Virus record (IMG/VR): IMGVR_UViG_2718218135_000001 | Span: 49,251-113,250 of that record | Source: a virus | Lineage: Duplodnaviria; Heunggongvirae; Uroviricota; Caudoviricetes | DNA length: 64,000 bases | Strand: one strand, 5' to 3' | Shown here: positions 1-64,000 of the stretch, one piece after another | How positions within the stretch are numbered: the first letter of the stretch is position 1 | How the letters are laid out: the number at the start of each line of letters is the position of its first letter | Program-made: the position numbers and the translations under genes | The notes under the pieces: generated by a model | What the model was told of the DNA's origin: nothing | Database searches by the model: none | What the model saw: the letters and a program-made list of their open reading frames with translations, nothing else

Positions 1-7
1 TATTTCT

Positions 8-904
8 ATGAATCTGTGGCAAATGCTTATGGCCCGTCGTGGCCTGATGGATGTAGCCGAAGCGCATGAGCGCGGCGGCGCTGGTGGCGGTGCTCCTGCT
101 GGAGACAATGAGCAGAGCATTCAAGACCCAGGCAAACAGGGCGAGCAAAAAGAGCAACCGAAGGGTGACGACGACGAGTATGCCGGTATGACTCAGGAAG
201 AGTTGCTGGCAGAACTGCGTAAGTCTAAGAAAGCCGGTGCTGATCTGTTGAAAGAGAATATGAAGCGCAAGGAGAAAGAGCGCACATTGGCCGATCAGCT
301 GGCTCAGTACGGTGATATTGACCCGACGCGTGCTCGTCAGCTTCTCGAAGCTGAACAAGCCGCAGAAACCGCACGTCGGGAGGCGGAGCAGGCTGAACTG
401 GAACGTCGTGGTGAGTTCGATGCTGTGAAAAAGCAGATGATCGAAGCACACCAGACTGAACTGGCACAGCGCGACGAACGCTACGCCGCTCTGGAGAGCG
501 AGAACGCCGCACTGAAGGCTCAACTGGTCGAAATGACTGTTGGTGTTTCCTTCAGCAGTTCTGCTTTCCTGCGTGACAAAGTTCTGATGACTCCGGCTAA
601 GGCACGCGTTATCTACGGCTCTCATTTCGAAGTGGGTGAAGACGGTAGTGTTGTGGGCTTTGATAAGCCAGCCGGTCAGAAAGAACGTGCAGTTCTGGTT
701 GACGGTGAAGGCAAGCCGTTACCGTTCGAATCCGCGATTGAGCGCATTCTGCGTGCAGATCCGGAAGCTGACGCACTGTTGCGTAGCGAAGCCAAGCAGG
801 GTGCTGGTTCCAATAGCAAACCGCCCCACAAAGTAAGCCAGCCGAAGAGCAAGTCGACTATGGATAAGTTGACCTCCGGTCTGGGAAAAATCGGACTCAA
901 GTAA
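8..904 (+). CDS. putative capsid scaffolding protein (possibly 5'-truncated by window edge)
   Basis: Directly upstream of capsid gene; Glu/Ala/Gln-rich with heptad-like coiled-coil segment (ELERRGEFDAVKKQMIEAHQTELAQRDERYAALESENAALKAQL); frame is open to position 2 so the true start may lie left of the window. Confidence 0.45.
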   Translation: MNLWQMLMARRGLMDVAEAHERGGAGGGAPAGDNEQSIQDPGKQGEQKEQPKGDDDEYAGMTQEELLAELRKSKKAGADLLKENMKRKEKERTLADQLAQYGDIDPTRARQLLEAEQAAETARREAEQAELERRGEFDAVKKQMIEAHQTELAQRDERYAALESENAALKAQLVEMTVGVSFSSSAFLRDKVLMTPAKARVIYGSHFEVGEDGSVVGFDKPAGQKERAVLVDGEGKPLPFESAIERILRADPEADALLRSEAKQGAGSNSKPPHKVSQPKSKSTMDKLTSGLGKIGLK

Positions 905-930
905 CATCTTAAATCATAGGGAAATGAAAG

Positions 931-1806
931 ATGCCATTACTGCGTGATGAAGCTGAAAAGCTGTCTAATAACGAACTTGAGCAGGGTGTGATCGAGACCA
1001 TCATCGATCGCGATGATCTGTTCGCTATTCTGCCTTTCATGAAGATTAATTCTAAGGCATACCTTTACAACCGCGAAGCTACCCTGAGCGAAGCTACCTT
1101 CATTGATGTGAACGACACCATCACTGAAGGCGCAGCAACCTTCAGCGAACACGTTGCGAAGCTACGTATCCTGGCAGGCGACGTAGACGTCGACAAATTC
1201 CTGGCGACCACTATGTCCGACACCAACAACCAGCTGGCAATCCAGGTTCGTCAGAAGGTGAAAGGTCTGGCTCGCGCATTCCGCCGCAACCTGATTCTGG
1301 GCGACTCCAGCACCAACACCAAAGCGTTCGACGGTATTCCGAAACTGATGCACGACGATCAGAAGATCGACATCGAAGGCGCTTCCATGACCTTCTCCAT
1401 GTTCGACGAACTGGTCGACGCGGTGAAAGATCTGGGTGCGGACTGCATCATGATGCGCTCCGAGCATCTGCGTGCTTATCGCGCTCTGCTGCGTACCGTT
1501 AATATCGGCCCGTCCGAAATTATGATGGAAAACTTCGGTCGACCGATGTTGTGCCACAACGGTGTACCTTTCATCGTGAACGACTTCATCCCGACTGACG
1601 CGGGCAAAGCAAGCATCTATTGTCTGCACCTGTCCGAAGAGAACGGTGTGACCGGTCTGTATGGCGGTGAAAACGCTGGTATCGTTGTTGAGAACATCGG
1701 TACTGTTCAGAACAAAGACGCAACCCGTACCCGCGTTAAGTGGTACTGCTCTCTGGCGAACAAGCACGACAAAGCTATCGCCGCGCTGACCAATGTAAAA
1801 ATTTGA
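931..1806 (+). CDS. major capsid protein (HK97-fold type)
   Basis: 291-aa ORF with RBS GGGAAATGAAAG before ATG; position after scaffold and before decoration/tail genes; followed by strong intrinsic terminator. Confidence 0.65.
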   Translation: MPLLRDEAEKLSNNELEQGVIETIIDRDDLFAILPFMKINSKAYLYNREATLSEATFIDVNDTITEGAATFSEHVAKLRILAGDVDVDKFLATTMSDTNNQLAIQVRQKVKGLARAFRRNLILGDSSTNTKAFDGIPKLMHDDQKIDIEGASMTFSMFDELVDAVKDLGADCIMMRSEHLRAYRALLRTVNIGPSEIMMENFGRPMLCHNGVPFIVNDFIPTDAGKASIYCLHLSEENGVTGLYGGENAGIVVENIGTVQNKDATRTRVKWYCSLANKHDKAIAALTNVKI

Positions 1807-1816
1807 TCAGAATACT

Positions 1817-1840
1817 AGGTAAGTAGTTATCTACTTAATA
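1817..1840. promoter_or_regulatory. conserved intergenic motif A copy (AGGTAAGTAGTTATCTACTTAATA)
   Basis: Near-palindromic TAAGTA...TACTTA element recurring in many intergenic regions of this window. Confidence 0.5.
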
Positions 1841-1841
1841 T

Positions 1842-1867
1842 GGGTGGGCTATACGCCCACCTTTTTT
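1842..1867 (+). terminator. rho-independent terminator-like hairpin after capsid gene
   Basis: GGGTGGGC-TATAC-GCCCACC stem-loop followed by TTTTTT. Confidence 0.6.
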
Positions 1868-1880
1868 GTAGGAGCGATAA

Positions 1881-2309
1881 ATGCCAGAACAAAAGATGAA
1901 AATCATGGAGGAGACGTTTGCGGATTTCACAGGGCATATGTGCCGTGCCGGATTCACCAACTCCGTCTCCAACGAGCCTCTGAGCGAGCGCCAGCAGAAC
2001 CATCTTGCGGCTTGCTTCCGGACAGTTCCGTTCACGCAGTCTGTCAGCGTGGAGTCTGTTGCTCTGACTCCTGATTCTGTCTCTGTTGAGAAGGGGAAGT
2101 CAGTCAAATTGCGAGTTGATGTGCAACCGTCAAACGCAACCAATCAAAAAGTCACCTGGACTTCTCAAAATAGCGACAAAGCGACCGTGGATCAGAACGG
2201 TAACGTAGTTGGCGTAGCCGTTGGTACGGCAACCATTGAAGTGGCTTCACATGATGGCAGTCACAAAGCGACTGCGACCGTTGAAGTGACCGCAGCACCG
2301 GCTGCGTAA
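1881..2309 (+). CDS. Big_2 (bacterial Ig-like) domain protein, putative head decoration protein
   Basis: C-terminal region VSVEKGKSVKLRVDVQPSNATNQKVTWTSQNSDKATVDQNGNVVGVAVGTATIEVASHDGSHKATATVEV matches Big_2 domain pattern; RBS GGAGCGATAA. Confidence 0.55.
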   Translation: MPEQKMKIMEETFADFTGHMCRAGFTNSVSNEPLSERQQNHLAACFRTVPFTQSVSVESVALTPDSVSVEKGKSVKLRVDVQPSNATNQKVTWTSQNSDKATVDQNGNVVGVAVGTATIEVASHDGSHKATATVEVTAAPAA

Positions 2310-2352
2310 CCAACATATGGGCAGCATAGCTGTCCATTAAGTGAGAAGAAAA

Positions 2353-2787
2353 ATGAAACCAGCAAAAATTCGTTTATTGGAGCCTCAATTTTTGGGGTAC
2401 ACGGGGATTCTCTGCGGTATCAAGTTTGTAGACGGTATCTCAGTTGCTGAACTGCCATTCGTCGATCAGCAGCGGATTTGTGCTTCCATGCGTGCGACTA
2501 CCGTTGAAGGTAAAAATGTATCTCCTTCTGCCGCGTACAGTAGCCGCAATAACTTGACTGCGGAAGACATTGTCGAGACGCCAGCCCCGGATATTGTGCC
2601 AATGAAACGTGGTGCGGCTGAAACAAAGCCCAAACCGGTACAGCGCTTTACTCGTGAAGAACTGGAGTCGATTGCGGACTGTGAAGGTATTGCGGGTCTT
2701 CGTCAGATCGGCAACCAAATTGGCGTGAAAGCCAAAGGCATCGTTGAAATGATCGAGGGTATCCTGAAAGCACAGGGCGGTGAGTAA
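2353..2787 (+). CDS. hypothetical structural protein (head-tail joining region)
   Basis: ORF in same-strand structural operon; ATG at 2353 preferred over GTG at 2341. Confidence 0.35.
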   Translation: MKPAKIRLLEPQFLGYTGILCGIKFVDGISVAELPFVDQQRICASMRATTVEGKNVSPSAAYSSRNNLTAEDIVETPAPDIVPMKRGAAETKPKPVQRFTREELESIADCEGIAGLRQIGNQIGVKAKGIVEMIEGILKAQGGE

Positions 2788-3620
2788 TGGCACAGATCGA
2801 CACGTACCGTAGCGGGGAAGCCGTTTCCCTGTCGTTTGCATTTAACGTTCTGGATATTGAGTCGGCAACGTATACCGTCAGAGATGGCGCGGGTTCGATC
2901 ATCGTTGATAACGAACCTCTCGATATTACTGAGGGGCAGATGTCCATTCCGGTTGTCGTGTCGGCCGAACACAACCTGCTTGCCGACAAAGAGCGCGATC
3001 TGCGTTACGTCCTCGTCAAAGCGGTGGCATCCGGTCTGACGCATGAAGAGCGCAAGATGTACGTTCTGCTAAATAGCTTCGAGCTGTCTATCCCAGGCCA
3101 GTCATTCGCAACGGTCGCAGACGCCCAGATGCAAGCCATCGACATGCTGAACGGCGACACTCTGTTGGCTGATGGTGACGGGCTGATGCGCAAACGTCTC
3201 ATTGAGGCCACCAGACGCGTCAAAACGCTGCCGTTTTCAATCCGCAAAGTCCTTCGTATCGATTTCGATCGGTACGACCGTCCACAAAACATGCTGAACG
3301 TATATGACGTACCGTGGGGTGCTGACGGGGCATATCGTCACGATCTGATTGATTGGGAGAAGATGACGCAGGATAAATTCGACGAATTCCCTGACTACTT
3401 CAAACAGACATTAATGCTGGCCGTGGTTAATGAAGCCTGCGAAATCGCTAACGGCAATGACGTAGCGGCAGCTCGCGAGGACGGCATCCTGTCTGAATCC
3501 ATTGGTGAAACGACAAATATGTACCGCACCGGCAAAGCGGCAAATTTACATGTGGCTCGCAGTACCTGGAGACTGCTGGTCAGCTACATCAACAACCGCA
3601 TGATTGTTCGCCGTGCGTAA
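2787..3620 (+). CDS. hypothetical structural protein
   Basis: 277-aa ORF, ATG overlaps upstream stop (TAATG); between capsid and tail genes. Confidence 0.35.
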   Translation: MAQIDTYRSGEAVSLSFAFNVLDIESATYTVRDGAGSIIVDNEPLDITEGQMSIPVVVSAEHNLLADKERDLRYVLVKAVASGLTHEERKMYVLLNSFELSIPGQSFATVADAQMQAIDMLNGDTLLADGDGLMRKRLIEATRRVKTLPFSIRKVLRIDFDRYDRPQNMLNVYDVPWGADGAYRHDLIDWEKMTQDKFDEFPDYFKQTLMLAVVNEACEIANGNDVAAAREDGILSESIGETTNMYRTGKAANLHVARSTWRLLVSYINNRMIVRRA

Positions 3621-3717
3621 CGCCAGTCGCATTATTTACTTCTGGTCGAAAGGCTCAAGACGCACAATCGCGCCTTCGCCTGGTAATGCGTGCGGATGCC
3701 AACCACAGGGAGAGTGC

Positions 3718-4062
3718 ATGAACATTTCATGGCAAGCAGAGATGGCGATTTACCGTCTGGGTTCGAAGAATGTCTACGGTGAAGCGCAATTGCAGTTCGT
3801 CAGGAAGACGAACGTCGGTGTCGTTAAGTTTGAACAAAGTAATGAGAAGTCATCGGTACGTGCGGACAGCTCCGGCAGTCGCGGAAAAGCCAATATGGAA
3901 TTGTTCGATGTCGTTCTGGTGGTCCCACTTGAGGCCGCAGTGCAACTTGATGACGTTCTTATTCTGGAGGGGCTAAAGCTGAAGGTATCCAGTGTGCATC
4001 GTCGTTGGGGGTTACGTGGACGCCCTGGTCATCTGGAAGTAGGGGCAAACATATGGGCCTGA
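3718..4062 (+). CDS. hypothetical head-tail joining protein
   Basis: RBS AGGGAGAG before ATG at 3718 (internal start of track ORF 3604..4062); stop overlaps next start (ATGGGCCTGA). Confidence 0.35.
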   Translation: MNISWQAEMAIYRLGSKNVYGEAQLQFVRKTNVGVVKFEQSNEKSSVRADSSGSRGKANMELFDVVLVVPLEAAVQLDDVLILEGLKLKVSSVHRRWGLRGRPGHLEVGANIWA

Positions 4063-4526
4063 AGTATGACTCGCATCAGTTTAAGCGTGCTGGCGACAGA
4101 CTCAATAACAGCCAGAAAGCCTTTAAGCGTTATCTCATTCGTGACATGGAGAAGCTGGCGCGTCTGGTTGAGCGTCTGGCGCGGGCAATGGCTCCGCTGG
4201 AGACTGGCTCACTCGAAAGCGCGATTTTCGCGAGAGTTGTCAAAGAGGGCTATACGGGGCTGCGTATTGAGTTATCGGTGTCTGGGGCTAAACCGCGCGA
4301 AGGGAACCCTGGTGTTGAGGTTGGCGATTATGCGGAGTACATGGAGTTGGGCAAGTATCGTCTCGGCTATCTCTCCCGCATGAAGAGCGTCACCAACCCG
4401 CCAGTTGCTGGTGTGAAGCCACGCGTTGGGCCTTTGTTCCTTGAAAGAGCGGCACAGGTCAGTGAGAAACAGTTCGCTCAGACGATAGCTGAAGCAGCAA
4501 GGAAAGCAGGTTTTACGAGAGGTTGA
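4053..4526 (+). CDS. hypothetical head-tail joining protein
   Basis: ATG at 4053 with GGGGCAAAC upstream; translationally coupled to flanking genes. Confidence 0.35.
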   Translation: MGLKYDSHQFKRAGDRLNNSQKAFKRYLIRDMEKLARLVERLARAMAPLETGSLESAIFARVVKEGYTGLRIELSVSGAKPREGNPGVEVGDYAEYMELGKYRLGYLSRMKSVTNPPVAGVKPRVGPLFLERAAQVSEKQFAQTIAEAARKAGFTRG

Positions 4527-4527
4527 T

Positions 4528-4911
4528 GTGTTTATTGAAGCATTTGCGAGCCTGATGCAGAAGGCGAAGATCGGCACACTCGGCACTGACATTTTCTGTC
4601 ACTACATGCCAGCCAATGTGAAGTCCGGCATCCTGTTGGTTACTCCCAATACGGGGATCGCCATTGACCATGAGTTAAAAGGTTTTTATCACGACTCTTT
4701 TACCGTCATCGTGCGTAATGCGACGATCACAAAGGCGGTGGCGAAAGCCAATAAGATCATGGACATGTTTCCGGTCGAGGAAACCGTGTCAGATGGCGTT
4801 TACTTCCGGTTGGTACGACCAATGTCGATGCCGATAACTTATCCAAAAAACGAAGGCTCGTTGATTGAAGCGGGCATCCCGATTGAATTTGCGGGCTATT
4901 TGTTGAATTAA
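4528..4911 (+). CDS. hypothetical tail completion/terminator-like protein
   Basis: GTG start 2 nt after upstream stop; position immediately before major tail protein gene. Confidence 0.3.
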   Translation: MFIEAFASLMQKAKIGTLGTDIFCHYMPANVKSGILLVTPNTGIAIDHELKGFYHDSFTVIVRNATITKAVAKANKIMDMFPVEETVSDGVYFRLVRPMSMPITYPKNEGSLIEAGIPIEFAGYLLN

Positions 4912-4914
4912 CAA

Positions 4915-4939
4915 AATAAGTAAATATATACTTACTATT
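4915..4939. promoter_or_regulatory. conserved intergenic motif A copy (AATAAGTAAATATATACTTACTATT)
   Basis: TAAGTA / TACTTA inverted arms; about 45 bp upstream of major tail protein start. Confidence 0.5.
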
Positions 4940-4985
4940 GGCGCCATGAAGGTGCTGATTTAACGGAAAAAGGAGTTTTCCAACA

Positions 4986-5732
4986 ATGTCCAATACCCAT
5001 GTAAAAAACATCAAACTTGGCGCCTGCAAAGTGTCGTTTGGTGGTGTTGATCTGGGTTACACCAAAGGCGGTGTTCAGGTTGAGGTTGCGACCGAAACTC
5101 TGAAAGTTACCGTAGACCAGCTAGGGCAAACCACCATCTCCGAGCTGGTACAGGGCCGTAACATCACTATCACTGCGCCGCTGGCCGAGTCTGTGTTGCA
5201 GAATATGGTCGATCTGATGCCGGGTTCTACCCTGAGTGAAGAAGATAACTCTGTGACCATCACTTCCGCACAGGGCGTCAACCTGATCGACGTAGCTAAA
5301 GAGCTGGTTCTGACCCCGCAGGATACCACCGACTACGTTCTGACCATCCCGAAAGCTGCGACCGCAGGTAACTTCACCATGACCTACCAGTCTGATGATG
5401 TTCGCGTGTTCTCGGTTCAGTTCACCGCTTACCCGGATGACGACGGTATTCTGGGGAAAATGAGCGGCCCAAAGCCGGTTAAATCCGTCTCTATCTCTCC
5501 GGATTCTCCGGAAGTTAAAGCCGGTGAGAGCGTGCAGCTGGCAGCCCAGATCACACCTGCAGATGCCGGCGACAAAACCGGTGTGTGGGAGTCCGACAAT
5601 CAGGAGAAGGCTACCGTTGATCAGACTGGTCTGGTTCGCGGAGTAGCTGAAGGTTCGGCAAATATCTCCTTCACCAGCAATAGCGGCGGCAAGAAAGCGA
5701 CCAAAGCTGTAACGGTTAATTCTGCCGAATAA
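4986..5732 (+). CDS. major tail protein with C-terminal Big_2 domain (lambda gpV-like architecture)
   Basis: RBS AAAGGAG; C-terminal VKSVSISPDSPEVKAGESVQLAAQITPADAGDKTGVWESDNQEKATVDQTGLVRGVAEGSANISF is Big_2-like; followed by G/T-like chaperones and tape measure. Confidence 0.6.
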   Translation: MSNTHVKNIKLGACKVSFGGVDLGYTKGGVQVEVATETLKVTVDQLGQTTISELVQGRNITITAPLAESVLQNMVDLMPGSTLSEEDNSVTITSAQGVNLIDVAKELVLTPQDTTDYVLTIPKAATAGNFTMTYQSDDVRVFSVQFTAYPDDDGILGKMSGPKPVKSVSISPDSPEVKAGESVQLAAQITPADAGDKTGVWESDNQEKATVDQTGLVRGVAEGSANISFTSNSGGKKATKAVTVNSAE

Positions 5733-5749
5733 TCGTGACGTGACTAAGC

Positions 5750-5775
5750 AGAGGCTCAGGAAGAGCCTCTCTTTT
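5750..5775 (+). terminator. terminator-like hairpin after major tail gene
   Basis: AGAGGCTC-AGGAA-GAGCCTCT stem-loop followed by CTTTT. Confidence 0.5.
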
Positions 5776-5791
5776 AAAAGGATTTTAACCA

Positions 5792-6109
5792 ATGACCAAA
5801 TTACTCGATCTCGACTCCATTCTACCTCCGAAGAAAAGTATCAAGTTCGGCGGTCAGGAATACCCCATCGTTGAAATGACAGTTGGTCTGTTCGTCTCCA
5901 TCAAGCAGATGGAAGGCAAAGATCTTCAGAACATGTCTCCTGTAGAGCAGGTTACTGCTTACGCCGACCTGGTTCGCAAGGTCATCCCATCCGTGCCGGA
6001 CGCTGTACTGGAAAAACTGACTGTTCCGCAGCTTCAGCAAATCTTCACCTTCGCTATGGAAGTGATTGATGAAGAGAACGAAAAAGCGGCTGGTGAAGGG
6101 GCAAAGTAA
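5792..6109 (+). CDS. tail assembly chaperone (gpG-like)
   Basis: 105-aa acidic protein between major tail and tape measure genes; RBS AAAGGA. Confidence 0.45.
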   Translation: MTKLLDLDSILPPKKSIKFGGQEYPIVEMTVGLFVSIKQMEGKDLQNMSPVEQVTAYADLVRKVIPSVPDAVLEKLTVPQLQQIFTFAMEVIDEENEKAAGEGAK

Positions 6110-6189
6110 TTTCCCGCGATGAATCCGGGGTAAAGACCGTATCGATAGATCTCGGATTCTATTTCAGTCGTGTAGTTGCTCACTACGCC

Positions 6190-6459
6190 GTGTCGCCATT
6201 AGAGCTGCTGGGCGTCCCTCTAACGATGTTCTGGATGCTCAGTCGCAACATCGACCGTCTACGTGCGGAAGAGGATGTCCGCAACCTGCAAGTCGCTCGC
6301 GCTGCCCAGGCAGATGGCGAGGGCGTGAAGGCGTTCATGGAGGGTTTGCAACTCAGGATTGGAAGACCAGTCGTAACCGATAAAGTCTACGATCCGCGCA
6401 AGGATAAGGCAGACCCTGACGCCAAAGAGCAACTGATGCAAATTTTTGGCAGAGGATGA
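6190..6459 (+). CDS. tail assembly chaperone T-like segment (possibly expressed as G-T fusion by -1 frameshift)
   Basis: Frame is -1 relative to 5792..6109 and open from 6097; ends just before tape measure start. Confidence 0.3.
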   Translation: MSPLELLGVPLTMFWMLSRNIDRLRAEEDVRNLQVARAAQADGEGVKAFMEGLQLRIGRPVVTDKVYDPRKDKADPDAKEQLMQIFGRG

Positions 6460-6466
6460 CAAGGGA

Positions 6467-9400
6467 ATGTCACAAAACGTAGAGTTTGTCCTGTCGCTGG
6501 AAGACAAGCAGTTTACAGCGTCAATCGACCGGGCGGGTAAGCTACTTACCAGATTCGGGGAGCAGGCCACAAAACCAGCTCAGAAAATTAACAATCTGGA
6601 ACGCTCGTTGGGTTCGGTCTCCCGCATCATCGGCGTTCTGGAGTCCAAGCTCGATGCCACGGCAGACAAACTACAGGATGTAGCTGCCGGCTTCGAACTT
6701 GTGTCTGATGTTTCGCGCAAGACGCGAGGCAACATTACCAGCCTCAATTCAGGTCTCAAAACCCTGATTGAGCGCGTCGACACAACCACCTCTTCCGTTA
6801 ATAAGCTCACCACATCGTTGCGCAAGGTTCAGTCTGAACTCAATGAGTTTTCCGATTGGGCAACGTTCGCTGGTAAGAGCGCCAGCCGCTTCGGTACGGA
6901 GGTAAAAGAAGCCTCTACATCTGTGAGTGGTATGAATACGCGCCTTAACACCACGACGAAGCGTCTCAGTAATTGGGGTGTCACAACGAACCAGGCTGCC
7001 GAGGGGCTGAAGAAAGTCCGCGATCAGATGGATGCGGTGATTGGCCGCCAGCAGCTGATCAGCAAGCCGGTGCGTGTGCGCACCAGCGGCTACGGTGAGG
7101 GCGGTGGTAATGGCGGTGGCGGTCGACACAGCGGTTCCTATGGCCACGGCGGGCGCGGTGCTGAAAATGGCGTGTTCTCTGGTCTGCGCGGCAATATTTT
7201 CCTGCTGGGCGAGATTGGTGATGCGGCAAGAACGGTAACTGACATCCTGTTCGGCTGGCAGAAGCCAATCGTCGAAGCTGCCTCCAAAATGGAGCGTATG
7301 TGCGTCATGTTGCGCGGGCTGAACAAGGACAAGGCCAACCCTGGCAAAGCAGCCGCAGAGGATATGCAGTACATCGTGGATATGGCGCAAAACGCCCCGT
7401 TTGCGATGCAGGCGCTGACCGATTCCTTCGTTAAATTCCGCTCGGCAGGTCTCGATCCTACTGACGGATCGCTGAAAGCATTGGTGGACTCTGTTGCACG
7501 CTTCGGCGGCGATAGTGAACTGCTAAAACGCGCAGCAGTGGCCGTCCAGCAGATGTCCGGTAAGGGCGTCGTTTCGATGGAAGAACTGCGTCAGCAATTA
7601 GGTGAAGCCGTTCCTAACGCGATGAAAGCGATGGCAGACGCTGCCGGCATTACTATGGGGGAACTGACCAAAGCAGTCTCCAGCGGTACTGTGGAAGCGA
7701 AACAGGCGTTATCGCTGATGTTCGTTGGTCTGCGTGCAGAGAACGAAAACGCCGCCAAAGACATGATGCAAACCTACACCGGTGCGCTGGCGCAACTACA
7801 AACCTCCTTTACGTTGTTCGCCGATCGTGTCGGTCAGACGGGCTATCTGGATTCTCTCTCTAAGGGAATGAAAGAACTAGCCTCCATCATGAATAGCGCA
7901 GAAGGGATTTCGTTTGCTAATTCTTTAGGTTCGGGGTTAACGACGGCAATCGATGGGTTGCGTCAGCTTGCTCAATGGTTAGCAAAGAACCAAGAGCTGG
8001 TAATTAATCTTGGTAAGGTCGTGGCCGCGATGGTTGCGTTCAAACTGATGCGAGCAGGGATCATGGGGGTAGTTGGCGCTGGGAGCCAGATGGTTAGCAC
8101 CTTTGCCACGATGGCGACCGCCATACAGACTCCATTTAACCTCGGCGCTACAGCAGTAACTCGATTCAATCGTGCGGCACGTATGGGGCTGGCTCCGATC
8201 CCCTCTCTTATTTTCGCCATCCGTGGGGCGATTACGGGGCTTAAAGGCGCTTTTGCTGGATTAACGGCGTTCATTGCAGCAAATCCAATTGGCGCTGCGT
8301 TTACCGTGGCAACCGTGGCCGTGGCCGGGTTGATCACGTATATGACCATGCTTCGCAGCGAAACGTCAAAAGTCGTTGACGAGATTAGGAAAATACCAGA
8401 GGCGATGACGGCGGCCAAACGTGCACAAATGGCGGAGTATAAAGCGCGTCTTGAGCAACAAATCACGCAAAAGGAACAAGAGTTAAAATCTGGCGAAAAG
8501 GTGGTTTATGGGCCGGGTATGGCCGGAACTGCAGTAAAGATTAATCAGGATGAACGTAAGCGTATAGAAAATGAGCTAAATGACCTTCGTGAGAAACGCG
8601 ATAAAACTACTGGGGCAATTGAACGCGGAGACACTGCTGTAGCCAAACGTCTTGCAAAAGATGCGGCAGAATCACAGATAGAGAAAATACGGGAAGAGAA
8701 TAGAGACTTTGCGGCAACATTCGCTAAAGCTCGTCAAGAGGCTCTGGAGAAGATCCAAAAAATCAATGATGACGATTCACTTTCTGATGACGAAAAGAAC
8801 AAACTATTGGCACCGTTACGTGAAACGGTAAACAAAAGCTATCTGGAGCCTGCGCAAAAACTGGTTGATTCACTTTCTTCTCGTAAGAATGCGACCGAGA
8901 AGCAAATCGCGACTCTTAATGATCAGCTTGAAAAAGCCAAAAAAGATGGCAATACCGAGCAGATCCAGAAACTGCAAGGCAGTATTCGTGGTTATCAGGA
9001 GCATTTGGAAGCCGTTGCTCAGGAGCTGACTCAGGCAGAGTTCGAGAGAGATAATGCGGCCAAAACTGGTAAGGGCGTAATGTCAAACCAGGGGACTGTT
9101 CTTGGGTTAGGTACAACTGATAAAGCTGCTCAGAAGGCGCTGGCGCAATATATGCGAAACCAGATGGATTCTGCGACTTATCAGCGTACTTTGCCTGACG
9201 GCACTCCGATGATGGACTTCGAAGGTAAGCCGATTATTGGGCCTAAACAACTCAAGACGCAGCTTAATTTGCAGAAAGCATCCAGTGCCAGCTCTCTGGA
9301 GAAAATGAGCGATGCGGAACGCGCCGCAGCCATTGCAGCGCTGACCAAAGCGCGCGAACAGGATGCCGCAGCAGCGGAAAAAGCCGGGCGACGTACAGCC

Positions 9401-11038
9401 AATGCTTCTCAGCGTGCGGCCAAGAAAGAACAGGCAGCGCAACAGAAACTGGCGGCCGGATATCAGAAGGCTCTGGATAAAGCCGATCAGCTTATGGGGC
9501 AAATGGGTGAAAGCTCTAAGGCTACGGTATCGTTTGATCAGTCTCTTCGCGATACAACGAAATCGCTGACTGATTTGGCTAATGCGGTTCCTAACGAGTT
9601 CATCACTCAAGAGATGATCGACAAGGCGAAAAAACGTCTTGAAGACCTTAAAAATGCGACACCTGAATATCGCGAGATGTTTAATCGCCGCAATGTTGAG
9701 CAGATGATCTCCACTTGGGCACCGGAGGCGGATTCCATTATTAGTGCTGGCTATACGCCGTCTCGCGAAGAGAAAGTTGCTGATTTCGAAGACACCTACA
9801 ACCGCAATCTCAAAGCGTTGATAGAACTTCGTGATAAGGCGTCTGATCCTAAAGTTGTGGCGCTTTATACAAAGAAAATCAATCAACTGATTGCTGCTGG
9901 CAATACCGCGCTTATTAAAGAGACGGGGACTGCGACGCAGAAGTTGGCACTGGAATACGAAAACCTGGCAGAGCAGATCGAAAGCACCTGGACTGATTTG
10001 TTTAGTGGCTTAACTGATGTTCTGACTGATTTCGTTATTAACGGGAAGATGAGCTTCTCCAGCCTGTCCCAGTCCATTTTGAAAGATATCACCAATATGG
10101 TCGTGAAGTCGCAGATCACGCTGCCTCTAATGAACATGTTGGGGATGGGAACCACCGCAGTTGGTAGTTCACAGAGTGGTAATTTGCTCACCGGGGTTGC
10201 TTCCGCAGTTGCCAATCAAGGTGTGCGCATAAGCAACACTGTTAATGGCGACAAGTCGGTAGGAGAAGCCACGAAGGAGACGTCCAGTTCGGTAACTGGA
10301 TTGGGGCAAACGACACAGCAGACCACCAGCGCAATTGGCACAGCAACAAATGCGATTGGTAGCTGGGTATCAGGGCTATTTGATAGCACCGAAGCCAAAG
10401 ATGCTGAGACAAAAGCAGTGAAGGATTCCATCTTCTCGATGCAGAACCTCAGCTCTGTTACCGGTGCTCTGTCTGCCGCGTTCGCAATGCTTGGAGCTAA
10501 TGCTTCCGGCTCTGGTAATAAGTGGTTGAATTTCGGCGCGACAGTTGCATCTGGGTTGGTTTCAGTATGGGCAGGTGGTGGTTTCGACAGCGCGACATCA
10601 AACTCTGCTAAAACCGCAACCAGCAGTGTGGCTGACGGAACTAAAGGCATTCCTGCAATCCCGAAGTTTGCAAATGGAGGAATATTCGGAAAAGACGGCG
10701 TGATCCCGCTCCGGGCATACCAGAAAGGCGGTATTGCTAACTCGCCTCAATTAGCGTTGTTTGGGGAAGGTTCTATGAATGAGGCGTATGTTCCATTGCC
10801 TGATGGTCGAACAATCCCTGTAACGCTCAGTACCGATGGTATGAGTGGAGGAGGAAATGTTCTTTCTCCGGTATCAATTGAGATCAACGTCCATAGTGAC
10901 GGTAGCACAACTGAATCCGGCGATACAGAAAGCATATGGAACAATGCCGCTCAACGGATGAAAGCAATCGCGCTTGAGACTATCGCTCAAGAGAAACGCC
11001 CTGGCGGATCACTCAACCCAAACACTCAACGTAACTAA
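6467..11038 (+). CDS. tail tape measure protein
   Basis: About 1520-aa ORF with long helical/coiled-coil content, Gly-rich tract and hydrophobic segments; ATG at 6467 with AAGGGA RBS (track TTG at 6446). Confidence 0.7.
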   Translation: MSQNVEFVLSLEDKQFTASIDRAGKLLTRFGEQATKPAQKINNLERSLGSVSRIIGVLESKLDATADKLQDVAAGFELVSDVSRKTRGNITSLNSGLKTLIERVDTTTSSVNKLTTSLRKVQSELNEFSDWATFAGKSASRFGTEVKEASTSVSGMNTRLNTTTKRLSNWGVTTNQAAEGLKKVRDQMDAVIGRQQLISKPVRVRTSGYGEGGGNGGGGRHSGSYGHGGRGAENGVFSGLRGNIFLLGEIGDAARTVTDILFGWQKPIVEAASKMERMCVMLRGLNKDKANPGKAAAEDMQYIVDMAQNAPFAMQALTDSFVKFRSAGLDPTDGSLKALVDSVARFGGDSELLKRAAVAVQQMSGKGVVSMEELRQQLGEAVPNAMKAMADAAGITMGELTKAVSSGTVEAKQALSLMFVGLRAENENAAKDMMQTYTGALAQLQTSFTLFADRVGQTGYLDSLSKGMKELASIMNSAEGISFANSLGSGLTTAIDGLRQLAQWLAKNQELVINLGKVVAAMVAFKLMRAGIMGVVGAGSQMVSTFATMATAIQTPFNLGATAVTRFNRAARMGLAPIPSLIFAIRGAITGLKGAFAGLTAFIAANPIGAAFTVATVAVAGLITYMTMLRSETSKVVDEIRKIPEAMTAAKRAQMAEYKARLEQQITQKEQELKSGEKVVYGPGMAGTAVKINQDERKRIENELNDLREKRDKTTGAIERGDTAVAKRLAKDAAESQIEKIREENRDFAATFAKARQEALEKIQKINDDDSLSDDEKNKLLAPLRETVNKSYLEPAQKLVDSLSSRKNATEKQIATLNDQLEKAKKDGNTEQIQKLQGSIRGYQEHLEAVAQELTQAEFERDNAAKTGKGVMSNQGTVLGLGTTDKAAQKALAQYMRNQMDSATYQRTLPDGTPMMDFEGKPIIGPKQLKTQLNLQKASSASSLEKMSDAERAAAIAALTKAREQDAAAAEKAGRRTANASQRAAKKEQAAQQKLAAGYQKALDKADQLMGQMGESSKATVSFDQSLRDTTKSLTDLANAVPNEFITQEMIDKAKKRLEDLKNATPEYREMFNRRNVEQMISTWAPEADSIISAGYTPSREEKVADFEDTYNRNLKALIELRDKASDPKVVALYTKKINQLIAAGNTALIKETGTATQKLALEYENLAEQIESTWTDLFSGLTDVLTDFVINGKMSFSSLSQSILKDITNMVVKSQITLPLMNMLGMGTTAVGSSQSGNLLTGVASAVANQGVRISNTVNGDKSVGEATKETSSSVTGLGQTTQQTTSAIGTATNAIGSWVSGLFDSTEAKDAETKAVKDSIFSMQNLSSVTGALSAAFAMLGANASGSGNKWLNFGATVASGLVSVWAGGGFDSATSNSAKTATSSVADGTKGIPAIPKFANGGIFGKDGVIPLRAYQKGGIANSPQLALFGEGSMNEAYVPLPDGRTIPVTLSTDGMSGGGNVLSPVSIEINVHSDGSTTESGDTESIWNNAAQRMKAIALETIAQEKRPGGSLNPNTQRN

Positions 11039-11080
11039 CTATCGACTGCCCCGACCGGGGCAGTCTCACAAGGATGTGAG

Positions 11081-11416
11081 ATGGAAAGACAAACGTTTAA
11101 TTGGTATCCAGATTACGAATCTGAAAAAAGCGTAAAACCGAATGTAACGGTACTTAATTTTGGTGATGACTACGAGCAGCGACAGGCTCAAGGTCTTAAT
11201 CGTATTAAAGAAGAATGGTCGTTAACCTTTACCAGATCATACAACGAAATTAATGCAATCGATGACTTCCTGACTGAGCGATCAGGCGTTGAATCGTTCT
11301 ATTGGGTTAATCCAAGAGGCAAGCAGATTGTAGTTGTATGTGACAGTCATACGGTCAAGCGATATCAGGGGTACTGTGTCTTAACTGCTACATTCAGACA
11401 AGTATTTGAGGCTTAA
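11081..11416 (+). CDS. minor tail protein (gpM-like by position)
   Basis: 111-aa ORF immediately after tape measure. Confidence 0.45.
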   Translation: MERQTFNWYPDYESEKSVKPNVTVLNFGDDYEQRQAQGLNRIKEEWSLTFTRSYNEINAIDDFLTERSGVESFYWVNPRGKQIVVVCDSHTVKRYQGYCVLTATFRQVFEA

Positions 11417-11423
11417 GTATCTG

Positions 11424-11448
11424 GATAAGTAAGTACTAATTTACTATC
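11424..11448. promoter_or_regulatory. conserved intergenic motif A copy (GATAAGTAAGTACTAATTTACTATC)
   Basis: Same TAAGTAAGTA core as other copies; about 50 bp upstream of next start. Confidence 0.5.
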
Positions 11449-11498
11449 ATTGTGGCGCTGACAGGATGTTGGCGCCTTTTTATTTCAAGGAAGAAACA

Positions 11499-12200
11499 AT
11501 GGGTATTAAAGCTGATATTCAGAGCTTGTCGCCCTCCGCGCTCATTGAACTGTTCGAACTTGATATGTCGAACACCACCTCTGGAGGCAAGCTATATTTC
11601 CACGCTGGTACAAACGAGCTGATGGAGCCGGTTGTTTGGCAAGGCGTGTCCTACGAACCGTGGCCAATCAAAGCGTCAGGCTTTGATAAGACTGGTCAGG
11701 GTACTTTGCCTCGTCCAAAAATCCAGGTCTCCAACTTTGCCGGAACTGTCTCCGCTGAAGTTCAGGCAAACGACGATCTGGTAGGTTGCCGCATCATCCG
11801 CAAGATGACACTGGCGCGTTTTCTCGACGAGGCCAACTTCAAAGACGGTAATCCAACCGCAGATCCAAATCAGCACTTCCCGGATGAGATGTGGTTCATC
11901 GAACAGAAGACTCTCGAAACCCATGAGGTCGTCGAGTTTGAGCTGTCGAGTGTGTTCGATCTGATGGGCGTGCAGCTGCCGTACCGCCAGATCATCAAAA
12001 ACACCTGCCCGTGGAAATACCGCGGCCCAGAGTGCGGCTACACCGGCCCATATTTCGACAAAAACAACCAGCAAACCACCATGTCTGGCGCGGATTACTG
12101 CACGAAACGCTACGACTCATGCAACGCACGGCGCAACTACTTTGCCAATGGCGTAATCCACTTTGGCGGGTTCATTGGGGCAACGCGTTATGGGCAATAG
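11499..12200 (+). CDS. minor tail protein (gpL-like) with C-terminal Cys cluster
   Basis: ATG at 11499 with AAGGAAG RBS; C-terminal CPWKYRGPECGYTGPYFDKNNQQTTMSGADYCTKRYDSCNARRNYF cysteine motif as in lambda L-type proteins. Confidence 0.55.
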   Translation: MGIKADIQSLSPSALIELFELDMSNTTSGGKLYFHAGTNELMEPVVWQGVSYEPWPIKASGFDKTGQGTLPRPKIQVSNFAGTVSAEVQANDDLVGCRIIRKMTLARFLDEANFKDGNPTADPNQHFPDEMWFIEQKTLETHEVVEFELSSVFDLMGVQLPYRQIIKNTCPWKYRGPECGYTGPYFDKNNQQTTMSGADYCTKRYDSCNARRNYFANGVIHFGGFIGATRYGQ

Positions 12201-12987
12201 AGTATTCCCGGAGCTTGGTTCGGACGTTATGCAGGAAATCTATCTGACAGCCATTAAACGTTACCCGAACGAAGCGTGTGGCTTTCTGGTGCGTACCACT
12301 GGCGAGAAATATCGCTTCATTGAAGCCCGGAACGTGTCGGAGCACCCGGAAAACACGTTTGTTATGCACGCTGACGACATTATCACTGCGGAAGATGCGG
12401 GAGACGTGGTTGCCATCTGGCACTCCCATACTGACGAATCTGCTGATGCGTCAGACGCCGACCGCGCCGGATGTGAGGCAACGGAAGTTCCGTGGCTGAT
12501 TCTGGCTGTTCGCAAGAACATCGAGGGCGATGCGCCATTTCACTTCAGTGAAATGAATGTGATCACCCCAGACGGCTTTGAGATGCCTTATCTGGGCCGA
12601 CCCTATGTGTTCGGCGTCTTCGACTGCTGGATGCTTTGTCGCGACTATCTGAAACGAGAGTTTGGTGTCGAGCTGAACCCGAATGCGCATCTGCATATTC
12701 CGTTATGGTACACGGGTGATGATGACATTCTCGACCATAACTATCGAAATGAAGGGCTTGTGCGTCTTGCGCCAGGGACGGAGCCGCAGCGCGGCGATGT
12801 CTTCTTCATCCAGTACGGGAAAATGCCTGATCACTGCGCGGTGTATATCGGAGACGGCATGATCCTGCATCACCAAATCGACCGCCTGAGTTGTCGCGCT
12901 TATTACGGCGGCATGTACCAGAAACATACGACGCACCATCTGCGTCACAGAGACTTACTCAAGGGTGATGAAAAGTGTCTGAGTTAG
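12190..12987 (+). CDS. tail assembly protein (gpK-like; MPN/JAMM plus NlpC/P60-like motifs)
   Basis: HSHTDE (JAMM-like) then FDCWMLCRDY ... DHCAVYIGDGMILHH (Cys/His papain-like); ATG at 12190 overlapping upstream stop. Confidence 0.55.
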   Translation: MGNRVFPELGSDVMQEIYLTAIKRYPNEACGFLVRTTGEKYRFIEARNVSEHPENTFVMHADDIITAEDAGDVVAIWHSHTDESADASDADRAGCEATEVPWLILAVRKNIEGDAPFHFSEMNVITPDGFEMPYLGRPYVFGVFDCWMLCRDYLKREFGVELNPNAHLHIPLWYTGDDDILDHNYRNEGLVRLAPGTEPQRGDVFFIQYGKMPDHCAVYIGDGMILHHQIDRLSCRAYYGGMYQKHTTHHLRHRDLLKGDEKCLS

Positions 12988-13568
12988 TTCATGTGCAACT
13001 TGGCGGCCCTATGGCCAAACATTTTGGTCGTCACTGGCATTTGAAAGTTCGCAACACCAAGCAGGCTCTGGATTTGATTGAGGCTAATCGCCCCGGATTC
13101 AAAGCCTGGATGAAGCGAAATCTCAAAACCTACGACAAATACCACATCCAGATCACCAATAAACAGGGCTACAAGTGGTCTGTGGACGAGAGTGAATATC
13201 AGATGATGGGGCAGTCTGACAACATAGCCAAAATCCGCATTACCCCTGTTCCGCGAGGAAGCGGCGGTTCTGCTTTTGGGTGGTTTCAGACGGTAGTAGG
13301 AGCCGCTTTGTTGGTTGTATCGGCGGTAATGATGCCTGCTTTAGCACCTCTCGGTTTGTCACTGATGATGGGCGGTATAGCGCAAATCATATCTCCGCAA
13401 GCCACTAACGAAAGTGTAAGACAGGCAGATAACTCCGACTCGTTCTATTTCGACGGCCCTCAAAATACAGAAAACCAGGGCAACCCAGTACAACTTATCT
13501 ATGGCGAGGAAATTCTGGTTGGCTCACAGGTTGTGAGTTCTTCAATCACGATTGACCAGCTAATGTAA
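12975..13568 (+). CDS. tail assembly protein (gpI-like)
   Basis: 197-aa ORF with hydrophobic segment, between K-like and J-like genes; GTG start. Confidence 0.45.
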   Translation: MSELVHVQLGGPMAKHFGRHWHLKVRNTKQALDLIEANRPGFKAWMKRNLKTYDKYHIQITNKQGYKWSVDESEYQMMGQSDNIAKIRITPVPRGSGGSAFGWFQTVVGAALLVVSAVMMPALAPLGLSLMMGGIAQIISPQATNESVRQADNSDSFYFDGPQNTENQGNPVQLIYGEEILVGSQVVSSSITIDQLM

Positions 13569-13585
13569 ACAAGGATTTTTTGAAC

Positions 13586-16500
13586 ATGGAACAGTTCAAG
13601 AAGAAAAAGTTACCGCTGTTTATTGCCGGTGCGGGTGGTAAAAAAAGTAGCAAAAGCTCCAGCCGTACACCGGTTGAAGCCGACGATACCGTAAATTCTC
13701 GTGCAATGGCCGCTATCCTCGATCTTCTTGGGGAAGGGGTAATTGGCGGCTTAGTAAATGGCGCAAGATCTATTTTTATCGACGATCTGCCGATTGTAAA
13801 TGAAGACGGTTCCTCCAACTTCAGCGGAATCACATGGGATTTTCGCGACGGTTCACAAGACCAGACTCCAATGTCTGGCTTTGATTTCGTTGAAACGCCT
13901 AAATCCGTCAATATCCAGTTAAAAAAAACGCATTATGTAACGGTTTCAATCGATAACGATGAAGCTGATCGGGTTCGTGTCATCATGAAGTTTCCTTCTT
14001 TGCGAAGCATAGATAAAAAAACTGGTGACACGAACGGTACGACTGTTGAGTACAAGTTCCAGATAGCAAATGGCGACTCAACATTTGTAGATGTGGTCGC
14101 GGAAGGTGAAAAAAGCGTTGGCATTAAGCTAACAGCAAAGAAGACCGGCGTTTATTACCGTAGCTATGAGCTGAAGCTGCCTAAGCCTGGACGAGCATAC
14201 AAGGTTCGTGTAGTCCGTATTACCGATGATAACAGTAGCCAGTATCTCTATAACGATACATGGGTGGATTCAATCGGGGAAATTGTCGATACACCGATGA
14301 ACTATCCAAACTCTGTTTTGGTTGGATTGAAGGTAAACTCTGAGCAATTCGGCAGCACCATGCCATCTCGCTCTTATCTGGTGCGTGGCCTAAAAATTCG
14401 AGTACCTTCAAACTATAACGAGTCCAGTAACACTTACGCTGGGGTATGGGATGGCACTTTTAAGCTGTTGTCTTCTTCGAACCCCGCGTGGATTCTCTTT
14501 GATTTGCTGACCAATGCTCGATATGGCCTTGGTCAGTATGTGTCGGAATCTATGATTGACCTTGGCCAGTTGTACCAGATTGGTCGATATTGTGACGAAG
14601 AGGTCGATGATGGCTTTGGTGGCAAAGAGAAACGCTTTGCAATCAATACGCAGATCACCAGTCGACAGGACGCATACCGGCTAATTCAGGATATTGCTGG
14701 AGCATTCCGCGGCATGGTGTTTTGGGCTGGTGGGATGGTTAACATCATGCAGGATAGCCCATCAGATCCGGTAATGATGTTTACCAACTCTAACGTCAAA
14801 GATGGATTGTTTACCTATAAAGGTTCTGCGCGTAAAGATCGCCCATCCGTTGCGCTCGTAACCTACAACAACAAGGAGGACGGTTATAAGCAAAACATCG
14901 AGTACGTTGAAGATCAGGACGCAATGCGCCGTTATGGTGAGCGTAAGACAGAAGTCGTAGCATTTGGCTGTACAAGCCGAGGGCAGGCTCACCGAGTTGG
15001 TTTGTGGCTTTTGTATACCGCCAGAATGGAGTCGGATGTAATTACATTTACTGCCGGCTTAGACGCGTCATTTTTGATGCCTGGTGAAACCGTTCTGATT
15101 CAGAACAAATATCGCGCAGGCAAACGTAACTCAGGTCGAATTGTGGCGTTTACCAAAAACAGCGTCACACTCGATGCGCCTGTGTCGTTAGCCAAAGGCG
15201 GCTGCTTTATTCGAATACTGAATCAGGAAGGCAAAATCGTTGAACGCGATGCTCTTGAAACTGGCGAAAATATAACAAAAGTTACGTTTTCAAAAGCCCT
15301 GTCGTCAGCGGAAACGCCTGTTTTGAACGGTGTCTGGACAATTACAGAACCAGATCTCGAACCTATGCGCGTTCGCATCGTTAACATCGCTCAGGGGGAA
15401 ACGTCGGGTAGCTTTGACATCACCGCTGTTGAAAACAATCCGTCTAAATATGAGGCGATCGACAATGGTGCAACGCTTATCCCGCAGAATACGACGGTAT
15501 TGGACCCGACTTACTCCAAGCCGTCTAATTTGCAAATCACTGAAGGGACTTATCTCTCAAGCCCGGGCAACCTGTCAGTAAAACTGACTGCAACATGGGA
15601 AGGGAAATCTCCAGAGTATTGGATCAGTTGGCGACGTTCTGATGCAAACAATGTATCGAACTGGCAATCGACGCGTGTAACCGAAGAGCAATACGAAATC
15701 GTTAATGTCGCGGAGAATGGACGCTACGACTTCCAACTGTATGCGGTTTCATTCAACGGTAAAAAAACAGAAATTATCAGCACCGTCTACAAAGTTCAGG
15801 GGACGATGACGCCGCCGGATGCACCGACTGCACTGACGGCCGTGGGCGACTACCGCAACGTGATTCTGAATTGGGTTAACCCGGACTCAATCGACCTCGA
15901 TCACATCAACGTGTATGCATCCCGGACCAACAACCTGGACACTGCAAAACTAATTGCCGAAGCAGCCAGTACCACCTTTACGCACGCAGGTCTTGGAGAT
16001 AGCGAAACTTGGTTCTATTGGGTTCGTGCAGCAAACAAACGCGGAATGTTGAGCCAGCCGAACTCCAATTTGGGCACTGAGGCGATGACGAAAGATGTTC
16101 TGTCTTTCCTGACCGGGAAGATCACTTCTTCGGAATTGGGGCAGGAACTGCTTGAGGAAATCGACACCAAAGCCTCGCAGGAAGCCGTCGACGCAATCAA
16201 CAAGCAGATGGAAGAAAGCCTGAAAAGCCTTGATGACAAATTTACTGAGACCGATCAACGGATTGAAGAAGCCCAAAACGTTCTTAGAACGGAAGTTTCT
16301 AATACTGCCAGCAAGGTGGAAGAGGCTCTTAAGGAGGTTGAAAACTCAAATGCCGCATTAATTCAGTTGAAGGAAACTGTTTCAGAGCAGGACAAGGTCG
16401 TTGCTGGAGCGGTTGAGGCCGCGAATGCAGCACTGGACAATTCATCGGCTTTAGTTGCGGAGGAACGTGAGGCACGAGTCGAAGGCGACTTGGCGAACGC

Positions 16501-18163
16501 GAAAGAAATCGAGGCAATGAAGTCAACTGTAGATAGCAGTTTGGCCACCATTGAAGAGATGAAAAAAACCGTGGCTGAAGTCGAGCACTCCAGTGCCGAA
16601 GTGACGACAAACATTGAGGCATTGGCTAAAACAAACATCGATTTAGCTTTGCGTCAGGATGAAGACCAGCACAAACAGATGGTGAGCAATTCCAGGATCG
16701 CCACAACTCAGAAGGCTTTTGCAGATGATATGTCCGCAATGGCTACGAAAATGGAAGAGATTAGAGCTGAAATAAATGAGGATATCAGAGCTTCAATCAC
16801 TGAAGAGACTACGGCTCGTGTAGATGCGGATAATGCTATTGGAAGCAGAATCACCAAACTTGAATCAAAGATTAACGATGACATTTCTGCCGCAATTGTG
16901 AGTGAACAAGAGGCGCGAGCCAGTGCCGATGAAGCACTTTCAAAAGAAGTCCTATCGTTACAAGCCAAAGTTGAAGGCGATATTAGTGCCGCTATATCTG
17001 AAGAAAAAAACGCCCGAGCAACTGCCGACGAATCTTTGGCACAACAGATAACTACATTGAAGAGTCAAACGGGCAAGGATATTAAGGCGGCTGTAGCTGA
17101 AGAGACGAAAGCCAGAACTGATGCTGATTCCGCTTTGGCTTCTAATATCACTAATCTACAGGCTCAAACGAGCAAAGATATTCATGCTGCGATTACATCT
17201 GAAGCGACTGCGCGTACAAGCTCCGACAATGCACTAAGTGGGAGAGTTGACACCTTAAAAGCATCAGTAGATGGAAATACAGCAACAATTCAACAACAGG
17301 CCACAGCTATTGCTGATACGAACAAGAAGGTATCAACAGCCTGGACGCTGAAAATGGAAACCTCCACCAGCGGAGGCCAAAAATATGTTGCCGGCATAGC
17401 GTTGGGCATCGACACAACAGGTCTATCGCAGTTTTTGGTGCAGGCAGATCGCTTTGGTTTGGTGAACTCCGTTAATGGGAAAATTACAACGCCATTCGTT
17501 ATTGATGCCGGTGTGGCTTATATGAACGGAGCTTATATCAAGAACGGCACCATTGATAACGCCAAAATAGGCAACTTTATTCAGTCCAACGATTACTCAA
17601 GCGGGATGACGGGGTGGCATATTAATAAAAACGGGAACTCAGAGTTTAACAATGTAACTGTTAGAGGCACCGTTTACGCAACGAATGGCAAATTCACAGG
17701 AGAAATACAGGCTACCAGCGGAACATTCAGAGGCACGGTACAAGCAGATCACTTCGTAGGCGATGTCGCTAACATGTATGTGGGCAATGACTTCTCAGTT
17801 CGTTACAGCGGCACATATACAATGACATATACAGACTCTTCTTCGTCTGCATTGCCCAAAAATATTTATGTGGCAATAAATGTATATACGGGGGGCGTCG
17901 GCCCTGTTGCAGCCCAATTTACCTGCAATGGAGTGACGAAGACCGCAACCACTGGTAAGGGGGCAACATACAGAGACCCTGATCTTAATTCAACAAGATC
18001 TACAGGCGTCGGTGGCACTCTTTACGCTGCTTTTAACAATGTTACCTCAAGAACTGTTGCTGTTACGGTAAAAGTGACCAGTTCATCACAGACACATATT
18101 TATTCGCCCGTGATGCTAATCAGCCGTGGAAGTGGCGCATTTTCCATGTCGGGCATCAGTTAA
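13586..18163 (+). CDS. host specificity / central tail fibre protein (lambda gpJ-like)
   Basis: About 1525 aa; N-terminal GAGGKKSSKSSSRTPVEADDTVNSRAMAAILDLLGEGVIGG region typical of J-type proteins; internal periodic about 26-aa repeats; ATG at 13586 with AAGGA RBS. Confidence 0.7.
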   Translation: MEQFKKKKLPLFIAGAGGKKSSKSSSRTPVEADDTVNSRAMAAILDLLGEGVIGGLVNGARSIFIDDLPIVNEDGSSNFSGITWDFRDGSQDQTPMSGFDFVETPKSVNIQLKKTHYVTVSIDNDEADRVRVIMKFPSLRSIDKKTGDTNGTTVEYKFQIANGDSTFVDVVAEGEKSVGIKLTAKKTGVYYRSYELKLPKPGRAYKVRVVRITDDNSSQYLYNDTWVDSIGEIVDTPMNYPNSVLVGLKVNSEQFGSTMPSRSYLVRGLKIRVPSNYNESSNTYAGVWDGTFKLLSSSNPAWILFDLLTNARYGLGQYVSESMIDLGQLYQIGRYCDEEVDDGFGGKEKRFAINTQITSRQDAYRLIQDIAGAFRGMVFWAGGMVNIMQDSPSDPVMMFTNSNVKDGLFTYKGSARKDRPSVALVTYNNKEDGYKQNIEYVEDQDAMRRYGERKTEVVAFGCTSRGQAHRVGLWLLYTARMESDVITFTAGLDASFLMPGETVLIQNKYRAGKRNSGRIVAFTKNSVTLDAPVSLAKGGCFIRILNQEGKIVERDALETGENITKVTFSKALSSAETPVLNGVWTITEPDLEPMRVRIVNIAQGETSGSFDITAVENNPSKYEAIDNGATLIPQNTTVLDPTYSKPSNLQITEGTYLSSPGNLSVKLTATWEGKSPEYWISWRRSDANNVSNWQSTRVTEEQYEIVNVAENGRYDFQLYAVSFNGKKTEIISTVYKVQGTMTPPDAPTALTAVGDYRNVILNWVNPDSIDLDHINVYASRTNNLDTAKLIAEAASTTFTHAGLGDSETWFYWVRAANKRGMLSQPNSNLGTEAMTKDVLSFLTGKITSSELGQELLEEIDTKASQEAVDAINKQMEESLKSLDDKFTETDQRIEEAQNVLRTEVSNTASKVEEALKEVENSNAALIQLKETVSEQDKVVAGAVEAANAALDNSSALVAEEREARVEGDLANAKEIEAMKSTVDSSLATIEEMKKTVAEVEHSSAEVTTNIEALAKTNIDLALRQDEDQHKQMVSNSRIATTQKAFADDMSAMATKMEEIRAEINEDIRASITEETTARVDADNAIGSRITKLESKINDDISAAIVSEQEARASADEALSKEVLSLQAKVEGDISAAISEEKNARATADESLAQQITTLKSQTGKDIKAAVAEETKARTDADSALASNITNLQAQTSKDIHAAITSEATARTSSDNALSGRVDTLKASVDGNTATIQQQATAIADTNKKVSTAWTLKMETSTSGGQKYVAGIALGIDTTGLSQFLVQADRFGLVNSVNGKITTPFVIDAGVAYMNGAYIKNGTIDNAKIGNFIQSNDYSSGMTGWHINKNGNSEFNNVTVRGTVYATNGKFTGEIQATSGTFRGTVQADHFVGDVANMYVGNDFSVRYSGTYTMTYTDSSSSALPKNIYVAINVYTGGVGPVAAQFTCNGVTKTATTGKGATYRDPDLNSTRSTGVGGTLYAAFNNVTSRTVAVTVKVTSSSQTHIYSPVMLISRGSGAFSMSGIS

Positions 18164-18231
18164 TTGATAGGAATAATGAGCAGCAATGTATATAGCGTGT
18201 TTTCTTAGTGCAAAAGGATTTTGTATCATGG

Positions 18232-18255
18232 ATAATAAGTAAGTATATACCTATT
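18232..18255. promoter_or_regulatory. conserved intergenic motif A copy (ATAATAAGTAAGTATATACCTATT)
   Basis: About 45 bp upstream of side tail fibre start. Confidence 0.5.
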
Positions 18256-18256
18256 T

Positions 18257-18278
18257 GTGTGGGCAGGGACGCCCACAC
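18257..18278 (+). other. GC-rich hairpin in 5' leader of tail fibre gene
   Basis: GTGTGGGC-AGGGAC-GCCCACAC perfect inverted repeat, no U-tract, immediately followed by AAGGAG RBS. Confidence 0.45.
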
Positions 18279-18298
18279 TTCAAGGAGTGAAAAAGAAC

Positions 18299-21200
18299 AT
18301 GTGGTACAGGGAAGGCACTGTTACATTTACAAAAGGAAGCGACACAATATCAGGCATCGGAACACGTTGGAATTTGACCGAAAACGGCGTGTTACCGGGC
18401 ATGATTGTCATTGGTCCTGACAATAAGTTGTATGAGGTCAAGCGCGTAACCAGTGATAAGGTCATTGTTCTCTCAGAACCTTATACCGGCGAAACTCAAT
18501 CTAAAGTTCCGTGCCGAATCATTACGACCTATGAAGGCGACTTAACTCAGTTTAGTGCGCGCTTTACTGCACTAATGTCGCGTATGTCGGCTGATTCCAA
18601 GTCCATGCGCAGTTGGTTGACCGCTCTGGATGATGTGACAATCGAGCGTGAAGACGGTACAGAAGTGACCGTTAAGCCGCTAATGCAGATCGTCAACGAG
18701 CATAACGAAAACGTTGAGTGGTATAAAAATAACACCGATGCGATTGAGGCCGCTGGAGACAAAGCTCGGGAGGCGGCGGCCAGTGCTGTCGCTGCGGCAG
18801 AAAGTGCCAACACTGCTGTAGAAAAAGCCTCTCAGGCATCTCAAAGTGCATCCGCTGCGGTATCTTCACAAAGTGCGGCGAGTGAGAGTGCAGCTGCTGC
18901 GGAAAAATCTGAAACAAACGCAGAAGCGGCAAAAGAAGCGGCAGCAGAATCAGCATCTGTGGCGTCGACTAAAGCATCGGAGGCAGCCACATCAGCGTCC
19001 AGTGCCTCTGCATCTAAGGATGCGGCTAAATTATCAGAGACTAACGCTTCATCGAGTGCAAACGCGGCAGCATCATCAGCTACAGAAGCTGCAAATTCAT
19101 GTAAGGCAGCAAAAGCATCAGAGACAAACGCAAAAGCGTCTGAAGCTGCTGCCGAACAGAGTGCATTGTCTGCAAACAGTTCGAAATCTGCGGCAGAAAC
19201 GTCAGCGAGCGCGGCCTCAGTAAGCGCGGATAGTGCTTCATCAAGTGCAACGTCGGCAGAAAAGTCTGCGGAAAGCGCTTCGTTATCTGCGGCAAATGCC
19301 ACCGCTAAAGCGACAGAGGCGACGAAACAGGCAACAGCTGCGGAAAAGTCAGCAGAGGCGGCAAAATCTTCTGAAACCAATGCAAAGACTTCAGAAGACA
19401 ATGCCGCTGCTTCTAAGGAGACAGCAGCCGAATCTGCAAGCTCTGCCTCTGTTTCAGCTTCCTCGGCGTCATCTTCAAAAGATGAGGCCGCTCGCCAGGC
19501 GTCAGCGGCAGCAGAGAGTGCGACAACGGCATCAACGAAGGCGACGGAAGCGGCAGACAGTGCGACGGAGGCTGCGCAGAGCAAAAATGCGGCAGAATCC
19601 GCGGCAACACGCTCTGAGACAGCGGCAAAACGAGCTGAGGATATTGCATCCGCCGTGGCGCTTGAGGATGCGAGCACGACGAAAAAGGGGGTAGTACAGC
19701 TCAGCAGTGCGACCAACAGCACGTCTGAAACGCTGGCGGCAACGCCAAAAGCCGTTAAGGCCGCGTATGACCTGGCTAACGGGAAATACACCGCACAGGA
19801 TGCAACGACAGCACAGAAAGGGATAATCCAGCTAAGCAGCGCGACCAACAGCACGTCTGAAACGCTTGCCGCGACACCAAAGGCAGTAAAAGCAGCCAAT
19901 GACAATGCTGAGAAACGTCTGCAGAAAGATCAGAACGGTGCGGATATCCCTGGCAAAGATACCTTTACGAAAAATATTGGTGCCTGCCGTGCCTTCGGTG
20001 GGTCAGTAAGCACAACAACAGGAAACTGGACGACTGCACAGTTTATCGAGTGGCTGGATTCTCAGGGAGCATTTAACCATCCATACTGGATGTGCAAGGG
20101 TTCCTGGTCTTATGGCAATAATAAAATCATTACTGATACTGACTGCGGTAATATTCATCTCGCCGGAGCTGTCATTGAAGTAATGGGGATAAAGTCAGCG
20201 ATGACGATCCGCATTACCACACCGACCACCTCCACTGGTGGTGGAACAACTAACGCCCAGTTTACCTATATTAATCACGGAACAGATTATTCACCTGGCT
20301 GGCGAAGGGACTATAACTCCAGAAATAAGCCAACGGCATCAGAGATCGGGGCGTTACCGTCAGGTGGAACAGCAGTATCATCAGTTAATCTGGCTTCAAA
20401 AGGTCGGGTAACCGCGCTGACAGACAATACGCAGGGGGCAGCAGGTCTTGAGTTATACGAGGTGTATAACAACGGATATCCAACAGCGTATGGAAATATC
20501 ATTCACCTGAAAGGGATGACAGCCGTTGGCGAAGGTGAGTTACTCATCGGCTGGAGTGGTACAAGCGGTGCTCATGCTCCGGCATTTATTCGTTCACGAC
20601 GGGATACGACCGACGCAAACTGGTCGCCGTGGGCGCAGCTTTACACCTCGGCTCATCCTCCTGCAGAGTTTTATCCAGTCGGTGCACCAATCCCGTGGCC
20701 ATCAGATACCGTTCCGTCTGGCTATGCCCTGATGCAGGGGCAGACTTTTGACAAATCTGCATACCCGAAACTTGCAGTTGCTTATCCGTCAGGCGTGATC
20801 CCTGATATGCGTGGCTGGACGATTAAGGGCAAGCCCGCCAGTGGTCGGGCCGTATTATCTCAGGAACAGGACGGCATTAAATCGCACACCCACAGCGCCA
20901 GCGCATCCAGTACGGATTTGGGGACGAAAACCACATCGTCGTTTGATTACGGAACCAAATCCACGAATAACACCGGGGCGCATACCCATAGTATTAGCGG
21001 GACCGCAAATAGTGCCGGTGCGCACCAACACAAGAGTTCCGGTGCATTTGGTGGCACGAACACGAGCATTTTCCCTAATGGTTATACCGCGATTTCAAAT
21101 CTAAGCGCGGGGATTATGAGCACAACAAGCGGTAGTGGCCAGACTCGTAATGCAGGGAAGACATCATCAGATGGTGCTCATACCCACTCGCTGTCCGGCA

Positions 21201-21364
21201 CAGCTGCATCTGCAGGTGCACACGCACATACTGTCGGTATTGGTGCTCATACGCACTCGGTTGCGATTGGCTCACATGGACACACCATCACCGTTAACGC
21301 TGCTGGTAACGCGGAAAACACCGTCAAAAACATCGCATTTAACTATATTGTGAGGCTTGCATAA
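18299..21364 (+). CDS. side tail fibre protein
   Basis: Long Ala/Ser/Glu-rich low-complexity stalk, two tandem about 39-aa repeats ([23 protein letters not shown]), His-rich GAHTHS C-terminal repeats and terminal [20 protein letters not shown]. Confidence 0.7.
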
Positions 21365-21945
21365 TGGCATTCAGAATGAGTGAACAACCACGGACCATAA
21401 AAATTTATAATCTGCTGTCCGGAACTAATGAATTTATTGGTGAAGGTGATGCATATATTCCGCCTCATACAGGTCTGCCAGCAAACAGTACCGATATTGC
21501 ACCGCCAGATATTCCGGCAGGCTTCGTGGCTGTTTTCAACAGTGATGAGGCATCGTGGCATCTCGTTGAAGATCATCGGGGAAAAACCGTCTATGACGTG
21601 GCTTCCGGCGACGCGTTATTTATTTCTGAACTCGGTCCGTTACCGGAAAATGTTACCTGGTTATCACCGGATGGGGAATATCAGAAGTGGGACGGCACAT
21701 CCTGGGAGAAGGATGAGGAAACAGAAAAATTGTTTCAGGTACGGGAAGCGGAAGAAACAAAAAAAAGTCTGATGCAGGTAGCCAGCGAGCACATTGCGCC
21801 ACTTCAGGATGCTGTAGATTTGGAGATTGCAACGGAGGAAGAAGCATCGTTGCTGACTGCATGGAAGAAGTATAGAGTTTTATTGAACCGCATTGACACA
21901 TCAACGGCACCGGATATTGACTGGCCAACAATACCAGCAGAGTAA
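21364..21945 (+). CDS. tail fibre assembly protein (Tfa-like)
   Basis: 193-aa ORF translationally coupled (TAATG) to fibre gene; N-terminal region resembles Tfa-type chaperones. Confidence 0.55.
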
Positions 21946-21990
21946 GGGGCAGATTATATCTGCATTATTAACAACGATTAGTTTGCAAGA

Positions 21991-22017
21991 TATATAGTAG
22001 GTAAGTACATACCTACT
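21991..22017. promoter_or_regulatory. conserved intergenic motif A copy (TATATAGTAGGTAAGTACATACCTACT)
   Basis: AGTAGGTA / TACCTACT 8-bp inverted arms; upstream of lysis cassette. Confidence 0.5.
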
Positions 22018-22078
22018 GCAAATGGTTAAAATATGATATAAACACGCCATCCCGATTTGACTTTTCATGGAGGAAAAC

Positions 22079-22402
22079 ATGTCGAACGAGATGGCGGGAG
22101 TCACAACTGAACAGGTTGAGCGCATCGTCTCAATCGTTGCTCGGGAAGTCGTAGGCAAATTAGGTAAAGAAATACGCGAGGAAATTGGTCAGGAGGTCAA
22201 TGACCAGCTCAAAACCTACTTTGGCGATATGACGCCCGCACAACACAGCATTCAGCACTCCAATCTGGACAAACTTCTTAACCGGCTCGACACCATCTCC
22301 AGTGGGTTCTTTGGCGGCATTGTTTCGAAACTAACGTCGTTCATTATTACCGTACTGCTTTTAGGATTGGCCGCGTATGGCGTAAAAAATGGATTGCAAT
22401 AA
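22079..22402 (+). CDS. putative holin-like membrane protein
   Basis: GGAGG RBS; single C-terminal transmembrane segment (LTSFIITVLLLGLAAYGV); first gene of lysis-region operon. Confidence 0.3.
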   Translation: MSNEMAGVTTEQVERIVSIVAREVVGKLGKEIREEIGQEVNDQLKTYFGDMTPAQHSIQHSNLDKLLNRLDTISSGFFGGIVSKLTSFIITVLLLGLAAYGVKNGLQ

Positions 22403-22415
22403 CAGGAGATCAAGG

Positions 22416-23108
22416 ATGAAAACTCCGAGAGGCATTCGTAATAACAACCCCGGTAATCTTGATAAAGGAGCGCCGTGGCAGGGCTTAGTCAACAACTCTT
22501 CAGAACCGCGCTTCTGCACGTTTAAAGACCCCGTGTGGGGGATTCGGGCATTGGCAGTGACACTCATTACTTACCACGACAAGCGCCGCGCAAAAGATGG
22601 CTCCAGCATTGATACGATCCGCGAAGTCATCGAACGCTGGGCGCCTCCACATGAGAACAACACTTTGGCTTATGTGAACGAGGTATCCAAAGCCGTTGGA
22701 GTAGCACCAGATATGATTATCGATCTGCATGACTACGAGACCTTAAGACCGCTGGTAGAGGCGATCATTAGACATGAAAATGGCCGAGGTCCGCTGAAAA
22801 CCCCCAATAGCTGGTATACACCAGAACTTATCGAAGAAGGGCTGCGACGTGCCGGCATTGTCAAACCGGTAAAGGCTGTAAAAGCCGTTCCTGTAACAAA
22901 AGAAACCACAGGTGCTACAGTCACTGCAGGTATTGGCCTTGCACAAATTGCTGACGTTATGCCTCAAGTTTCTGCCGCAATGGATAAAGCGCAAGGCAAT
23001 ATCTCCAGTGGAGATACGGTACGCATCATCTTTGGCGTAGCTACCATTCTTGTGGCAGCATTCATTGCCTGGTCCCAGGTTCGCAAGCACCAGAAAGGAT
23101 TAGTATAA
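22416..23108 (+). CDS. putative endolysin / cell-wall hydrolase (family not recognised)
   Basis: Position between holin-like gene and spanins; conserved-looking GIRNNNPGN motif; C-terminal hydrophobic segment; CAGGAG RBS. Confidence 0.3.
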   Translation: MKTPRGIRNNNPGNLDKGAPWQGLVNNSSEPRFCTFKDPVWGIRALAVTLITYHDKRRAKDGSSIDTIREVIERWAPPHENNTLAYVNEVSKAVGVAPDMIIDLHDYETLRPLVEAIIRHENGRGPLKTPNSWYTPELIEEGLRRAGIVKPVKAVKAVPVTKETTGATVTAGIGLAQIADVMPQVSAAMDKAQGNISSGDTVRIIFGVATILVAAFIAWSQVRKHQKGLV

Positions 23109-23110
23109 GT

Positions 23111-23362
23111 ATGTTCGACGGCCTGTTGTTCAAAATGAAATCCGCTTTGTTCACTCTGGCCGCCGTCATTCTAGTCCTTGTCGGCGCATACTCCTATGGC
23201 GGGTATATGGCCAGACGCAGTATGGAAGAGAAAGAACGGCGGGAAGATAACAAGCGTCTTCAAAGCACAGTGGAAGTGGTGAATGAGACGAACAGTGAAA
23301 TACGTCAGAAAGATGCTTCTGCCATTCATCGTGAGCTGCATGATAAGTGGGTGCGTAATTAA
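23111..23362 (+). CDS. i-spanin (Rz-like)
   Basis: N-terminal TM helix then charged coiled-coil region; lipoprotein ORF embedded in +1 frame. Confidence 0.5.
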   Translation: MFDGLLFKMKSALFTLAAVILVLVGAYSYGGYMARRSMEEKERREDNKRLQSTVEVVNETNSEIRQKDASAIHRELHDKWVRN

Positions 23363-23498
23363 GCCACAGACCACCAGCGTGTTGTTCTGCGATGGCGCTG
23401 AACCTATTTATATCAGCAATGACGATGTAATGACCGAAGAAACCGAACGCCAAATCCTTTTTCACAATACGATGGGAGAGAGAGTTTGCGGTTGGTGA
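23283..23498 (+). CDS. o-spanin (Rz1-like outer-membrane lipoprotein)
   Basis: Lipobox ISGC in signal peptide; starts inside i-spanin gene in alternate frame (true start may be the internal Met at 23313). Confidence 0.5.
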   Translation: MRRTVKYVRKMLLPFIVSCMISGCVIKPQTTSVLFCDGAEPIYISNDDVMTEETERQILFHNTMGERVCGW

Positions 23499-23530
23499 TG
23501 TCGAAGTTCCCCTCAAATGAGGGGGACACA

Positions 23531-24052
23531 TTATTCTTCGAACAATTTTTCGATAGATTTTGTTGGATAGAACAAAGAACGATCGTTGTTACCAACCAGC
23601 TGGATAAAGCCCAAACTTTTATAAAACGCCCTAGCTTTATCGTTCAACGCCTCAACGAAAAGCCCATGAATGCCTACCGCAAGAGATGCATTGTACACAA
23701 CACGCATTGCGTGAGTTACAAGCATTGAGCCAAACCCCTGACCTTGAAGAGATTTGTCCAAAGCCAGTCTGCCTAAAGTGATACTTGGGACATTCCGATA
23801 AGGCACTTTCTTTTGCTGACTCTTTGAAGGTAAGGTTTCTTTCTCAAAGCAGCTGCCTGACAAAGTGTAATAACCTAATACCTTTGGTATTTCTTCTTTA
23901 GTGCAAAGCACATAAGCGCGAAGAATTTTTCCTTCATGCTGTCTTTTTAAGTGGTTGGTCAAAAATGCGTTTAGTGACTCTTCGCCGCAATCAAAACCGT
24001 TTAGATCATAATCTTTCTCTCCAGAGAAAATCTCGATCGTCGTATTGCTCAC
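23531..24052 (-). CDS. GNAT-family acetyltransferase toxin (TacT/ItaT-like)
   Basis: GNAT motifs (QGQGFGSMLV); GTG start 7 nt after upstream DUF1778-type ORF with GGAG RBS. Confidence 0.65.
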   Translation of the reverse strand: MSNTTIEIFSGEKDYDLNGFDCGEESLNAFLTNHLKRQHEGKILRAYVLCTKEEIPKVLGYYTLSGSCFEKETLPSKSQQKKVPYRNVPSITLGRLALDKSLQGQGFGSMLVTHAMRVVYNASLAVGIHGLFVEALNDKARAFYKSLGFIQLVGNNDRSLFYPTKSIEKLFEE

Positions 24053-24059
24053 GAGTAAA

Positions 24060-24329
24060 TTACTCCATGCTTTTCAGACGATTGGCAGCTCGTTTCAGCT
24101 TGTCGTTCGGTGCCGGAGGATTGCTTATAGCATCCATAACCAGATTCCAGGACTCTTCACTTAGAACCAGTCTACGGTGTTGCTCTATCACCTTCACGGC
24201 ACGTTCGGATGCACTGCTAACCATGAACTGGGTAATGCTCTGGTTAGACATTGCGGCAGCTTCCTCGATGATGCTTTTATCGTCATCGGTTAATCTCAAA
24301 TCGATGCGCTGCTTTTTCAGTGCGGACAT
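24060..24329 (-). CDS. DUF1778-type (RHH) antitoxin
   Basis: 89-aa protein MSALKKQRIDLRLTDDDKSIIEEAA... typical of GNAT-toxin partners; upstream of and co-directional with toxin. Confidence 0.65.
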   Translation of the reverse strand: MSALKKQRIDLRLTDDDKSIIEEAAAMSNQSITQFMVSSASERAVKVIEQHRRLVLSEESWNLVMDAISNPPAPNDKLKRAANRLKSME

Positions 24330-24340
24330 GTGTACCCCCT

Positions 24341-24367
24341 GATGGCCGGTGATGTAGGAAGGCCATC
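24341..24367. promoter_or_regulatory. palindrome in toxin-antitoxin promoter region (candidate operator)
   Basis: GATGGCC-N13-GGCCATC inverted repeat 12-38 bp upstream of antitoxin start. Confidence 0.4.
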
Positions 24368-24598
24368 ATTGCTCTCTATTTAAACTGAGTTTTCGACTCA
24401 AAGGTTATTTAACTGGGCTATAGCCCATTGCGTATGTGTCATCAAATTGTGTACGGCAATTTACCGTACTCGTAATATAGAGGTGATTGTCACTTTTTTC
24501 AACAGACAAATGAAAACAGTTACTAGCAATAGGCAATAACAACCTACTAAATAACCTTTACACCGCAGCCGTAGGCATTTAGGCTATATCGCATATAA

Positions 24599-24614
24599 GA
24601 AAACAAGTTGTTTC
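24599..24614. promoter_or_regulatory. conserved intergenic motif B copy (GAAAACAAGTTGTTTC)
   Basis: Palindromic AAACAA-N-TTGTTT element about 35 bp upstream of parA-like start. Confidence 0.5.
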
Positions 24615-24648
24615 ATACGACAATAATTCACGCAAAGGAAACTCACCA

Positions 24649-25314
24649 ATGACCAAGATCATTGTGGTTGGCGGCACAAAAGGCGGCCCAGGCAAATCTA
24701 CCGTTGCCCAGCAAATTGCGGTATGTCTCAAAGTTAAAAAGAAAAAGAAGGTTCACGTCACCGATATCGATATCCAGCGCACCACGACCAGCTGGTGTGA
24801 AGACCGTCGCCAGAACGAAGATCTTGAACTGATCCCGTTCGCTTATGTGCAGGACGACATCGTCAAACATCTTAAATCGCTTCAGGGGCGAACTGATTAT
24901 GTAGTGGTAGATGCTGGTGGCTTTGACTCCGAAATTCAGCGTCTGGCGATGCTTATGGCTGATGTAATCATCATCCCGCTGCGCCCTAAACGTCGTGATT
25001 TGAAATCTCTGCGTGATATCGACCCGATTATCGACAACGTTCGCAATGTGAACGAGAAAGTTAAGATCCGCGCGGTAATAAACCAGTGTCCGTCATTGCC
25101 TTCCCAGGTATCACGTATTCTGGCCGCGAAGGAAATTGTCGAAACTTTCGGCATCGAGGCTGCGCCGGTCAATCTGTACAACCGTAACGTTTATGACGAT
25201 GCGGAAGAGGCAGGTCGTTCTATCTTTGAAATGACTGGCGCTGAACGCGATAAGAAGGCAGAAGCCGAGTTCGAAGAGTTTGTAGATTACATCTTGAGTC
25301 TGGAGGAAGAATAA
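24649..25314 (+). CDS. ParA/ParF-type partition ATPase
   Basis: Deviant Walker A GGTKGGPGKST at N-terminus; 221 aa; followed by small basic protein. Confidence 0.7.
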   Translation: MTKIIVVGGTKGGPGKSTVAQQIAVCLKVKKKKKVHVTDIDIQRTTTSWCEDRRQNEDLELIPFAYVQDDIVKHLKSLQGRTDYVVVDAGGFDSEIQRLAMLMADVIIIPLRPKRRDLKSLRDIDPIIDNVRNVNEKVKIRAVINQCPSLPSQVSRILAAKEIVETFGIEAAPVNLYNRNVYDDAEEAGRSIFEMTGAERDKKAEAEFEEFVDYILSLEEE

Positions 25315-25673
25315 TGTCCATGAGAATGGGAGACCTTGCAAAGCGCAATGAGCCTAAAGAACCGGCCAAAAGCAGCACTCCACTGCGCCAGCCAGTCAGA
25401 CCGCAGGGGCGTCCGACTCGTGGCAAAGAGAAAATTAAAAGTCGCACAATGTCACTGGAGGACGAATACTTCGAACTGCTGGAAATGATGAAGTTCATCC
25501 CTCGTTTCGAGAAGTTCACCCGTTCTGACGTGATTCGCGCCGCCATTTTCCATCTGGCAGAGAAGTCACCGCAGGAAATCGAGGACATCGTGAAACTTAA
25601 CGAGGCGATCACAGCTGCCGATGTCACGATGCGTACCGATGAAATCAAACGAGAGTTGATGAAGAAAGGTTAA
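25314..25673 (+). CDS. putative partition centromere-binding protein (ParG/ParB-like partner)
   Basis: Small basic ORF translationally coupled to ParA-type gene (GGAGG RBS, ATG overlaps stop). Confidence 0.4.
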   Translation: MSMRMGDLAKRNEPKEPAKSSTPLRQPVRPQGRPTRGKEKIKSRTMSLEDEYFELLEMMKFIPRFEKFTRSDVIRAAIFHLAEKSPQEIEDIVKLNEAITAADVTMRTDEIKRELMKKG

Positions 25674-25678
25674 AAATT

Positions 25679-25709
25679 ATGCATTGGCGCAATGTACGCG
25701 CCAATGCAT
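25679..25709. terminator. hairpin between convergent genes (terminator or centromere-like palindrome)
   Basis: ATGCATTGGCGC-AATGTAC-GCGCCAATGCAT perfect 12-bp inverted repeat, A-run on + side. Confidence 0.4.
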
Positions 25710-25725
25710 AAGTACAGTGTCAGCT

Positions 25726-26493
25726 TTATGCCGCGCTAACACTATGTTCATTCCTAACCACCCCAACCTTCACAAAAGGGCTGCCGTAGCTTGGTGGCTT
25801 CTTGATTAATTTGCCTACATACAGTTTTCTAATATGCTCATCGGCTATTCTGCCAACAAATTCATAACGTTTTGTGTCGGGGCCAAGAGCTATATCCCTT
25901 GTAAAGTACTGCTGAGAACCGGCTTTGACCCAGCATTCAATCTGATAAACTTCCATTATCAGGCCCCCATATGTAGCGTAGGCATATTTGAGATTCTCGT
26001 CTCTTGGAACCTTTGCCCATACGCCACGCGTAGCTTCATATAATGCCAGAGCGGACATTCCTGACTTGTAGGTGCTGTTTAGCAGGAAGGCAAGACCGGC
26101 GTGCTCAGGAGCAATTTCAGTTTCCTCTTGCAGCACTAAGTGATGGTAGGCGTCCAGTGATATTCTGCCCATCATGGAACCACTTCCTCGTACCTTATTC
26201 GTAAGCTCTCCGACACCCATAAGGTCGATGCATGTCGCCTCAACAAGTTTGGCTGTGGTTTCATCCATACCATGACGAAGAATATCTATGCCTAATTTTT
26301 TATTAGCCAAAAGTTCTTTGATCCGCATGGATTTGGGAGAGTCATCGGGATACTTGATGTGATCGAGACAACGAGTCGATTTGCCTTTTCCTATGTAAAA
26401 CGGTCTTTTCATCTTGTCTTCTGTATCATAGAGACAGTAAACATAGTATTTAGCCTTATCCAATGATCTCGCGTATACCGATAAATCGTCCAT
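25726..26493 (-). CDS. GIY-YIG domain protein (free-standing nuclease candidate)
   Basis: N-terminal YYVYCLYDTEDKMKRPFYIGKGKSTR resembles GIY-YIG motif; about 150-aa C-terminal domain of unknown type. Confidence 0.45.
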   Translation of the reverse strand: MDDLSVYARSLDKAKYYVYCLYDTEDKMKRPFYIGKGKSTRCLDHIKYPDDSPKSMRIKELLANKKLGIDILRHGMDETTAKLVEATCIDLMGVGELTNKVRGSGSMMGRISLDAYHHLVLQEETEIAPEHAGLAFLLNSTYKSGMSALALYEATRGVWAKVPRDENLKYAYATYGGLIMEVYQIECWVKAGSQQYFTRDIALGPDTKRYEFVGRIADEHIRKLYVGKLIKKPPSYGSPFVKVGVVRNEHSVSAA

Positions 26494-26620
26494 TATTGCA
26501 TCTCTTAGCTACTGACTAATGCGTTCTATTTTACACATAAGTTTTTAATCAATTTTACAGGCTCAAAGTGTAGAGCTTCTGGGTGTCTAAGACGACAAGT
26601 TATGCCTGTTTCTGTATATA

Positions 26621-26648
26621 AATAATAAGTAACTTATTAAATATATAC
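26621..26648. promoter_or_regulatory. conserved intergenic motif A-like palindrome (AATAAGTAACTTATT)
   Basis: AATAAGT-A-ACTTATT perfect inverted repeat in divergent promoter region. Confidence 0.4.
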
Positions 26649-26740
26649 GGAAGCAGGTCTTTTAAAAGACACCCACCAGAACAACTCCCTTCCGTTTCCA
26701 CTTCCCAAAAATATCTCCAGTCGCTATGATTCGCTCACTT

Positions 26741-26763
26741 AGATAAGTAAGTACATACCTATT
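26741..26763. promoter_or_regulatory. conserved intergenic motif A copy (AGATAAGTAAGTACATACCTATT)
   Basis: Matches TAAGTAAGTACATACCTA consensus; upstream of 26776 gene. Confidence 0.5.
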
Positions 26764-26775
26764 AAAGGGAATCAT

Positions 26776-27501
26776 GTGAGCCAGATCTTCTTCAACACTA
26801 TCGACAATGACCAGTACGATTTCATGACAGAGTGGAATACCGCTGTTATGGACAAGTGGGTCGCTGAAAACATTGGTTTGTCGCGCTGTAAAGACGAGGC
26901 TGAACTCTTCGAGACGAAGTGGTTTGATTACCGCGACATGCACCCACTTATGGCCACATGCCTTTTCACTGAGGCATACAAGCGCCAGTACTCATACATC
27001 ATGCTGTCGCATGGTCGTGAACACTATGAGACGGCTCCATTCACAACCGGTCTGAAGCGTGTGCCATATCAGGAGTTGTCGACGGTCAACAAAACGTCGC
27101 TCTGGAAAGCACGCCAGTTTGCTGACCGCTATTGCTGCTCATACGACTACTTTATCTCCACCGTTCTTTCCGCAGCTGCACGACGGCTGTGGGACAAATT
27201 ACCGCGCCCCCAGCATCTCTGGCAGCCCGAGTTGATCGAGATATTCGAAGAGAAGTTAGCCAAACGCGCTGTAACCCGTCTGGATGACTCTCTGGTGAGT
27301 TTTAAGCATCTTGGAGACATGCAGCGTGACCCGATTCAGGAACGCTATTTTGAGTGGATTCTGGAGCGTCTGCGTGGCATTACCCGAGATAAACGCATCC
27401 GTATCATCTTCTCCGCTGTCTGGTTGATGGAAATCGTGCCTGAGCGTGTGATTTACGCGCACTTCCCGGAAGAACTGGAAGAAGCACGGCGATTCTGTTG
27501 A
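26776..27501 (+). CDS. hypothetical protein (replication-region, function unknown)
   Basis: 241-aa ORF, GTG start with AAAGGGA RBS; upstream of helicase. Confidence 0.4.
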   Translation: MSQIFFNTIDNDQYDFMTEWNTAVMDKWVAENIGLSRCKDEAELFETKWFDYRDMHPLMATCLFTEAYKRQYSYIMLSHGREHYETAPFTTGLKRVPYQELSTVNKTSLWKARQFADRYCCSYDYFISTVLSAAARRLWDKLPRPQHLWQPELIEIFEEKLAKRAVTRLDDSLVSFKHLGDMQRDPIQERYFEWILERLRGITRDKRIRIIFSAVWLMEIVPERVIYAHFPEELEEARRFC

Positions 27502-27527
27502 TCCCCTATCTGGCTTTTTTAGTATTA

Positions 27528-27542
27528 GAAAACAAATTGTTT
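27528..27542. promoter_or_regulatory. conserved intergenic motif B copy (GAAAACAAATTGTTT)
   Basis: Identical core to copy at 45164; about 20 bp upstream of helicase start. Confidence 0.5.
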
Positions 27543-27561
27543 AAGCACCAAAGGAAAGCAC

Positions 27562-37687: not shown

Positions 37688-38500
37688 ATGAAAGAAGAAT
37701 TTCAGAAGTTAGTCTGCGACATCATCGACAAATCCGGCGTAGAAATTGATACAGAAGAGCGCCAGAAGATTATCGACGAGGCGATCCAAACTGCGCTGGA
37801 GCATATCGCCACGTCCGTGAGCGCCGCACCTCTTTCGGAAGGCTCGAAATACATGCAGGTCTGGGTTCGTTTTGGAGAGTCCCCGGAGTTGCCAGGTGTT
37901 AAGCAGAAACGCGCGGCACTTGTGGCGTTCTCTCGCGAGATGAAAGACGCAACGGTCGAAGTGAGTACCGGTGCATGGTACGACGGTCGCATTGTCTACA
38001 CTAATCAGACTGTCTACACCAATCAGACTGTGTGCGATGAAGGTGAACGGTTTGAGGATATTGTCGACGCAACTCTTCGCACGCTCAAAGTCAGAGCTGG
38101 TGTGGCGGATGACCCGTCCATCGCGGCGTTCCTGAGTATTGTCGAACAGTCTGAAGTTACCGAGCGCGTAACAGATCTGACAACTCCACCTGGTTTGCTG
38201 GAATTGGTGGTCAGTGGCGATATCAAAAAAGCCGTTGAGCGCATTCGTGAGGTGGAATACGGCATTATCTGCGATATGTGCCGCAGCGACTTAGACCTGG
38301 TGCGCATCATTGTCGACGCGGGTCAGGCATGTGACGGAGTACTCGCCAGTTTTGCAGGGCAAGTGGCTCGTCTGGCCAACGAATTACCCATGATTAAACA
38401 AGAAGCCAAATCCTACGCCGTTCATCGTACCAACGATTTACTGGACCCATACCGGTTCGAAGCTGCTCAGGACAAAATGACTGGCTGGGCGACCTGGTAA
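37688..38500 (+). CDS. hypothetical protein
   Basis: 270-aa acidic ORF with AGGAG RBS; contains 18-bp tandem duplication (VYTNQT x2). Confidence 0.4.
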   Translation: MKEEFQKLVCDIIDKSGVEIDTEERQKIIDEAIQTALEHIATSVSAAPLSEGSKYMQVWVRFGESPELPGVKQKRAALVAFSREMKDATVEVSTGAWYDGRIVYTNQTVYTNQTVCDEGERFEDIVDATLRTLKVRAGVADDPSIAAFLSIVEQSEVTERVTDLTTPPGLLELVVSGDIKKAVERIREVEYGIICDMCRSDLDLVRIIVDAGQACDGVLASFAGQVARLANELPMIKQEAKSYAVHRTNDLLDPYRFEAAQDKMTGWATW

Positions 38501-38517
38501 GCCTCGATAAAACATTT

Positions 38518-38539
38518 AGCCCCCTCGTGGGGCTTCTTT
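38518..38539 (+). terminator. terminator-like hairpin
   Basis: AGCCCC-TCGT-GGGGCT followed by TCTTT. Confidence 0.5.
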
Positions 38540-38550
38540 AAACTGCGATT

Positions 38551-38570
38551 AATAAGTAAGTACAAGATTA
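38551..38570. promoter_or_regulatory. conserved intergenic motif A copy (AATAAGTAAGTACAAGATTA)
   Basis: TAAGTAAGTA core; between terminator and next start. Confidence 0.45.
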
Positions 38571-38581
38571 CGGTTAGAAGC

Positions 38582-39058
38582 ATGTCCACAAGAACAGATT
38601 TGTCGAAAATCCCGTCTATCTCCGGAAACAACGGTTATTCGCTGCGCTGCCCGGAAGTGAAGCTCAACGGCCATGAGGCTCATTGCAGCTATACAGTCTG
38701 CCAACACACGATCCTCGCCTATAAAGAAAAACGTCTCCCGGCTACATCGTTCCAGTCCTGCGCTGCGGCTATTGCTGCTGGTAAATGTCAGGCACTGAAA
38801 ATGATGGTCGAAGAGATCCGCAAAGACGAACAGCTCTACTTCATCGATATGTCTTCACTTATCAAAGAAGTGGAAGAGCAAAACGACCATGCCAGAACGC
38901 TCCCCCGGAAGCGAAACACCGCGACAATTGACAGTCTTATTCATCGCACGAAGAAAACAGAACCTGCTAAATCCGAAACCAAGCCCACCGATTCACTGGC
39001 GCCGGTCACTGACGTGTACGCGGCACTCATTGAAGAAGCAACCAAAGAAAACACATGA
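38582..39058 (+). CDS. hypothetical Cys-rich protein
   Basis: 158-aa ORF; several Cys/His (CPEVKLNGHEAHCSYTVCQH). Confidence 0.35.
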   Translation: MSTRTDLSKIPSISGNNGYSLRCPEVKLNGHEAHCSYTVCQHTILAYKEKRLPATSFQSCAAAIAAGKCQALKMMVEEIRKDEQLYFIDMSSLIKEVEEQNDHARTLPRKRNTATIDSLIHRTKKTEPAKSETKPTDSLAPVTDVYAALIEEATKENT

Positions 39059-39092
39059 AAACTCCCGAGCGACCGATGGAGGTTAAACACTA

Positions 39093-40415
39093 ATGGAAAA
39101 ACTGATCGCCCTAAAGCACAAGCTGGATGCTATTAAAACGATGGGAACCAACGCCAAGAAAGAGGCGCTGGCCAATCTGGATGAATTTGAACAGAGCATG
39201 GTCTCGCTAATGCTCAATCCATTCATTCGATTCGGTGTGAAGAAGTACAAAGTGGCCGAGCCACTCGATACTTCCGTACCCAGCGACCAGAAGGTAGTAG
39301 ATCTGCTGGAGAAGCTGGCAGCGCGCGAACTGACCGGGAACATCGCTATTGCTGCTGTCGAATCACTCGTTGCCTCGATGTGCGCTGACGGGCAGGACGT
39401 GTTTCGTCGCTTCCTGCTGAAAGATCCGAAAGCCGGTGTCGGCATCAGCCTGTGCAACAAGGTGTTCGAAAACCCAATTCCGAAGTTTGAGGTACAGCTG
39501 GCGTCTCCGTACAAGGAGAAAGGCGACAAATACCCATTTAAACCAAATCCAAAGGCCAAGTGGCCAATGATCGGCAGTCTCAAACTCGATGGTCTCCGGG
39601 TTATCTGCGAAGTCATCGTGGACGAGGGTGAGGTCAATTTCCTGACGCGCACCGGCAATCCGATTACGTCACTCGATCACCTTAAACCAGCCATGCTGGA
39701 GCGGAGCAGACTCTCCGGCTTCAATCACATCTTCTTCGATGGAGAGGGCACTGCAGGTACATTCAACCAGTCAGTGTCGGCGCTTCGTAAGAAGAACGTG
39801 AAAGCCATTGGTGCCGTTTACCACATTTTCGATTTCTTCTTACCGGAGTGGCGTGCTCAAGCAAAAAGCAAAGAGTACCTGAAGACCGGTATGAAGCTGA
39901 AAGAGCGCCTGGCTATGCTGGTGGCGTTGTTCCGCAACACTTGCGTGGAAGATTATGCGCAAGATATCCACCTTCATCCGTTCTACATCATCCATAGCCA
40001 CGAAGATTTCATCGAACGTTTCATGAAGCGACTGGACGAGAATGAAGAGGGAGAGATGGGCAAAGATCCGGATTCAGTTTACGAGTTCAAACGTACCCGC
40101 AGCTGGTGGAAGCTGAAAGACGAGGATTCAGAAGACGGTGAAATCATCGACTTCGAGCCTGGCGATCCGGATTCTGGATTTGCGCATACGCTAGGCAAGA
40201 TAGTGATTCGTCTGGAGAACGGCGTCATCGTTCGTGCCAGCGGTATCAAGCATAAATACCTGGATGAAATCTGGAACAATCAGGAGAAGTATCGTGGACG
40301 CATCGTTGAGGTTCACTGCCATGAGAAAACGCCAGATGGTAGCTTGCGTCATCCACGTCTGAAGTGGCCTAAATGTCTTCGAGATACCGAAGATCGTATT
40401 GGAGATAAAGAATGA
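39093..40415 (+). CDS. ATP-dependent DNA ligase
   Basis: Motif I KLDGLR, motif III FFDGE, motif V-like WWKLK; GGAGG RBS. Confidence 0.65.
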   Translation: MEKLIALKHKLDAIKTMGTNAKKEALANLDEFEQSMVSLMLNPFIRFGVKKYKVAEPLDTSVPSDQKVVDLLEKLAARELTGNIAIAAVESLVASMCADGQDVFRRFLLKDPKAGVGISLCNKVFENPIPKFEVQLASPYKEKGDKYPFKPNPKAKWPMIGSLKLDGLRVICEVIVDEGEVNFLTRTGNPITSLDHLKPAMLERSRLSGFNHIFFDGEGTAGTFNQSVSALRKKNVKAIGAVYHIFDFFLPEWRAQAKSKEYLKTGMKLKERLAMLVALFRNTCVEDYAQDIHLHPFYIIHSHEDFIERFMKRLDENEEGEMGKDPDSVYEFKRTRSWWKLKDEDSEDGEIIDFEPGDPDSGFAHTLGKIVIRLENGVIVRASGIKHKYLDEIWNNQEKYRGRIVEVHCHEKTPDGSLRHPRLKWPKCLRDTEDRIGDKE

Positions 40416-40591
40416 TGCTCGGCTGGATGTTTGTATTTTTAGTCGTCGGCATTGTTATCGGAAGTCTGGTTATGTCCAGCTGTATCCACGATTACGTAAA
40501 AGCCGGTGTCATGCAAAGGCGAGGTCGTATTTATCGCATAGTAGATATCACGGACACACTGAAGGAGATTAAGGATGAGCATGTTAAGTAA
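40412..40591 (+). CDS. small membrane protein (59 aa)
   Basis: ATG overlaps ligase stop; one TM helix; C-terminal RIYRIV motif shared with ORF at 40787. Confidence 0.25.
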   Translation: MMLGWMFVFLVVGIVIGSLVMSSCIHDYVKAGVMQRRGRIYRIVDITDTLKEIKDEHVK

Positions 40592-40787
40592 ACGAGAGAA
40601 GGAAACCCTGCGTGAAATCAGCAAGTGGAAGGAGTTCTACGCCAACTGGAAGCCGAAGACCAGAGCCAAACTGGAGCGCATGAATCTTGTCGCCAACGTT
40701 TCTCCAAAGGGATGTATTGAGAACTATCAACTGACTGAAAAAGGTTATTTGTTGTTGCAGCAATTGACTGAGGCGGGGGCATACTGA
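40575..40787 (+). CDS. small hypothetical protein (70 aa)
   Basis: GAAGGAG RBS; overlapping small-gene array. Confidence 0.3.
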   Translation: MSMLSKREKETLREISKWKEFYANWKPKTRAKLERMNLVANVSPKGCIENYQLTEKGYLLLQQLTEAGAY

Positions 40788-40939
40788 TGATTCCATACAT
40801 CATTTTATCATTCACTGGTGGCGTGGGCCTCGGCCTCGCAATCTGCCGCGCCCTGGTCCAGCAGGAACTGAAAACCAAAACACTTCGTGTCGGTAAGCGT
40901 GTGTATCGGGTTGTTCACGAGACGGGAGTGCGAAAATGA
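40787..40939 (+). CDS. small membrane protein (50 aa), paralog-like of 40412 ORF
   Basis: Starts ATGATTCCATAC; TM helix then RVYRVV motif; stop overlaps next start. Confidence 0.2.
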   Translation: MIPYIILSFTGGVGLGLAICRALVQQELKTKTLRVGKRVYRVVHETGVRK

Positions 40940-41241
40940 GCAATTTGACTTCCTTCGACTGGTGGCTGGCAACCTACCTTGTTGCGGCCGGCTTCGGATT
41001 TGCCTTTTACGTTGGTCAGTTAATCGTAAAGCTACTGCTGATAAGATTCGCCAGCGATAAACGCATAGACGACGGTCTGTGGCGTCTGGGGCCCCTGTTA
41101 GAGACGCATTACGGCGAACTCAAGGAAAACGAAACTATCACTATTCAAGCGAAGCGTTTTACCGCCATCATCACGAGAACTTCGGAACAAAAGGGGAGCC
41201 TGATCAAAAAGATAGCAACTAAACGCATCACAGATAGATAA
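40936..41241 (+). CDS. small membrane protein (101 aa)
   Basis: N-terminal TM helix (WWLATYLVAAGFGFAFYVGQLIV). Confidence 0.35.
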   Translation: MSNLTSFDWWLATYLVAAGFGFAFYVGQLIVKLLLIRFASDKRIDDGLWRLGPLLETHYGELKENETITIQAKRFTAIITRTSEQKGSLIKKIATKRITDR

Positions 41242-41258
41242 GTATTTACTTACCTATC
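41233..41258. promoter_or_regulatory. conserved intergenic motif A copy, extended palindrome (GATAGATAAGTATTTACTTACCTATC)
   Basis: 12-bp inverted arms with one mismatch; at the edge of the non-coding tRNA region. Confidence 0.5.
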
Positions 41259-41984
41259 TAATATGTATAAGATCACTTTGTTTTCGTTGAGATGCGACTG
41301 TTTGAACGTTAAATATAACTGCAAACGAAGATGCATACCTGGCAGTAGCCTAAGAAGCCAAACACCAGCGAGGTCAGTTTCCAGCCTCGTCACCAAAATG
41401 GGACACACTGAGCGAGTGTGATTGCAGAACGCAGAATAGGGCATATTGCACCATCCATGCCCTATTCAATGAAGTAACAGAATGGGCGGTTGGTTTCATC
41501 ATTCCATTCACCCATCCCGGTTTCAGCTGACCGTCCATTCTGTTACGTCATTTCCATTACTTATGTCGTTTATACTTGGGTTAAAAGCGGCGACGTAACC
41601 CGGCTGACTTGGTTAGTCAGCACATAACGTTGAGATCACTGATTTTTCTTAAAATCATACAGGCGATTCCACATAGCTGTAGCGACTGATCAATATGTTG
41701 GGTTGAACATTAATCGGTTCAGTGATCTCAACGTTGTGAAAGCAGGATTAATTAACCCTCTAGTGAAAACATTGTTGCCTTTATTGCCCCTGGCTTCACA
41801 ACATGTATGATTCCATACATCTAATAAGATCGAAGAATCTAACGGCAATCAACCACCGAGAAAGATTCCAGATCTTCGCTCATATGAGCGAGCCACATAC
41901 CTTGTCTGGCACTAACGTAAAGTGCAAGTTGCGGGAAAGTTTCTGGCTGCCTGGTTGTCCATAAGCTAGTACCGCCGCGAATAT

Positions 41985-42059
41985 GATGGTGTAGCTCAGT
42001 GGTAGAGCGGTTGACTGTTAATCAACTGGTCGGTGGTTCGAGTCCACCCACCATCGCCA
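41985..42059 (+). tRNA. tRNA-Asn (anticodon GTT)
   Basis: Cloverleaf by hand: acceptor GATGGTG/CACCATC, D-arm GCTC..GAGC, anticodon stem GTTGA/TCAAC with loop CTGTTAA, T-arm GGTGG-TTCGAGT-CCACC, discriminator G, CCA encoded; differs from E. coli tRNA-Asn as I recall it. Confidence 0.75.
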
Positions 42060-42213
42060 ACATAGCGCTGAACGGTTTGGATTCGCCACCACCGTCCGAA
42101 CGAAAGACTCCGCAAATGTCGCCAGACCGTTCAGCGCTGTGATAGACACGGCAGACGTTTTTTAACCATTGCTTCTAAGCATCGTAGCAACACTTTTTTC
42201 AGCGCAAAATCCA

Positions 42214-42235
42214 AAGGGGCTTCGGCCCCTTTTTG
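42214..42235 (+). terminator. rho-independent terminator
   Basis: AGGGGC-TTCG-GCCCCT followed by TTTTT. Confidence 0.6.
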
Positions 42236-42313
42236 CTATCAAGTCGCATATGCAACCAACTTTTTTTAGCTTATAGTTAAGTTCAGTAGTAGAATGCTAC
42301 GCTTCGTCGAGAA

Positions 42314-42829
42314 ATGACGATTATGGAGTCTATCGTGAAATTTAAAATCCAGCATTTGCAGGCAGCAGTGGCACTGGTTCTTGCCAGTATCCAGCCGCAA
42401 CCCAAAGCGGTTGCGTGTCAGCCTACGATTGTAGAACGGGTTTATGAGATGGGCGCTAGAGTCAACAAAACCGACATCAGTGATCTTACAGCTGCTCTCA
42501 ATGAATTGGCTAAAGAACTGCGTTCAAGCCGCGCTGAACTTGCTCGTTATGCTGACACTGACTTCTTTGCTGCTATCAAAGTAGCGGAAGAAATTAAGAA
42601 TCAAACTATTCATGTAGCCGGTATCGCAGAATCTTTTGTTTTGATGTTACCTGAAAAAGACGTCATCATGTCTTACGACAAAAACACTGTTGAGTTTGCG
42701 TTTTTTAAAGCTATTAAAATGGTCAGTATTGCGACCAAAAACTATCTCAATCTGATTGATCAGATTACACACACTTCTGTAGTGCGTGACTCTGGTGTCA
42801 ACCTTTTAGCCATGAACCATTCTAGCTGA
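42314..42829 (+). CDS. hypothetical protein
   Basis: 171-aa ORF after terminator; TAGAAT -10-like element upstream. Confidence 0.4.
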   Translation: MTIMESIVKFKIQHLQAAVALVLASIQPQPKAVACQPTIVERVYEMGARVNKTDISDLTAALNELAKELRSSRAELARYADTDFFAAIKVAEEIKNQTIHVAGIAESFVLMLPEKDVIMSYDKNTVEFAFFKAIKMVSIATKNYLNLIDQITHTSVVRDSGVNLLAMNHSS

Positions 42830-42997
42830 ACTTTAGCGATCGTCATCTTCTTCATCATTCTTTTTCTTCTAACAAATCATTCTCATCAATCTGGCTCAGA
42901 TGGCATTCCAAAGTTGGCGTTATTAGGCGCTTTTTACTATTTAGCGTTTAAGATGGTTTGTCTACATAATTTATTCAGAATTTACGTAAGCTATATA

Positions 42998-43030
42998 AAT
43001 GATTCCATACTTGTAAGGTATGGAATCATT
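42998..43030. repeat. perfect 13-bp inverted repeat (AATGATTCCATAC-N7-GTATGGAATCATT)
   Basis: Exact palindrome about 100 bp upstream of recombinase gene; ATGATTCCATAC core also at 40787 and 41807. Confidence 0.6.
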
Positions 43031-43128
43031 TTCAAAAACAGTCTATTTTACTGTTGATCATACAAAACTTAGGCCTAACATACTGTTTATAAATACAGTA
43101 AAAACAGGCTTCACTCAGTGAGTGGACT

Positions 43129-44232
43129 ATGAAAAACACTTTTGATAAAGCACGCGCAGCAGAAAACACCTCTAGAGAAGCCATCGAGTATCTCGAACGC
43201 GCTTCCGGTTTGTCAGCAGTGTCGACCACCAATTTCGACGGTGACATGTCGTTTTCTTCCGCATTCATGTTATTCACTCGCTTATCTTTGCTGATAACGA
43301 GACGTCGACCTGAAATAGCTGTTCATTGTATTTTGATACATGTAATGCCGCATATCTGTGAAGTAAAAGTAAGTGACATTAGTAGGGTTTTAGTCAACCA
43401 GCTGGTGAACCCATTAATACTTGAGGGCAAGATCGTCCAGGGCAGACGTGTGTTCTCGCTGATGAAGCAGTTTCTCAGTTGGTGTGCATTTCAGGGCTTA
43501 ATTGATACATCCCCATTGAACGATATGTCGCTTAACAGAGTAGCCGGTGGCGCGAAGCCCACGCCGCGCGAGCGCAAACTGACCGACGCAGAGGTCTGGG
43601 TCTTTTGGAATGTATGGGACTACTTCAACGTATGTGAGGGTACAAAGTGGGCGGCCAGATTATGCCTTGTAGCGGCCAGACGACCAGATGAAGTGCTCCG
43701 AGCTAAAAGATCAGAATTCAACCTCGAATATAATTTATGGAATCAAGGAACGAGGAATAAATCGGCTCGCCAGCACTCGTTACCATTAAGCCCGCTAATG
43801 CGCAAATGTGTTGAGGAGCTGATCAAATACGGAAAAGGCAGCCAGTGGCTTGTTCCTTCAAACAAGAAACAGGGTGAGGATGTGCCAATGTCTAAGGTGG
43901 CCATATCACAGGCGTTGAGAAGGATTTTAGAACGTCCAGAGTTGATGGAGCTTGAGCCATTTACTCCCCGAGATTTGCGTCGTACTGCGCGTAGTTACTT
44001 CCCCGCGTTAGGCATAAGTCAGGAGGTATCCCGCAAAATTATGAACCACAGTCTTGAGGGGATAGATCGAGTATACGATCGACACGATTATATAGACGAG
44101 ATGCGAGACGCCTTAAACAGTTTTTCGGCGTACATCGCATCAATCGTAGAGAAACAGGATTTAGAGGAGATAGATCATAAGTTCAAGGGAGATCGACTCG
44201 CTACTGAGCTAATCCGTGTAAATTTCTCATAG
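43129..44232 (+). CDS. tyrosine recombinase / integrase
   Basis: C-terminal catalytic region RDLRRTARSYF ... MNHSLEGIDRVYDRHDY (R..H..R..Y pattern). Confidence 0.65.
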   Translation: MKNTFDKARAAENTSREAIEYLERASGLSAVSTTNFDGDMSFSSAFMLFTRLSLLITRRRPEIAVHCILIHVMPHICEVKVSDISRVLVNQLVNPLILEGKIVQGRRVFSLMKQFLSWCAFQGLIDTSPLNDMSLNRVAGGAKPTPRERKLTDAEVWVFWNVWDYFNVCEGTKWAARLCLVAARRPDEVLRAKRSEFNLEYNLWNQGTRNKSARQHSLPLSPLMRKCVEELIKYGKGSQWLVPSNKKQGEDVPMSKVAISQALRRILERPELMELEPFTPRDLRRTARSYFPALGISQEVSRKIMNHSLEGIDRVYDRHDYIDEMRDALNSFSAYIASIVEKQDLEEIDHKFKGDRLATELIRVNFS

Positions 44233-44616
44233 CGACTTGATTGCCTCAACAACCCGCTCCGACGCACCACGTTGGTCACCGAAACGTCGACGGAAGGCTT
44301 CCAGAACTAGTTTTTCATCTTTAGTCAGAGGGGCTGTGCCTTCGTCGCGAAAAAACTCTAACAGCTCTGGATGACGCTCTTCCAGCACCATTAGCATCAA
44401 TCGGACCGAATCGGCATCCAATGCTTTAGCCAACGCTCTGACCTTGTCGATCGGAAGCGGGATTTTGCCGCTCTTGATAAGTGAAAGATTGTTAGGATTT
44501 TTATAGCCTGCTTCTTTCGCGATGGTCGCCTGGCTTTTCGGAGAAATCGCGATTAAAGCGTCAATGTAAGCAGCGTAGCGACCTACTTTAGCTTCTGTTA
44601 TTTCGTTGGTAGCCAT
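44227..44616 (-). CDS. HTH transcriptional regulator (candidate repressor)
   Basis: HTH-like QATIAKEAGYKNPNNLSLIKSGKIP; divergent from 45198 operon with motif B in the shared region. Confidence 0.45.
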   Translation of the reverse strand: MATNEITEAKVGRYAAYIDALIAISPKSQATIAKEAGYKNPNNLSLIKSGKIPLPIDKVRALAKALDADSVRLMLMVLEERHPELLEFFRDEGTAPLTKDEKLVLEAFRRRFGDQRGASERVVEAIKSL

Positions 44617-44872
44617 AATTATCAACCTGCGTGTTTTGATTTTATATGGTAAGTGCTTACTGATATTACATCAAAGGTTAGTGTTGTAAAGACTTATCTA
44701 TTTTTTTTCGTAGAGTTATTGACCGCAAAAGGCTTCATTAATAGACAACTATCTAAAAAACAACTCATTTAAGAACTTAAAACTAAGTTGTATTTGATAT
44801 ATAAGTATTCCGTATTGATACAATAGGTAGTAGTATTGCAAGGCATTTACGTGTTCAGTTGGATGATATGAA

Positions 44873-45085
44873 ATGAAAAAAATAACTTCTAATTTGATCG
44901 CCCTTGAGGTCGGACATACGGTTTCAATTGACGATGATGGGGCAGCAGCCATACTCACTGAACTGCCAACAAAGTCTTTGTTACTTGACATGAAAGACGC
45001 AACCGCATACATCTTTGAGCTAAAGGGCAAGTGCTTCACTCTCATCAATACCGGCTGCGGTTCAGTAGCCGTCCGCACTATTTAA
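44873..45085 (+). CDS. small hypothetical protein
   Basis: 70-aa ORF in AT-rich divergent region. Confidence 0.2.
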   Translation: MKKITSNLIALEVGHTVSIDDDGAAAILTELPTKSLLLDMKDATAYIFELKGKCFTLINTGCGSVAVRTI

Positions 45086-45163
45086 CACACCCCTCCCATC
45101 CTCTCTAGCGCCTGTACGAACAGATTAGATGCCTGTTCGTACAGTGATAAATTACGCACATCA

Positions 45164-45179
45164 GAAAACAAATTGTTTT
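45164..45179. promoter_or_regulatory. conserved intergenic motif B copy (GAAAACAAATTGTTTT)
   Basis: Palindrome 19 bp upstream of VWA gene ATG at 45198. Confidence 0.5.
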
Positions 45180-45197
45180 AACAACAAGGAAATTCTA

Positions 45198-47426
45198 ATG
45201 TCCAAAAAAACCACCAAAGCTGTACTGAAAGAGGTGCAGGATTTTCGCGACTGTGTAAAACGAGTTGTAGCGATGCTTTCAGGTAAACAGATACCTGTTG
45301 CAGAACGAGGCAATGAAGCATATGTCCGCTATAACCGGCGCGGCGAACCAGTGCTGGTAAACATCCCATCTATACCGGACGACGCGTCGCCAACCCTCAT
45401 GAACGCAGTGCGTGGTTTTCTCGACCATGAGGTGGCCCATATTCTCTTTACTGAACCGAAAGTCGCAATGCAGATGCGCGAAAGAGGAAAGGCTCCGTCT
45501 ACGGGGCTTTGGAATGCGCTGGAAGACGTTTTTATTGAACGCAGAATGGGGCAGGTCTTTAACGGAACCCGGCGTAATTTACTTGCAACACAGAGTCTGG
45601 TTATCGACAAATACTTCAGGAATAAAGTACCAGAAGCGGTTTTAGCCTGTCACGGAGACCAGCGTGAATTGTTTTTGAAATTCTTCCTTTGCCCGGTCGT
45701 CCGCGCCTGGGATGGACAAAGCCCCTTCATCGATTTTATGGAAGAACACTGGCGCCTTATCGAGAGGCCGGTAGCCTTACTAAAGGAGCATGGTATAGAC
45801 GTGGCCGTTCGCAATATGTCGAACACTGAGGATTGCGTGAAGGTCGCTGCTGCTATAGCCCAAATCATGCAGGATATGAAAGACAAGCCAGAGGGCAAAT
45901 TACCAGAACTTAAATCATCTGCCAGAAAGCCGTCGGAGAGCAAAGACGAGTCCGAGGAAACGCCAGAATCAGGTGACGAGCCGTCTCATGGTGACTCTGC
46001 ATCTAAGCCTGCCAAAGGCGAAGGCGATGACAAGGAAGAACGAGAAGATGATGCATCAGAAGAGGAAGATTCTGGGGATTCCGATTTGCCTGATTCGTTA
46101 GATAAGGACTTACCTACACACGTTAAAGATATTAGTGATACAGAAAGTAAATATACAGAAGCAGGCCACGAAGAGTCAGGAGACACCCCAGAATCCGATG
46201 CTATCGGCATGAAATCAAGTGACTCTGACACTGATGGTGATGACGGTGAGGACTCCGATACTGATCGTGGGGAAACTGAAGAAGACGTCGAAGGCAAAAA
46301 AAATAAAGATGGTGCGGAAGTGCCCAAAGACAGTGAGTCTGGCTTTGTTCCTGCGCCGGATGAAATGACTCTGGAGGAGGCGCTAAAGGCGCTCGACGAG
46401 ATGGAAGACGGAATCGGTGAAATGACCGAAGACGCACTGTCGGCCACCATCAGCAAAGAGCTTATGAGCGTCTCACCTTCTGATTATCGGCCATACGATC
46501 GATCATACGACTTTATCGGGTTGATTGATGGAGCCGAAGAGCATGTGAAGCGCACCAGAAAGACGTTCGGTGCAATACCAATGCACTCACCAGTCGACCG
46601 CTACCGTATGGTGCCAGAAGGCAGAAAACTCTTTGAACTGAAAATCGAAAAACATCTGTCTGCAGGCGTTTCTTCGACGCTGGCCAAAGACCTGGAGCGG
46701 GCCATCGCCAGCCGCAACCGAGTTCAGTTTATACCTGGTCAGAGGCGTGGGCGGATACATGGCGCGAGCCTGTATCGTCTGGCAATGAACGACGACCGAG
46801 TGTTCCGCAAGAAGGAAGACCATAGAGCGGTGAACGCGTGTGTCCAGCAGGTCATCGACTTGTCCGGCTCAATGGATGGCGTGAAGATTCAACTGGCCCT
46901 AGCCAGTGCCTATACCATTGCGGATGCTTTAGATCGTATCAATGTCCCCAACATCATCACCGGCTTTACCACGTTCGGTAGCCCAGATTATGAAACCAGG
47001 TCGAAGCGCGGGTTTACACGCTTCGAGGCGCTCATGCTGCCCATTATCAAAAACTGGAATGAGAAAGCAAACTCTCCAGAGATCCGTGCTCGCATGGGAT
47101 GCGTATGTGAGACGTTCCCACTGCTCAATAACGTCGATGGTGAGAGTGTCGCGCAACTGGCTACCCTGTTTGCAGGGCGAATGGAGGACAAAAAGATCAT
47201 GCTGGTTATGAGTGATGGGGAGCCATGTGCTACAGGTAGTGGATTCCATCAGCATTTACGAACCGTCACCAAAGAAATTGAGACCTTGAGCGACATCGAA
47301 CTGATGGCTATCGGCATTCTGACCGACGAACCACGGCGTTACTACAAAAATTACGCACTGGTTAACAGTGTTGAAGAGCTAGGGCCGTCAGTCGTCACTG
47401 AGTTATCTCGTATCATTCTTGGGTAA
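45198..47426 (+). CDS. VWA-domain protein (CobT-like) with long acidic tract
   Basis: MIDAS motif DLSGSMDG; Asp/Glu/Ser-rich region about 45950-46400; ATG at 45198 preferred. Confidence 0.55.
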   Translation: MSKKTTKAVLKEVQDFRDCVKRVVAMLSGKQIPVAERGNEAYVRYNRRGEPVLVNIPSIPDDASPTLMNAVRGFLDHEVAHILFTEPKVAMQMRERGKAPSTGLWNALEDVFIERRMGQVFNGTRRNLLATQSLVIDKYFRNKVPEAVLACHGDQRELFLKFFLCPVVRAWDGQSPFIDFMEEHWRLIERPVALLKEHGIDVAVRNMSNTEDCVKVAAAIAQIMQDMKDKPEGKLPELKSSARKPSESKDESEETPESGDEPSHGDSASKPAKGEGDDKEEREDDASEEEDSGDSDLPDSLDKDLPTHVKDISDTESKYTEAGHEESGDTPESDAIGMKSSDSDTDGDDGEDSDTDRGETEEDVEGKKNKDGAEVPKDSESGFVPAPDEMTLEEALKALDEMEDGIGEMTEDALSATISKELMSVSPSDYRPYDRSYDFIGLIDGAEEHVKRTRKTFGAIPMHSPVDRYRMVPEGRKLFELKIEKHLSAGVSSTLAKDLERAIASRNRVQFIPGQRRGRIHGASLYRLAMNDDRVFRKKEDHRAVNACVQQVIDLSGSMDGVKIQLALASAYTIADALDRINVPNIITGFTTFGSPDYETRSKRGFTRFEALMLPIIKNWNEKANSPEIRARMGCVCETFPLLNNVDGESVAQLATLFAGRMEDKKIMLVMSDGEPCATGSGFHQHLRTVTKEIETLSDIELMAIGILTDEPRRYYKNYALVNSVEELGPSVVTELSRIILG

Positions 47427-47442
47427 TAGCTTTACCCTTAAA

Positions 47443-47465
47443 AATAAGTAACTACTTACTATACA
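47443..47465. promoter_or_regulatory. conserved intergenic motif A copy (AAAATAAGTAACTACTTACTATA)
   Basis: AAGTA / TACTT arms; about 55 bp upstream of AAA+ gene. Confidence 0.5.
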
Positions 47466-47521
47466 GCCTAATATATTTCTATAAGATATACCCCACAAAC
47501 GACAAACAGTAAGGAAAAAAC

Positions 47522-48757
47522 ATGACCGCTACTGCACTACAGCAAGAAGAACATTTGCCGGAAGCCATCGTCTGCAAGTGGTGTGGCAAATCCTTTCATT
47601 ACCTGAAATCCCATATCTCTATGGGCCGTTGCGAGAATATTCCTGAGTCTGCGAAGGGTCTGGACGTGGACGAAGTGGTGAAGATGTACACCTCTGCGTT
47701 TCCAGATGAACCAACGATCTCTCGCACGGCACTGGCCAAACTCAATGAGAAGCGTGCCGAAAAGCATTCAGGCGAAGGAAAAGTAGCGGAGATTAGCGCA
47801 CATCCGGGCTACGCAGGAACGGTCGAATACAAGACCGAACTGGTGGCCGCGCACGAGCTGCTTGGCGTAACGATCAAAGAGCTGGGTACACCACGCGGAA
47901 AACCACTACAGGTGACAGTCAACGTCAACACGCCCTATCCGGAGTTCGTACCTGAAGCGAAGAAAAACTATGTGTATGGCGACTTCGACCTGATCAAGGA
48001 CATCTTTATGATGCTGGAAATCGGAATCCCGGGTTATCTCTGGGGCCATGCAGGAACCGGTAAATCTTCTCTTCCTACGCAGCTATGTGCCCTGCTAAAT
48101 CGACCACTGATCCGCGCCCAGCATACGGCGTCTATGGAGGAAGCGCACGTTACAGGCCAGATCCTCGCTCGCGATGGTTCCACCTATTTCGAACCGGGTT
48201 TACTAGCGCTGGCGATGAAAAATGGTTGGGTTTACCTCGCTGATGAATATGACTTCGCGTTCCCGCAGATTCTGGGTGTGTATCAGCCAGTTCTTGAAGG
48301 AGAGCCGCTGATCATCAAAGAGGCAACTGCGGACTGGCGCCGCATCACCCCGCATAAACGCTTTGCCTTCATTGGCACTGGCAACACTAACGGCTCTGGC
48401 GACGAAACAGGTCTCTATCAAGGCACAAACATCCAGAACGCAGCGAACTTCTCGCGTTTTGGCATTGTTTCAAACGTGAAGTACATGAGTACGAAGGCAG
48501 AAGTCAACATGCTGGCTGAAGCAGGCGTCATCCGCGAATACGCCGAGAAGATGGTGAAGTTCGCGAATCTTATCCGTGAAGGTTATGAAAAGCATCAGAT
48601 TAGCCAGCCAATCGGGCCTCGTGAGCTGCTGCTGTCCGCCAAAATCGGAATGATGCGCGGTGATTTCTCTGCCGGCATCGAAAAGTCGTTTATCAATAAA
48701 CTTCCATCCACGTCTGCACAGGCAGCGCGTGAAGTGGTTCAGAAGATCTTTGGTTAA
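47522..48757 (+). CDS. AAA+ ATPase (MoxR/CobS-like) with N-terminal zinc-ribbon
   Basis: Walker A GHAGTGKS, Walker B VYLADEYD; CKWCGKSFHYLKSHISMGRC zinc motif. Confidence 0.6.
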   Translation: MTATALQQEEHLPEAIVCKWCGKSFHYLKSHISMGRCENIPESAKGLDVDEVVKMYTSAFPDEPTISRTALAKLNEKRAEKHSGEGKVAEISAHPGYAGTVEYKTELVAAHELLGVTIKELGTPRGKPLQVTVNVNTPYPEFVPEAKKNYVYGDFDLIKDIFMMLEIGIPGYLWGHAGTGKSSLPTQLCALLNRPLIRAQHTASMEEAHVTGQILARDGSTYFEPGLLALAMKNGWVYLADEYDFAFPQILGVYQPVLEGEPLIIKEATADWRRITPHKRFAFIGTGNTNGSGDETGLYQGTNIQNAANFSRFGIVSNVKYMSTKAEVNMLAEAGVIREYAEKMVKFANLIREGYEKHQISQPIGPRELLLSAKIGMMRGDFSAGIEKSFINKLPSTSAQAAREVVQKIFG

Positions 48758-48937
48758 TCGTGCGTAAAGGATGTTTCGGCTCTCTTATCGCAGCGTCTGA
48801 AACTGGCAGTGCTTGTTTGGCATGTCCGGATAGACCCGAGTGCCACCAGTCAGCCAAAGAGGTTGCGATTTCGATGTATGGGAAGTTCGTTGGCTTCCCC
48901 AATGACAAAATCAAGAAAACCAGAAAGGTAAAAGCAC

Positions 48938-51900
48938 ATGAAGGCTCTGATGGTCAGAACTGACTTCTCCCTGGGAGAGTCAGCTCTAAAAGCAGAAAAC
49001 GCGGTGAAAATCGCGAGAGACGCTGGCTACACCGCTGTCATTTCCGCTGACAGCATGAACATTGCCAGTGTGATCCCCCTGCAGCGTGCCGCTGGCGACG
49101 ACATGGCGGTTATTTGTGGTGTTAAGCTGAATGTGGTCGACGATCCGACATACGAGCATCGCGCCCGCCTGGCGAAAGAGTCAGGAGGATGTATGGAATC
49201 ATTGGTGCGTGATCGAAGCTACTGCTTCACGGCACTGATAAAGAATGAGCAAGGTTATCGCGACGTGTGCGAACTGATGACCTTAGCCAACAAGCGCGAG
49301 CAATTCTACTTTGTTCCGCGTCTGGCACTTGACCAGCTGGCGGCCGCATATGCCAAAGGCAACATCATCCTGCTGACGTCCGACATTGGCAGTGTATTCC
49401 AGCGCCGGGACTTCGCAAAGATTATCGGGACGCTGGTGACAGCTGGAGGACGCGATAACTTCTACAGCGTGGTTTATCCGCACCCTACCCCATTCTACGA
49501 CCAGATTAACGTCCGGGCGATGAAAGTGGCGAGCGCACTGAAAATAGAGCCAGTGGCGTTCTATCCCGCTTATTACGAAGCGATCGACGACGCTGACATT
49601 AAAGACATTGCGCACATGGTTACGAACAACATCAAAATCGACCAGCCGCATCGTCTGCGCATCCCCCACCAGCGAGATAACGCTGTTAATGGTCGTCGCC
49701 ATCTCCTTGAAGCGCTGAAAGCCTTCTCCGTTCGCATGGGCGTACCGGTAACAGCTGCAATGGTCTCAACAACGCAGGACACCATTATTGAAGCCTGCAC
49801 ATGGCGCTGGCATGAACTGCCACCAGCACTGCCCAAGATGGCAGACGACGAGCCTGCAACGCTGATGAAGCTGGCTGTCGCGGGGCTACGCAAGCGTCTA
49901 ACTACTAAAGAGTTTGGCTACACACCACCGGCTTCTGAGCACCGAGTGTATGTTGAGCGACTGAAGTACGAAATGGACACACTGACCCGTCTGGGCTTCT
50001 GTGGCTACTTCCTGATGGTACGCGATCTGATGAATCACAGCCGTGAAACAGGAATACCGGTTGGGCCAGGTCGTGGTTCCTCTGCCGGTTCTCTGGTGGC
50101 GTGGTGCATAGGCATAACCAACGTCGATCCTATCCGTCACGGTCTTCTGTTTGAGCGTTTCATCAACCCTGAACGTCTTGACTTACCGGATGCGGATCTG
50201 GACTTCAGCCAGGCACGTCGTCATGAGGTGATCGAGTATCTGAATGAACACTATGGCGAAGATTACGTTGCCGGTATTCCAAACTTCACCTATCTGGGCG
50301 CCGCTTCTGCGCTGCGAGACACTGCGCGTATTTACGGTGTCGACGCTGCGGATATGTCGGTATCCAAAGAGTTCAAGAATCTGGAAGACGATAGCCTGTC
50401 TCTGGAAGAGCTGCGCGAGCAACTGGCCAGCCTGGACAAATACGCCACGAAAAACCCGGAAGCGTTCAAAGCGGCGTGTAAGCTGCAAAGCCTGATGCGT
50501 GGTTTTGGTCGTCACGCTGCGGGGATGATCGTCGCTGGCGTTCCACTGGTAGAGCGCACGCCCGTCGAGCTGCGTGGCAACGCTCGCTGTATTGCGTTCG
50601 ATAAACGTTACTGCGAGGCGATGGGGCTGATTAAGCTGGACGTTCTCGGTCTGGCAACGCTCGATCTGCTGGATAGCGCGAAACGCTACATCAAAGAGAG
50701 TACCGGGGAAGACATCAATCTCGATGCTATTCCACTGGACGATCGTAAGGTTCTGGATGGGTTCGCTGCAGGGTACACGCAGGGCGTATTCCAGCTGGAG
50801 TCCGGCCCCATGCGCAAGCTGCTTAAAGATCTGGGCGGTGGCATTGAGCCAATGAGCTTCAAAACCGTTGTCGCCACGACCGCACTCTTCCGACCTGGCC
50901 CGATCCAATCCGGCATGTTGGACGACTATGTCTCCGTGGCCAAAGGCTTCATGGCTCCACATTCAATTCATCCGCGTCTTGAGGAAGTCACCCGGGAGAC
51001 TAATGGTGTTTTGCTCTATCAGGAACAAATCATGCAAAGTTCCCGAGTACTTGCCGGGTTCTCTATGGCCGAAGCAGACGCTCTGCGTTCCGCTATCGGT
51101 AAAAAGAACATGGATAAGATGAAAGCGATCGGCAGCGATTTTGTAGAACGAGCACAAGCAGGCTGGGTGACACTGTCACTCAAAAATGGAGGTACTGTAG
51201 AGGTTCACAAACACGCAAAACTGGATTGCTCAGACGGTAAGCGTAGAAGCTACAGCGAGGCTATTAGTGACGGCATAGACTACGTGGAGATCGTCTCTGA
51301 ACAAGAAGGTCTCAGTAAGGAAAAAGCCCAAGAAATATGGGACGCCTTTGAGAAGTTCGGTGGATATGCCTTCAACAAATCACACAGTGTTGCTTATTCT
51401 TTAATCAGCTATCAGTCTATGTGGTTAAAGACACATTACCCTGCTGAGTTCTTCGCTGCTGCGCTCACCATTCTGGGCGAGGATAAGCACCAGGGGCTGG
51501 TTAAGGATGCGCTGACCTATGGCATTCGCGTATTGCCACCAGACGTTAACGTGTCATCTAACCGAATTGAGATCCGCACGCTGGAAGACGGCAGTCAGGT
51601 TCTGTATGCACCATTCTCTGCTGTGAAAGGCTGCTCTGAGAATGGTTGCCAGGCCATCATGAGAGCGCGTGAGAAAGTTGGCGGCAAATTCGAGTCACTT
51701 GAGCAATTTGAGGAAGCGGTCGAGAAGCGTGCATGTAACAGCCGGGTACGCGAATCACTGCAAAAAGTCGGTGCGTTCGCATCGATTGAGTCTGGCAGTC
51801 TGCCAGCGACAGATCCGGAACGGCTGCGCGACCAGGCAGAGTTGATGGGTAATCTGGTGATCGACGCTGTAAAAGCCTCTCGACCGTTCGAGATGAACCC

Positions 51901-52444
51901 TAAGCGCTCTGCTGAAGTAAATGTACTGATGACGCGCATGGCGGCCGAAATGGGGCTGGGAGACGATCTAATCCGTCCAAGCATTGGTATTAAGCCAAAA
52001 ATCATGGTTATTCTGGACAACGCGAACGGCAATGATGGGCGTACCGGCTACTTCATGGAGAACGGTTACGACGACTTTAAGGCGAAGTTGCTTACTGCAG
52101 GCGATCTGCGTATGGGCGATCTCTACGTCACCGGCGTGTGCAAAAAGGTGAAGGACAAAGAGAAGGACTACACCAAAGACGAGATCGGTCAGTTCACCGA
52201 CTTTATGCGTGAAGAGATCAATCTGGTGCGTCCGACCTATGTACTGACGTGTGGCAGCCGGGCGACGTCGCTCTTCAACAACAAGAGCAAACCATCCGAC
52301 CTGGTTGGACGCAAAGAGTATCTGCCGGAGCTGGATGCGACCGTTTTCTACGGATTTAACCCGAATATCCTTTACTTCCGACCGGAAGAAGGAGAGCGAC
52401 TGGAGGCCATTCTGACTGATATTGCGGAGACGATAAATAAGTAA
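48938..52444 (+). CDS. DNA polymerase III alpha-type (DnaE-like) replicative polymerase
   Basis: GYFLMVRDLMNHSRETGIPVGPGRGSSAGSLVAWCIGITNVDPIRHGLLFERFINPERLDLPDADLDF matches DnaE palm signature; 1168 aa. Confidence 0.8.
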   Translation: MKALMVRTDFSLGESALKAENAVKIARDAGYTAVISADSMNIASVIPLQRAAGDDMAVICGVKLNVVDDPTYEHRARLAKESGGCMESLVRDRSYCFTALIKNEQGYRDVCELMTLANKREQFYFVPRLALDQLAAAYAKGNIILLTSDIGSVFQRRDFAKIIGTLVTAGGRDNFYSVVYPHPTPFYDQINVRAMKVASALKIEPVAFYPAYYEAIDDADIKDIAHMVTNNIKIDQPHRLRIPHQRDNAVNGRRHLLEALKAFSVRMGVPVTAAMVSTTQDTIIEACTWRWHELPPALPKMADDEPATLMKLAVAGLRKRLTTKEFGYTPPASEHRVYVERLKYEMDTLTRLGFCGYFLMVRDLMNHSRETGIPVGPGRGSSAGSLVAWCIGITNVDPIRHGLLFERFINPERLDLPDADLDFSQARRHEVIEYLNEHYGEDYVAGIPNFTYLGAASALRDTARIYGVDAADMSVSKEFKNLEDDSLSLEELREQLASLDKYATKNPEAFKAACKLQSLMRGFGRHAAGMIVAGVPLVERTPVELRGNARCIAFDKRYCEAMGLIKLDVLGLATLDLLDSAKRYIKESTGEDINLDAIPLDDRKVLDGFAAGYTQGVFQLESGPMRKLLKDLGGGIEPMSFKTVVATTALFRPGPIQSGMLDDYVSVAKGFMAPHSIHPRLEEVTRETNGVLLYQEQIMQSSRVLAGFSMAEADALRSAIGKKNMDKMKAIGSDFVERAQAGWVTLSLKNGGTVEVHKHAKLDCSDGKRRSYSEAISDGIDYVEIVSEQEGLSKEKAQEIWDAFEKFGGYAFNKSHSVAYSLISYQSMWLKTHYPAEFFAAALTILGEDKHQGLVKDALTYGIRVLPPDVNVSSNRIEIRTLEDGSQVLYAPFSAVKGCSENGCQAIMRAREKVGGKFESLEQFEEAVEKRACNSRVRESLQKVGAFASIESGSLPATDPERLRDQAELMGNLVIDAVKASRPFEMNPKRSAEVNVLMTRMAAEMGLGDDLIRPSIGIKPKIMVILDNANGNDGRTGYFMENGYDDFKAKLLTAGDLRMGDLYVTGVCKKVKDKEKDYTKDEIGQFTDFMREEINLVRPTYVLTCGSRATSLFNNKSKPSDLVGRKEYLPELDATVFYGFNPNILYFRPEEGERLEAILTDIAETINK

Positions 52445-52454
52445 TAAAGAAAAA

Positions 52455-52475
52455 CCCGCCATTTGGCGGGTTTTA
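52455..52475. terminator. bidirectional rho-independent terminator
   Basis: CCCGCCA-TT-TGGCGGG with flanking A-run and T-run, between convergent genes. Confidence 0.65.
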
Positions 52476-53033
52476 TGCGCAAATTTTTTCGCAGTCTTGC
52501 GAGTGACTGAGTGAGCGAGTAACTCTCTCCACCTCATGAATGTCGCCCAACGATCTTATACGCATGGCAAGATTCCACGTACTCAATGTGCGCGCGTTAC
52601 GCACCAGTTCTTCCCGTGCTTTTTCGTCTTTGCTGTCAAGACGACCGCAGTCGTTCAACCATTTAGCGACTTCCGCCCAGTCCCAGAGTGGAGACTGACC
52701 GCTGATACGCTGAACAGGGCAAGGAAAATCACCTTTGCCACGTAATCCGTCTTTAAGCAGAGTAATAGCCTGGCGCGTTAAGCCAGAGAGTTGAGCAATA
52801 TCGCTCAAGCCTACCAGTGCTGAATCTACCGATTCCACCACTGCGCCAATGCCTGCTGTTTCAATATCAAGGATTGCCGATTCGATTGCTTCATCTAAAG
52901 ATTTAGCTTCTCGGTCAAATTCTACATACACTGAGTTTCCGTAGTAGCAAATGAGCGCATCATCGCAACCGTGGCTATACAGAGCATCTGCGACTACGCA
53001 GTACTGACTACAGGTTATCAGAATTATCCCCAT
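52473..53033 (-). CDS. hypothetical protein with C-terminal HTH-like region
   Basis: 186-aa ORF filling otherwise empty 0.7-kb interval; LSDIAQLSGLTRQAITLLKDG HTH-like. Confidence 0.35.
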   Translation of the reverse strand: MGIILITCSQYCVVADALYSHGCDDALICYYGNSVYVEFDREAKSLDEAIESAILDIETAGIGAVVESVDSALVGLSDIAQLSGLTRQAITLLKDGLRGKGDFPCPVQRISGQSPLWDWAEVAKWLNDCGRLDSKDEKAREELVRNARTLSTWNLAMRIRSLGDIHEVERVTRSLSHSQDCEKICA

Positions 53034-53142
53034 TTACATCAGCTTATCTACGTCAGCCCTCAAGTTCTTCAGCAAGCCAGCTCCACCGCCTGATTCCAAC
53101 ATGATAGAATTGATATACTAAAATAAGTATATAGATAACATT

Positions 53143-53574
53143 ATGAGCACCGATATCTACGAAAAAATCATGTCCGATCTGGAGTTCGACCGCGACAATC
53201 TGGAGGAAGTCTGGCGTCAGCAACCGCGTCTGTTGATGGAGTATGGCTCTAAGCTGGCACGGGCAGAACGTGAGGTTGCAGATGCAAAACTCTCTCTCGA
53301 CGCGATCGAGGCAAAAATCTATGACAACGAGCGTAAGAGCTTGAGTATGAATGGAATTAAGTTTAATGAATCCGTACTGGAAGCGAAGGTTAGAACCAAC
53401 CCGCAATACCTCGCAAAGCGCCAGAAACTCGACGATGCTCGACACATTGCAGACCTGTACAAGCACGCTGTAGCCGCCTTCTCCCACCGCCGCGATATGA
53501 TTGTCCAGGCGTCGAAGATGGCTATCGTAGAGATAGAGCGTCTGGGGGCCGAACGATTCCATTTACCCCGTTAA
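53143..53574 (+). CDS. hypothetical coiled-coil protein
   Basis: 143-aa charged helical ORF; preferred over overlapping antisense ORF. Confidence 0.35.
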   Translation: MSTDIYEKIMSDLEFDRDNLEEVWRQQPRLLMEYGSKLARAEREVADAKLSLDAIEAKIYDNERKSLSMNGIKFNESVLEAKVRTNPQYLAKRQKLDDARHIADLYKHAVAAFSHRRDMIVQASKMAIVEIERLGAERFHLPR

Positions 53575-53583
53575 TTTATGCTA

Positions 53584-53608
53584 GATAGTAAGTAAGCACT
53601 GATCTATC
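53584..53608. promoter_or_regulatory. conserved intergenic motif A copy (GATAGTAAGTAAGCACTGATCTATC)
   Basis: GATAG...CTATC outer arms plus TAAGTAAG core; upstream of SSB-like gene. Confidence 0.45.
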
Positions 53609-53693
53609 ATTCTTCTCGCTCGAAAGAGCCACGAACAAACGAACGCCCAATGCGCATAGCGCCAATGGCCACAATCACAACAAGGAGAAATAC

Positions 53694-54710
53694 ATGTCTA
53701 AGTCATTACTTGATCTGCTTAACAAGACCCGTGGCGATATTGCTTCCAAACGTGGCAATAACATTGATTTGACCCGTCTGAAAGATGGCAATAACTATCT
53801 GCGCATTTTTCCGAACAAGGACGATCCGAATGGCGTGTTCTTCCAGACTTTCGGTATGCACTACGTTAAGCATCAGAATGAGGAAGGCAAAGATGTAACC
53901 ACCGCCTATATCTGCGAACAACACACCCACGGCCACGCTTGCCAGCTGTGTGAGATGGTTATGGAAGGTCGCGCTCGCTTTAAGGGCAACAAAGCGATGG
54001 AAGAGCGCATTAATAGTATGCGTGCTACGCCGCGTTATCTGGTCAACGGTGTTCTGTCTGCGCGTGAAGACTTTGCGGACGCAGAGAAATGCCAGCTGAT
54101 TGAGCTGCCGTCTACGGTCTTCGACGATATCTGCAAAGTGATGTCCGAAGATATTGCGGACGATATTGGCAACCCACTGAGCAAAGAAGAAGGCTATGCG
54201 TTCCTGATTAAACGCACCGGTTCCGGTCGTGACACCAAGTACGACGTATCCCCGAAACGTAAAGTCTACAAAGGCGACATTCCTGAGAAGCTCTGGACTA
54301 CCCAACACGATCTGATCGCATATGCGAACCAGGCTGACGAAACTCGTTTGCTGTCCACGACTCGCACTATGGGTCGTCTGATTGGTATTGCGGCTCCGGC
54401 AGCAACTATGTCCTCACCAGCCATTTCTTCCGCTGCAAAATCAGCCGCAGCTGGACTGCCAGGCTTTGGCTCTATCACTGGTCATACGGAAGGCGCAGCT
54501 GCTGTCGCTACAGCACATACTCCGGCGCCAGAGTCCACCAGCCTGGTTGATGAAGAGATCCTGCGTGCCGCTGAAGCTGAGTTCAAACCGGAAGAAGCGA
54601 AAGCTCCGGAAGCCACCGAAGCCGCAAGTGCTTCAGCATCTGCTGCCGCTGCATCTGTACCAGCTGATGAAGGTCTCGATGACCTGCTGGCTGAACTGGA
54701 CGCTCTGTAA
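53694..54710 (+). CDS. single-stranded DNA-binding protein (T4 gp32-like architecture)
   Basis: His/Cys zinc motif EQHTHGHACQLC, Ala/Ser-rich linker and acidic C-terminal tail DEGLDDLLAELDAL; AAGGAG RBS. Confidence 0.5.
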   Translation: MSKSLLDLLNKTRGDIASKRGNNIDLTRLKDGNNYLRIFPNKDDPNGVFFQTFGMHYVKHQNEEGKDVTTAYICEQHTHGHACQLCEMVMEGRARFKGNKAMEERINSMRATPRYLVNGVLSAREDFADAEKCQLIELPSTVFDDICKVMSEDIADDIGNPLSKEEGYAFLIKRTGSGRDTKYDVSPKRKVYKGDIPEKLWTTQHDLIAYANQADETRLLSTTRTMGRLIGIAAPAATMSSPAISSAAKSAAAGLPGFGSITGHTEGAAAVATAHTPAPESTSLVDEEILRAAEAEFKPEEAKAPEATEAASASASAAAASVPADEGLDDLLAELDAL

Positions 54711-54726
54711 TCCCATAACGTAACCA

Positions 54727-54755
54727 GTAAGGCGTCTGCGGACGCCTTACTTTTT
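54727..54755 (+). terminator. rho-independent terminator
   Basis: GTAAGGCGTC-TGCG-GACGCCTTAC followed by TTTTT. Confidence 0.65.
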
Positions 54756-54770
54756 GGAAGGAGTGTACCG

Positions 54771-55715
54771 GTGAATTATCTCTTTGTGGACGGTAACAGC
54801 CTGGGCTATTACCACCAGCAATCCGACAAATTACACAACGGCGAGATGGAAGTTCAGGCGGTTTTTGGCTTCGTGAAGAACGTTCGTCGTTACGCCTCAA
54901 TTCTCCATGCCCGGCCAATGATCTTGTGGGATGGATTCAGCGACAAACGTCGCGACTTCTACCCGGAGTACAAAGCGAACCGCGACGACGACCCGGACAT
55001 GAAGAAGATGAAAGAAGGCTTTGCCATCCAGAAGCCGTACATCTTGAAAATGATGACCGCGCTGGGCGTTAACCAACTCATTGCAAAGGACGCAGAAGCG
55101 GATGACCTGGCTGGAATGCTGGTCTCTCGTCTGGCTCCGCAGCCGACCGTCGATCACATCTACCTGCTGACTGGCGATGGCGACTGGCTCCAGCTTGTTC
55201 GTGAGAACGTGAGCTGGATAAGCCTGCGTGAAGACGCCAAGCACAAGCAGGTGAACTTCGAACAGTTCGCAGAGCTGACCGGTCTGCCGACCCCACGCGC
55301 GTTTCTGGAAGCGAAAGCGTTGCAGGGCGATAACTCGGACAACATCAAAGGCGTAGGTGGCATTGGTGATGGTGGCGCGAAAGAGCTGCTTCATGAATGG
55401 GGAAGCGTGGCCGCAATGGTACGCGGCATTAACGACGGTTCCATTGTCATCAACAAAGGTCGCTATAAGACGGCATTCAACAAGCTGGCAAAGAACGCCT
55501 TCAACGAGAAGACGGGCTGCCGGATGCTCGAAGCCTTTAAGCGCAACATGATGCTGATGAACCTTATCGACACAAAATTCCCACCCAGCGAAATCGAGTC
55601 GATTAAAGGCGCACGCGATATGAGCGCCTTTGAACAGATGTGTTACGAGCTGAATTTCCGTTCGTTTCTGGAAGATCTGGAAGTGTTTGTTCTGCCGTTT
55701 GAGAGGTATTGCTGA
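54771..55715 (+). CDS. 5'-3' exonuclease / flap endonuclease (FEN, PolI N-terminal-like)
   Basis: N-terminal YLFVDGNSLGYYHQ and H3TH-like KGVGGIGDGGAKELL; GTG start with GGAAGGAG RBS. Confidence 0.7.
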   Translation: MNYLFVDGNSLGYYHQQSDKLHNGEMEVQAVFGFVKNVRRYASILHARPMILWDGFSDKRRDFYPEYKANRDDDPDMKKMKEGFAIQKPYILKMMTALGVNQLIAKDAEADDLAGMLVSRLAPQPTVDHIYLLTGDGDWLQLVRENVSWISLREDAKHKQVNFEQFAELTGLPTPRAFLEAKALQGDNSDNIKGVGGIGDGGAKELLHEWGSVAAMVRGINDGSIVINKGRYKTAFNKLAKNAFNEKTGCRMLEAFKRNMMLMNLIDTKFPPSEIESIKGARDMSAFEQMCYELNFRSFLEDLEVFVLPFERYC

Positions 55716-55981
55716 TGCTGAAATCCATCATTAATGGCGGGGCAACTACGCCAACCATGCTGGCAAAGGAGATTGTTTTCTGCCACGGCGAGCACGCTGT
55801 GGTAGCGCTGCCGAACATTCTGGGCGCTGCTGGCATTTCTGCTACTGAGCGTGAGTTCGCGCTGGTCAGTGAGCAGGTCGTGAAGATCATCGCTCGCGTC
55901 GCCAAACACCTGAACCACGACGCAATCAAGTTTGACGAAGCCGCTGCTTCGAAGCGAATCAACGAATCAAAAGGAGCCTAA
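55715..55981 (+). CDS. hypothetical small protein
   Basis: ATG overlapping FEN stop; 88 aa. Confidence 0.3.
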   Translation: MLKSIINGGATTPTMLAKEIVFCHGEHAVVALPNILGAAGISATEREFALVSEQVVKIIARVAKHLNHDAIKFDEAAASKRINESKGA

Positions 55982-55983
55982 TC

Positions 55984-58323
55984 ATGGCAAAAGGCAAATC
56001 CGCACTGGCACTGGCGCTGAAAAAGAAAATCGGCAGCAATGACGAGATTCAGAAGGTCTCCCACTGGATTGACTCCGGTTTCCCTCCACTGAACAAAGCC
56101 ATTTCCGGACGTTACGACGGTGGTTTTCCGTGTGGGCGTATCGTTGAAGTCTTCGGGCCACCAAGCGCGGGGAAATGTGTTACCGCAGACACCATGCTGC
56201 TGACGGAGCGTGGAATTGTAACAGTGAAAGAACTGTTTGAGATTGAGGGGCACAAAGCAACATGCACTACTCGCGATGTAGAGCATAACGTTGGACTCAT
56301 CAATGAAAATGGCGTGATAGAGAAGACCTCACACCTGACATGGAACAACCGTCGCAAATTCAAGCGCATTAAGCTGGCATCAGGGGGTTACATCGAGGCT
56401 ACGTTCCGTCACCCAATTCGTGTGGTTGACGACTTAGGCAATATCGTCTGGCGGTATGCTGAAAAAATCAGTGTAGGCGACACGATTCCTTCAATGGTTG
56501 GCACACATCAATTCGGCGATCAGCACTTGGATGCCAATATCGCAAAACTGATGGGCTATTTAATTGCTGACGGATACGTGGCCTCTGAAAATTCTGTGCA
56601 TTTTTCTAACACAGATCCATTCATCAAGGATGAGTACTACCGCCTCATTTCGCTGGTATCAGACAAGATGCCAGTTACGAGAAAACATAACGGCTCGGAA
56701 GACCATGTGCTGTTTAGCAAAGAGGTGCGTTCGCTGCTTTTTAAAGAATATGGTCTGGAGTATGAGAAAGCTGCTGGCAAGCAGGTTCCGTTGAGTGTGC
56801 GTCGCGCCAATAGCGAGGCTCAAATTGCATTCCTTCGCGGCTACTTTGAGCTGGAATGCCACGTCAATGATGGTCGCTGCATTGAGGTTGTGAGCGCGAG
56901 TGGGCTGCTGCTACAGCAAATTCGCCTCATGCTCCTGAATCTGGGGATTACGTCAACTATCTCTGAAAAACACGTCGCAGGTTATAAAAACATATATTAC
57001 CGGCTGTCATTCAGTGGCTCTAACTACGACCTTTTCCTGTCAACGATTGGGTTCGAGTCTCCGGCTCGTTTAGCAGTGGCAACCAAACGGGACATTAGTT
57101 TTGACCGCACTTATTTAGGCTACGTTCCGCACATCAGCGGCTTAGTGAAATCACTCTACGAGTCACTCACCAAGACCTCTCGTAAAGACTACGTTCTGGT
57201 AGATCACGTTATTGGCCGCGGCGATCGTGTCGGAATAGACAAACTGCGAGAAATCTATGTCTCCTTCATTGGCAGAAAGAATCGTTTTAACGAGCATCTG
57301 TTTGCACAACTGGCAGCGGTAATTGACTCTAACTTGTTCTACGACGAAGTCGTGGCTATTGAGGAAGGTGAAGCACCAACGTTCGACGTAGCGATGCCGG
57401 AAACACACTCTTTCTGGTCTAACGGGATTATCAGCCACAACACATTCCTCGCGACGGCTGCGATGGTGTCAGCACAAAAACAGGATGGTCTGGCCGTATT
57501 CCTTGACCACGAAAACAGTTTCGACGTTGGTCTGGCGGTAGCGAACGGACTGAACGCCGACGAAGACGACGGTCAGTGGGTCTACAAACAGCCGGATACC
57601 TTCGAAGACTCCGTAGAGCTGATCGGCACAATCCTCAAGCTGGTGCGCGACGAAGAGCTTATTCCGGAAACAGCCCCTATCTGCATCGTAGCCGACTCTC
57701 TGGCGTCGATGGTTCCGAACTCGAAGGCTGAGAAGTTCGACAAGATGGCAGAAGGCACTGCGAAGGACAAAGATCAGCTGAACATGAACGACAACACGGC
57801 GCTGGCGCGCGCGACAAGTGCGAACTTCCCTACTCTGGCGCTTTGGGCGCGTAAGTACAACGCGTGCATCATCTTCTTGAACCAGGTGCGTACCAAAATT
57901 GGTGTGATGTTTGGCGATCCGACTACGTCTCCGGGTGGCGACTCTCCGAAGTTCTACGCGTCGGTGCGCATCCGTCTGGGTGCATCCGTCATGAAGGATG
58001 GCAAAGAGAAGATCGGACAGGACGTTGGCGCCGAGTGCATTAAAAACAAAGTCGCGCCTCCGTTTGGCAAATGCTCATGGAAATTCTACTTCGACCCGAC
58101 TCGCGGGCTGGACGTCGTCGAGTCTCTGGTTGAATACATGCTGGAGGAAGGATACCTGCCCAAGAGCGCCAGCGGGCGTGTGGAAATTGGCGAGAAGAAA
58201 TACACCAAATCACAGATCGTCGAGATGTACCGGGAGAAGCCATTAGCTGAAATCATTGCTGCGTTACAGGCAATAGATGACAGGCGCGAGAAGACATCAC
58301 CGACAGATGAATTAGAAGATTAA
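55984..58323 (+). CDS. RecA-family recombinase (UvsX/Sak4-like) precursor containing an intein
   Basis: Exteins give GPPSAGK|T Walker A, FLDHENSFD, IVADSLASM, PGGDSPKFYASVRIRL RecA-like motifs; AAAAGGAG RBS. Confidence 0.75.
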   Translation: MAKGKSALALALKKKIGSNDEIQKVSHWIDSGFPPLNKAISGRYDGGFPCGRIVEVFGPPSAGKCVTADTMLLTERGIVTVKELFEIEGHKATCTTRDVEHNVGLINENGVIEKTSHLTWNNRRKFKRIKLASGGYIEATFRHPIRVVDDLGNIVWRYAEKISVGDTIPSMVGTHQFGDQHLDANIAKLMGYLIADGYVASENSVHFSNTDPFIKDEYYRLISLVSDKMPVTRKHNGSEDHVLFSKEVRSLLFKEYGLEYEKAAGKQVPLSVRRANSEAQIAFLRGYFELECHVNDGRCIEVVSASGLLLQQIRLMLLNLGITSTISEKHVAGYKNIYYRLSFSGSNYDLFLSTIGFESPARLAVATKRDISFDRTYLGYVPHISGLVKSLYESLTKTSRKDYVLVDHVIGRGDRVGIDKLREIYVSFIGRKNRFNEHLFAQLAAVIDSNLFYDEVVAIEEGEAPTFDVAMPETHSFWSNGIISHNTFLATAAMVSAQKQDGLAVFLDHENSFDVGLAVANGLNADEDDGQWVYKQPDTFEDSVELIGTILKLVRDEELIPETAPICIVADSLASMVPNSKAEKFDKMAEGTAKDKDQLNMNDNTALARATSANFPTLALWARKYNACIIFLNQVRTKIGVMFGDPTTSPGGDSPKFYASVRIRLGASVMKDGKEKIGQDVGAECIKNKVAPPFGKCSWKFYFDPTRGLDVVESLVEYMLEEGYLPKSASGRVEIGEKKYTKSQIVEMYREKPLAEIIAALQAIDDRREKTSPTDELED
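56176..57441 (+). other. intein with LAGLIDADG homing-endonuclease domain, inserted in RecA P-loop
   Basis: Begins with Cys (CVTADTMLL), ends SHN followed by +1 Thr; LAGLIDADG-like blocks LMGYLIADGYV and FLRGYFELECH; length 1266 nt = 422 codons in frame. Confidence 0.7.
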
Positions 58324-58328
58324 TTTTC

Positions 58329-58353
58329 AGGCGTCCGAATGGACGCCTTTATA
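58329..58353 (+). terminator. rho-independent terminator after recombinase gene
   Basis: AGGCGTCC-GAAT-GGACGCCT followed by TTTAT. Confidence 0.6.
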
Positions 58354-58413
58354 CCTTGAAAATATATAATCACTTACTTATCATCTACGCACAATAGCCA
58401 CATAGGAAAACAC

Positions 58414-58614
58414 ATGATCAAACTCTATCTGATGGCAGTGGCTACAGGTATATCTGTAGTTTTCATCTACTGTTTGCTGGTTCCGTCGCTGATCTCGGCT
58501 AAAAGCGATATTGCCGTAATGCTTGGAATCATTGTTGCTTTTGGCGCTCCTGTTATCGGCTTTAATGTTGGTCGTAACTTTCTGAAGTCACTAATTAATT
58601 CGAAGGGGAAGTAA
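58414..58614 (+). CDS. small membrane protein
   Basis: 66 aa, two hydrophobic helices; AGGAAAACAC RBS region. Confidence 0.3.
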   Translation: MIKLYLMAVATGISVVFIYCLLVPSLISAKSDIAVMLGIIVAFGAPVIGFNVGRNFLKSLINSKGK

Positions 58615-58617
58615 GTA

Positions 58618-58809
58618 ATGAAGAAAGGTTTACTGGCAGTGATCGTGGCTGCTGTTTGCACAATGGGTCTTACAGGCTGCGATCGTGTTGAGCCTGGGTA
58701 CGTTGGCATCAAAGTAAACAAATTGGGTGAAGACAAAGGTATCGGTGAAGTTGTCGGCGTTGGCCGTCAGTGGACTGGTCTGAATACCGAGCTGTACACC
58801 TCTCTTTAA
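58618..58809 (+). CDS. small lipoprotein
   Basis: Signal peptide with lipobox LTGC; 63 aa; translationally coupled to upstream small gene. Confidence 0.4.
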   Translation: MKKGLLAVIVAAVCTMGLTGCDRVEPGYVGIKVNKLGEDKGIGEVVGVGRQWTGLNTELYTSL

Positions 58810-58880
58810 GTCATCTTAAATGACTCTGAGGTGTCTGTTAAACCTGTGGCGATTCAGTCTATTAAACCTGTGGCGATTCA
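58797..58880. repeat. inverted copy of IS3-family left terminus (60 bp, 1 mismatch vs 37160-37219) plus 24-bp tandem duplication of the terminal segment
   Basis: CACCTCTCTTTAAGTCATCTTAAATGACTCTGAGGTGTCTGTTAAACCTGTGGCGATTCA is reverse complement of 37160-37219; GTCTATTAAACCTGTGGCGATTCA repeated directly at 58857-58880. Confidence 0.6.
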
Positions 58881-59041
58881 CTTTATGGTGTCATAAACTT
58901 AAATCTAGCGCCGGGTAGAACAAGTTAATCGAACGATGTAGCGGCCATTTAGGCGTTACAGAAAGAACAGAATTTTAAATTTATAGTGAAGCCGTTGCAG
59001 CAACTTTGTGGGGTGCAACCAACACTGAACAGGAAAAGAAA

Positions 59042-61474
59042 ATGGATCATAGTGTACATAACAAGCTCATCTCATTTATATGGAACATTGCCGACGACTG
59101 TTTACGTGATGTGTACGTTCGCGGTAAGTACCGCGATGTGATTTTACCTATGGTGGTATTACGACGTTTAGATACGTTACTTGAACCCACCAAAGAAGCC
59201 GTGCTTGAAGAGGTCAAGTTCCAAAAAGAAGAGATGCAAGCCACGGAGCTTGATGATGAACCATTGAAGGCGGCTAGTGGTTATGTTTTTTACAATACAT
59301 CTAAATGGACCCTGAAATCCCTGTTCAACACCGCAACGAATAACCAACAGATATTACTCGCCAACTTTGAAGAGTACCTGCTTGGCTTTAGCGATAATGT
59401 TAAAGAAATCATTGAATGCTTTAACCTCAAGTCGCAAATTCGTCACATGGCCTCAAAGCAAGTCCTTCTTGATGTCGTCGAAAAGTTTGTTTCCCCTTAC
59501 ATCAACTTAACTCATGAAACGATCGAAGACCCAGATGGCAACAAGATGCCAGCCCTTACTAACCTGGGTATGGGGTACGTGTTCGAAGAGTTGATCCGTA
59601 AGTTCAACGAGGAGAATAACGAAGAAGCCGGTGAGCACTTTACACCTAGGGAAGTGATTGAGCTGATGACACACTTGGTTTTTGACCCAGTGAAAGAGCA
59701 GCTACCATTGACCATGACCGTTTACGACCCTGCGTGTGGTAGCGGTGGTATGCTCACTGAATCTCAAAACTTCATTGAAGAGAAATACCCGAACGACAGC
59801 CGAGATATTTACCTTTACGGCAAAGAGATCAATGACGAGACCTACGCGATTTGTAAATCGGACATGATGATCAAAGGTAACAACCCTGAGAACATCAAGG
59901 TAGGCTCAACCTTGTCTACCGACGAGTTTGCGGCTTCTCGCTTTGACTTTATGTTGTCTAACCCGCCATACGGTAAGAGTTGGGCGTCTGAACAGAAGTA
60001 CATTAAAGACGGCAGTGATGTGATTGACCCGCGTTTTAAGGTTAGCCTGAAAGACTATTGGGGAAATCTCGAAGTGGTGGATGCCACGCCACGTTCGAGT
60101 GATGGCCAGCTGCTTTTCTTAATGGAGATGGTCAACAAGATGAAAGATCCGAGCGTAAGTCCATTAGGCAGCCGGATTGCCTCTGTTCATAACGGCTCAT
60201 CGCTCTTTACCGGCGATGCGGGCGGTGGCGAAAGTAATATTCGTCGCTTCATCATTGAAAACGACATGCTAGATGCCATCGTTCAGTTACCTAATAACCT
60301 GTTCTATAACACTGGCATTACCACTTACATTTGGGTGTTGAACAACAATAAACCTGAGGCGCGTAAAGGTAAGGTGCAATTAATTGATGCCAGCTTGCTC
60401 TACCGTAAGTTGCGCAAGAACTTAGGTAACAAAAACTGCGAATTTGCGCCTGAGCACATCACGGAAATTACCGATACTTACCTCGCGTGTAAGGATGTTG
60501 AAAGAGCACTGGATGCAAACAATGATCCTGTTGGCATCGCCAGTAAGGTATTCAGCAATGACGATTTTGGCTACTACAAAGTCACTATAGAGCGCCCAGA
60601 TCGCCGCAAAGCCAAGTTTACTCAAGACGCAATAGCCCCACTGCGTTTTGATAAGCAACTTAGTGAAGTGATGGAGTACGTGTACGCAGAGCACGGCGAA
60701 CGTGTTTACGAAAAAACTGGCTACGGGTCAGATCAGAAAAAGAGCTTCTTAAAATCCATCGAGAAAGACATTCTTTCTTGGTGTGAAGATAACGACATCA
60801 GTCTCAATGCTAAGGCTAAGGCCAAACTGCTTGATGTGAAACACTGGCTGGCGCTAAAAGCATTGCTTGAAACTGCACAAACGCTGATGGCTGACATCGG
60901 TAGCATTGAATTTGATGACTTCAATAGCTTTAAAACCCAAGTTGATAAATCGCTAAAAGCCCATGCTATTAAGCTTTCAGCACCTGAGAAAAATGCCATT
61001 CTTCACGCGGTGAGCTGGTATGACGAAACCGCCAAGAAAGTGGTTAAAAAGGTAGTTAAATTAACGGGTGATAAATTAAACGACCTGCTGGAGCGCTATG
61101 AGTGTGAAGTCGCTGACTTGCCAGATTTTGGTTATTACCCCGTTCCTTCAGCAGAAGGCGGTAAAAAAGGCGAGTATATCACTTACGAGACCAATTCAGA
61201 CCTGCGAGATACAGAATCTGTTCCATTAAAGCAAAGCATTTACCAGTACTTCCTAGATGAAGTGAAGCCTCATGTCGATGAAGCATGGATAAACCTAGAT
61301 ACGGTAAAAATTGGCTATGAAATCAGCTTCAATAAGTATTTCTACCGTTATAAACCGCTGCGTAGTTTAGAAGAGGTCGCAACCGACATCATCAACCTAG
61401 AACAAAAAGCCGAAGGTCTCATTGCGCAGATATTGGGTGTTAAAGTGGCGGAAGTAAAAAAGGTTCAGGGGTAA
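59042..61474 (+). CDS. type I restriction-modification methyltransferase subunit (HsdM-like, long form)
   Basis: N6-adenine MTase motif IV NPPYG and motif I-like DPACGSGGML; followed by HsdS; ATG at 59042 preferred. Confidence 0.7.
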   Translation: MDHSVHNKLISFIWNIADDCLRDVYVRGKYRDVILPMVVLRRLDTLLEPTKEAVLEEVKFQKEEMQATELDDEPLKAASGYVFYNTSKWTLKSLFNTATNNQQILLANFEEYLLGFSDNVKEIIECFNLKSQIRHMASKQVLLDVVEKFVSPYINLTHETIEDPDGNKMPALTNLGMGYVFEELIRKFNEENNEEAGEHFTPREVIELMTHLVFDPVKEQLPLTMTVYDPACGSGGMLTESQNFIEEKYPNDSRDIYLYGKEINDETYAICKSDMMIKGNNPENIKVGSTLSTDEFAASRFDFMLSNPPYGKSWASEQKYIKDGSDVIDPRFKVSLKDYWGNLEVVDATPRSSDGQLLFLMEMVNKMKDPSVSPLGSRIASVHNGSSLFTGDAGGGESNIRRFIIENDMLDAIVQLPNNLFYNTGITTYIWVLNNNKPEARKGKVQLIDASLLYRKLRKNLGNKNCEFAPEHITEITDTYLACKDVERALDANNDPVGIASKVFSNDDFGYYKVTIERPDRRKAKFTQDAIAPLRFDKQLSEVMEYVYAEHGERVYEKTGYGSDQKKSFLKSIEKDILSWCEDNDISLNAKAKAKLLDVKHWLALKALLETAQTLMADIGSIEFDDFNSFKTQVDKSLKAHAIKLSAPEKNAILHAVSWYDETAKKVVKKVVKLTGDKLNDLLERYECEVADLPDFGYYPVPSAEGGKKGEYITYETNSDLRDTESVPLKQSIYQYFLDEVKPHVDEAWINLDTVKIGYEISFNKYFYRYKPLRSLEEVATDIINLEQKAEGLIAQILGVKVAEVKKVQG

Positions 61475-61480
61475 GTCGTT

Positions 61481-62818
61481 ATGATGAAGATTTCTGAAAT
61501 GCCGAAATATGACGATTATGTAGATTCTGGGGTTGAATGGTTGGGACGAGTTCCTTCTCATTGGCAGATTATAAGATTGAAAAATACGATCAATGGATGC
61601 GTCAATGGCTTATGGGGGGCTGATCCAAATGGTAAAGATGAATTGGTTGTAGTAAGAGTTTCGGATTTTGATGAGCAAAAATTGAATGTTTCTGATGAAA
61701 AACTTACTTATCGTTCCATACCTGAAAACGAACGGAAAAGTCGCCTATTGAAATTTGGTGATTTATTGATAGAAAAATCAGGTGGAGGCGATAAAACTTT
61801 AGTTGGTAGAGTTGTTTTGTTTGATAAAAGCTATACGGCAGTCACGTCAAACTTCGTCGCAAAAATGACTCCAAAAAATTGGGTAAACCACAGTTTTTTA
61901 AAGTATGTATTTTTTAGTTTATATAGTCGAGGTGTCAATTACGTATCTATTAAGCAAACAACAGGTATCCAAAACCTTGATGCGAATTCGTATTTAAATG
62001 AAGTTTTCTGTTTTCCTGATGAATTTGTTCAGGCAGAGGTCGCCAACTTTCTTGACAAGAAAACCGCTCTAATCGACGAAGCGATTTCGATCAAAGAGCA
62101 GCAAATTAGCCTGCTGAAAGAGCGTAAGCAGATCATCATCCAACAGGCGGTGACCCAAGGGCTTGACCCGAATGTGCCAATGAAAGACTCCGGTATGGAT
62201 TGGATTGGGAAGATTCCGCAACACTGGAAATTAAAGCCTAATAAGTGCCTTTTCAAGTTAAAAAAATCATTGGTAGGAAAAAGATCTGGAGACTATGAGC
62301 TTCTATCTCTAACCCTAAAAGGGATAATTAAACGAGATATGGATAACCCAGAGGGGAAATTTCCAGCTGAGTTTAATACGTACCAAGAAGTTAGTGTCGG
62401 TGACTTTGTATTCTGTTTATTCGATGTAGAGGAAACCCCTAGAACTGTTGGTCTTTCTAAATTTAACGGAATGATTACTGGGGCCTATACGGTTTTTGAA
62501 CTTGATGAGAGTGTTAGTAAGGAATTCCTTTATTATTTTTATTTAAATTTAGACTCAAGAAAAATGATGAGACCATTGTATAAGGGTCTAAGAAATACCA
62601 TCTCAAAAGAGACTTTTTTGAGCTTTAAGTCATTTATACCACCTTTGAAAGAGCAAGAAGAGATCGTTGATTTTATTGAATATGAGGTTAATAAGATAGA
62701 TCTCACTATAGATGGGATATCCGAACAAATTGATAAAATAAAGGAATATAAGTCTTGTCTAATAAATGGTTCGGTCACAGGTAAAATTAAAGTTACGTCA
62801 GAAATGGCTGAGCGATAG
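61481..62818 (+). CDS. type I restriction-modification specificity subunit (HsdS)
   Basis: Two target-recognition domains separated by conserved central helical spacer; AT-rich codon usage. Confidence 0.7.
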   Translation: MMKISEMPKYDDYVDSGVEWLGRVPSHWQIIRLKNTINGCVNGLWGADPNGKDELVVVRVSDFDEQKLNVSDEKLTYRSIPENERKSRLLKFGDLLIEKSGGGDKTLVGRVVLFDKSYTAVTSNFVAKMTPKNWVNHSFLKYVFFSLYSRGVNYVSIKQTTGIQNLDANSYLNEVFCFPDEFVQAEVANFLDKKTALIDEAISIKEQQISLLKERKQIIIQQAVTQGLDPNVPMKDSGMDWIGKIPQHWKLKPNKCLFKLKKSLVGKRSGDYELLSLTLKGIIKRDMDNPEGKFPAEFNTYQEVSVGDFVFCLFDVEETPRTVGLSKFNGMITGAYTVFELDESVSKEFLYYFYLNLDSRKMMRPLYKGLRNTISKETFLSFKSFIPPLKEQEEIVDFIEYEVNKIDLTIDGISEQIDKIKEYKSCLINGSVTGKIKVTSEMAER

Positions 62819-62827
62819 GACGCGAGT

Positions 62828-63991
62828 ATGTTCACGGTAAATCATCAGACCAATAGGATTAGTCCGGTTAAGACGAAGAAGTTCAGTGAGTTGGGCTTTA
62901 CTGAGCGCAAGCATCTTCAGGAGTGGTTGGCACACGAACCTTCCGCACTCGGTGAAGAGTTGTTGATTATTCAAAAAGAGTTCGATGGCTTTGATGACAC
63001 CCGTGAACGCTTAGATTTACTGGCACTGGATAAAGATGGCAACTTGGTCATTATTGAAAACAAGCTGGACGACAGTGGCCGCGATGTGGTGTGGCAGGCG
63101 CTTAAATATGCCTCTTACTGTGCCAGTTTAACCAAAGCGCAAATAGTTGAAATTTATCAGCAGTACTTAGACCGCTATGAGCCTGTCACAGGAGAGGTAG
63201 ACCTGTTAAATGCCCCTGCAAGTGCCTCAGCTAGAATATGTGAGTTTTTGGATGCGCCCGATCTGGATGAGTTAAAGCTCAACCTGGGTAACAGCCAGCG
63301 CATCATGTTAGTTGCGGCAAACTTTCGCAAAGAAGTGACCAGCACCGCGCTGTGGTTATTGGGTCAAGGAATTAGCATTGCCTGCTTCAAAATCACGCCT
63401 TATTCACTGGGTGAACAGCTACTGATTAATATTGACCAGATCATCCCAACGCCGGAAGCGAAAGAGTTGATGATCGGCATTAATGCCAAGGAAGCGGAAG
63501 AAAAAACCACCGAAGTGGTACTAAAAAACCGCCATACGGTGCGGCGCGAATACTGGGAGCGTGCCTTAGAGGCGTTTCAGAAAAGCGCTTGCCAACTCTA
63601 TAACAACATTAGCCCAAGCAATGATCATTGGTTATCAGCAGGCTCAGGGTTAAGTGGGTGTCCGTATAACCTGATATTTCTGCAAAAAGAGCTTCGAGTA
63701 GAGCTTTGTATCAGCCGTGGGGTTACCGAAGAGAATAAATACCTTTTTGACTTGTTGAGTCAGTCCAAACAGGACATTGAACATACTTTTGGTGCAGAAC
63801 TTGAGTGGATGAGGCTGGATGAGAAGAAATCTTGCCGTATTCAGTTTTCGACCAAAGCTGATGGGTTTAACAAAGATACGTGGCCCCAAGCGGTTGCGTG
63901 GCACTTAGAGCAGATGACAAAGTTAGAAAAAGCCTTAAAAGGACCGCTGCAAAAAGCGGCTGAGGCAATGAAACAGAAGAATTTTGATTAA
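62828..63991 (+). CDS. PD-(D/E)xK-like nuclease-domain protein associated with RM locus (DUF4268/NucS-like, tentative)
   Basis: N-terminal RERLDLLALDKDGNLVIIENKLDD fits D...ExK nuclease signature; immediately downstream of hsdS. Confidence 0.35.
   Translation: MFTVNHQTNRISPVKTKKFSELGFTERKHLQEWLAHEPSALGEELLIIQKEFDGFDDTRERLDLLALDKDGNLVIIENKLDDSGRDVVWQALKYASYCASLTKAQIVEIYQQYLDRYEPVTGEVDLLNAPASASARICEFLDAPDLDELKLNLGNSQRIMLVAANFRKEVTSTALWLLGQGISIACFKITPYSLGEQLLINIDQIIPTPEAKELMIGINAKEAEEKTTEVVLKNRHTVRREYWERALEAFQKSACQLYNNISPSNDHWLSAGSGLSGCPYNLIFLQKELRVELCISRGVTEENKYLFDLLSQSKQDIEHTFGAELEWMRLDEKKSCRIQFSTKADGFNKDTWPQAVAWHLEQMTKLEKALKGPLQKAAEAMKQKNFD

Positions 63992-64000: not shown

Follow-up and report, generated by a model that had tools for sequence, protein, structure and literature searches.

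The locus

The window, a 64,000-nucleotide stretch of DNA, belongs to an SSU5/pHCM2-like phage-plasmid. It carries three copies of a short palindrome, referred to as motif B, in front of genes for plasmid partition, a replicative helicase, and a CobT/VWA protein. The features of interest are:

24557–24585, + strand: putative parA promoter (TTTACA, 17 nt, TAGGCT), read from the sequence; it ends 13 nt before motif B
24599–24615, + strand: motif B site 1, GAAAACAAGTTGTTTCA, exact match; putative operator of the parA promoter at ~+7 to +21
24649–25314, + strand: parA, small ParA/MipZ-type ATPase of 221 aa (Pfam AAA_31, MipZ, CbiA, ParA)
25314–25673, + strand: ParA partner of 119 aa with an RHH-like sequence pattern (phrog_5111); rival binder candidate
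27528–27544, + strand: motif B site 2, GAAAACAAATTGTTTAA, 5′ of the helicase gene and 2 nt past the −10-like hexamer TAGTAT
27562–28902, + strand: DnaB-like replicative helicase (Pfam DnaB_C; SSU5_039 annotation)
42102–45068: 3-kb segment with a 171-aa ORF, an integrase (43129–44232), the HTH gene, and a small gene (44873–45085); missing from SSU5
44227–44616, − strand: XRE-type HTH protein of 129 aa, ortholog of Cyrano CYRAN_45, a 'putative repressor'
44649–44690, − strand: promoter of the HTH gene (TTTACA, 16 nt, TAATAT; scanner match), with the motif A core GTAAGCACTTAC at the predicted transcription start position
45164–45180, + strand: motif B site 3, GAAAACAAATTGTTTTA, 5′ of the CobT/VWA, AAA, and dnaE genes
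45198–47426, + strand: CobT/VWA protein gene (Pfam CobT_C, 1e-108)
47522–48757, + strand: AAA_5 (MoxR/CobS-like) ATPase gene (Pfam AAA_5)

Motif B in the window

Three near-identical palindromes had been placed by the initial annotation at 24599, 27528, and 45164, and their sequences are exactly as described. The 15-mer GAAAACAAGTTGTTT lies at 24599–24613 and GAAAACAAATTGTTT at both 27528–27542 and 45164–45178, all on the + strand, with the 13-bp core AAACAANTTGTTT starting at 24601, 27530, and 45166. These three exact core matches compare with 0.00 expected from 100 dinucleotide-preserving shuffles, while the 15-mer with up to two mismatches gives four matches vs. 0.46 expected. Their proximity to the parA, helicase, and VWA starts also holds, with 35 nt between the end of the motif and the start codon for parA (ATG at 24649) and 19 nt for both the helicase (ATG at 27562) and CobT/VWA. 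For the latter the true ATG is at 45198 and the mechanically called ORF start at 45129 is wrong. Looser matches at 58716, within a coding region, and at 44758, with two mismatches, are not credible sites. A related half-site claimed at 28946 was left out of the site count because it mismatches at 4 of 15 positions and is not kept in SSU5, Cyrano, or the Klebsiella relative.

Motif B has a symmetric palindromic core of 6+1+6 bp. Its arms, at positions ±1 to ±6, mirror each other and are 88–100% conserved over 66 unique sites, while the centre base is unconstrained (G in 22, A in 17, C in 14, and T in 13). Such dyad symmetry, with constrained arms about a free centre, is what is expected of a palindromic operator bound by a dimeric repressor. 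The flanks are asymmetric and oriented with transcription, reading aAGA on the 5′ side and Aa on the 3′ side. A contiguous core of this kind is unusual for XRE dimers.

Distribution and conservation across the family

A genome-wide scan places the three window copies in a set of 16–20 sites per genome that is shared by six enterobacterial relatives, the most distant at ~40% protein identity. The original description of a palindrome common to replication and maintenance operons was therefore an understatement, as the motif marks a regulon of ~20 sites conserved across the SSU5/pHCM2 family. SSU5 has 20 sites, the window together with the rest of pCUVET18-789.1 has 18, and Cyrano, pJN2-26, and Cronobacter JZ38 have 16–18, giving 89 over these five genomes. 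Nearly all sites in related genomes have a start codon no more than 130 nt downstream. Both the excess over chance and this intergenic, promoter-proximal placement are expected of a repressor operator.

The individual sites are retained at orthologous positions. Site 1 is kept in SSU5, Cyrano, Klebsiella pJN2-26, and Cronobacter JZ38, and the parA promoter/operator segment is present in 634 PLSDB plasmids. Site 2 is kept in five genomes with A, T, C, or G at its centre and diverged flanks, and site 3 in five genomes and in pMT1. When the regions upstream of parA, the helicase gene, and the VWA gene are aligned across the five genomes, motif B is the best-conserved block and its centre base varies, and between the three sites the flanks are unrelated and the motif alone is shared. 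Conservation at orthologous positions amid diverging flanks, again expected of a repressor operator, extends to LR890700, a distant Klebsiella plasmid in which the core is unchanged, and to pMT1 of Y. pestis. The latter has six intact sites, including those at the VWA gene and terS, and has lost parA and its partner. Motif B is absent from the Acinetobacter relative.

Position on putative promoters and expression in the lysogen

Motif B occupies two positions relative to putative promoters, covering either ~+6 to +22, where it follows a −10-like hexamer by 11 nt, or the −35 region. Hexamers resembling a −10 element peak 11–12 nt upstream of the motif (28 of 66 sites), with two or fewer at most other offsets. 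In approximately 20 cases the motif is inverted and overlaps the −35 region, with a proximal copy 51 bp away. In LR890700 most copies of the core lie 5′ of the −10 and would not be transcribed together with the downstream gene. Early-region sites resemble one another over a whole ~60-bp cassette comprising the −35, the −10, aacACCAAcAAGA, and the motif. Because the −35 elements are weak, a scanner for generic sigma-70 promoters finds none at the three window sites and none in the early region of SSU5. Promoter placement therefore rests on alignment statistics. The putative parA promoter at 24557–24585 likewise scored below the threshold of this scanner, and its hexamers and spacing are invariant across five genomes. 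The transcription start sites at all motif-bearing promoters are predictions from sequence.

RNA-seq of the Cyrano lysogen gives values of 21 for the helicase, 7.8 for VWA, 7.1 for terS, and 7.5 for CYRAN_101, against a background of 9.8 (PMC9928086 S1). The genes downstream of motif B thus appear silent in the lysogen, which is read here as repression. In the same dataset parA reaches 50, five times background, despite its perfect motif B site (PMC9928086 S1).

A putative repressor operator

The symmetry of the motif, its predicted promoter positions, the lack of an RNA-fold signal, and the silent downstream genes together argue for a DNA operator of a dimeric repressor. It is likely that GAAAACAA-N-TTGTTT serves as such an operator in a genome-spanning repressor regulon of SSU5/pHCM2-type enterobacterial phage-plasmids. 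The earlier proposal of a dimeric-repressor dyad is thus well supported by the ~20-site regulon, the predicted placement on promoter cores, and the lysogen data.

In this model the reader would be symmetric and most probably dimeric, recognising both 6-bp arms and ignoring the centre base. Its sites would lie on promoter cores, just past the start site and 11 nt after a GATAAT/TATTAT-like −10 or overlapping the −35, with some promoters carrying both, 51 bp apart. A bound repressor would block RNA polymerase at the helicase, CobT/VWA-AAA-dnaE, and nrdB promoters, and likewise at the terminase operon, ant, and ~12 small early genes, while parA would be throttled by the same operator. The phage would then be silent during plasmid maintenance because its replication and early promoters are blocked and parA is held down.

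The HTH protein as candidate binder

The initial annotation named the divergently encoded HTH protein as an obvious candidate binder. This lysogen-expressed XRE-type protein is the best candidate for binding motif B, an assignment made only tentatively. Its Pfam matches (HTH_3/HTH_31) are below the cut-off, and it also matches phrog_8. An AlphaFold2 model (pLDDT 80–89 over residues 11–80) matches the HTH domains of C.AhdI, C.BclI, 434 repressor, SinR, and Stl. The model is a five-helix XRE fold, superimposing on the 434 repressor domain with an rmsd of 1.9 Å over 62 residues and on C.AhdI with a TM score of 0.8, and so has the XRE/Cro-CI fold expected of a lambda/434-type repressor. The gene has 96 reads in the Cyrano lysogen, ten times background (PMC9928086 S1). 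Homologs occur in ~1000 plasmids and adjoin an integrase in the listed records with annotation.

Comparative data also bear on this assignment. The HTH gene is absent from SSU5, which retains all its motif B sites and is described as virulent (PMC5427195). The whole 3-kb segment at 42102–45068 is missing there, as seen from a blastn synteny break and a tblastn E-value of 1.2. All motif-bearing lineages share the recognition helix NxNxLSxIKxGK, which differs in the motif-less Acinetobacter relative, and pMT1 retains the HTH gene alongside its six intact sites. The control region of the HTH gene (44617–44872) has no good copy of motif B, the best being the two-mismatch match at 44758. Instead, the predicted transcription start position of its promoter carries a different palindrome, motif A (GTAAGCACTTAC), which has perfect copies in the window, Cyrano, and pJN2-26.

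The case for the HTH protein is therefore mixed. Its fold, lysogen expression, absence from SSU5, and conserved helix stand in its favour; the other palindrome at its own promoter and rivals sharing the phyletic pattern of the motif count against it.

Comparison with known systems

The C1 repressor of P1 acts alone on many dispersed promoters, including those of ban, which encodes a DnaB-like helicase, ant, and replication genes, and some of its operators are paired. The SSU5/pHCM2 family resembles P1 in that the phage lives as a plasmid, with scattered putative operators at helicase, ant, and replication genes. The two differ in that the operators of P1 are 17 bp long and asymmetric (ATTGCTCTAATAAATTT), motif B being a symmetric 6+1+6 in the 66 unique sites. 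The candidate binders here are small (88–174 aa).

KorA and KorB of RK2 and omega of pSM19035 bind short palindromic operators repeated at replication, partition, and other promoters of one replicon. One of their positions overlaps the promoter core, as is predicted for motif B, and the repetition of a palindrome and a par operon among the putative targets are shared. In contrast to the present family, where a partition-protein binder is a minority hypothesis at odds with pMT1, KorB and omega are themselves partition proteins, and their operator sequences are unrelated to motif B.

The CI repressors of lambda, 434, and P22 share with this system an XRE-fold candidate, a 13–17 bp palindrome with an odd centre, and a gene divergent from a small gene beside an integrase. 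The putative operators here are instead spread over ~20 promoters, and at 44617–44872 there is none of the clustering between repressor and divergent lytic gene that lambda and 434 show. The 129-aa HTH protein has no Peptidase_S24 match, and so lacks the C-terminal autopeptidase domain on which RecA-mediated induction of lambda/434 CI depends, and its own promoter bears a different palindrome.

Possible alternative readers of motif B

Three other proteins, namely the 119-aa ParA partner, an 88-aa winged-helix-like protein, and a FljA-like regulator, fit the phyletic distribution of the motif at least as well as the HTH protein does. It is unlikely that the operator is read by the second of these, by some further protein of the phage, or by a regulator of the host. 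The 88-aa protein, of the SSU5_130 family, is encoded outside the window just 5′ of two tandem terS sites. It is the best-conserved small DNA-binding candidate, with 72% identity in LR890700 (others 23–43%) and 100% in pMT1, is absent from the Acinetobacter relative, and has a weak LexA_DNA_bind-like match. Its mRNA is nonetheless at 7.8 vs. a background of 9.8 in the Cyrano lysogen (PMC9928086 S1), an unexpected level for a repressor of the maintenance state. As for other factors, the motif B 13-mers were not found in the literature searched. To our knowledge, no host regulator has the motif B consensus.

Quite unlikely is a model in which the 119-aa ParA partner is both partition adaptor and global repressor, like omega or KorB, coupling plasmid segregation to the silencing of lytic genes. 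The par operon's own promoter has a perfect motif B site, no other repeat or centromere-like array is found in 23000–31500, and the partner is at nine times background in the Cyrano lysogen (PMC9928086 S1). The protein is present in every motif-bearing genome and absent from the Acinetobacter relative. It has an invariant segment, SRTMSxEDE...FTRSDVIRAAI, and the strand that may read DNA, SRTxSLExEY, is retained where identity falls to 33%. An uninterrupted palindrome whose inner positions are conserved may also suit a ribbon-helix-helix reader. Yet the partner was lost with parA from pMT1, where the six sites remain intact. Furthermore, its RHH fold is unconfirmed, with an AlphaFold2 pLDDT of 65, no PDB fold matches, and no Pfam family match.

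A wider form of this idea, also improbable, is that the ParA partner segregates the plasmid prophage and silences ~20 lytic and replication promoters, or that a milder two-palindrome code operates. In the milder version motif B may mark early promoters, while a co-evolving motif A of the GTAAGnnCTTAC type may mark others, among them late promoters and that of the repressor gene itself. Were the ParA partner the reader, the lytic programme would be set off directly by falling amounts of partition protein or a falling plasmid copy number.

Motif B could alternatively act in RNA, as a 5′ UTR target through which a FljA-like protein (Pfam Flag1_repress) would block translation of and destabilise ~20 mRNAs. 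The parallel with FljA control of Salmonella fliC mRNA is that the family encodes a full-length FljA homolog, present in every enteric relative (E 6e-69), and that most sites fall within 5′ leaders in sense orientation, after the −10 and ahead of the neighbouring ribosome-binding site. The Salmonella fliC leader contains CAAGTTGT, with the same central 8-mer, but the E. coli fliC leader is without the motif. In LR890700 the FljA homolog is only 23–35% identical though the core is unchanged. Moreover, ~20 sites and most of those in LR890700 lie 5′ of the −10 and would not be part of the downstream gene's mRNA, predicted folds of six 5′ UTRs are no more stable than those of shuffled sequences (z from −1.2 to +1.05), and 0 of 42 two-mismatch sites have compensatory changes. 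On these grounds a FljA-type translational operator is very improbable and is rejected as the main mechanism. Least probable of all is that no regulator exists and the motif is a passive piece of a duplicated promoter cassette or initial transcribed sequence shared by common descent, which would explain the alike ~60-bp early cassettes but not the unrelated flanks of the parA, helicase, and VWA sites, the invariant arms about a free centre, or the use of one core at two promoter positions.

Implications

Clinical Klebsiella, E. coli, Salmonella, and Enterobacter commonly harbour SSU5/pHCM2-type phage-plasmids, which also carry resistance genes. The literature searched contains nothing on how these elements decide between lysis and persistence as a plasmid. 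With ~20 mapped operator sites and four candidate binders, this plasmid/lysis switch becomes directly testable. Motif B additionally provides a sequence signature specific to the family and, if the repressor-operator model holds, would define a set of repressible promoters.

The element and its relatives

Klebsiella phage-plasmids and the phages SSU5 (Salmonella) and Cyrano (Escherichia) share 80–93% identity with positions 24000-32000 and 40000-64000 of the window. The best complete match is pCUVET18-789.1 (NZ_CP115313), an E. coli plasmid of 113.7 kb at 99% identity; the window corresponds to about 64 kb of this record, on its minus strand. Judged by these matches, the element is a phage-plasmid of the SSU5/pHCM2 type. 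Its structural genes fall within the window, together with the par and replication region and a portion of the recombination region; the early region (about 80-95 kb in SSU5 coordinates) lies outside.

A phd-doc toxin-antitoxin module follows the primase gene (about 30227-30943); it is about 91% identical to the P1/P7 version and is absent at the corresponding place in SSU5. The 779-aa ORF at 55984-58323 is the counterpart of a recombinase of about 358 aa in SSU5 and pMT1 and is annotated as a LAGLIDADG homing endonuclease in the near-identical plasmid. As in Cyrano, it probably represents a RecA-like gene with an intein; a type I restriction-modification system follows at 59006-64000.

A dispersed palindrome shared across the family

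Motif B is a dispersed palindrome with a 6+1+6 core. The three 15-mers of the initial annotation were found exactly where it placed them; the window has three copies of the 13-bp core AAACAANTTGTTT, vs. zero in 100 shuffles.

Motif B copies in the window, with distance to the start codon and promoter elements read from the sequence
24599, parA: 35 nt to start; putative promoter TTTACA, 17 nt, TAGGCT, ending 13 nt before the motif
27528, helicase: 19 nt to start; putative -10 TAGTAT, 2 nt before the motif
45164, CobT/VWA gene: 19 nt to start (start at 45198); putative -10 GATAAA, 12 nt before the motif

The related half-site proposed at 28946 did not hold up, having 4 mismatches in 15 and no conservation in relatives. 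The stretch 28946-28975, in which it is followed by CTTTTGCC, similar to the tgCCTTTTG block in the -35 region of early promoter cassettes, may be what is left of an operator and promoter in front of the primase gene. Another loose match, at 58716, falls within a gene and was rejected as a site. A search near par for half-site clustering or a centromere array found neither.

Scanning beyond the window revealed that these copies are the tip of a larger regulon than first reported. SSU5 carries 20 sites (≤1 mismatch to the core), pCUVET18-789.1 about 15 further sites outside the window, Cyrano 18, Klebsiella pJN2-26 17, and a Cronobacter plasmid 16. The distant Klebsiella plasmid LR890700, whose proteins are only 23–72% identical, has about 20 sites with an unchanged core, and Y. 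pestis pMT1 keeps six. No motif B site was found in the distant Acinetobacter relative; a motif-like sequence upstream of its par genes was judged to be chance, as the par partner there is an unrelated protein with repeats of its own. By itself, the promoter/operator segment of parA occurs in 634 PLSDB plasmids.

The genes downstream of sites include those for replication and maintenance (parA, helicase, CobT/VWA-AAA-dnaE, nrdB), two methyltransferase genes, ant, and about a dozen small early genes. The small terminase gene (terS) is preceded by two copies, 25 bp apart. Another pair with 25 bp spacing, at SSU5 90740-90790, has orthologous pairs in all relatives and sits in a conserved region of roughly 500 bp with no ORF start nearby, possibly an origin or the regulated promoter of a non-coding RNA. 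Upstream of ant, a copy at SSU5 80779 is followed by a terminator-like hairpin, an arrangement that recalls P1 immI.

Site anatomy and promoter position

Across 66 unique sites, the arms (positions ±1 to ±6) mirror each other and are 88–100% conserved, the centre base is random, and the flanks are asymmetric (5' aAGA, 3' Aa). No compensatory pairs were present in two-mismatch variants (0/42), and six 5' leaders folded no better than shuffled sequence. Hence selection acts on the sequence of both arms and not on base pairing.

A -10-like hexamer (GATAAT or TATTAT, often after TGn) lies 11–12 nt upstream in 28/66 sites, with most other offsets at ≤2. This spacing would put the proximal palindrome roughly between +6 and +22. 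A second set of about 20 sites is reverse-oriented, with the pattern TTGTTTTC-tgccttttgttatttgaGATAAT, and overlaps the -35 region, several of its members lying exactly 51 bp from a proximal copy. In LR890700 sites of this upstream type are in the majority, with the proximal copy degenerated to ACCAACAAGAAC. A generic promoter scanner gave no support for promoters at motif sites, and their placement was based on offset statistics. The promoters at the three window sites look weaker, and we infer their placement, since the scanner called none there; it is supported by conservation.

A further inverted repeat, CTGTACGAACAG-N9-CTGTTCGTACAG (45112-45144), is located over the -35 region at VWA. Cyrano and pJN2-26 carry CTGCGCGAA..TTCGCGCAG in its place and Cronobacter a further variant, so that the sequence varies between genomes with the dyad retained.

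Motif B as a probable DNA operator

The operator interpretation of the initial annotation is supported. Motif B is symmetric with a free centre, and one core occupies two classical repressor positions, one of them untranscribed; it is therefore quite likely to be a DNA operator for a symmetric protein. In the transcriptome of the LF82/Cyrano lysogen (PMC9928086), motif-bearing genes are reported at background. These values are compatible with repression in the plasmid state, without proving that the motif is responsible. The par operon would be throttled in this state, not shut off.

Expression in the LF82/Cyrano lysogen (normalised reads; median background 9.8; PMC9928086, S1 table)
helicase: 21
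VWA: 7.8
terS: 7.1
CYRAN_58: 5.7
CYRAN_101: 7.5
CYRAN_106: 12
CYRAN_110: 6.7
parA: 50
parA partner: 89

Candidate binding proteins

Candidate binders of motif B
44227-44616 (-): 129-aa XRE-type protein (HTH)
25314-25673: 119-aa RHH-like ParA partner
next to terS: 88-aa winged-helix-like protein (SSU5_130 family)
pCUVET18-789.1 83443-83967 and SSU5 96897-97418: FljA homolog (Pfam PF03614)

The HTH protein, put forward as the binder by the initial annotation, is a plausible but unproven candidate, with a chance approaching even. Its fold, lysogen expression, and absence from SSU5 speak for it. The modelled N-terminal domain is of XRE/434 type (TM 0.7–0.8 to C.AhdI and C.BclI; rmsd 1.9 Å to the 434 repressor domain), and the protein is the ortholog of the Cyrano 'putative repressor', expressed at 10x background in the lysogen (PMC9928086). 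The pattern NxNxLSxIKxGK of its recognition helix is retained from the window as far as LR890700 (overall identity 40%); the helix of the Acinetobacter relative, where motif B is absent, is different. A PDB sequence search with the protein gave no useful match.

The gene lies in a 3-kb segment (42102-45068; integrase, HTH, and a small gene) missing from SSU5, which nevertheless keeps all its motif B sites. The absence does not count as a refutation, because the HTH is a core family gene, with homologs in about 1000 plasmid records and an adjoining integrase in the listed records that carry annotation, and because SSU5, described as virulent (PMC5427195), is a deletion variant. Retained sites with a lost HTH segment would be the pattern expected of a repressor-deletion mutant, and loss of the module may be the reason SSU5 is lytic.

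Against this assignment, the HTH control region contains no good motif B copy; its promoter (TTTACA, 16 nt, TAATAT) is followed by a different palindrome, GTAAGCACTTAC. A contiguous 6+1+6 core is also unusual for an XRE-type fold. Furthermore, every motif-bearing genome encodes the ParA partner, the 88-aa protein, and the FljA homolog, and the Acinetobacter relative encodes none of them, a shared distribution that would count against HTH. Covariation in the enteric genomes is uninformative because the core of the motif is conserved and so are the DNA-reading segments of three candidates; only the Acinetobacter relative and pMT1 discriminate, weakly.

That the binder is instead the 88-aa protein, another phage protein, or a host factor is, taken together, a realistic though lesser possibility; the 88-aa protein gene is not expressed in the Cyrano lysogen (PMC9928086). 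The ParA partner is an unlikely binder, being missing from pMT1 where the sites are intact; its model has low confidence (pLDDT 65), and a Foldseek search of the PDB yielded nothing meaningful. Least likely, and improbable on either DNA or RNA, is the FljA-like protein, which matches Pfam Flag1_repress. An RNA operator would suit the location of most sites in 5' leaders, but was rejected as the main model given untranscribed sites, unstable hairpins, and no covariation. Moreover, the motif is absent from the E. coli fliC leader and the Salmonella leader has only CAAGTTGT in common with it. This full-length homolog of the flagellin phase-1 repressor (PF03614, E 6e-69) is encoded outside the window; its sequence looks like two Hfq/Sm-like repeats, and a PDB sequence search found no useful match.

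Motif A, a second dispersed palindrome

Motif A, with the core GTAAGnnCTTAC (extended, about AAAATAGGTAAGTACTTACCTATCATTTT), occurs in 12–21 copies in each enteric genome. Many genes, structural ones among them, have a copy immediately before them, and another sits at the promoter of the HTH gene itself.

Motif A copies in the window
22001-22012
26747-26758
44649-44660
46102-46113
47448-47459

Its arms vary in a compensatory manner between lineages (TAGGTA..TACCTA), with TAGGTAG..CTACCTA in Cronobacter and TATGTA-N2-6-TACATA in LR890700. About 28 copies of TAGTAAGCGCTTACTA are present in the Acinetobacter relative, which also has a gene for a sigma-70-family protein. Motif A may represent a hairpin element or a promoter specific to the phage.

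Comparison with known systems

The proposed logic, one repressor acting on many dispersed operators including replication and partition promoters, is common to the P1 C1 network and to the KorA/KorB and omega plasmid regulons. However, the motif B system belongs to none of these families, as its operator is symmetric unlike that of P1, and the operator sequences and candidate proteins differ. It also lacks two defining features of a lambda-type switch, operators clustered at the repressor gene and an S24 domain. In the searchable literature, the coverage of which is incomplete, no paper with the 13-mers or on SSU5 operators was found, nor any description of motif B. The motif B regulon makes lysis-lysogeny control testable in a clinically widespread family of phage-plasmids.

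Follow-up and report, generated by a model that had tools for sequence, protein, structure and literature searches.

A putative PD-T4-3/CMoRE-family restriction endonuclease with a shortened loop, encoded in a cargo slot of an SSU5-like phage-plasmid

Introduction

CMoRE, the same system as PD-T4-3, is a type IV restriction endonuclease that consists of a single protein (Liu et al., Nat Commun 2026, PMC12923530). It was studied from E. coli O157:H7, APEC O1 and ECOR68, with structures 9U75 and 9U7U; the first report of the system is ref. 9 of that paper. CMoRE's C-terminal domain binds 5hmC, and its GIY-YIG domain degrades DNA carrying 5hmC or glucosyl-5hmC. The enzyme cleaves 5hmC/5ghmC DNA only and protects against T2, T4 and T6 by ~5 logs as a direct defence. 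An inserted loop with four consecutive Asp/Glu residues acts as an acidic lid, which autoinhibits the enzyme and prevents cleavage of unmodified DNA; a 4A mutant of this loop cuts unmodified DNA and is toxic. According to the same study, a negatively charged loop with four consecutive acidic residues is present in "most" family members (PMC12923530).

A homologue from Capnocytophaga, PD-T4-3Capno, has 48% identity with E. coli PD-T4-3, and its substrates include modified T4 and Mu DNA (Rodriguez-Rodriguez et al., Cell Host Microbe 2025, PMC12366544). It is a modification-dependent nuclease that is functional once transferred into E. coli. PD-T4-3 is also active in a native host, where plasmid maintenance was unaffected by it (10.1101/2024.12.20.629700). 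Furthermore, in a 2025 preprint, a DefenseFinder screen of clinical phage-plasmids found PD-T4-3 in E. coli and Shigella elements of the SSU5 group, and the system is named at least 44 times in its supplementary table (10.1101/2025.09.12.675607). Earlier publications already cover the family, how it works and its occurrence on SSU5-type phage-plasmids.

Here, we analysed a stretch of 64,000 nucleotides of viral DNA (the window) and focused on one minus-strand gene, for which a free-standing GIY-YIG protein with an uncharacterised C-terminal domain had originally been predicted. We compared this gene, its product (the window protein) and its surroundings with the systems described above.

Results

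The window is part of an SSU5-like phage-plasmid. The region around the gene matches E. coli plasmid NZ_CP040928.1 with 100% identity; with Salmonella phage SSU5, with Escherichia phages Cyrano, PhiR41_1 and CMS-2020a, and with Klebsiella phage-plasmids, its identity is 81-93%. According to a program-made list of open reading frames, the minus-strand frame at 25726-26493 starts with ATG and encodes 255 aa. It is real and intact. The parts of the gene and its immediate surroundings are as follows.

25726..26493, minus strand: CDS, 255 aa, putative modification-dependent restriction endonuclease of the PD-T4-3/CMoRE family
26182..26460, minus strand: segment inside the CDS
25753..26160, minus strand: C-terminal domain (aa 112-247), homologous to the CMoRE modification-sensing domain
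26332..26358, minus strand: short loop (aa 46-54, IKYPDDSPK) at the position of the CMoRE acidic autoinhibitory loop
25677..25711, minus strand: intrinsic-terminator-like hairpin with perfect 14-bp arms followed by a T-run, 15 nt past the stop codon
26494..26604, minus strand: AT-rich upstream region of 111 bp, which moves with the cassette (sequence read directly)

We compared the window protein with profile, sequence and structure collections. The PADLOC profile for PD-T4-3 matched it over aa 11-231 with E = 1.3e-23, covering 228 of the 256 profile positions, and the same profile matched all 54 sampled members of its subfamily. When the PDB was searched with phmmer, the only matches were CMoRE entries (9U7U/9U7Z and 9U75/9U8D; E = 2e-15), and the alignment, at aa 12-230, spanned both domains. 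Pfam assigned aa 32-104 to PF22945 (LEM-3-like GIY-YIG; 30.1 bits against a cut-off of 27) and no domain beyond GIY-YIG, and NCBIfam gave no match. In PHROGs, the whole protein fell into phrog_5356, a family of unknown function (E = 7e-100); the second match was insignificant.

The GIY-YIG signature at the N-terminus was correctly predicted, as both the Pfam match and the invariant motif residues (see below) identify a true GIY-YIG nuclease domain. To describe the C-terminal domain as uncharacterised was reasonable from sequence alone, but this has been overtaken by the 2026 crystal-structure paper on CMoRE. The profile comparison and structure prediction originally suggested for this domain both led to CMoRE. 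With hhalign, a profile of the subfamily (the window protein plus 53 homologues of 50-78% identity), restricted to the C-terminal domain, aligned to the corresponding CMoRE sequence over 103 columns with 29% identity (probability 96.4%, E = 1.2e-9). A structure predicted with AF2 from the same subfamily alignment (pLDDT 81.7, pTM 0.77) contained two folded domains and, between them, a linker of low confidence (aa 97-111). All four significant Foldseek matches in the PDB (E <= 0.001) were CMoRE entries, with E = 1.7e-11, probability 1.0 and 257-262 aligned columns. The global TM-score of the model superposed on 9U75 was only 0.38, which we attribute to the orientation of the two predicted domains about the flexible linker. 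This linker is disordered in CMoRE crystals too (PMC12923530). From these alignments, the C-terminal domain can be assigned as the CMoRE modification-sensing domain.

Among the experimentally validated relatives whose sequences were compared, the closest to the window protein is CMoRE, at ~30% identity. Both are encoded by a single gene of ~250 codons on mobile DNA of Enterobacteriaceae, with a GIY-YIG nuclease, a flexible linker and a sensing domain in this order; the window protein has the same single-gene, two-domain architecture, an N-terminal GIY-YIG domain and a C-terminal sensor, in a cassette with one gene. Besides their low identity, the two proteins differ in the beta1-beta2 loop, which is 2 residues longer in the window protein. 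PD-T4-3Capno falls into the same PADLOC family, and differs in that Mu DNA is also cut by it. Among other candidate relatives, the type IV enzymes with PUA-like readers (EVE/YTH/ASCH/SRA-type: VcaM4I, McrB N-domains and the PvuRts1I/AbaSI class) have no sequence similarity to the window protein and only marginal structural similarity; their nuclease is HNH, PD-(D/E)xK or GTPase-coupled, whereas that of the window protein is GIY-YIG. The window protein also lacks the sequence-specific DNA-binding C-terminal modules of I-TevI, the T4 Seg proteins and T4 EndoII. LEM-3/ANKLE1 resembles it at the domain level only, through the PF22945 match just over the cut-off, and the window protein has no ankyrin or LEM modules. 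Its RefSeq name, "LEM-3-like GIY-YIG domain-containing protein", is uninformative on function, and the PD-T4-3 assignment is more informative.

We next examined the active site. In the 54-sequence alignment, Y17, Y19, Y33, G35, G37, R41, H45, E85 and N99 were invariant. The pairwise counterparts of Y17, Y19, Y33, R41, H45, E85 and N99 in CMoRE are Y17, Y19, Y31, R39, H43, E93 and N105, so that the catalytic Arg, His, Glu and Asn are common to both enzymes. The GIYxY-YIG motif with its third tyrosine is present in the window protein (Y17-V-Y19 ... F-Y33-I-G), together with the catalytic R41 and E85. Mutation of this motif and of the catalytic Arg and Glu abolishes the activity of CMoRE, and a tetramer (dimer of dimers) is needed for its function (PMC12923530). 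Of the tetramer-interface residues, V92 of CMoRE is conserved as V84, and L96 is replaced by an invariant cysteine, C88; by analogy with the published biochemistry of the family, the window protein may oligomerise in a similar way.

Most conserved residues of the sensor domain are also common to the two proteins, including L151, R156, W159, Y183, W188, R209, F212, G214, Y225 and G227 (numbering of the window protein). The sole 5hmC contact reported for CMoRE is made by Y127's main-chain oxygen to the 5-hydroxymethyl group (PMC12923530), and the linker stretch around this residue has a 2-residue deletion in the window protein. Because the base contact involves a main-chain atom, sequence alone does not tell what the substrate specificity is. 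Judging from the published biochemistry of the family, we lean towards 5hmC/5ghmC as the specific substrate. Our confidence in this point is held down by the ~30% identity, the altered loop (see below) and the existence of a homologue with activity on T4 as well as Mu DNA.

The loop at the position of the acidic lid is clearly shortened. The segment from H45 to I58 contains 14 aa in the window protein and 22 aa in 9U7U/9U75, a difference of 8 residues. Its only acidic residues are D50 and D51, compared with DDDE/DDDD in CMoRE, and the window protein does not carry the four-acidic-residue autoinhibitory loop. The short form was found in 53 of the 54 subfamily members and in 71 of the 111 nearest family representatives, that is, those of full length (225-300 aa) among the 150 best profile matches. 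A run of four acidic residues was kept within the short loop in 10 of the 54 subfamily members, and in none of the 111 full-length representatives, which are more distant. The absence of the long acidic loop does not exclude membership of the CMoRE family, because the loop is not treated as universal in the original paper. Our counts show that the autoinhibitory loop of the family is not universal. With its shortened loop, the window protein may differ from CMoRE in self/non-self control.

The gene occupies a cassette whose surroundings are as follows.

25672..26604, no strand assigned: cargo cassette of 933 bp, comprising the terminator, the CMoRE-like gene and the upstream region
24649..25314, plus strand: ParA partition ATPase, annotated as ParA in SSU5, Cyrano and PhiR41_1
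25314..25673, plus strand: parB-like gene, 119 aa, phrog_5111, left edge of the slot
26605..26657, no strand assigned: backbone palindrome with 26-nt arms (85% complementary), right edge of the slot and not cargo
26702-26730, plus strand: promoter-like site upstream of the 241-aa gene
26776..27501, plus strand: conserved 241-aa gene, phrog_2500, which opens the replication block
27562-28902, plus strand: DnaB-type helicase
28963-30174, plus strand: primase

The position described originally, isolated on the minus strand between the partition and replication operons, holds, as the gene is flanked by the parA/parB-like genes and the DnaB/primase block. Homology to SSU5, Cyrano and pJN2-26 ends at 25671, where the parB-like gene has two more bases to run, and restarts at 26595-26605, where the palindrome begins. 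The GC content of the cassette is 0.36-0.46, compared with ~0.50 in the flanks. The terminator-like hairpin at 25677-25711 belongs to the cassette, and its conservation in PhiR41_1 is 100%. Since this hairpin and its T-run are on the same strand as the CMoRE-like gene, 15 nt past its stop codon, this gene forms a transcription unit of its own, convergent in orientation. The upstream region (26494-26604) is 98.2% identical to that of PhiR41_1 and contains an RBS-like AAGAGA (26501-26506) and a -10-like TAAAAT (26528-26533). In a simple sigma-70 scan, no consensus promoter for the gene passed; a promoter may lie in this AT-rich upstream region.

The palindrome at 26605-26657 was considered as a regulatory motif of the CMoRE-like gene itself and was rejected, as it is conserved in backbones carrying other cargo. 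It is present whatever the cargo, namely in SSU5, Cyrano, pJN2-26, pERB3f3 and the O104:H4 plasmid. It is probably an operator of the replication-module promoter. Together with a weaker second copy at 26726-26775, the palindrome brackets the promoter-like site, and both copies look like operators. The palindrome core, AATAAGTAACTTATT, recurs at 47443-47457 with two mismatches. When up to 3 mismatches were allowed, AATAAGTAACTTATT had 9 matches in the window, with 1.5 expected.

We then compared the cassette with that of PhiR41_1. The cassettes are 97.9% identical, and the identity is 87.3% for parAB, 85.8% for the replication side and 79.5% for dnaB. This lower divergence of the cassette than of its flanks fits a recent homologous-recombination exchange between diverged backbones. 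The low-divergence tract runs from ~25440, ~230 bp into the parB-like gene, to an abrupt end at ~26600, at the palindrome. The recombination breakpoints that moved the cassette are accordingly asymmetric, with the left one inside the parB-like gene and the right one at the palindrome. A boundary hairpin common to all cassettes, which could have served as a site-specific recombination signal, was also considered and rejected: the hairpins that follow parB differ in sequence between cassettes. Homologous recombination is favoured because of these differing hairpins and because the PhiR41_1 tract reaches into parB.

Other backbones carry other genes in the same slot. In SSU5 and pJN2-26, it holds three plus-strand genes, the last of which encodes a DUF2971 protein (PADLOC candidate PDC-S31); Cyrano has one PDC-S31 gene, the O104:H4 plasmid has a KAP-NTPase gene (PADLOC candidate PDC-S49), and pLAO4, pERB3f3 and a Klebsiella plasmid have minus-strand genes of unknown family. 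The slot spans 2621-4558 in the relatives' locus L001, 3175-3990 in L002, 1363-2040 in L005, 1379-3073 in L006, 1388-2461 in L007 and 1387-2445 in L008. No empty slot was found among SSU5, pJN2-26, Cyrano, pLAO4, pERB3f3, pK16744_2 and the O104:H4 plasmid, all of which have unrelated cargo. The presence/absence comparison, originally proposed as a check for homing mobility, thus revealed alternative cargo rather than an uninterrupted target, which fits an accessory-gene hotspot exchanged by flanking homology.

To determine how widespread the gene is, we searched plasmids, complete genomes and protein clusters. The cassette was present in 106 of 5,426 complete E. coli genomes and was plasmid-borne every time; among 677 plasmid records sharing the backbone, 123 cover it. 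Disruption of the frame in most relatives, which would have counted against the original prediction, was not observed: the CMoRE-like gene was intact in 176 of 178 plasmid records and in 105 of the 106 E. coli genomes. Rare decayed copies occur on plasmids NZ_CP107722.1 and NZ_CP046430.1. On one plasmid, the last 37 codons of the gene and 158 bp of the cassette are left; on one Salmonella plasmid, a 76%-identical homologue is broken in two and has no annotated gene.

Among 1.84 billion cluster representatives searched with a profile, 3,139 proteins matched at E <= 1e-3, of which 1,330 reached E <= 1e-10; most had 240-265 aa and matched in both domains. The homologues are mostly single chromosomal genes from many bacterial phyla. 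Relatives of 74-79% identity were found on chromosomes of Morganella, Citrobacter, Enterobacter, Rahnella and Pantoea, and more distant ones in Zobellella, Bacteroidota, Opitutales and Corynebacterium. The Citrobacter homologue is a lone insertion among housekeeping genes; that of Zobellella has an AAA+ ATPase and an SNF2/ResIII helicase as neighbours.

Two-domain homologues of ~28-30% identity were also seen in virulent jumbo phages of Serratia, Pectobacterium and Klebsiella, where they are annotated as GIY-YIG or homing endonucleases. The alignment covers aa 12-236 in Moabite-type phages and is shorter in Klebsiella N1M2; Serratia phage Moabite gp009 (2468-3232 in locus L035) is one such homologue. 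It is more likely that these proteins are CMoRE-type enzymes carried by the phages, which may use them against co-infecting phages whose DNA is modified.

Discussion

The CMoRE-like gene of the window is a diverged, intact and ordinary member of a known defence family, not a new kind of nuclease. Its product is very probably a modification-dependent anti-phage nuclease of the PD-T4-3/CMoRE family. The nuclease-based defence role offered among the original options fits this reading, since both domains belong to an experimentally validated family (PMC12923530); the anti-defence effector proposed alongside it found no support. Current concepts are unchanged by this result. What it contributes is a natural and diverged example, borne by a plasmid-prophage, of a family whose mechanism was worked out only in 2026.

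The published biochemistry of the family, from which modification-dependence and a defence phenotype are expected here, suggests the following mechanism. The resident plasmid-prophage would express the gene as an independent transcription unit. The C-terminal domain would bind hypermodified bases of incoming phage DNA, most likely the 5-hydroxymethyl- or glucosyl-hydroxymethyl-cytosine of T-even phages, and the N-terminal GIY-YIG domain would then cut the bound DNA. Host and phage-plasmid DNA, being unmodified, would be spared. In this way, the lysogen, and hence the phage-plasmid, would be protected from competing virulent phages. If so, resistance to T-even-type phages is probably present in ~2% of complete E. 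coli genomes (106/5,426), in every case through an SSU5-like phage-plasmid, and this bears on phage therapy and on how phage-plasmids pay their way in clinical lineages.

Among the alternatives, variant specificity or control is the strongest. The window protein could be a CMoRE-family enzyme with another target, such as arabinosyl-hmC, the Mu-type modified adenine or deazaguanines, or with another safeguard against self-cleavage. The ~30% identity to characterised enzymes would allow for this, as would the shortened loop with no four-acidic run in the window protein or the 111 representatives, and the Capnocytophaga homologue has a relaxed specificity that includes T4 and Mu DNA (PMC12366544). 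However, the sensor domain shares its aromatic and charged residues with CMoRE for the most part, and the four-acidic run in 10 of the 54 short loops suggests the same principle in a smaller form. We regard a different target or safeguard as rather unlikely.

A second alternative is that the nuclease serves the lytic programme of the phage-plasmid or competition between elements by degrading host or rival-plasmid DNA. T4 EndoII is an example of a nuclease that degrades host DNA, and jumbo phages carry homologues of the window protein, so that such a role is possible in principle. Against it, the cassette is optional and absent from most SSU5-like backbones (covered in 123 of 677), and the gene is opposite to the neighbouring operons and has its own terminator, an arrangement typical of moron-type lysogenic-conversion genes. 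The sensor domain points to modified DNA, whereas host and plasmid DNA are unmodified, and in a native host, plasmids were maintained equally well with PD-T4-3 (10.1101/2024.12.20.629700). This role is very unlikely on these grounds.

Finally, a free-standing homing endonuclease of the Seg/I-TevI type, which was among the original options and which would cut a cassette-less cognate locus and spread by double-strand-break repair, is compatible with the fold and the patchy distribution but can be dismissed as highly improbable, since the C-terminal domain is the CMoRE sensor and Pfam found no NUMOD, IENR1, HTH or zinc-finger module, since the whole family is an established defence system found mostly as single bacterial-chromosome genes of many phyla, and since, in the examined relatives, the slot was occupied by 0.7-1.9 kb of unrelated cargo on one strand or the other instead of being an empty target.

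The practical lead is the slot, a sharply bounded, recombination-exchanged site of unknown, candidate defence cargo. With at least 6 different fillings, the interval between the parB-like and 241-aa genes is a cargo hotspot. Two of the fillings are the PADLOC candidates PDC-S31 and PDC-S49; three others have no Pfam or PADLOC family (phrog_1353, phrog_22329, and phrog_22270 with phrog_17322), and these three are candidate defence genes by position. A broader proposal can be made only tentatively, and we consider it doubtful as a whole: the short-loop proteins might form a clade without the long acidic safety catch and with a cryptic PUA-like (EVE/YTH-type) reader, differing in hypermodification targets or protected from self-cleavage by other means, and the slot might be a defence hotspot whose unannotated cargo (phrog_1353, phrog_22329 and phrog_22270/17322) supplies candidate defence genes.

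A second variable slot was observed on the minus strand at 23531-24329, between the lysis/spanin genes and parA. In the window, it is filled by a TacT/KacT-like GNAT acetyltransferase toxin of 173 aa and an antitoxin of the TacA type (89 aa). The same pair is found in Cyrano, and SSU5 and PhiR41_1 carry other genes at this slot.

What the first reader, a model, noticed from the sequence alone, without database searches (positions are those of the whole stretch)
37688..41241. Block of unknown genes around the ligase, including paralogous mini membrane proteins and ATGATTCCATAC-initiated ORFs
Immediately after the IS scar lie two uncharacterised proteins (270 aa with an 18-bp tandem duplication; 158 aa Cys/His-rich), an ATP-dependent ligase, then four overlapping small ORFs (59, 70, 50 and 101 aa). 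Two of these are single-TM proteins sharing a C-terminal R(I/V)YR(I/V)V motif. Arrays of tiny overlapping genes next to replication genes are typical hiding places for anti-defence, superinfection-exclusion or host-takeover factors.
Basis: partly seen in the sequence, partly recalled or inferred. Interest (0 to 1): 0.6.

Follow-up and report, generated by a model that had tools for sequence, protein, structure and literature searches.

The report
Orphan genes beside phage-plasmid ligase
The block is the conserved but uncharacterised tail of the DNA-replication module of an SSU5/pHCM2-type phage-plasmid of E. coli; its four tiny genes are real, and the repeated ATGATTCCATAC is a conserved DNA site, not a marker of gene starts.

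Summary
All seven ORFs exist. The 18-bp duplication, the IS remnants and the shared R(I/V)YR(I/V)V motif are real.

The window is an E. coli SSU5/pHCM2-like phage-plasmid. It is 100% identical to pCUVET18-789.1 and 90.7% identical to phage SSU5. The block recurs in more than 570 plasmids.

The four small ORFs evolve under purifying selection (dN/dS 0.07-0.32). Each has a Shine-Dalgarno sequence and overlaps its neighbour stop-to-start. Three are predicted single-pass inner-membrane proteins whose tails face the cytoplasm.

ORF50 and ORF101 are the conserved core pair. ORF59 looks like a later copy of ORF50. None of the orphan genes matches Pfam, PADLOC or PDB. Their homologues in phage Cyrano are silent in lysogens, so they are lytic-cycle genes. 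That argues against prophage-expressed exclusion. Their function remains inferred only.

ATGATTCCATAC starts only one real gene. It is a nucleotide-invariant 12-mer with five copies on the plasmid. Two copies form a dyad with a variable 7-bp spacer, about 45 or 100 bp upstream of a tyrosine integrase gene.

Just outside the finding lies an undescribed, strongly covarying structured RNA of about 520 nt, upstream of tRNA-Asn.

The parts
36041..37519 (.). IS scar: truncated IS2 (tnpB 36041-36856 and tnpA C-terminal remnant 36904-36996, minus strand) plus an IS3-family orfA fragment (37217-37519, plus strand)
   Evidence: NCBIfam: IS2 TnpB E 6e-161 covering profile positions 33-301; IS2 TnpA positions 93-121; transpos_IS3 positions 1-86. 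SSU5 has a different gene here, SSU5_041.
37624..37647 (+). Palindromic element ATAATAAGTAGATACTTACTTATT (core TAAGTA-NN-TACTTA) upstream of ORF270; candidate promoter or operator
   Evidence: Nine hits with at most 1 mismatch in the window against 0.07 expected, all intergenic. Conserved upstream of the ORF270 homologues in SSU5 and Klebsiella plasmids.
37688..38500 (+). ORF270 (phrog_4248), an orphan protein with an alpha/beta N-terminal part and a helical C-terminal part
   Evidence: PHROG E 1e-140. Family found only in SSU5-like elements of Enterobacterales. AlphaFold2 pLDDT 84.6, pTM 0.72. No significant fold match.
37993..38031 (+). 18-bp tandem duplication (2.2 copies) adding VYTNQT in frame
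   Evidence: TRF score 71. Absent from the 264-aa homologues. Falls in the model loop at residues 103-108, pLDDT below 50.
38582..39058 (+). ORF158 (phrog_5055): conserved N-terminal domain with invariant C23, C40, H42 and C69, a variable basic linker, and a conserved acidic C-terminal tail
   Evidence: The AlphaFold2 model is poor, pLDDT 44.5.
39093..40415 (+). ATP-dependent DNA ligase, 440 aa
   Evidence: Pfam PF01068 47.2 bits against cut-off 26.2. phrog_114 E 6e-124. KLDG at K164. 84-98% amino-acid identity across lineages.
40415..40591 (+). ORF59 (58 aa from the second ATG; phrog_4381): N-terminal transmembrane helix and a basic tail with RRGRIYRIV
   Evidence: dN/dS 0.13-0.17. Kyte-Doolittle 19-residue maximum 2.57. 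Start-codon evidence. Absent from 5 of 22 loci examined.
40575..40787 (+). ORF70 (phrog_4054): small soluble basic protein, possibly a winged helix (unproven)
   Evidence: dN/dS 0.08-0.09 where measurable. AAGGAG Shine-Dalgarno. No Pfam or PDB match.
40787..40939 (+). ORF50 (phrog_6302): N-terminal transmembrane helix and a tail with GKRVYRVV. Its first 15 nt are the invariant ATGATTCCATACATC.
   Evidence: dN/dS 0.13-0.32. Present in the distant lineage L034. Not called by PGAP in the identical RefSeq plasmid.
40936..41241 (+). ORF101 (phrog_4507): N-terminal transmembrane helix and a cytoplasmic domain of about 65 aa. RefSeq labels it 'C-type natriuretic protein'.
   Evidence: dN/dS 0.07-0.13. 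Only 19 cluster representatives among 1.84 billion proteins. An ORF101-like gene follows the ORF50-like gene in L034.
40787..40801 (+). Copy 1 of the 12-mer ATGATTCCATAC (15-mer with ATC)
   Evidence: Exact in 9 of 9 loci retrieved independently of the motif, at about 71-90% flanking nucleotide identity.
41235..41272 (+). Palindrome AGATAAGTATTTACTTACCTATCT overlapping a promoter-like TTTACT-17-TAAGAT
   Evidence: Conserved in all lineages aligned.
41275..41800 (+). Candidate structured non-coding RNA of about 520 nt (outside the finding, directly downstream)
   Evidence: More conserved than the flanking genes. 112 pairs, 99.4% of cells paired against 32-48% in slid controls; 13 pairs with compensatory changes, reached by 0 of 500 shuffles. 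Minimum free energy z = -7.3. No Rfam family.
41807..41821 (+). Copy 2 of the 12-mer, at the 3' end of the RNA element and upstream of tRNA-Asn
   Evidence: The SSU5 copy has a single change, CCG.
41985..42059 (+). tRNA-Asn (GTT)
   Evidence: ARAGORN. Rfam 76.2 bits.
42999..43029 (.). Dyad ATGATTCCATAC-ttgtaag-GTATGGAATCAT, 100 bp upstream of the integrase start
   Evidence: Found in 100 IMG/VR contigs. In 97 the integrase homologue (52-100% identity) starts 45-101 bp downstream; the other 3 loci end too close to the dyad to test. At least 10 different spacers. Left flank hypervariable.
43083..43098 (+). LexA-box-like CTGT-N8-ACAG overlapping a promoter-like TTGATC-16-TAACAT (TAATAT in most lineages) in front of the integrase gene
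   Evidence: The only such match in the window. Conserved in most lineages.
43129..44232 (+). Tyrosine integrase, 367 aa
   Evidence: Pfam Phage_integrase 36.2 bits against 27.1. phrog_1. Absent from SSU5 itself.
49191..49202 (-). Copy 5 of the 12-mer, antisense inside dnaE, where the plus strand encodes G-C-M-E-S-L
   Evidence: Exact in SSU5 and in other lineages despite synonymous changes in the flanking codons.

Best explanation
Identity (shown). The block is the conserved distal part of the lytic DNA-replication module of an SSU5/pHCM2/pMT1-type phage-plasmid. The module runs helicase, primase, this block, tRNA, CobT/CobS-like genes, then Pol III alpha.

Transcription units (inferred from sequence). 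ORF270 looks like its own unit. A TAAGTA-NN-TACTTA palindrome lies upstream and a hairpin downstream. ORF158, the ligase, ORF59, ORF70, ORF50 and ORF101 form one chain of short gaps and stop/start overlaps, each gene with its own Shine-Dalgarno sequence. This suggests co-transcription and, for the four overlapping junctions downstream of the ligase, translational coupling.

The small ORFs (shown). All four are genuine protein genes. ORF59, ORF50 and ORF101 each have one N-terminal hydrophobic helix followed by a lysine/arginine-rich tail. The positive-inside rule therefore places the tails in the cytoplasm (inferred).

Evolution (shown for gene content, inferred for the duplication). ORF50 plus ORF101 is the core pair, kept even in a lineage whose integrase is only 62% identical. 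ORF59 is an accessory copy of ORF50. ORF70 is an accessory small basic protein.

Mechanism (inferred, not shown). These genes act in the lytic cycle. The membrane pair probably works at the inner membrane during phage DNA replication or host takeover. One model is tethering or organising replication proteins or DNA through the basic G(K/R)R-x-Y-(K/R)-x-x tail, as phi29 p16.7 and p1 do.

The 12-mer. ATGATTCCATAC is not a coding signature. It is a 12-bp recognition site for a sequence-specific DNA-binding protein. It occurs as a dyad in the integrase control region and as three single copies extended to 15 nt (…ATC).
For: Identity. 100% to NZ_CP115313.1 and 90.7% to SSU5. 572 plasmids match by megablast and 776 by blastn. 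Synteny appears.

Coding. dN/dS is 0.07-0.32 with synonymous sites near saturation. Each product gives a full-length PHROG hit. Shine-Dalgarno sequences and overlaps are shown.

Membrane prediction. The 19-residue hydropathy maxima are 2.57, 1.83 and 1.83, and the tails are positively charged.

Core versus accessory. Presence patterns for ORF59, ORF70, ORF50 and ORF101 among 22 loci are 1111 x16, 0111 x4, 1100 x1 and 0011 x1. Lineage L034 has the ligase followed by an ORF50-like and an ORF101-like gene only.

Paralogy. hhalign gives E 1.3e-4, and the motif is unique to these two ORFs in the window.

Lytic timing. CYRAN_35-39 read 5-9 normalised counts in LB lysogens, close to that table's floor of about 5 (the same value recurs for many silent genes). 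The repressor reads 96 and CYRAN_34, the ORF270 homologue, 44.

12-mer. Five copies on the whole 113.7-kb plasmid, all within 8.4 kb. It is invariant across lineages at four homologous places. The dyad sits next to the integrase in 97 of 100 contigs, with variable spacers.
Against: No experiment or homology links any of the six orphan proteins to a function. Pfam, NCBIfam, PADLOC and PDB sequence searches are empty. The fold searches of ORF270 give nothing significant.

The lysogen RNA-seq comes from a relative (Cyrano, 42-91% protein identity), not from this plasmid. It is one condition set.

Membrane topology is predicted from hydropathy and charge only.

The phi29 analogy rests on size, position and topology alone.

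Paralogy support is modest: 54% hhalign probability on alignments of only 6-7 sequences.

The protein that binds the 12-mer is unidentified.
Confidence: 0.55

Rival explanations
1. One reading: the small membrane proteins, and perhaps ORF270 and ORF158, are superinfection-exclusion, anti-defence or host-takeover factors.
For: They are small, membrane-anchored and lineage-restricted. Gene content varies between lineages, as is typical of accessory conflict genes. ORF270 diverges much faster than its neighbours, 42-48% identity against 84-91% for the ligase. Its Cyrano homologue is transcribed in lysogens and rises in macrophages.
Against: There are no PADLOC matches. The Cyrano homologues of ORF70, ORF50 and ORF101 are at the RNA-seq floor in lysogens, which does not fit exclusion by the resident element. 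The predicted tails face the cytoplasm, unlike exclusion proteins that act in the periplasm (inference). Strong purifying selection and conservation of ORF50 and ORF101 into distant lineages look more like a housekeeping phage function than an arms-race gene.
Confidence: 0.2
2. ORF59 and ORF50 are membrane-damaging peptides. They could be Hok-like type I toxins, or holin/antiholin-like timers used for plasmid addiction or lysis control.
For: They are 50-58 aa, with one N-terminal hydrophobic helix. A cysteine at the helix end is invariant in most lineages.
Against: Pfam gives no Hok_Gef or holin hit even at E up to 1. They sit inside a translationally coupled operon with the ligase rather than behind their own promoter with an antisense RNA. 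Lysis genes lie elsewhere in relatives, as holin, endolysin and spanins CYRAN_22-25. The cysteine is missing in L034.
Confidence: 0.08
3. About the 12-mer: the dyad is the core recombination site of the adjacent tyrosine integrase. It would be a lox/FRT/att-like site with 12-bp arms and a 7-bp crossover region, used for multimer resolution or genome cyclisation. The single copies would be half-sites or relics.
For: The geometry is 12-7-12. The arms are invariant in the four independently retrieved loci plus the window, and at least 10 spacers are seen. The site is tightly linked to the integrase gene, 97 of 100 contigs at 45-101 bp, even where the integrase is only about 61% identical. The DNA left of the dyad is hypervariable cargo and the right side is conserved. 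SSU5 lacks both integrase and dyad, and it is the only genome seen with a mutated single copy.
Against: No recombination product was observed. The single copies lie kilobases away, share an extra ATC that the dyad arms lack (89 of 93), and persist in integrase-less SSU5 and pMT1. The arm invariance in the 100 contigs follows from the search pattern itself. Only the four BLAST-retrieved loci that include the integrase region, plus the window, are independent evidence.
Confidence: 0.35
4. About the 12-mer: it is the operator of a phage-plasmid regulator. The model is the dispersed asymmetric C1 operators of P1, with dimer binding at the dyad and monomer binding at the single sites.
For: The single asymmetric sites plus one dyad resemble the P1 operator layout (my own knowledge). 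Copies 1 and 2 overlap -10-like hexamers GATGAT and TATGAT of promoter-like matches. The dyad lies about 24 bp upstream of the predicted integrase promoter. A helix-turn-helix 'putative repressor' gene converges on the integrase gene.
Against: There are only five copies, all within 8.4 kb. One copy is antisense inside dnaE. The promoter-like matches are no more frequent than in shuffled sequence. In Cyrano the genes flanking the dyad are expressed in lysogens, integrase at 50 and CYRAN_43 at 7084.
Confidence: 0.35
5. The small ORFs are annotation artefacts, that is, chance open frames.
For: PGAP does not call ORF50 in the identical RefSeq plasmid.
Against: dN/dS is well below 1 in all four. 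The frames are intact and the lengths conserved across lineages with about 71-75% nucleotide identity. Each has its own PHROG family.
Confidence: 0.02

Closest known systems
Salmonella phage SSU5 genes SSU5_042-048, with their orthologues on pHCM2-like, pMT1 and Cyrano elements (PHROGs 4248, 5055, 114, 4381, 4054, 6302, 4507)
   Same: Same order, same overlaps, and 82-98% protein identity to SSU5. All except the ligase are annotated as hypothetical.
   Different: This copy has the 6-aa VYTNQT duplication in ORF270. Upstream it carries an IS2/IS3 scar, a YehD-type fimbrial operon and phd/doc where SSU5 has SSU5_041. An integrase island lies after tRNA-Asn that SSU5 lacks.
phi29 p16.7 and p1, small early membrane proteins that organise phage DNA replication at the membrane (my own knowledge)
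   Same: Small proteins with an N-terminal transmembrane anchor and a cytoplasmic tail, encoded with replication genes and expressed in the lytic cycle.
   Different: No sequence or fold relationship was tested or found. The tails here are only about 30-65 aa. DNA or protein binding is not shown. This is a 'works like' proposal only.
Phage superinfection-exclusion membrane proteins (T4 Imm and Sp, HK97 gp15, P22 SieA; my own knowledge)
   Same: Small inner-membrane proteins of phages.
   Different: Prophage-encoded ones must be expressed in the lysogen, and the Cyrano homologues are not. No homology was found.
Cre/loxP of phage-plasmid P1, FLP/FRT and XerCD/dif (for the dyad)
   Same: Two perfect inverted arms around a 6-8-bp spacer, next to a tyrosine recombinase gene on a plasmid prophage.
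   Different: The integrase's nearest non-plasmid relatives are lambdoid integrases at 24-30% identity, not Cre or Xer. Recombination is not shown. Extra single copies have no counterpart in lox or FRT.
Large structured phage-associated RNAs next to tRNA genes (GOLLD, ROOL; T4 stable RNAs C and D) and the ColE1 RNA II primer (for the neighbouring RNA element; my own knowledge)
   Same: Several hundred nucleotides, many conserved hairpins, phage context, directly upstream of a tRNA and inside a replication module.
   Different: No Rfam model, including GOLLD and ROOL, matches even with permissive filters. Expression and function are unknown.

Membership tests
ATP-dependent DNA ligase (nucleotidyltransferase superfamily) | Adenylation domain with motif I KxDG | tested here: met
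   PF01068 47.2 bits against cut-off 26.2. KLDG at K164.
ATP-dependent DNA ligase (nucleotidyltransferase superfamily) | C-terminal OB-fold domain | tested here: inconclusive
   PF04679 and PF17879 score only 12-13 bits, below their cut-offs.
SSU5-like phage-plasmid orphan families (PHROGs 4248, 5055, 4381, 4054, 6302, 4507) | Full-length profile match | tested here: met
   E values from 1e-140 to 6e-33 over whole profiles.
SSU5-like phage-plasmid orphan families (PHROGs 4248, 5055, 4381, 4054, 6302, 4507) | Conserved synteny downstream of primase and around the ligase | tested here: met
Known anti-phage defence proteins (PADLOC) | Match to any defence-system model | tested here: not met
   No hit below E 0.05 for any of the seven proteins.
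Prophage-expressed superinfection exclusion | Transcription in the lysogenic (plasmid) state | tested here: not met
   CYRAN_37-39 read 5.0-7.6 normalised counts, close to the apparent table floor of about 5, in LF82 lysogens. The data come from a relative, not this plasmid.
Hok/Gef type I toxins | Pfam Hok_Gef signature and an antisense-RNA locus organisation | tested here: not met
   No PF01848 hit at E up to 1. The genes are embedded in a coupled operon.
Bacterial lipoproteins (for ORF59 and ORF50) | Lipobox [LVI][ASTVI][GAS]C after a positively charged n-region | tested here: not met
   The sequences are VMSSC and LAIC. There is no basic N-terminus, and the -1 residue is Ile in ORF50 (read).
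Winged-helix transcription factors (for ORF70) | Significant match to a helix-turn-helix or winged-helix family or structure | tested here: not met
   No Pfam hit. Best PDB sequence hits have E of at least 0.19, with HxlR-type PA1607 at 0.56. The profile search finds only orthologues.
Sigma factors (for the ORF270 C-terminal helices) | Region 2 sequence signature | tested here: not met
   No Sigma70_r2 hit in any of 20 family members at E up to 10. PDB hmmsearch is empty.
Sigma factors (for the ORF270 C-terminal helices) | Domain-2-like fold | tested here: inconclusive
Tyrosine-recombinase core site (lox/FRT/att core) | Inverted arms flanking a 6-8-bp spacer | tested here: met
   12-7-12 perfect dyad.
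Tyrosine-recombinase core site (lox/FRT/att core) | Linkage to a tyrosine recombinase gene | tested here: met
   97 of 100 contigs, 45-101 bp upstream of the integrase gene.
Tyrosine-recombinase core site (lox/FRT/att core) | Demonstrated strand exchange within the spacer | not testable with these tools
   Only indirect evidence exists: hypervariable DNA on one side of the dyad.
Rfam RNA families (for the 41275-41800 element) | Covariance-model match at or near the gathering score | tested here: not met
   Best hits are 14-20 bits against gathering scores of 35-100.

The most novel reading that the evidence does not exclude
The invariant ATGATTCCATAC(ATC) would be the recognition site of a phage-plasmid-encoded site-specific protein, most simply the adjacent integrase. 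The dyad would work as a lox-like resolution or cassette-exchange site at the edge of the hypervariable cargo region. The single copies would couple this protein to the start of the conserved membrane-protein pair ORF50-ORF101, to the 3' end of a previously undescribed structured RNA of about 520 nt, and to dnaE. The 'unknown block' would then be part of a new regulatory and recombination circuit of SSU5-type phage-plasmids, with ORF50/ORF101 (and its duplicate ORF59) as a new family of membrane-anchored lytic-cycle factors.
Probability: 0.25. Interest if true: 0.65.

Novelty: new member of a known kind. Interest (0 to 1): 0.38.

Why it matters
SSU5/pHCM2/pMT1-type phage-plasmids are common in clinical E. 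coli, Klebsiella, Salmonella and Yersinia pestis. They carry resistance and virulence cargo. This one carries a YehD-type fimbrial operon, and pMT1 carries the F1 capsule genes at the equivalent place. Their lytic replication and lysogeny control are almost unstudied.

This work shows that the tiny genes are real and lytic-phase. It narrows them to a core membrane pair. It defines the cis elements around them: the 12-mer and its dyad, the TAAGTA-NN-TACTTA palindrome, a LexA box before the integrase gene, and a large structured RNA. Together these give concrete handles for genetics. As it stands, the gene block itself is an ordinary, already sequenced set of orphan genes whose function is still unknown.

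Tried and rejected
1. Pfam, NCBIfam and PADLOC on all seven proteins. Only the ligase was named.

2. AlphaFold2 of ORF158. pLDDT was 44.5, so the model was unusable.

3. Fold searches of the good ORF270 model.
- Foldseek against PDB and BFVD found nothing at E up to 0.001.
- The afdb50 library was unavailable.

4. ORF70 as a winged helix. There was no significant PDB or Pfam match.

5. Wider homologue searches for ORF270, ORF158, ORF70 and ORF101. All stay within SSU5-like elements of Enterobacterales.

6. The 12-mer as a phage promoter. Rejected because the dyad would place two promoters face to face. Also, the genes downstream of copy 1 are silent while those around the dyad are expressed in Cyrano.

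7. The 12-mer as a peptide signature (MIPYI). Rejected because in dnaE it encodes GCMESL on the other strand, and because it is invariant at synonymous sites.

8. An integron-like cassette array bounded by the 12-mer. Rejected because no extra copies lie between cargo genes.

9. Y. pestis proteogenomics and sRNA catalogues.
- The pMT1 orthologues of the small proteins were not found among the reported peptides.
- sR082 and sR083 map elsewhere on pMT1.

10. Literature search for an SSU5 integrase or resolution function. Nothing relevant was found.

Full report
WHAT THE WINDOW IS

The 3.7-kb stretch is 100% identical to E. coli plasmid pCUVET18-789.1 (NZ_CP115313.1). It is 90.7% identical over 99% of its length to Salmonella phage SSU5. 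Megablast finds it in 572 PLSDB plasmids and blastn finds its 3' kilobase in 776. The hosts are Escherichia, Klebsiella, Enterobacter, Salmonella, Yersinia pestis (pMT1), Citrobacter and Cronobacter, and nearly all the plasmids are non-mobilisable.

The wider window holds tail, lysis, partition and replication genes in SSU5 order. The element is therefore an SSU5/pHCM2-type phage-plasmid.

CHECK OF THE OBSERVATION

TRF confirms the 18-bp duplication at 37993-38031. It adds VYTNQT in frame. SSU5 and most E. coli homologues are 264 aa and lack it.

The 'IS scar' is a truncated IS2 plus an IS3-family orfA fragment. With a YehD-type fimbrial operon and phd/doc, it replaces SSU5_041.

The ligase passes the Pfam threshold and has KLDG at K164. 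'Cys/His-rich' is a mild overstatement for ORF158, which has 5 Cys and 5 His. Even so, C23, C40, H42 and C69 are invariant.

The shared motif R[IVL]YR[IV][IV] occurs only in these two ORFs among 79,320 residues of six-frame stop-free sequence.

ARE THE SMALL ORFS GENES?

Yes. I fetched ten related loci. They include SSU5, pMT1, phage Cyrano, two other E. coli lineages at about 74% nucleotide identity and four Klebsiella lineages at about 71%. The four frames are intact, with conserved lengths and 70-92% protein identity.

Nei-Gojobori dN/dS against the window is:
- ORF59: 0.13-0.17
- ORF70: 0.08-0.09 (synonymous sites are saturated in the more distant pairs)
- ORF50: 0.13-0.32
- ORF101: 0.07-0.13

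Each gene has a Shine-Dalgarno-like sequence and overlaps its neighbour by 1, 17, 1 and 4 nt. The first ATG of ORF59 is CTG in SSU5 and pMT1, so translation probably starts at 40415. Each product is a full-length member of its own PHROG of unknown function. PGAP misses ORF50 in the identical RefSeq record and labels ORF101 'C-type natriuretic protein'. That label has no support here.

WHAT THE PROTEINS LOOK LIKE

ORF59, ORF50 and ORF101 each have one strongly hydrophobic N-terminal segment and a tail rich in Lys and Arg. By the positive-inside rule I infer N-out/C-in bitopic inner-membrane proteins. They lack lipoboxes and give no Hok or holin match.

The tails of ORF59 and ORF50 carry G(R/K)R(I/V/L)YR(I/V)(I/V), invariant in position within each family. 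Profile-profile comparison of the two families gives E 1.3e-4 and 54% probability over 39 columns.

In a distant lineage (L034, integrase 62% identical) the ligase is followed directly by one 52-aa ORF50-like protein (MIPYI…GRRVYKVV) and a 96-aa ORF101-like protein. ORF59 and ORF70 are absent. Among 22 loci with a full ligase, the presence patterns for ORF59, ORF70, ORF50 and ORF101 are 1111 x16, 0111 x4, 1100 x1 and 0011 x1. So ORF50 plus ORF101 is the core pair, ORF59 is best read as a later duplicate, and ORF70 is accessory.

ORF70 is small and basic. Its pattern …NYQLT.KG..LL.QL is reminiscent of a winged helix, and the Cyrano annotators called it a putative regulator. No Pfam, PDB or wider-homologue evidence supports this.

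ORF158 did not model, at pLDDT 44.5. All four families searched are confined to SSU5-like elements.

WHEN ARE THEY EXPRESSED?

The only data I found are for E. coli LF82, which carries the related phage-plasmid Cyrano (PMC9928086). In overnight LB lysogens:
- CYRAN_35-39 (homologues of ORF158, the ligase, ORF70, ORF50 and ORF101) read 5.0-8.8 normalised counts, close to that table's floor of about 5. The ORF59 homologue is not annotated in Cyrano and was not measured.
- The putative repressor reads 96 and the integrase 50.
- CYRAN_34, the ORF270 homologue, reads 44 and rises in macrophages.

Cyrano is induced 39-fold by ciprofloxacin. I conclude by inference from a relative that the ligase operon, including the small genes, belongs to the lytic programme, and that ORF270 is a separate unit. 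Sequence agrees. A TAAGTA-NN-TACTTA palindrome precedes ORF270 and a hairpin follows it.

This timing argues against exclusion expressed by the resident plasmid. It leaves lytic-phase roles open. My preferred but unproven mechanism is a membrane-anchored accessory function in phage DNA replication or host takeover, by analogy with phi29 p16.7 and p1.

THE ATGATTCCATAC MOTIF

It occurs five times exactly in the window, against 0.34 expected with one mismatch allowed. It occurs nowhere else on the 113.7-kb plasmid.

In loci retrieved by BLAST, independently of the motif, it is exact at the homologous places in every lineage:
- the start of ORF50;
- a non-coding site upstream of tRNA-Asn (SSU5 alone has one change);
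- antisense in dnaE, where the sense strand reads GCMESL;
- a perfect inverted pair upstream of the integrase gene.

Flanking codons and spacers vary freely, so the constraint is on DNA (or RNA) sequence, not on protein. Single copies extend to ATGATTCCATACATC in 89 of 93 cases.

A scan of IMG/VR for the dyad found 100 contigs. In 97 an integrase homologue (52-100% identical) starts 45-101 bp downstream, and the other three loci are cut at that end. At least ten different AT-rich 7-bp spacers occur. DNA to the left of the dyad is unrelated among at least 15 groups, while the right side is conserved.

SSU5 lacks both integrase and dyad. The geometry and linkage fit a tyrosine-recombinase core site. 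The dispersed asymmetric single copies fit an operator set like that of P1 C1. I cannot decide between them and give each about 0.35.

OUTSIDE THE FINDING

The 'intergenic' 41242-41984 is more conserved than the genes. On 17 diverse sequences, RNAalifold gives 112 pairs. 99.4% of cells are paired, against 32-48% when partners are slid. Thirteen pairs show compensatory changes, a count reached by 0 of 500 shuffles. There are many invariant or alternating G-U pairs that make sense only on the plus strand.

The single sequence folds with z = -7.3. No Rfam family matches, even with permissive filters. pMT1 keeps the first 517 nt next to caf1R. The element is not one of the published pMT1 sRNAs. 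It starts at a promoter-like TTTACT-17-TAAGAT embedded in the palindrome and ends at copy 2 of the 12-mer.

A LexA-box-like CTGT-N8-ACAG, the only one in the window, overlaps a promoter-like site before the integrase gene.

VERDICT

The gene block is an ordinary, already sequenced set of lineage-specific orphan genes of a well-known phage-plasmid group, so its interest is moderate to low. The conserved 12-mer and the neighbouring structured RNA are the parts that deserve experiments.

Noticed in passing
window 41275-41800 (+), with promoter-like 41245-41272: A structured RNA candidate of about 520 nt between ORF101 and tRNA-Asn. It is more conserved than the flanking genes. 112 pairs are 99.4% paired, 13 pairs show compensatory changes, and z = -7.3. 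No Rfam match. Present in SSU5, Cyrano, Klebsiella plasmids and (truncated) pMT1. In one-genome-per-species representatives, a 26-mer from it hits only Buttiauxella and Kluyvera contigs.
   Followed up: partly
window 4921, 11426, 18240, 22002, 26744/26748, 37628, 41239, 47445 (weaker copies at 1816-1837, 44650, 53589, 58367): A palindromic element TAAGTA-NN-TAC(T/C)TA. There are 9 hits with at most 1 mismatch against 0.07 expected, all in intergenic gaps of the tail, lysis and replication modules. Several are followed by terminator-like hairpins. It is conserved at the same places in SSU5 and Klebsiella plasmids. It is a candidate phage promoter/operator or regulatory cassette.
   Followed up: partly
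window 43054-43098: A promoter-like TTGATC-16-TAACAT overlapped by a LexA-box-like CTGT-N8-ACAG, about 30 bp before the integrase start and conserved in most lineages. The integrase gene converges on a helix-turn-helix 'putative repressor' gene (44227-44625, minus strand). This suggests an SOS-driven switch, in line with ciprofloxacin induction of Cyrano.
   Followed up: partly
window 42060-42998; L004, L005, L009, L010: The segment between tRNA-Asn and the dyad is a hypervariable cargo slot. Here it holds a 171-aa orphan ORF (42314-42829). Relatives carry extra tRNAs, Gp49, glutaredoxin, PhoH, Abi genes, toxin-antitoxin pairs or colicin immunity.
   Followed up: partly
window 30308-37519: An insertion relative to SSU5: a phd/doc toxin-antitoxin pair, a four-gene YehD-type chaperone-usher fimbrial operon (minus strand) and IS2/IS3 remnants. 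pMT1 carries the caf1 (F1 capsule) chaperone-usher operon downstream of the same block.
   Followed up: partly
L002 (NZ_CP115313.1) 13188-13340, equal to window 40787-40939: PGAP does not annotate ORF50 in the identical RefSeq plasmid. It names ORF101 'C-type natriuretic protein', a label with no support from Pfam or NCBIfam.
   Followed up: yes
L010 (Cyrano) 8249-8803, minus strand: CYRAN_43, a hypothetical gene just left of the dyad, is by far the most highly transcribed Cyrano gene in lysogens (7084 normalised counts). The window has no homologue at that place.
   Followed up: no
L003 (pMT1), L006, L007, L008, L009: Natural variants of the block. IS100 truncates the pMT1 ligase. CP100028 lacks ORF59. 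pINF319.5 lacks most of the ligase plus ORF59 and ORF70, with the deletion ending about 20 bp before the 12-mer. In one Klebsiella plasmid the rear part of ORF50 and all of ORF101 are replaced. In another, ORF101 is truncated.
   Followed up: partly
window 24637-24717 (-): ARAGORN calls a tRNA-Lys (TTT) on the minus strand that overlaps the start of a plus-strand ORF (24649-25314). I did not examine it.
   Followed up: no

What the first reader, a model, noticed from the sequence alone, without database searches (positions are those of the whole stretch)
40787..43030. ATGATTCCATAC core repeated three times, once as a perfect 13-bp palindrome upstream of the recombinase
The dodecamer occurs at 40787 (start of a 50-aa ORF), at 41807 (inside a local hairpin ATGTATG-ATTC-CATACAT) and at 43001, where it forms the exact inverted repeat AATGATTCCATAC-N7-GTATGGAATCATT about 100 bp upstream of the tyrosine recombinase gene. 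This fits recombinase arm or core sites, a regulator operator, or a dispersed terminator-like element.
Basis: seen in the sequence. Interest (0 to 1): 0.5.

Follow-up and report, generated by a model that had tools for sequence, protein, structure and literature searches.

The report
Lox-like recombinase site with satellite half-sites
The repeated 12-mer is most likely the DNA half-site recognised by the tyrosine recombinase of an SSU5/pMT1-type phage-plasmid: two inverted copies form a 33-35 bp lox-like crossover site just upstream of the gene, and three or four single copies nearby are conserved at the nucleotide level for a reason not yet known.

Summary
ATGATTCCATAC occurs five times in the window, against 0.34 expected.

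The window is an E. coli SSU5/pMT1-like phage-plasmid. Two copies form a perfect 14-7-14 inverted repeat (42997-43031), 97 bp upstream of a tyrosine recombinase gene.

A palindrome with a 7-bp spacer sits about 50-135 bp upstream of every Int homologue I examined, down to 43% identity. This includes two plasmid contexts that are not phage and have no HTH neighbour.
- Both arms change together with Int: TGATTCCATAC versus TGACTCCAGAC.
- Spacers fall into discrete classes.
- Sequence identity between relatives breaks exactly at the site.
- Neither the int gene nor the window-type site (exact TTGTAAG-spacer form) is ever chromosomal in 5,426 complete E. coli genomes.
- Int lacks an arm-binding domain.

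Best reading: a lox/dif-like core site of a plasmid recombinase, probably for multimer resolution, that also marks a cargo-exchange junction. Most relatives with the window's arm type carry a LexA box between site and gene.

The single copies are really a 15/16-mer, (A)ATGATTCCATACATC. Synonymous sites inside them are conserved and all copies point toward the core site. They are probably extra Int-binding half-sites; their role is unknown.

The HTH-operator, lambda-type arm-site and terminator readings are not supported.

The parts
42997..43031 (.). Full lox-like core site. Left arm AAATGATTCCATAC (42997-43010), 7-bp spacer TTGTAAG (43011-43017), right arm GTATGGAATCATTT (43018-43031).
   Evidence: perfect 14-nt arms; 79 viral contigs carry the same arms next to an int homologue (78 could be oriented on int); more distant Int lineages keep the palindrome with symmetrically changed arms; sequence identity between relatives breaks at the site.
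42974..42988 (.). Conserved A/T-rich left-flank element (consensus tcAgAtTTtAAaAAA; here TTCAGAATTTACGTA). It lies about 10 nt outside the left arm; cargo sequence diverges beyond it.
   Evidence: the consensus holds across 36 representative loci chosen to span the left-flank clusters, which are otherwise unrelated.
43035..43049 (.). Conserved right-flank element AAAACAGTCTATTTT. It follows a 3-4 nt stretch next to the right arm that is hypervariable among near-identical relatives.
43054..43100 (+). Putative int promoter: -35 TTGATC (43054-43059) and -10 TAACAT (43076-43081), overlapped by a LexA-box-like TACTGTTTATAAATACAGTA (43081-43100; CTGT-N8-ACAG at 43083-43098).
   Evidence: Read from the sequence. 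TTGATC is conserved in relatives. A strict CTGT-N8-ACAG is present in 39 of 51 unique int-upstream sequences. Promoter and LexA assignments are inferences from consensus only.
43129..44232 (+). Tyrosine recombinase gene (Int, 367 aa), the presumed binder of the motif.
   Evidence: Pfam PF00589 at 6.5e-9 and PHROG integrase. AF2 model with pLDDT 84.8, best PDB matches lambda Int 75-356, Tn1549 Int, IntI and XerH. R185, K211, R284 and Y316 invariant, H307 nearly invariant; the His of HxxR is replaced by Arg. No arm-binding domain.
40787..40801 (+). Satellite 1: ATGATTCCATACATC, the first five codons (MIPYI) of a 50-aa ORF, overlapping the stop codon of the preceding 70-aa ORF.
   Evidence: an island of >=90% conservation among wobble positions that are only 10-40% conserved; kept in relatives.
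41807..41821 (+). Satellite 2: ATGATTCCATACATC in non-coding DNA, about 165 bp upstream of tRNA-Asn (41985-42059).
   Evidence: Kept in Klebsiella, Nissabacter and Serratia relatives with different flanks. In K. michiganensis it reads GTGATTCCATACATC, the same A-to-G change as both arms of that element's core site.
43735..43747 (-). Degenerate satellite inside int (here CTTGATTCCATAA, 3 mismatches to the 13-mer). It is an exact TGATTCCATACATC in pMT1-type relatives and TGATTCCATACAT in Klebsiella relatives, where it encodes (D)VWNQ.
49188..49203 (-). Satellite in dnaE: AATGATTCCATACATC on the minus strand (plus strand GATGTATGGAATCATT, codons for x-C-M-E-S-L).
   Evidence: at least 90% conserved at every position (14 of the 16 invariant) across 31 unique sequences, while neighbouring third codon positions are about 30% conserved; the 16-mer is present in 78 of 80 loci and the 12-mer in 80 of 80, even where the preceding amino acid differs. 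DnaE of lineages without the satellite has a different peptide at this position.

Best explanation
AATGATTCCATAC is the half-site recognised by the phage-plasmid's own tyrosine recombinase, Int (43129-44232). Two inverted half-sites around a 7-bp spacer (42997-43031) form a lox/dif-like core site.

Proposed mechanism, inferred and not shown: one Int monomer binds each arm. Two sites synapse as a tetramer and strands are exchanged across the 7-bp spacer. On a low-copy plasmid prophage this would resolve multimers. It would also allow cointegration with related elements carrying the same spacer, which would explain why this site is the sharp junction between the conserved int side and a highly mosaic cargo side.

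In most relatives int appears to be transcribed from a LexA-repressed promoter lying between the site and the gene.

The single copies (40787, 41807, 49188-49203, and a degenerate one in int) are the same half-site extended by ATC. They are under nucleotide-level selection and all point toward the core. I take them to be additional Int-binding half-sites with an accessory or regulatory role. That role is not established.
For: Shown here:
(1) Motif excess: 5 copies against 0.34 expected.
(2) The same arms sit next to an int homologue in the 78 of 79 viral contigs that could be oriented on int, and in Y. pestis pMT1, Kluyvera and Buttiauxella.
(3) Arms co-vary with Int. Homologues of >=56% identity have TGATTCCATAC arms. 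Homologues of 43-50% identity (Erwinia, Xenorhabdus, Providencia, an unnamed plasmid) have TGACTCCAGAC in both arms. The spacer is always 7 bp.
(4) Int is the only gene common to all these contexts. L163 and L166 are not phage-plasmids and have no HTH gene next to int.
(5) Breakpoints fall at the site. L014 and L103 are 100% identical for 600 bp to the left and 76% identical from the first 50 nt on the right. L103 and L036 show the converse. All four combinations of left clusters 7 and 14 with right clusters 4 and 6 exist with the same spacer. There are 36 left-flank clusters against 15 right-flank clusters.
(6) Spacers form discrete classes without point variants, while the 3-4 nt just outside the arm vary freely.
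(7) Always plasmid-borne. The int region is in 251 of 5,426 complete E. coli genomes, 0 of them on a chromosome. The 61-nt window-type site query matched 38 plasmid records and no chromosome.
(8) Int has a lambda-Int-like core-binding plus catalytic fold with a helical N-terminus. It lacks the PF13356 arm-binding domain carried by its more distant relatives.
(9) Satellites: synonymous sites are conserved. The satellite shares the A-to-G change of the arms in K. michiganensis. Only copy 1 is a real ORF start.

From the literature: palindromes within 1 kb of a tyrosine recombinase gene were its real target in about half of the cases tested (PMC10250229). Phage-plasmids are expected to carry recombinases for dimer resolution (PMC7969092).
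Against: - No binding or recombination has been shown; everything here is comparative.
- Breakpoints at a conserved 33-bp patch could also come from homologous recombination.
- The His of the HxxR catalytic motif is Arg across the whole family, so activity is assumed, not demonstrated.
- SOS-repressed expression is unusual for a housekeeping resolution system.
- Conserved A/T-rich flanks suggest the functional site is larger than a simple lox.
- Half-sites kilobases away have no precedent in lox, dif or att systems.
- Xenorhabdus and Providencia relatives have the core site but no satellites, so satellites are not needed for core function.
- Int-less SSU5 and L152 still keep the satellites, although int loss is rare and looks recent.
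Confidence: 0.72

Rival explanations
1. The palindrome is purely a transcriptional operator. A dimeric regulator, either Int acting only as an autorepressor or another factor, would control int and/or the adjacent cargo gene. The single copies would be weaker operators of the same regulator. No strand exchange would occur.
For: The site lies about 24 bp upstream of the putative -35 of int. Conserved A/T-rich elements flank it. The satellites lie at a gene start and upstream of a tRNA. Both plus-strand satellites coincide with promoter-like -10 hexamers in the scan. The catalytic His is replaced by Arg.
Against: The neighbouring HTH is absent in two contexts that keep the palindrome. The remaining catalytic residues, including Tyr316, are invariant or nearly so across 37 homologues. 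Sharp recombination junctions fall at the site. Spacers are constrained but tolerated in either orientation, which is unexpected for a promoter-embedded operator. The promoter scan gives no more hits than shuffled sequence (8 against 7.8), and the -35 of copy 1 is not conserved.
Confidence: 0.12
2. The palindrome is the core of an attP. Int would integrate the phage-plasmid into a chromosomal attB, and the single copies would serve as arm-type sites of an intasome.
For: Int belongs to the P4/lambda integrase branch. A 7-bp spacer equals the lambda overlap length (my own knowledge). Int sits beside a tRNA region and the putative lysogeny repressor.
Against: 0 chromosomal copies of int or of the window-type site query in 5,426 complete E. 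coli genomes, against 255 plasmid places for int. Int lacks the arm-binding domain. The single copies are identical to the core half-site and lie 0.7-6 kb away at distances that vary with cargo size. The arms are perfectly symmetric, unlike typical att cores. Two non-phage plasmids carry the same module.
Confidence: 0.08
3. The repeats are structural or chance elements: a hairpin terminator at 42997-43031, plus unrelated copies that are conserved only because they lie in conserved genes or descend from a duplicated 'MIPYI' ORF start.
For: Every copy begins with ATG and could encode MIPY(I). The palindrome would fold as a 14-bp hairpin. Another 14-7-14 inverted repeat in the window (25677-25711) sits between convergent genes like a terminator.
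Against: The stem is A/T-rich and no T-tract is conserved after it. The ORFs starting at copy 2 and at the dnaE antisense copy are 5-49 aa and not conserved. Synonymous sites within the motif are conserved far above their neighbours. Exact 12-mers at this frequency are not expected by chance.
Confidence: 0.03

Closest known systems
Cre/loxP of phage-plasmid P1, and Cre-type systems Dre/rox, Vika/vox, Nigri/nox, Panto/pox
   Same: A plasmid-prophage tyrosine recombinase with one target site close to its gene. The site has two perfect inverted repeats of about 13 bp around a short asymmetric spacer. The expected role is multimer resolution (PMC7969092, PMC10250229).
   Different: The spacer is 7 bp, not 8. 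Int is not a Cre homologue: lambda Int is the best structural match, and Cre matches only at E about 0.01. The flanks are conserved and A/T-rich. There is a LexA box. Conserved satellite half-sites lie kilobases away. Activity is untested.
Lambda/P4-type integrases and the attP core (C-O-C')
   Same: Same fold for the core-binding and catalytic domains. The closest sequence families are P4-like integrases. A 7-bp crossover region equals the lambda overlap (my own knowledge).
   Different: No N-terminal arm-binding domain. No distinct arm-type sites. Arms are perfectly symmetric at 13-14 bp. Never found integrated.
Single-recombinase Xer modules (XerS/difSL, XerH/difH)
   Same: One recombinase with a near-palindromic site immediately upstream of its gene, acting in dimer resolution (my own knowledge). 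XerH is among the structural matches.
   Different: Those are chromosomal, located at the replication terminus and dependent on FtsK. Here the module is on plasmids, and no link to FtsK or a terminus was seen (GC skew is uninformative).
Accessory recombinase-binding repeats: the third 13-bp repeat of FRT, DR1/DR2 of integron attI, DR1/DR2 of the Tn4430 IRS
   Same: Extra copies of the recombinase's own core-type half-site besides the two that flank the crossover (my own knowledge).
   Different: The known examples lie within tens of bp of the core. Here the copies are 0.7-7 kb away, embedded in coding sequence, and all oriented toward the core.
LexA-controlled integron integrase intI
   Same: A tyrosine recombinase gene with an SOS box in its promoter and a variable cargo region starting at the adjacent recombination site (SOS control of intI is my own knowledge).
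   Different: No attC-like or repeated sites inside the cargo. The cargo consists of ordinary operons. Int is not an IntI orthologue.

Membership tests
Tyrosine recombinase superfamily (PF00589) | Catalytic-domain homology and fold | tested here: met
   Pfam PF00589 at 6.5e-9. The AF2 model matches lambda Int, Tn1549 Int, IntI, XerH and Cre.
Tyrosine recombinase superfamily (PF00589) | Catalytic residues R-K-H-R-H/W-Y | tested here: inconclusive
   R185, K211, R284 and Y316 are invariant and H307 nearly invariant. The first His (of HxxR) is Arg281 throughout the family, whereas arm-domain-bearing relatives have His. The effect on activity is unknown.
Cre/lox-type simple site-specific recombination system | Target made of two inverted repeats of about 13 bp flanking a short asymmetric spacer, located within about 1 kb of the recombinase gene | tested here: met
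   A 14-7-14 perfect inverted repeat 97 nt upstream of int. The same layout was found in all Int lineages examined. The spacer is 7 bp rather than 8.
Cre/lox-type simple site-specific recombination system | Recombinase is a homologue of Cre | tested here: not met
   No PDB sequence match. Foldseek ranks lambda Int first (E about 3e-7) and Cre at E about 0.01-0.07.
Cre/lox-type simple site-specific recombination system | Recombination between two sites without accessory proteins or sites | not testable with these tools
   Needs an in vivo or in vitro recombination assay. The conserved A/T-rich flanks leave accessory factors possible.
Lambda/P4-type integrase with attP | N-terminal arm-binding domain and arm-type sites distinct from core sites | tested here: not met
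   PF13356 is present only in hits of <=33% identity. This family has a short helical N-terminus. The dispersed copies equal the core half-site.
Lambda/P4-type integrase with attP | The element is found integrated in chromosomes | tested here: not met
   The int region has 0 chromosomal places against 255 plasmid places, and the 61-nt window-type site query has 0 against 40, in 5,426 complete E. coli genomes.
Plasmid multimer-resolution system | Single site per replicon, recombinase encoded alongside, found on plasmids of different kinds | tested here: met
   Median of one place per genome. The module is also present on two non-phage, plasmid-like contigs.
Plasmid multimer-resolution system | Loss of the recombinase or site raises multimer level and lowers plasmid stability | not testable with these tools
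   Requires genetics.
LexA (SOS) regulon promoter | CTGT-N8-ACAG box overlapping the promoter | tested here: met
   TACTGTTTATAAATACAGTA at 43081-43100. A strict box occurs in 39 of 51 unique relatives. LexA binding itself was not tested.
Operator of the adjacent HTH (putative lysogeny repressor, 44227-44625) | The site co-occurs with the regulator gene | tested here: not met
   L163 and L166 keep the Int gene and palindrome without an adjacent HTH gene.
Intrinsic terminator | G+C-rich stem immediately followed by a T-tract | tested here: not met
   Not reported by the terminator scan. The stem is A/T-rich, and the sequence after the arm is variable and then A-rich.
Integron (IntI/attI/attC) | Cassettes bounded by repeated attC-type sites next to attI | tested here: not met
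   No further full or half sites within the cargo regions of 18 relatives.

The most novel reading that the evidence does not exclude
The satellites are functional, polar Int-binding sites, so the SOS-induced recombinase has a second job. When Int is expressed, it would bind half-sites embedded in the replication module (the p50 start, upstream of the tRNA, inside int and dnaE). There it would either loop this 8-kb region onto the core site to control recombination, or directly modulate the replication and lytic genes. In parallel, the heterospecific spacer classes would make the core site a programmable cargo-exchange junction for SSU5/pMT1-type phage-plasmids, including the Y. pestis pMT1 plasmid.
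Probability: 0.2. Interest if true: 0.75.

Novelty: new variant of a known kind. Interest (0 to 1): 0.55.

Why it matters
SSU5/pMT1/pHCM2-type phage-plasmids are common in Enterobacteriaceae; the int region is present in 251 of 5,426 complete E. coli genomes and in Y. pestis pMT1. They carry resistance and virulence cargo.

- **Maintenance and cargo exchange.** The papers I searched do not describe this recombinase's target site. Defining it would give a handle on how these elements are maintained. It would also help explain why their cargo varies exactly here. ARG-containing elements in this group neighbour the ligase and PhoH genes (PMC9600943); in this window and in a Klebsiella relative those genes lie in or beside the same region.
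- **A possible tool.** The system is a candidate lox-like tool with a 7-bp spacer, several natural spacer variants that may be heterospecific, and two arm specificities. A published 8-bp-spacer, Cre-homologue search (PMC10250229) would have missed it.
- **The satellites.** Half-sites kept by selection inside essential coding sequence have no obvious precedent among lox, dif or att systems. If Int binds them, they would be a new layer in tyrosine-recombinase biology.

Tried and rejected
- **Rfam.** Gathering and E-value searches around the motif returned only tRNA-Asn and sub-threshold chance hits (GAIT on the palindrome, permuted tmRNA).
- **Promoter/terminator scan.** No more hits than in shuffled sequence. 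The coincidence that both plus-strand satellites overlap a '-10' was not backed by a conserved -35.
- **Satellites as scars of past insertions at pseudo-sites.** Rejected. There is no second degenerate arm, both flanks are homologous in relatives, and they lie in conserved coding sequence.
- **Satellites as starts of a paralogous small-ORF family (MIPYI).** Rejected. Only copy 1 opens a conserved ORF.
- **Cassette capture with a second site at the far end of the cargo.** No such site was found.
- **GC-skew test for an origin or terminus at the site.** Uninformative.
- **Correlating satellites with presence or absence of int.** Uninformative. Int is nearly universal (69 of 70) and the int-less genomes are close relatives.
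- **Apparent similarity between the int-internal WNQ/WRQ codons and the two arm classes.** Judged too weak to use.
- **Literature search for the motif itself.** No relevant paper.
- **Genome-contig scan with the Int protein.** Returned only 5 loci.
Full report
**What the window is.** The 5 kb around the finding are 99.7% identical to E. coli plasmid pCUVET18-789.1 (NZ_CP115313.1, IncFIB, 113.7 kb). They are 79-91% identical to parts of Salmonella phage SSU5, Escherichia phage Cyrano (pLF82) and Klebsiella SSU5-like phages. The window is therefore an SSU5/pMT1-type phage-plasmid.

The local gene order is: DNA ligase, three small ORFs, a structured non-coding region, tRNA-Asn (41985-42059), a remnant YafO toxin-antitoxin ORF, the palindrome, int (43129-44232), a convergent HTH gene (44227-44625), a 70-aa ORF, cobT, an AAA ATPase and dnaE. 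The HTH gene is called the putative master repressor in Cyrano (PMC9928086).

**The observation.**
- The 12-mer is present exactly at 40787(+), 41807(+), 42999(+), 43018(-) and 49191(-). That is 5 hits at <=1 mismatch against 0.34 expected, and no shuffle reached 5.
- The inverted repeat is perfect over 14 nt with a 7-nt spacer, at 42997-43031. It ends 97 nt before the int start codon.
The dnaE copy and a degenerate copy inside int (43735-43747) were missed.
- The three single copies share a longer unit, (A)ATGATTCCATACATC.
- No copy occurs in the parts of the near-identical plasmid that I fetched outside the window.

**The palindrome belongs to the recombinase.**

*Close relatives.* An exact-pattern scan of viral contigs found 79 loci with AATGATTCCATAC-N7-GTATGGAATCATT. 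In the 78 that could be oriented on int, the site lies directly upstream of the int homologue. Y. pestis pMT1, Kluyvera and Buttiauxella have it too.

*Distant homologues.* I fetched the DNA around more distant Int homologues. In every case a palindrome with a 7-bp spacer lies about 50-135 bp upstream of the gene.

| Lineage | Int identity | Arm |
|---|---|---|
| Nissabacter | 63% | CAATGATTCCATAC |
| Serratia | 59% | TGATTCCATAC |
| K. michiganensis | 58% | TGTGATTCCATAC |
| Erwinia | 48% | GTGACTCCAGAC |
| unnamed 120-kb contig | 48% | TGACTCCAGAC |
| Xenorhabdus | 46% | ATGTGACTCCAGAC |
| Providencia | 45% | ATGACTCCAGAC |

*What this shows.* Both arms change together, as expected for the binding site of a protein that evolves alongside it. 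The Erwinia contig and the unnamed contig are not phage-plasmids and have no HTH gene next to int. Int is thus the only gene that always accompanies the palindrome. This argues against the HTH-operator reading.

**The site behaves as a recombination junction.**
- Among relatives, the int side of the site is homologous, while at least 36 unrelated sequence clusters abut the other side. There are 15 right-flank clusters.
- L014 and L103 are 100% identical for 600 bp up to the left arm and only 76% identical from the first 50 nt after the right arm.
- L103 and L036 are 100% identical on the right and unrelated on the left.
- All four combinations of two left types with two right types occur with the same spacer.
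- Homologous recombination using the conserved patch could in principle give the same pattern, so this evidence is strong but not proof.

**The spacer.**
- Spacers fall into discrete classes when oriented on int: CTACTAT, CTATTAA, TTGTAAG (this window), TTGGTAG, TATGTAA and others.
- Within the well-sampled CTACTAT class (37 loci) there are no point variants, although the 3-4 nt just outside the right arm vary freely among otherwise identical sequences. Two pairs of rarer spacers differ by a single base.
- In three independent cases the spacer alone is inverted between genomes that are otherwise the same. L004 and L039 have 98-100% identical flanks over 600 bp on each side. L041/L158 are inverted relative to the CTATTAA class. 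pNT1F34-108k (CTTACAG) is inverted relative to this window (TTGTAAG) with one further change.
- A sequence that is constrained but works in either orientation relative to its neighbours fits a symmetric-arm crossover site present once per replicon. It does not fit a promoter element.
- The flip itself is most simply explained by template switching or recombination between the perfect arms. This is inference.

**What kind of enzyme Int is.**
- It has the Pfam phage-integrase domain and belongs to the P4-like integrase PHROG and NCBIfam groups.
- Its AlphaFold model (pLDDT 84.8) matches lambda Int residues 75-356, Tn1549 Int, IntI and XerH best. Cre matches only weakly.
- It lacks the N-terminal arm-binding domain (PF13356) that its 28-33% identical relatives have, and instead has a short helical N-terminus.
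- R185, K211, R284 and Y316 are invariant and H307 nearly so in 37 homologues. The His of the HxxR motif is Arg throughout the family.
- In 5,426 complete E. coli genomes the int region is found 255 times on plasmids (251 genomes) and never on a chromosome. The 61-nt window-type site query matched 38 plasmid records and no chromosome.
- Taken together, this is a lambda/P4-type catalytic core working on a simple symmetric site on plasmids. It works like Cre/loxP or a plasmid dif module without being a Cre homologue. Multimer resolution is the most likely primary function. That is an inference; phage-plasmids are expected to need such a function (PMC7969092).

**Regulation and flanks.**
- Between the site and int lie a conserved TTGATC (-35), TAACAT (-10) and a LexA-box-like TACTGTTTATAAATACAGTA (43081-43100).
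- A strict CTGT-N8-ACAG occurs in 39 of 51 unique relatives. It is absent from the Nissabacter-type lineage and from the TGACTCCAGAC lineages.
- Cyrano is induced by ciprofloxacin (PMC9928086).
- A conserved A/T-rich element (tcAgAtTTtAAaAAA) lies about 10 nt outside the left arm in nearly all cargo types. A second conserved element follows the right arm. The functional unit may therefore be about 85 bp and may involve a bending protein. This was not tested.

**The single copies ('satellites').**
- They are not chance and not mere shared ancestry. In dnaE, every position of the 16-mer GATGTATGGAATCATT is at least 90% conserved (14 of the 16 invariant) across 31 unique sequences, while neighbouring third codon positions are about 30% conserved.
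- The dnaE 16-mer is present in 78 of 80 loci even where the preceding amino acid differs.
- DnaE of lineages without the satellite has a different peptide at that position.
- At 40787 the 15-mer is an island of >=90% conservation that forms the first five codons of a 50-aa ORF.
- Copy 2 (41807) keeps the 15-mer in Klebsiella, Nissabacter and Serratia although its flanks differ. The window's local hairpin is not conserved.
- In K. michiganensis, copy 2 carries the same A-to-G change as both arms of that element's core site. This is one covariation event and supports a shared binder.
- A fourth copy inside int is exact in pMT1-type and Klebsiella relatives and degenerate here.
- The copies to the left of the core are on the plus strand and those to the right on the minus strand, so all point toward the core. 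Distances on the cargo side vary with cargo size.
- They are not ORF starts apart from copy 1, and they are not scars.
- Xenorhabdus and Providencia relatives have a core site but no satellites. The int-less SSU5 and L152 retain them, but int loss is rare (1 of 70) and looks recent.
- I conclude they are additional binding sites for the same protein, most likely Int. Their role is accessory or regulatory and unknown.

**Comparison and novelty.** The core site is a new member of the lox/dif/att-core kind. It was predictable by the same logic that has found Cre-type targets (PMC10250229). That screen would have missed it because it required an 8-bp spacer and Cre homology. None of the papers I found describes this site or contains the motif in a relevant context.

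Several features go beyond a routine new member:
- the arm-domain-less lambda-type enzyme on a perfectly symmetric site;
- the Arg-for-His catalytic substitution;
- the SOS box;
- the natural spacer classes and spacer flips;
- above all, the selected satellite half-sites inside coding sequence.

I rate it a new variant of a known kind, of moderate interest.

Noticed in passing
window 43011-43017; L004 vs L039; L041/L158 vs the CTATTAA class; L169 vs the window: The 7-bp spacer alone is found exactly inverted between genomes whose flanks are otherwise identical. There are three independent cases, one with an extra base change. This suggests flip-flop of the loop between the perfect arms.
   Followed up: partly
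window 43032-43035 and the about 9 nt left of 42997; relatives: The 3-4 nt immediately outside the right arm are hypervariable (ACTG, GCTG, AGTA, AGTG, CGTG) among sequences that are otherwise identical for hundreds of bp. The linker on the left also varies. The arms and the spacer do not vary.
   Followed up: partly
window 43081-43100: A near-consensus LexA box (TACTGTTTATAAATACAGTA) overlaps the putative int promoter. It is conserved in most relatives with TGATTCCATAC arms and absent from relatives with TGACTCCAGAC arms.
   Followed up: partly
Int residue 281 (window about 43969-43971): The His of the tyrosine-recombinase HxxR motif is Arg (PRDLRRT) in the whole family. Arm-domain-bearing relatives have PHDLRRT.
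   Followed up: partly
window 42314-42829: This 171-aa ORF is a fusion left by a deletion of about 440 bp. Close relatives have two genes here, a hypothetical protein plus a YafO-family toxin (L002).
   Followed up: partly
window 25677-25711: A second perfect 14-7-14 inverted repeat (TTATGCATTGGCGC-N7-GCGCCAATGCATAA) lies between convergent genes, just after a pair of ORFs of 221 and 119 aa whose counterparts in relatives are a ParA-like AAA ATPase and a small hypothetical protein. It could be a terminator or a centromere-like site.
   Followed up: no
window 45112-45144: A perfect 12-bp inverted repeat, CTGTACGAACAG-N9-CTGTTCGTACAG, overlaps the start of cobT (45129).
   Followed up: no
window 41242-41984: A 740-bp non-coding stretch between the 101-aa ORF and tRNA-Asn contains long inverted repeats: 23 nt at 41468/41530 and 20 nt at 41623/41719. 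It gives only a sub-threshold permuted-tmRNA hit. It may be an origin or structured RNA region next to the replication genes.
   Followed up: no
window 49188-49203 (DnaE residues about 84-89): The DnaE peptide C-M-E-S-L that hosts the satellite exists only in lineages with the satellite. K. michiganensis and Xenorhabdus DnaE have unrelated residues there. The coding sequence seems to have accommodated the DNA motif in a variable loop.
   Followed up: partly
L005 (SSU5) 7060-7225; L152: SSU5 and one metagenomic relative lack the whole cargo-site-int-HTH-70-aa-ORF module. In SSU5, tRNA-Asn is followed directly by cobT with no remnant of the site; for L152 only the absence of int and HTH was checked.
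   Followed up: partly
window 21707-21905; window about 34000-36000: There is an Rfam IS009 RNA match at 21707-21905. A fimbrial operon (usher, chaperone, YehD-like) is carried as cargo upstream of the replication module.
   Followed up: no
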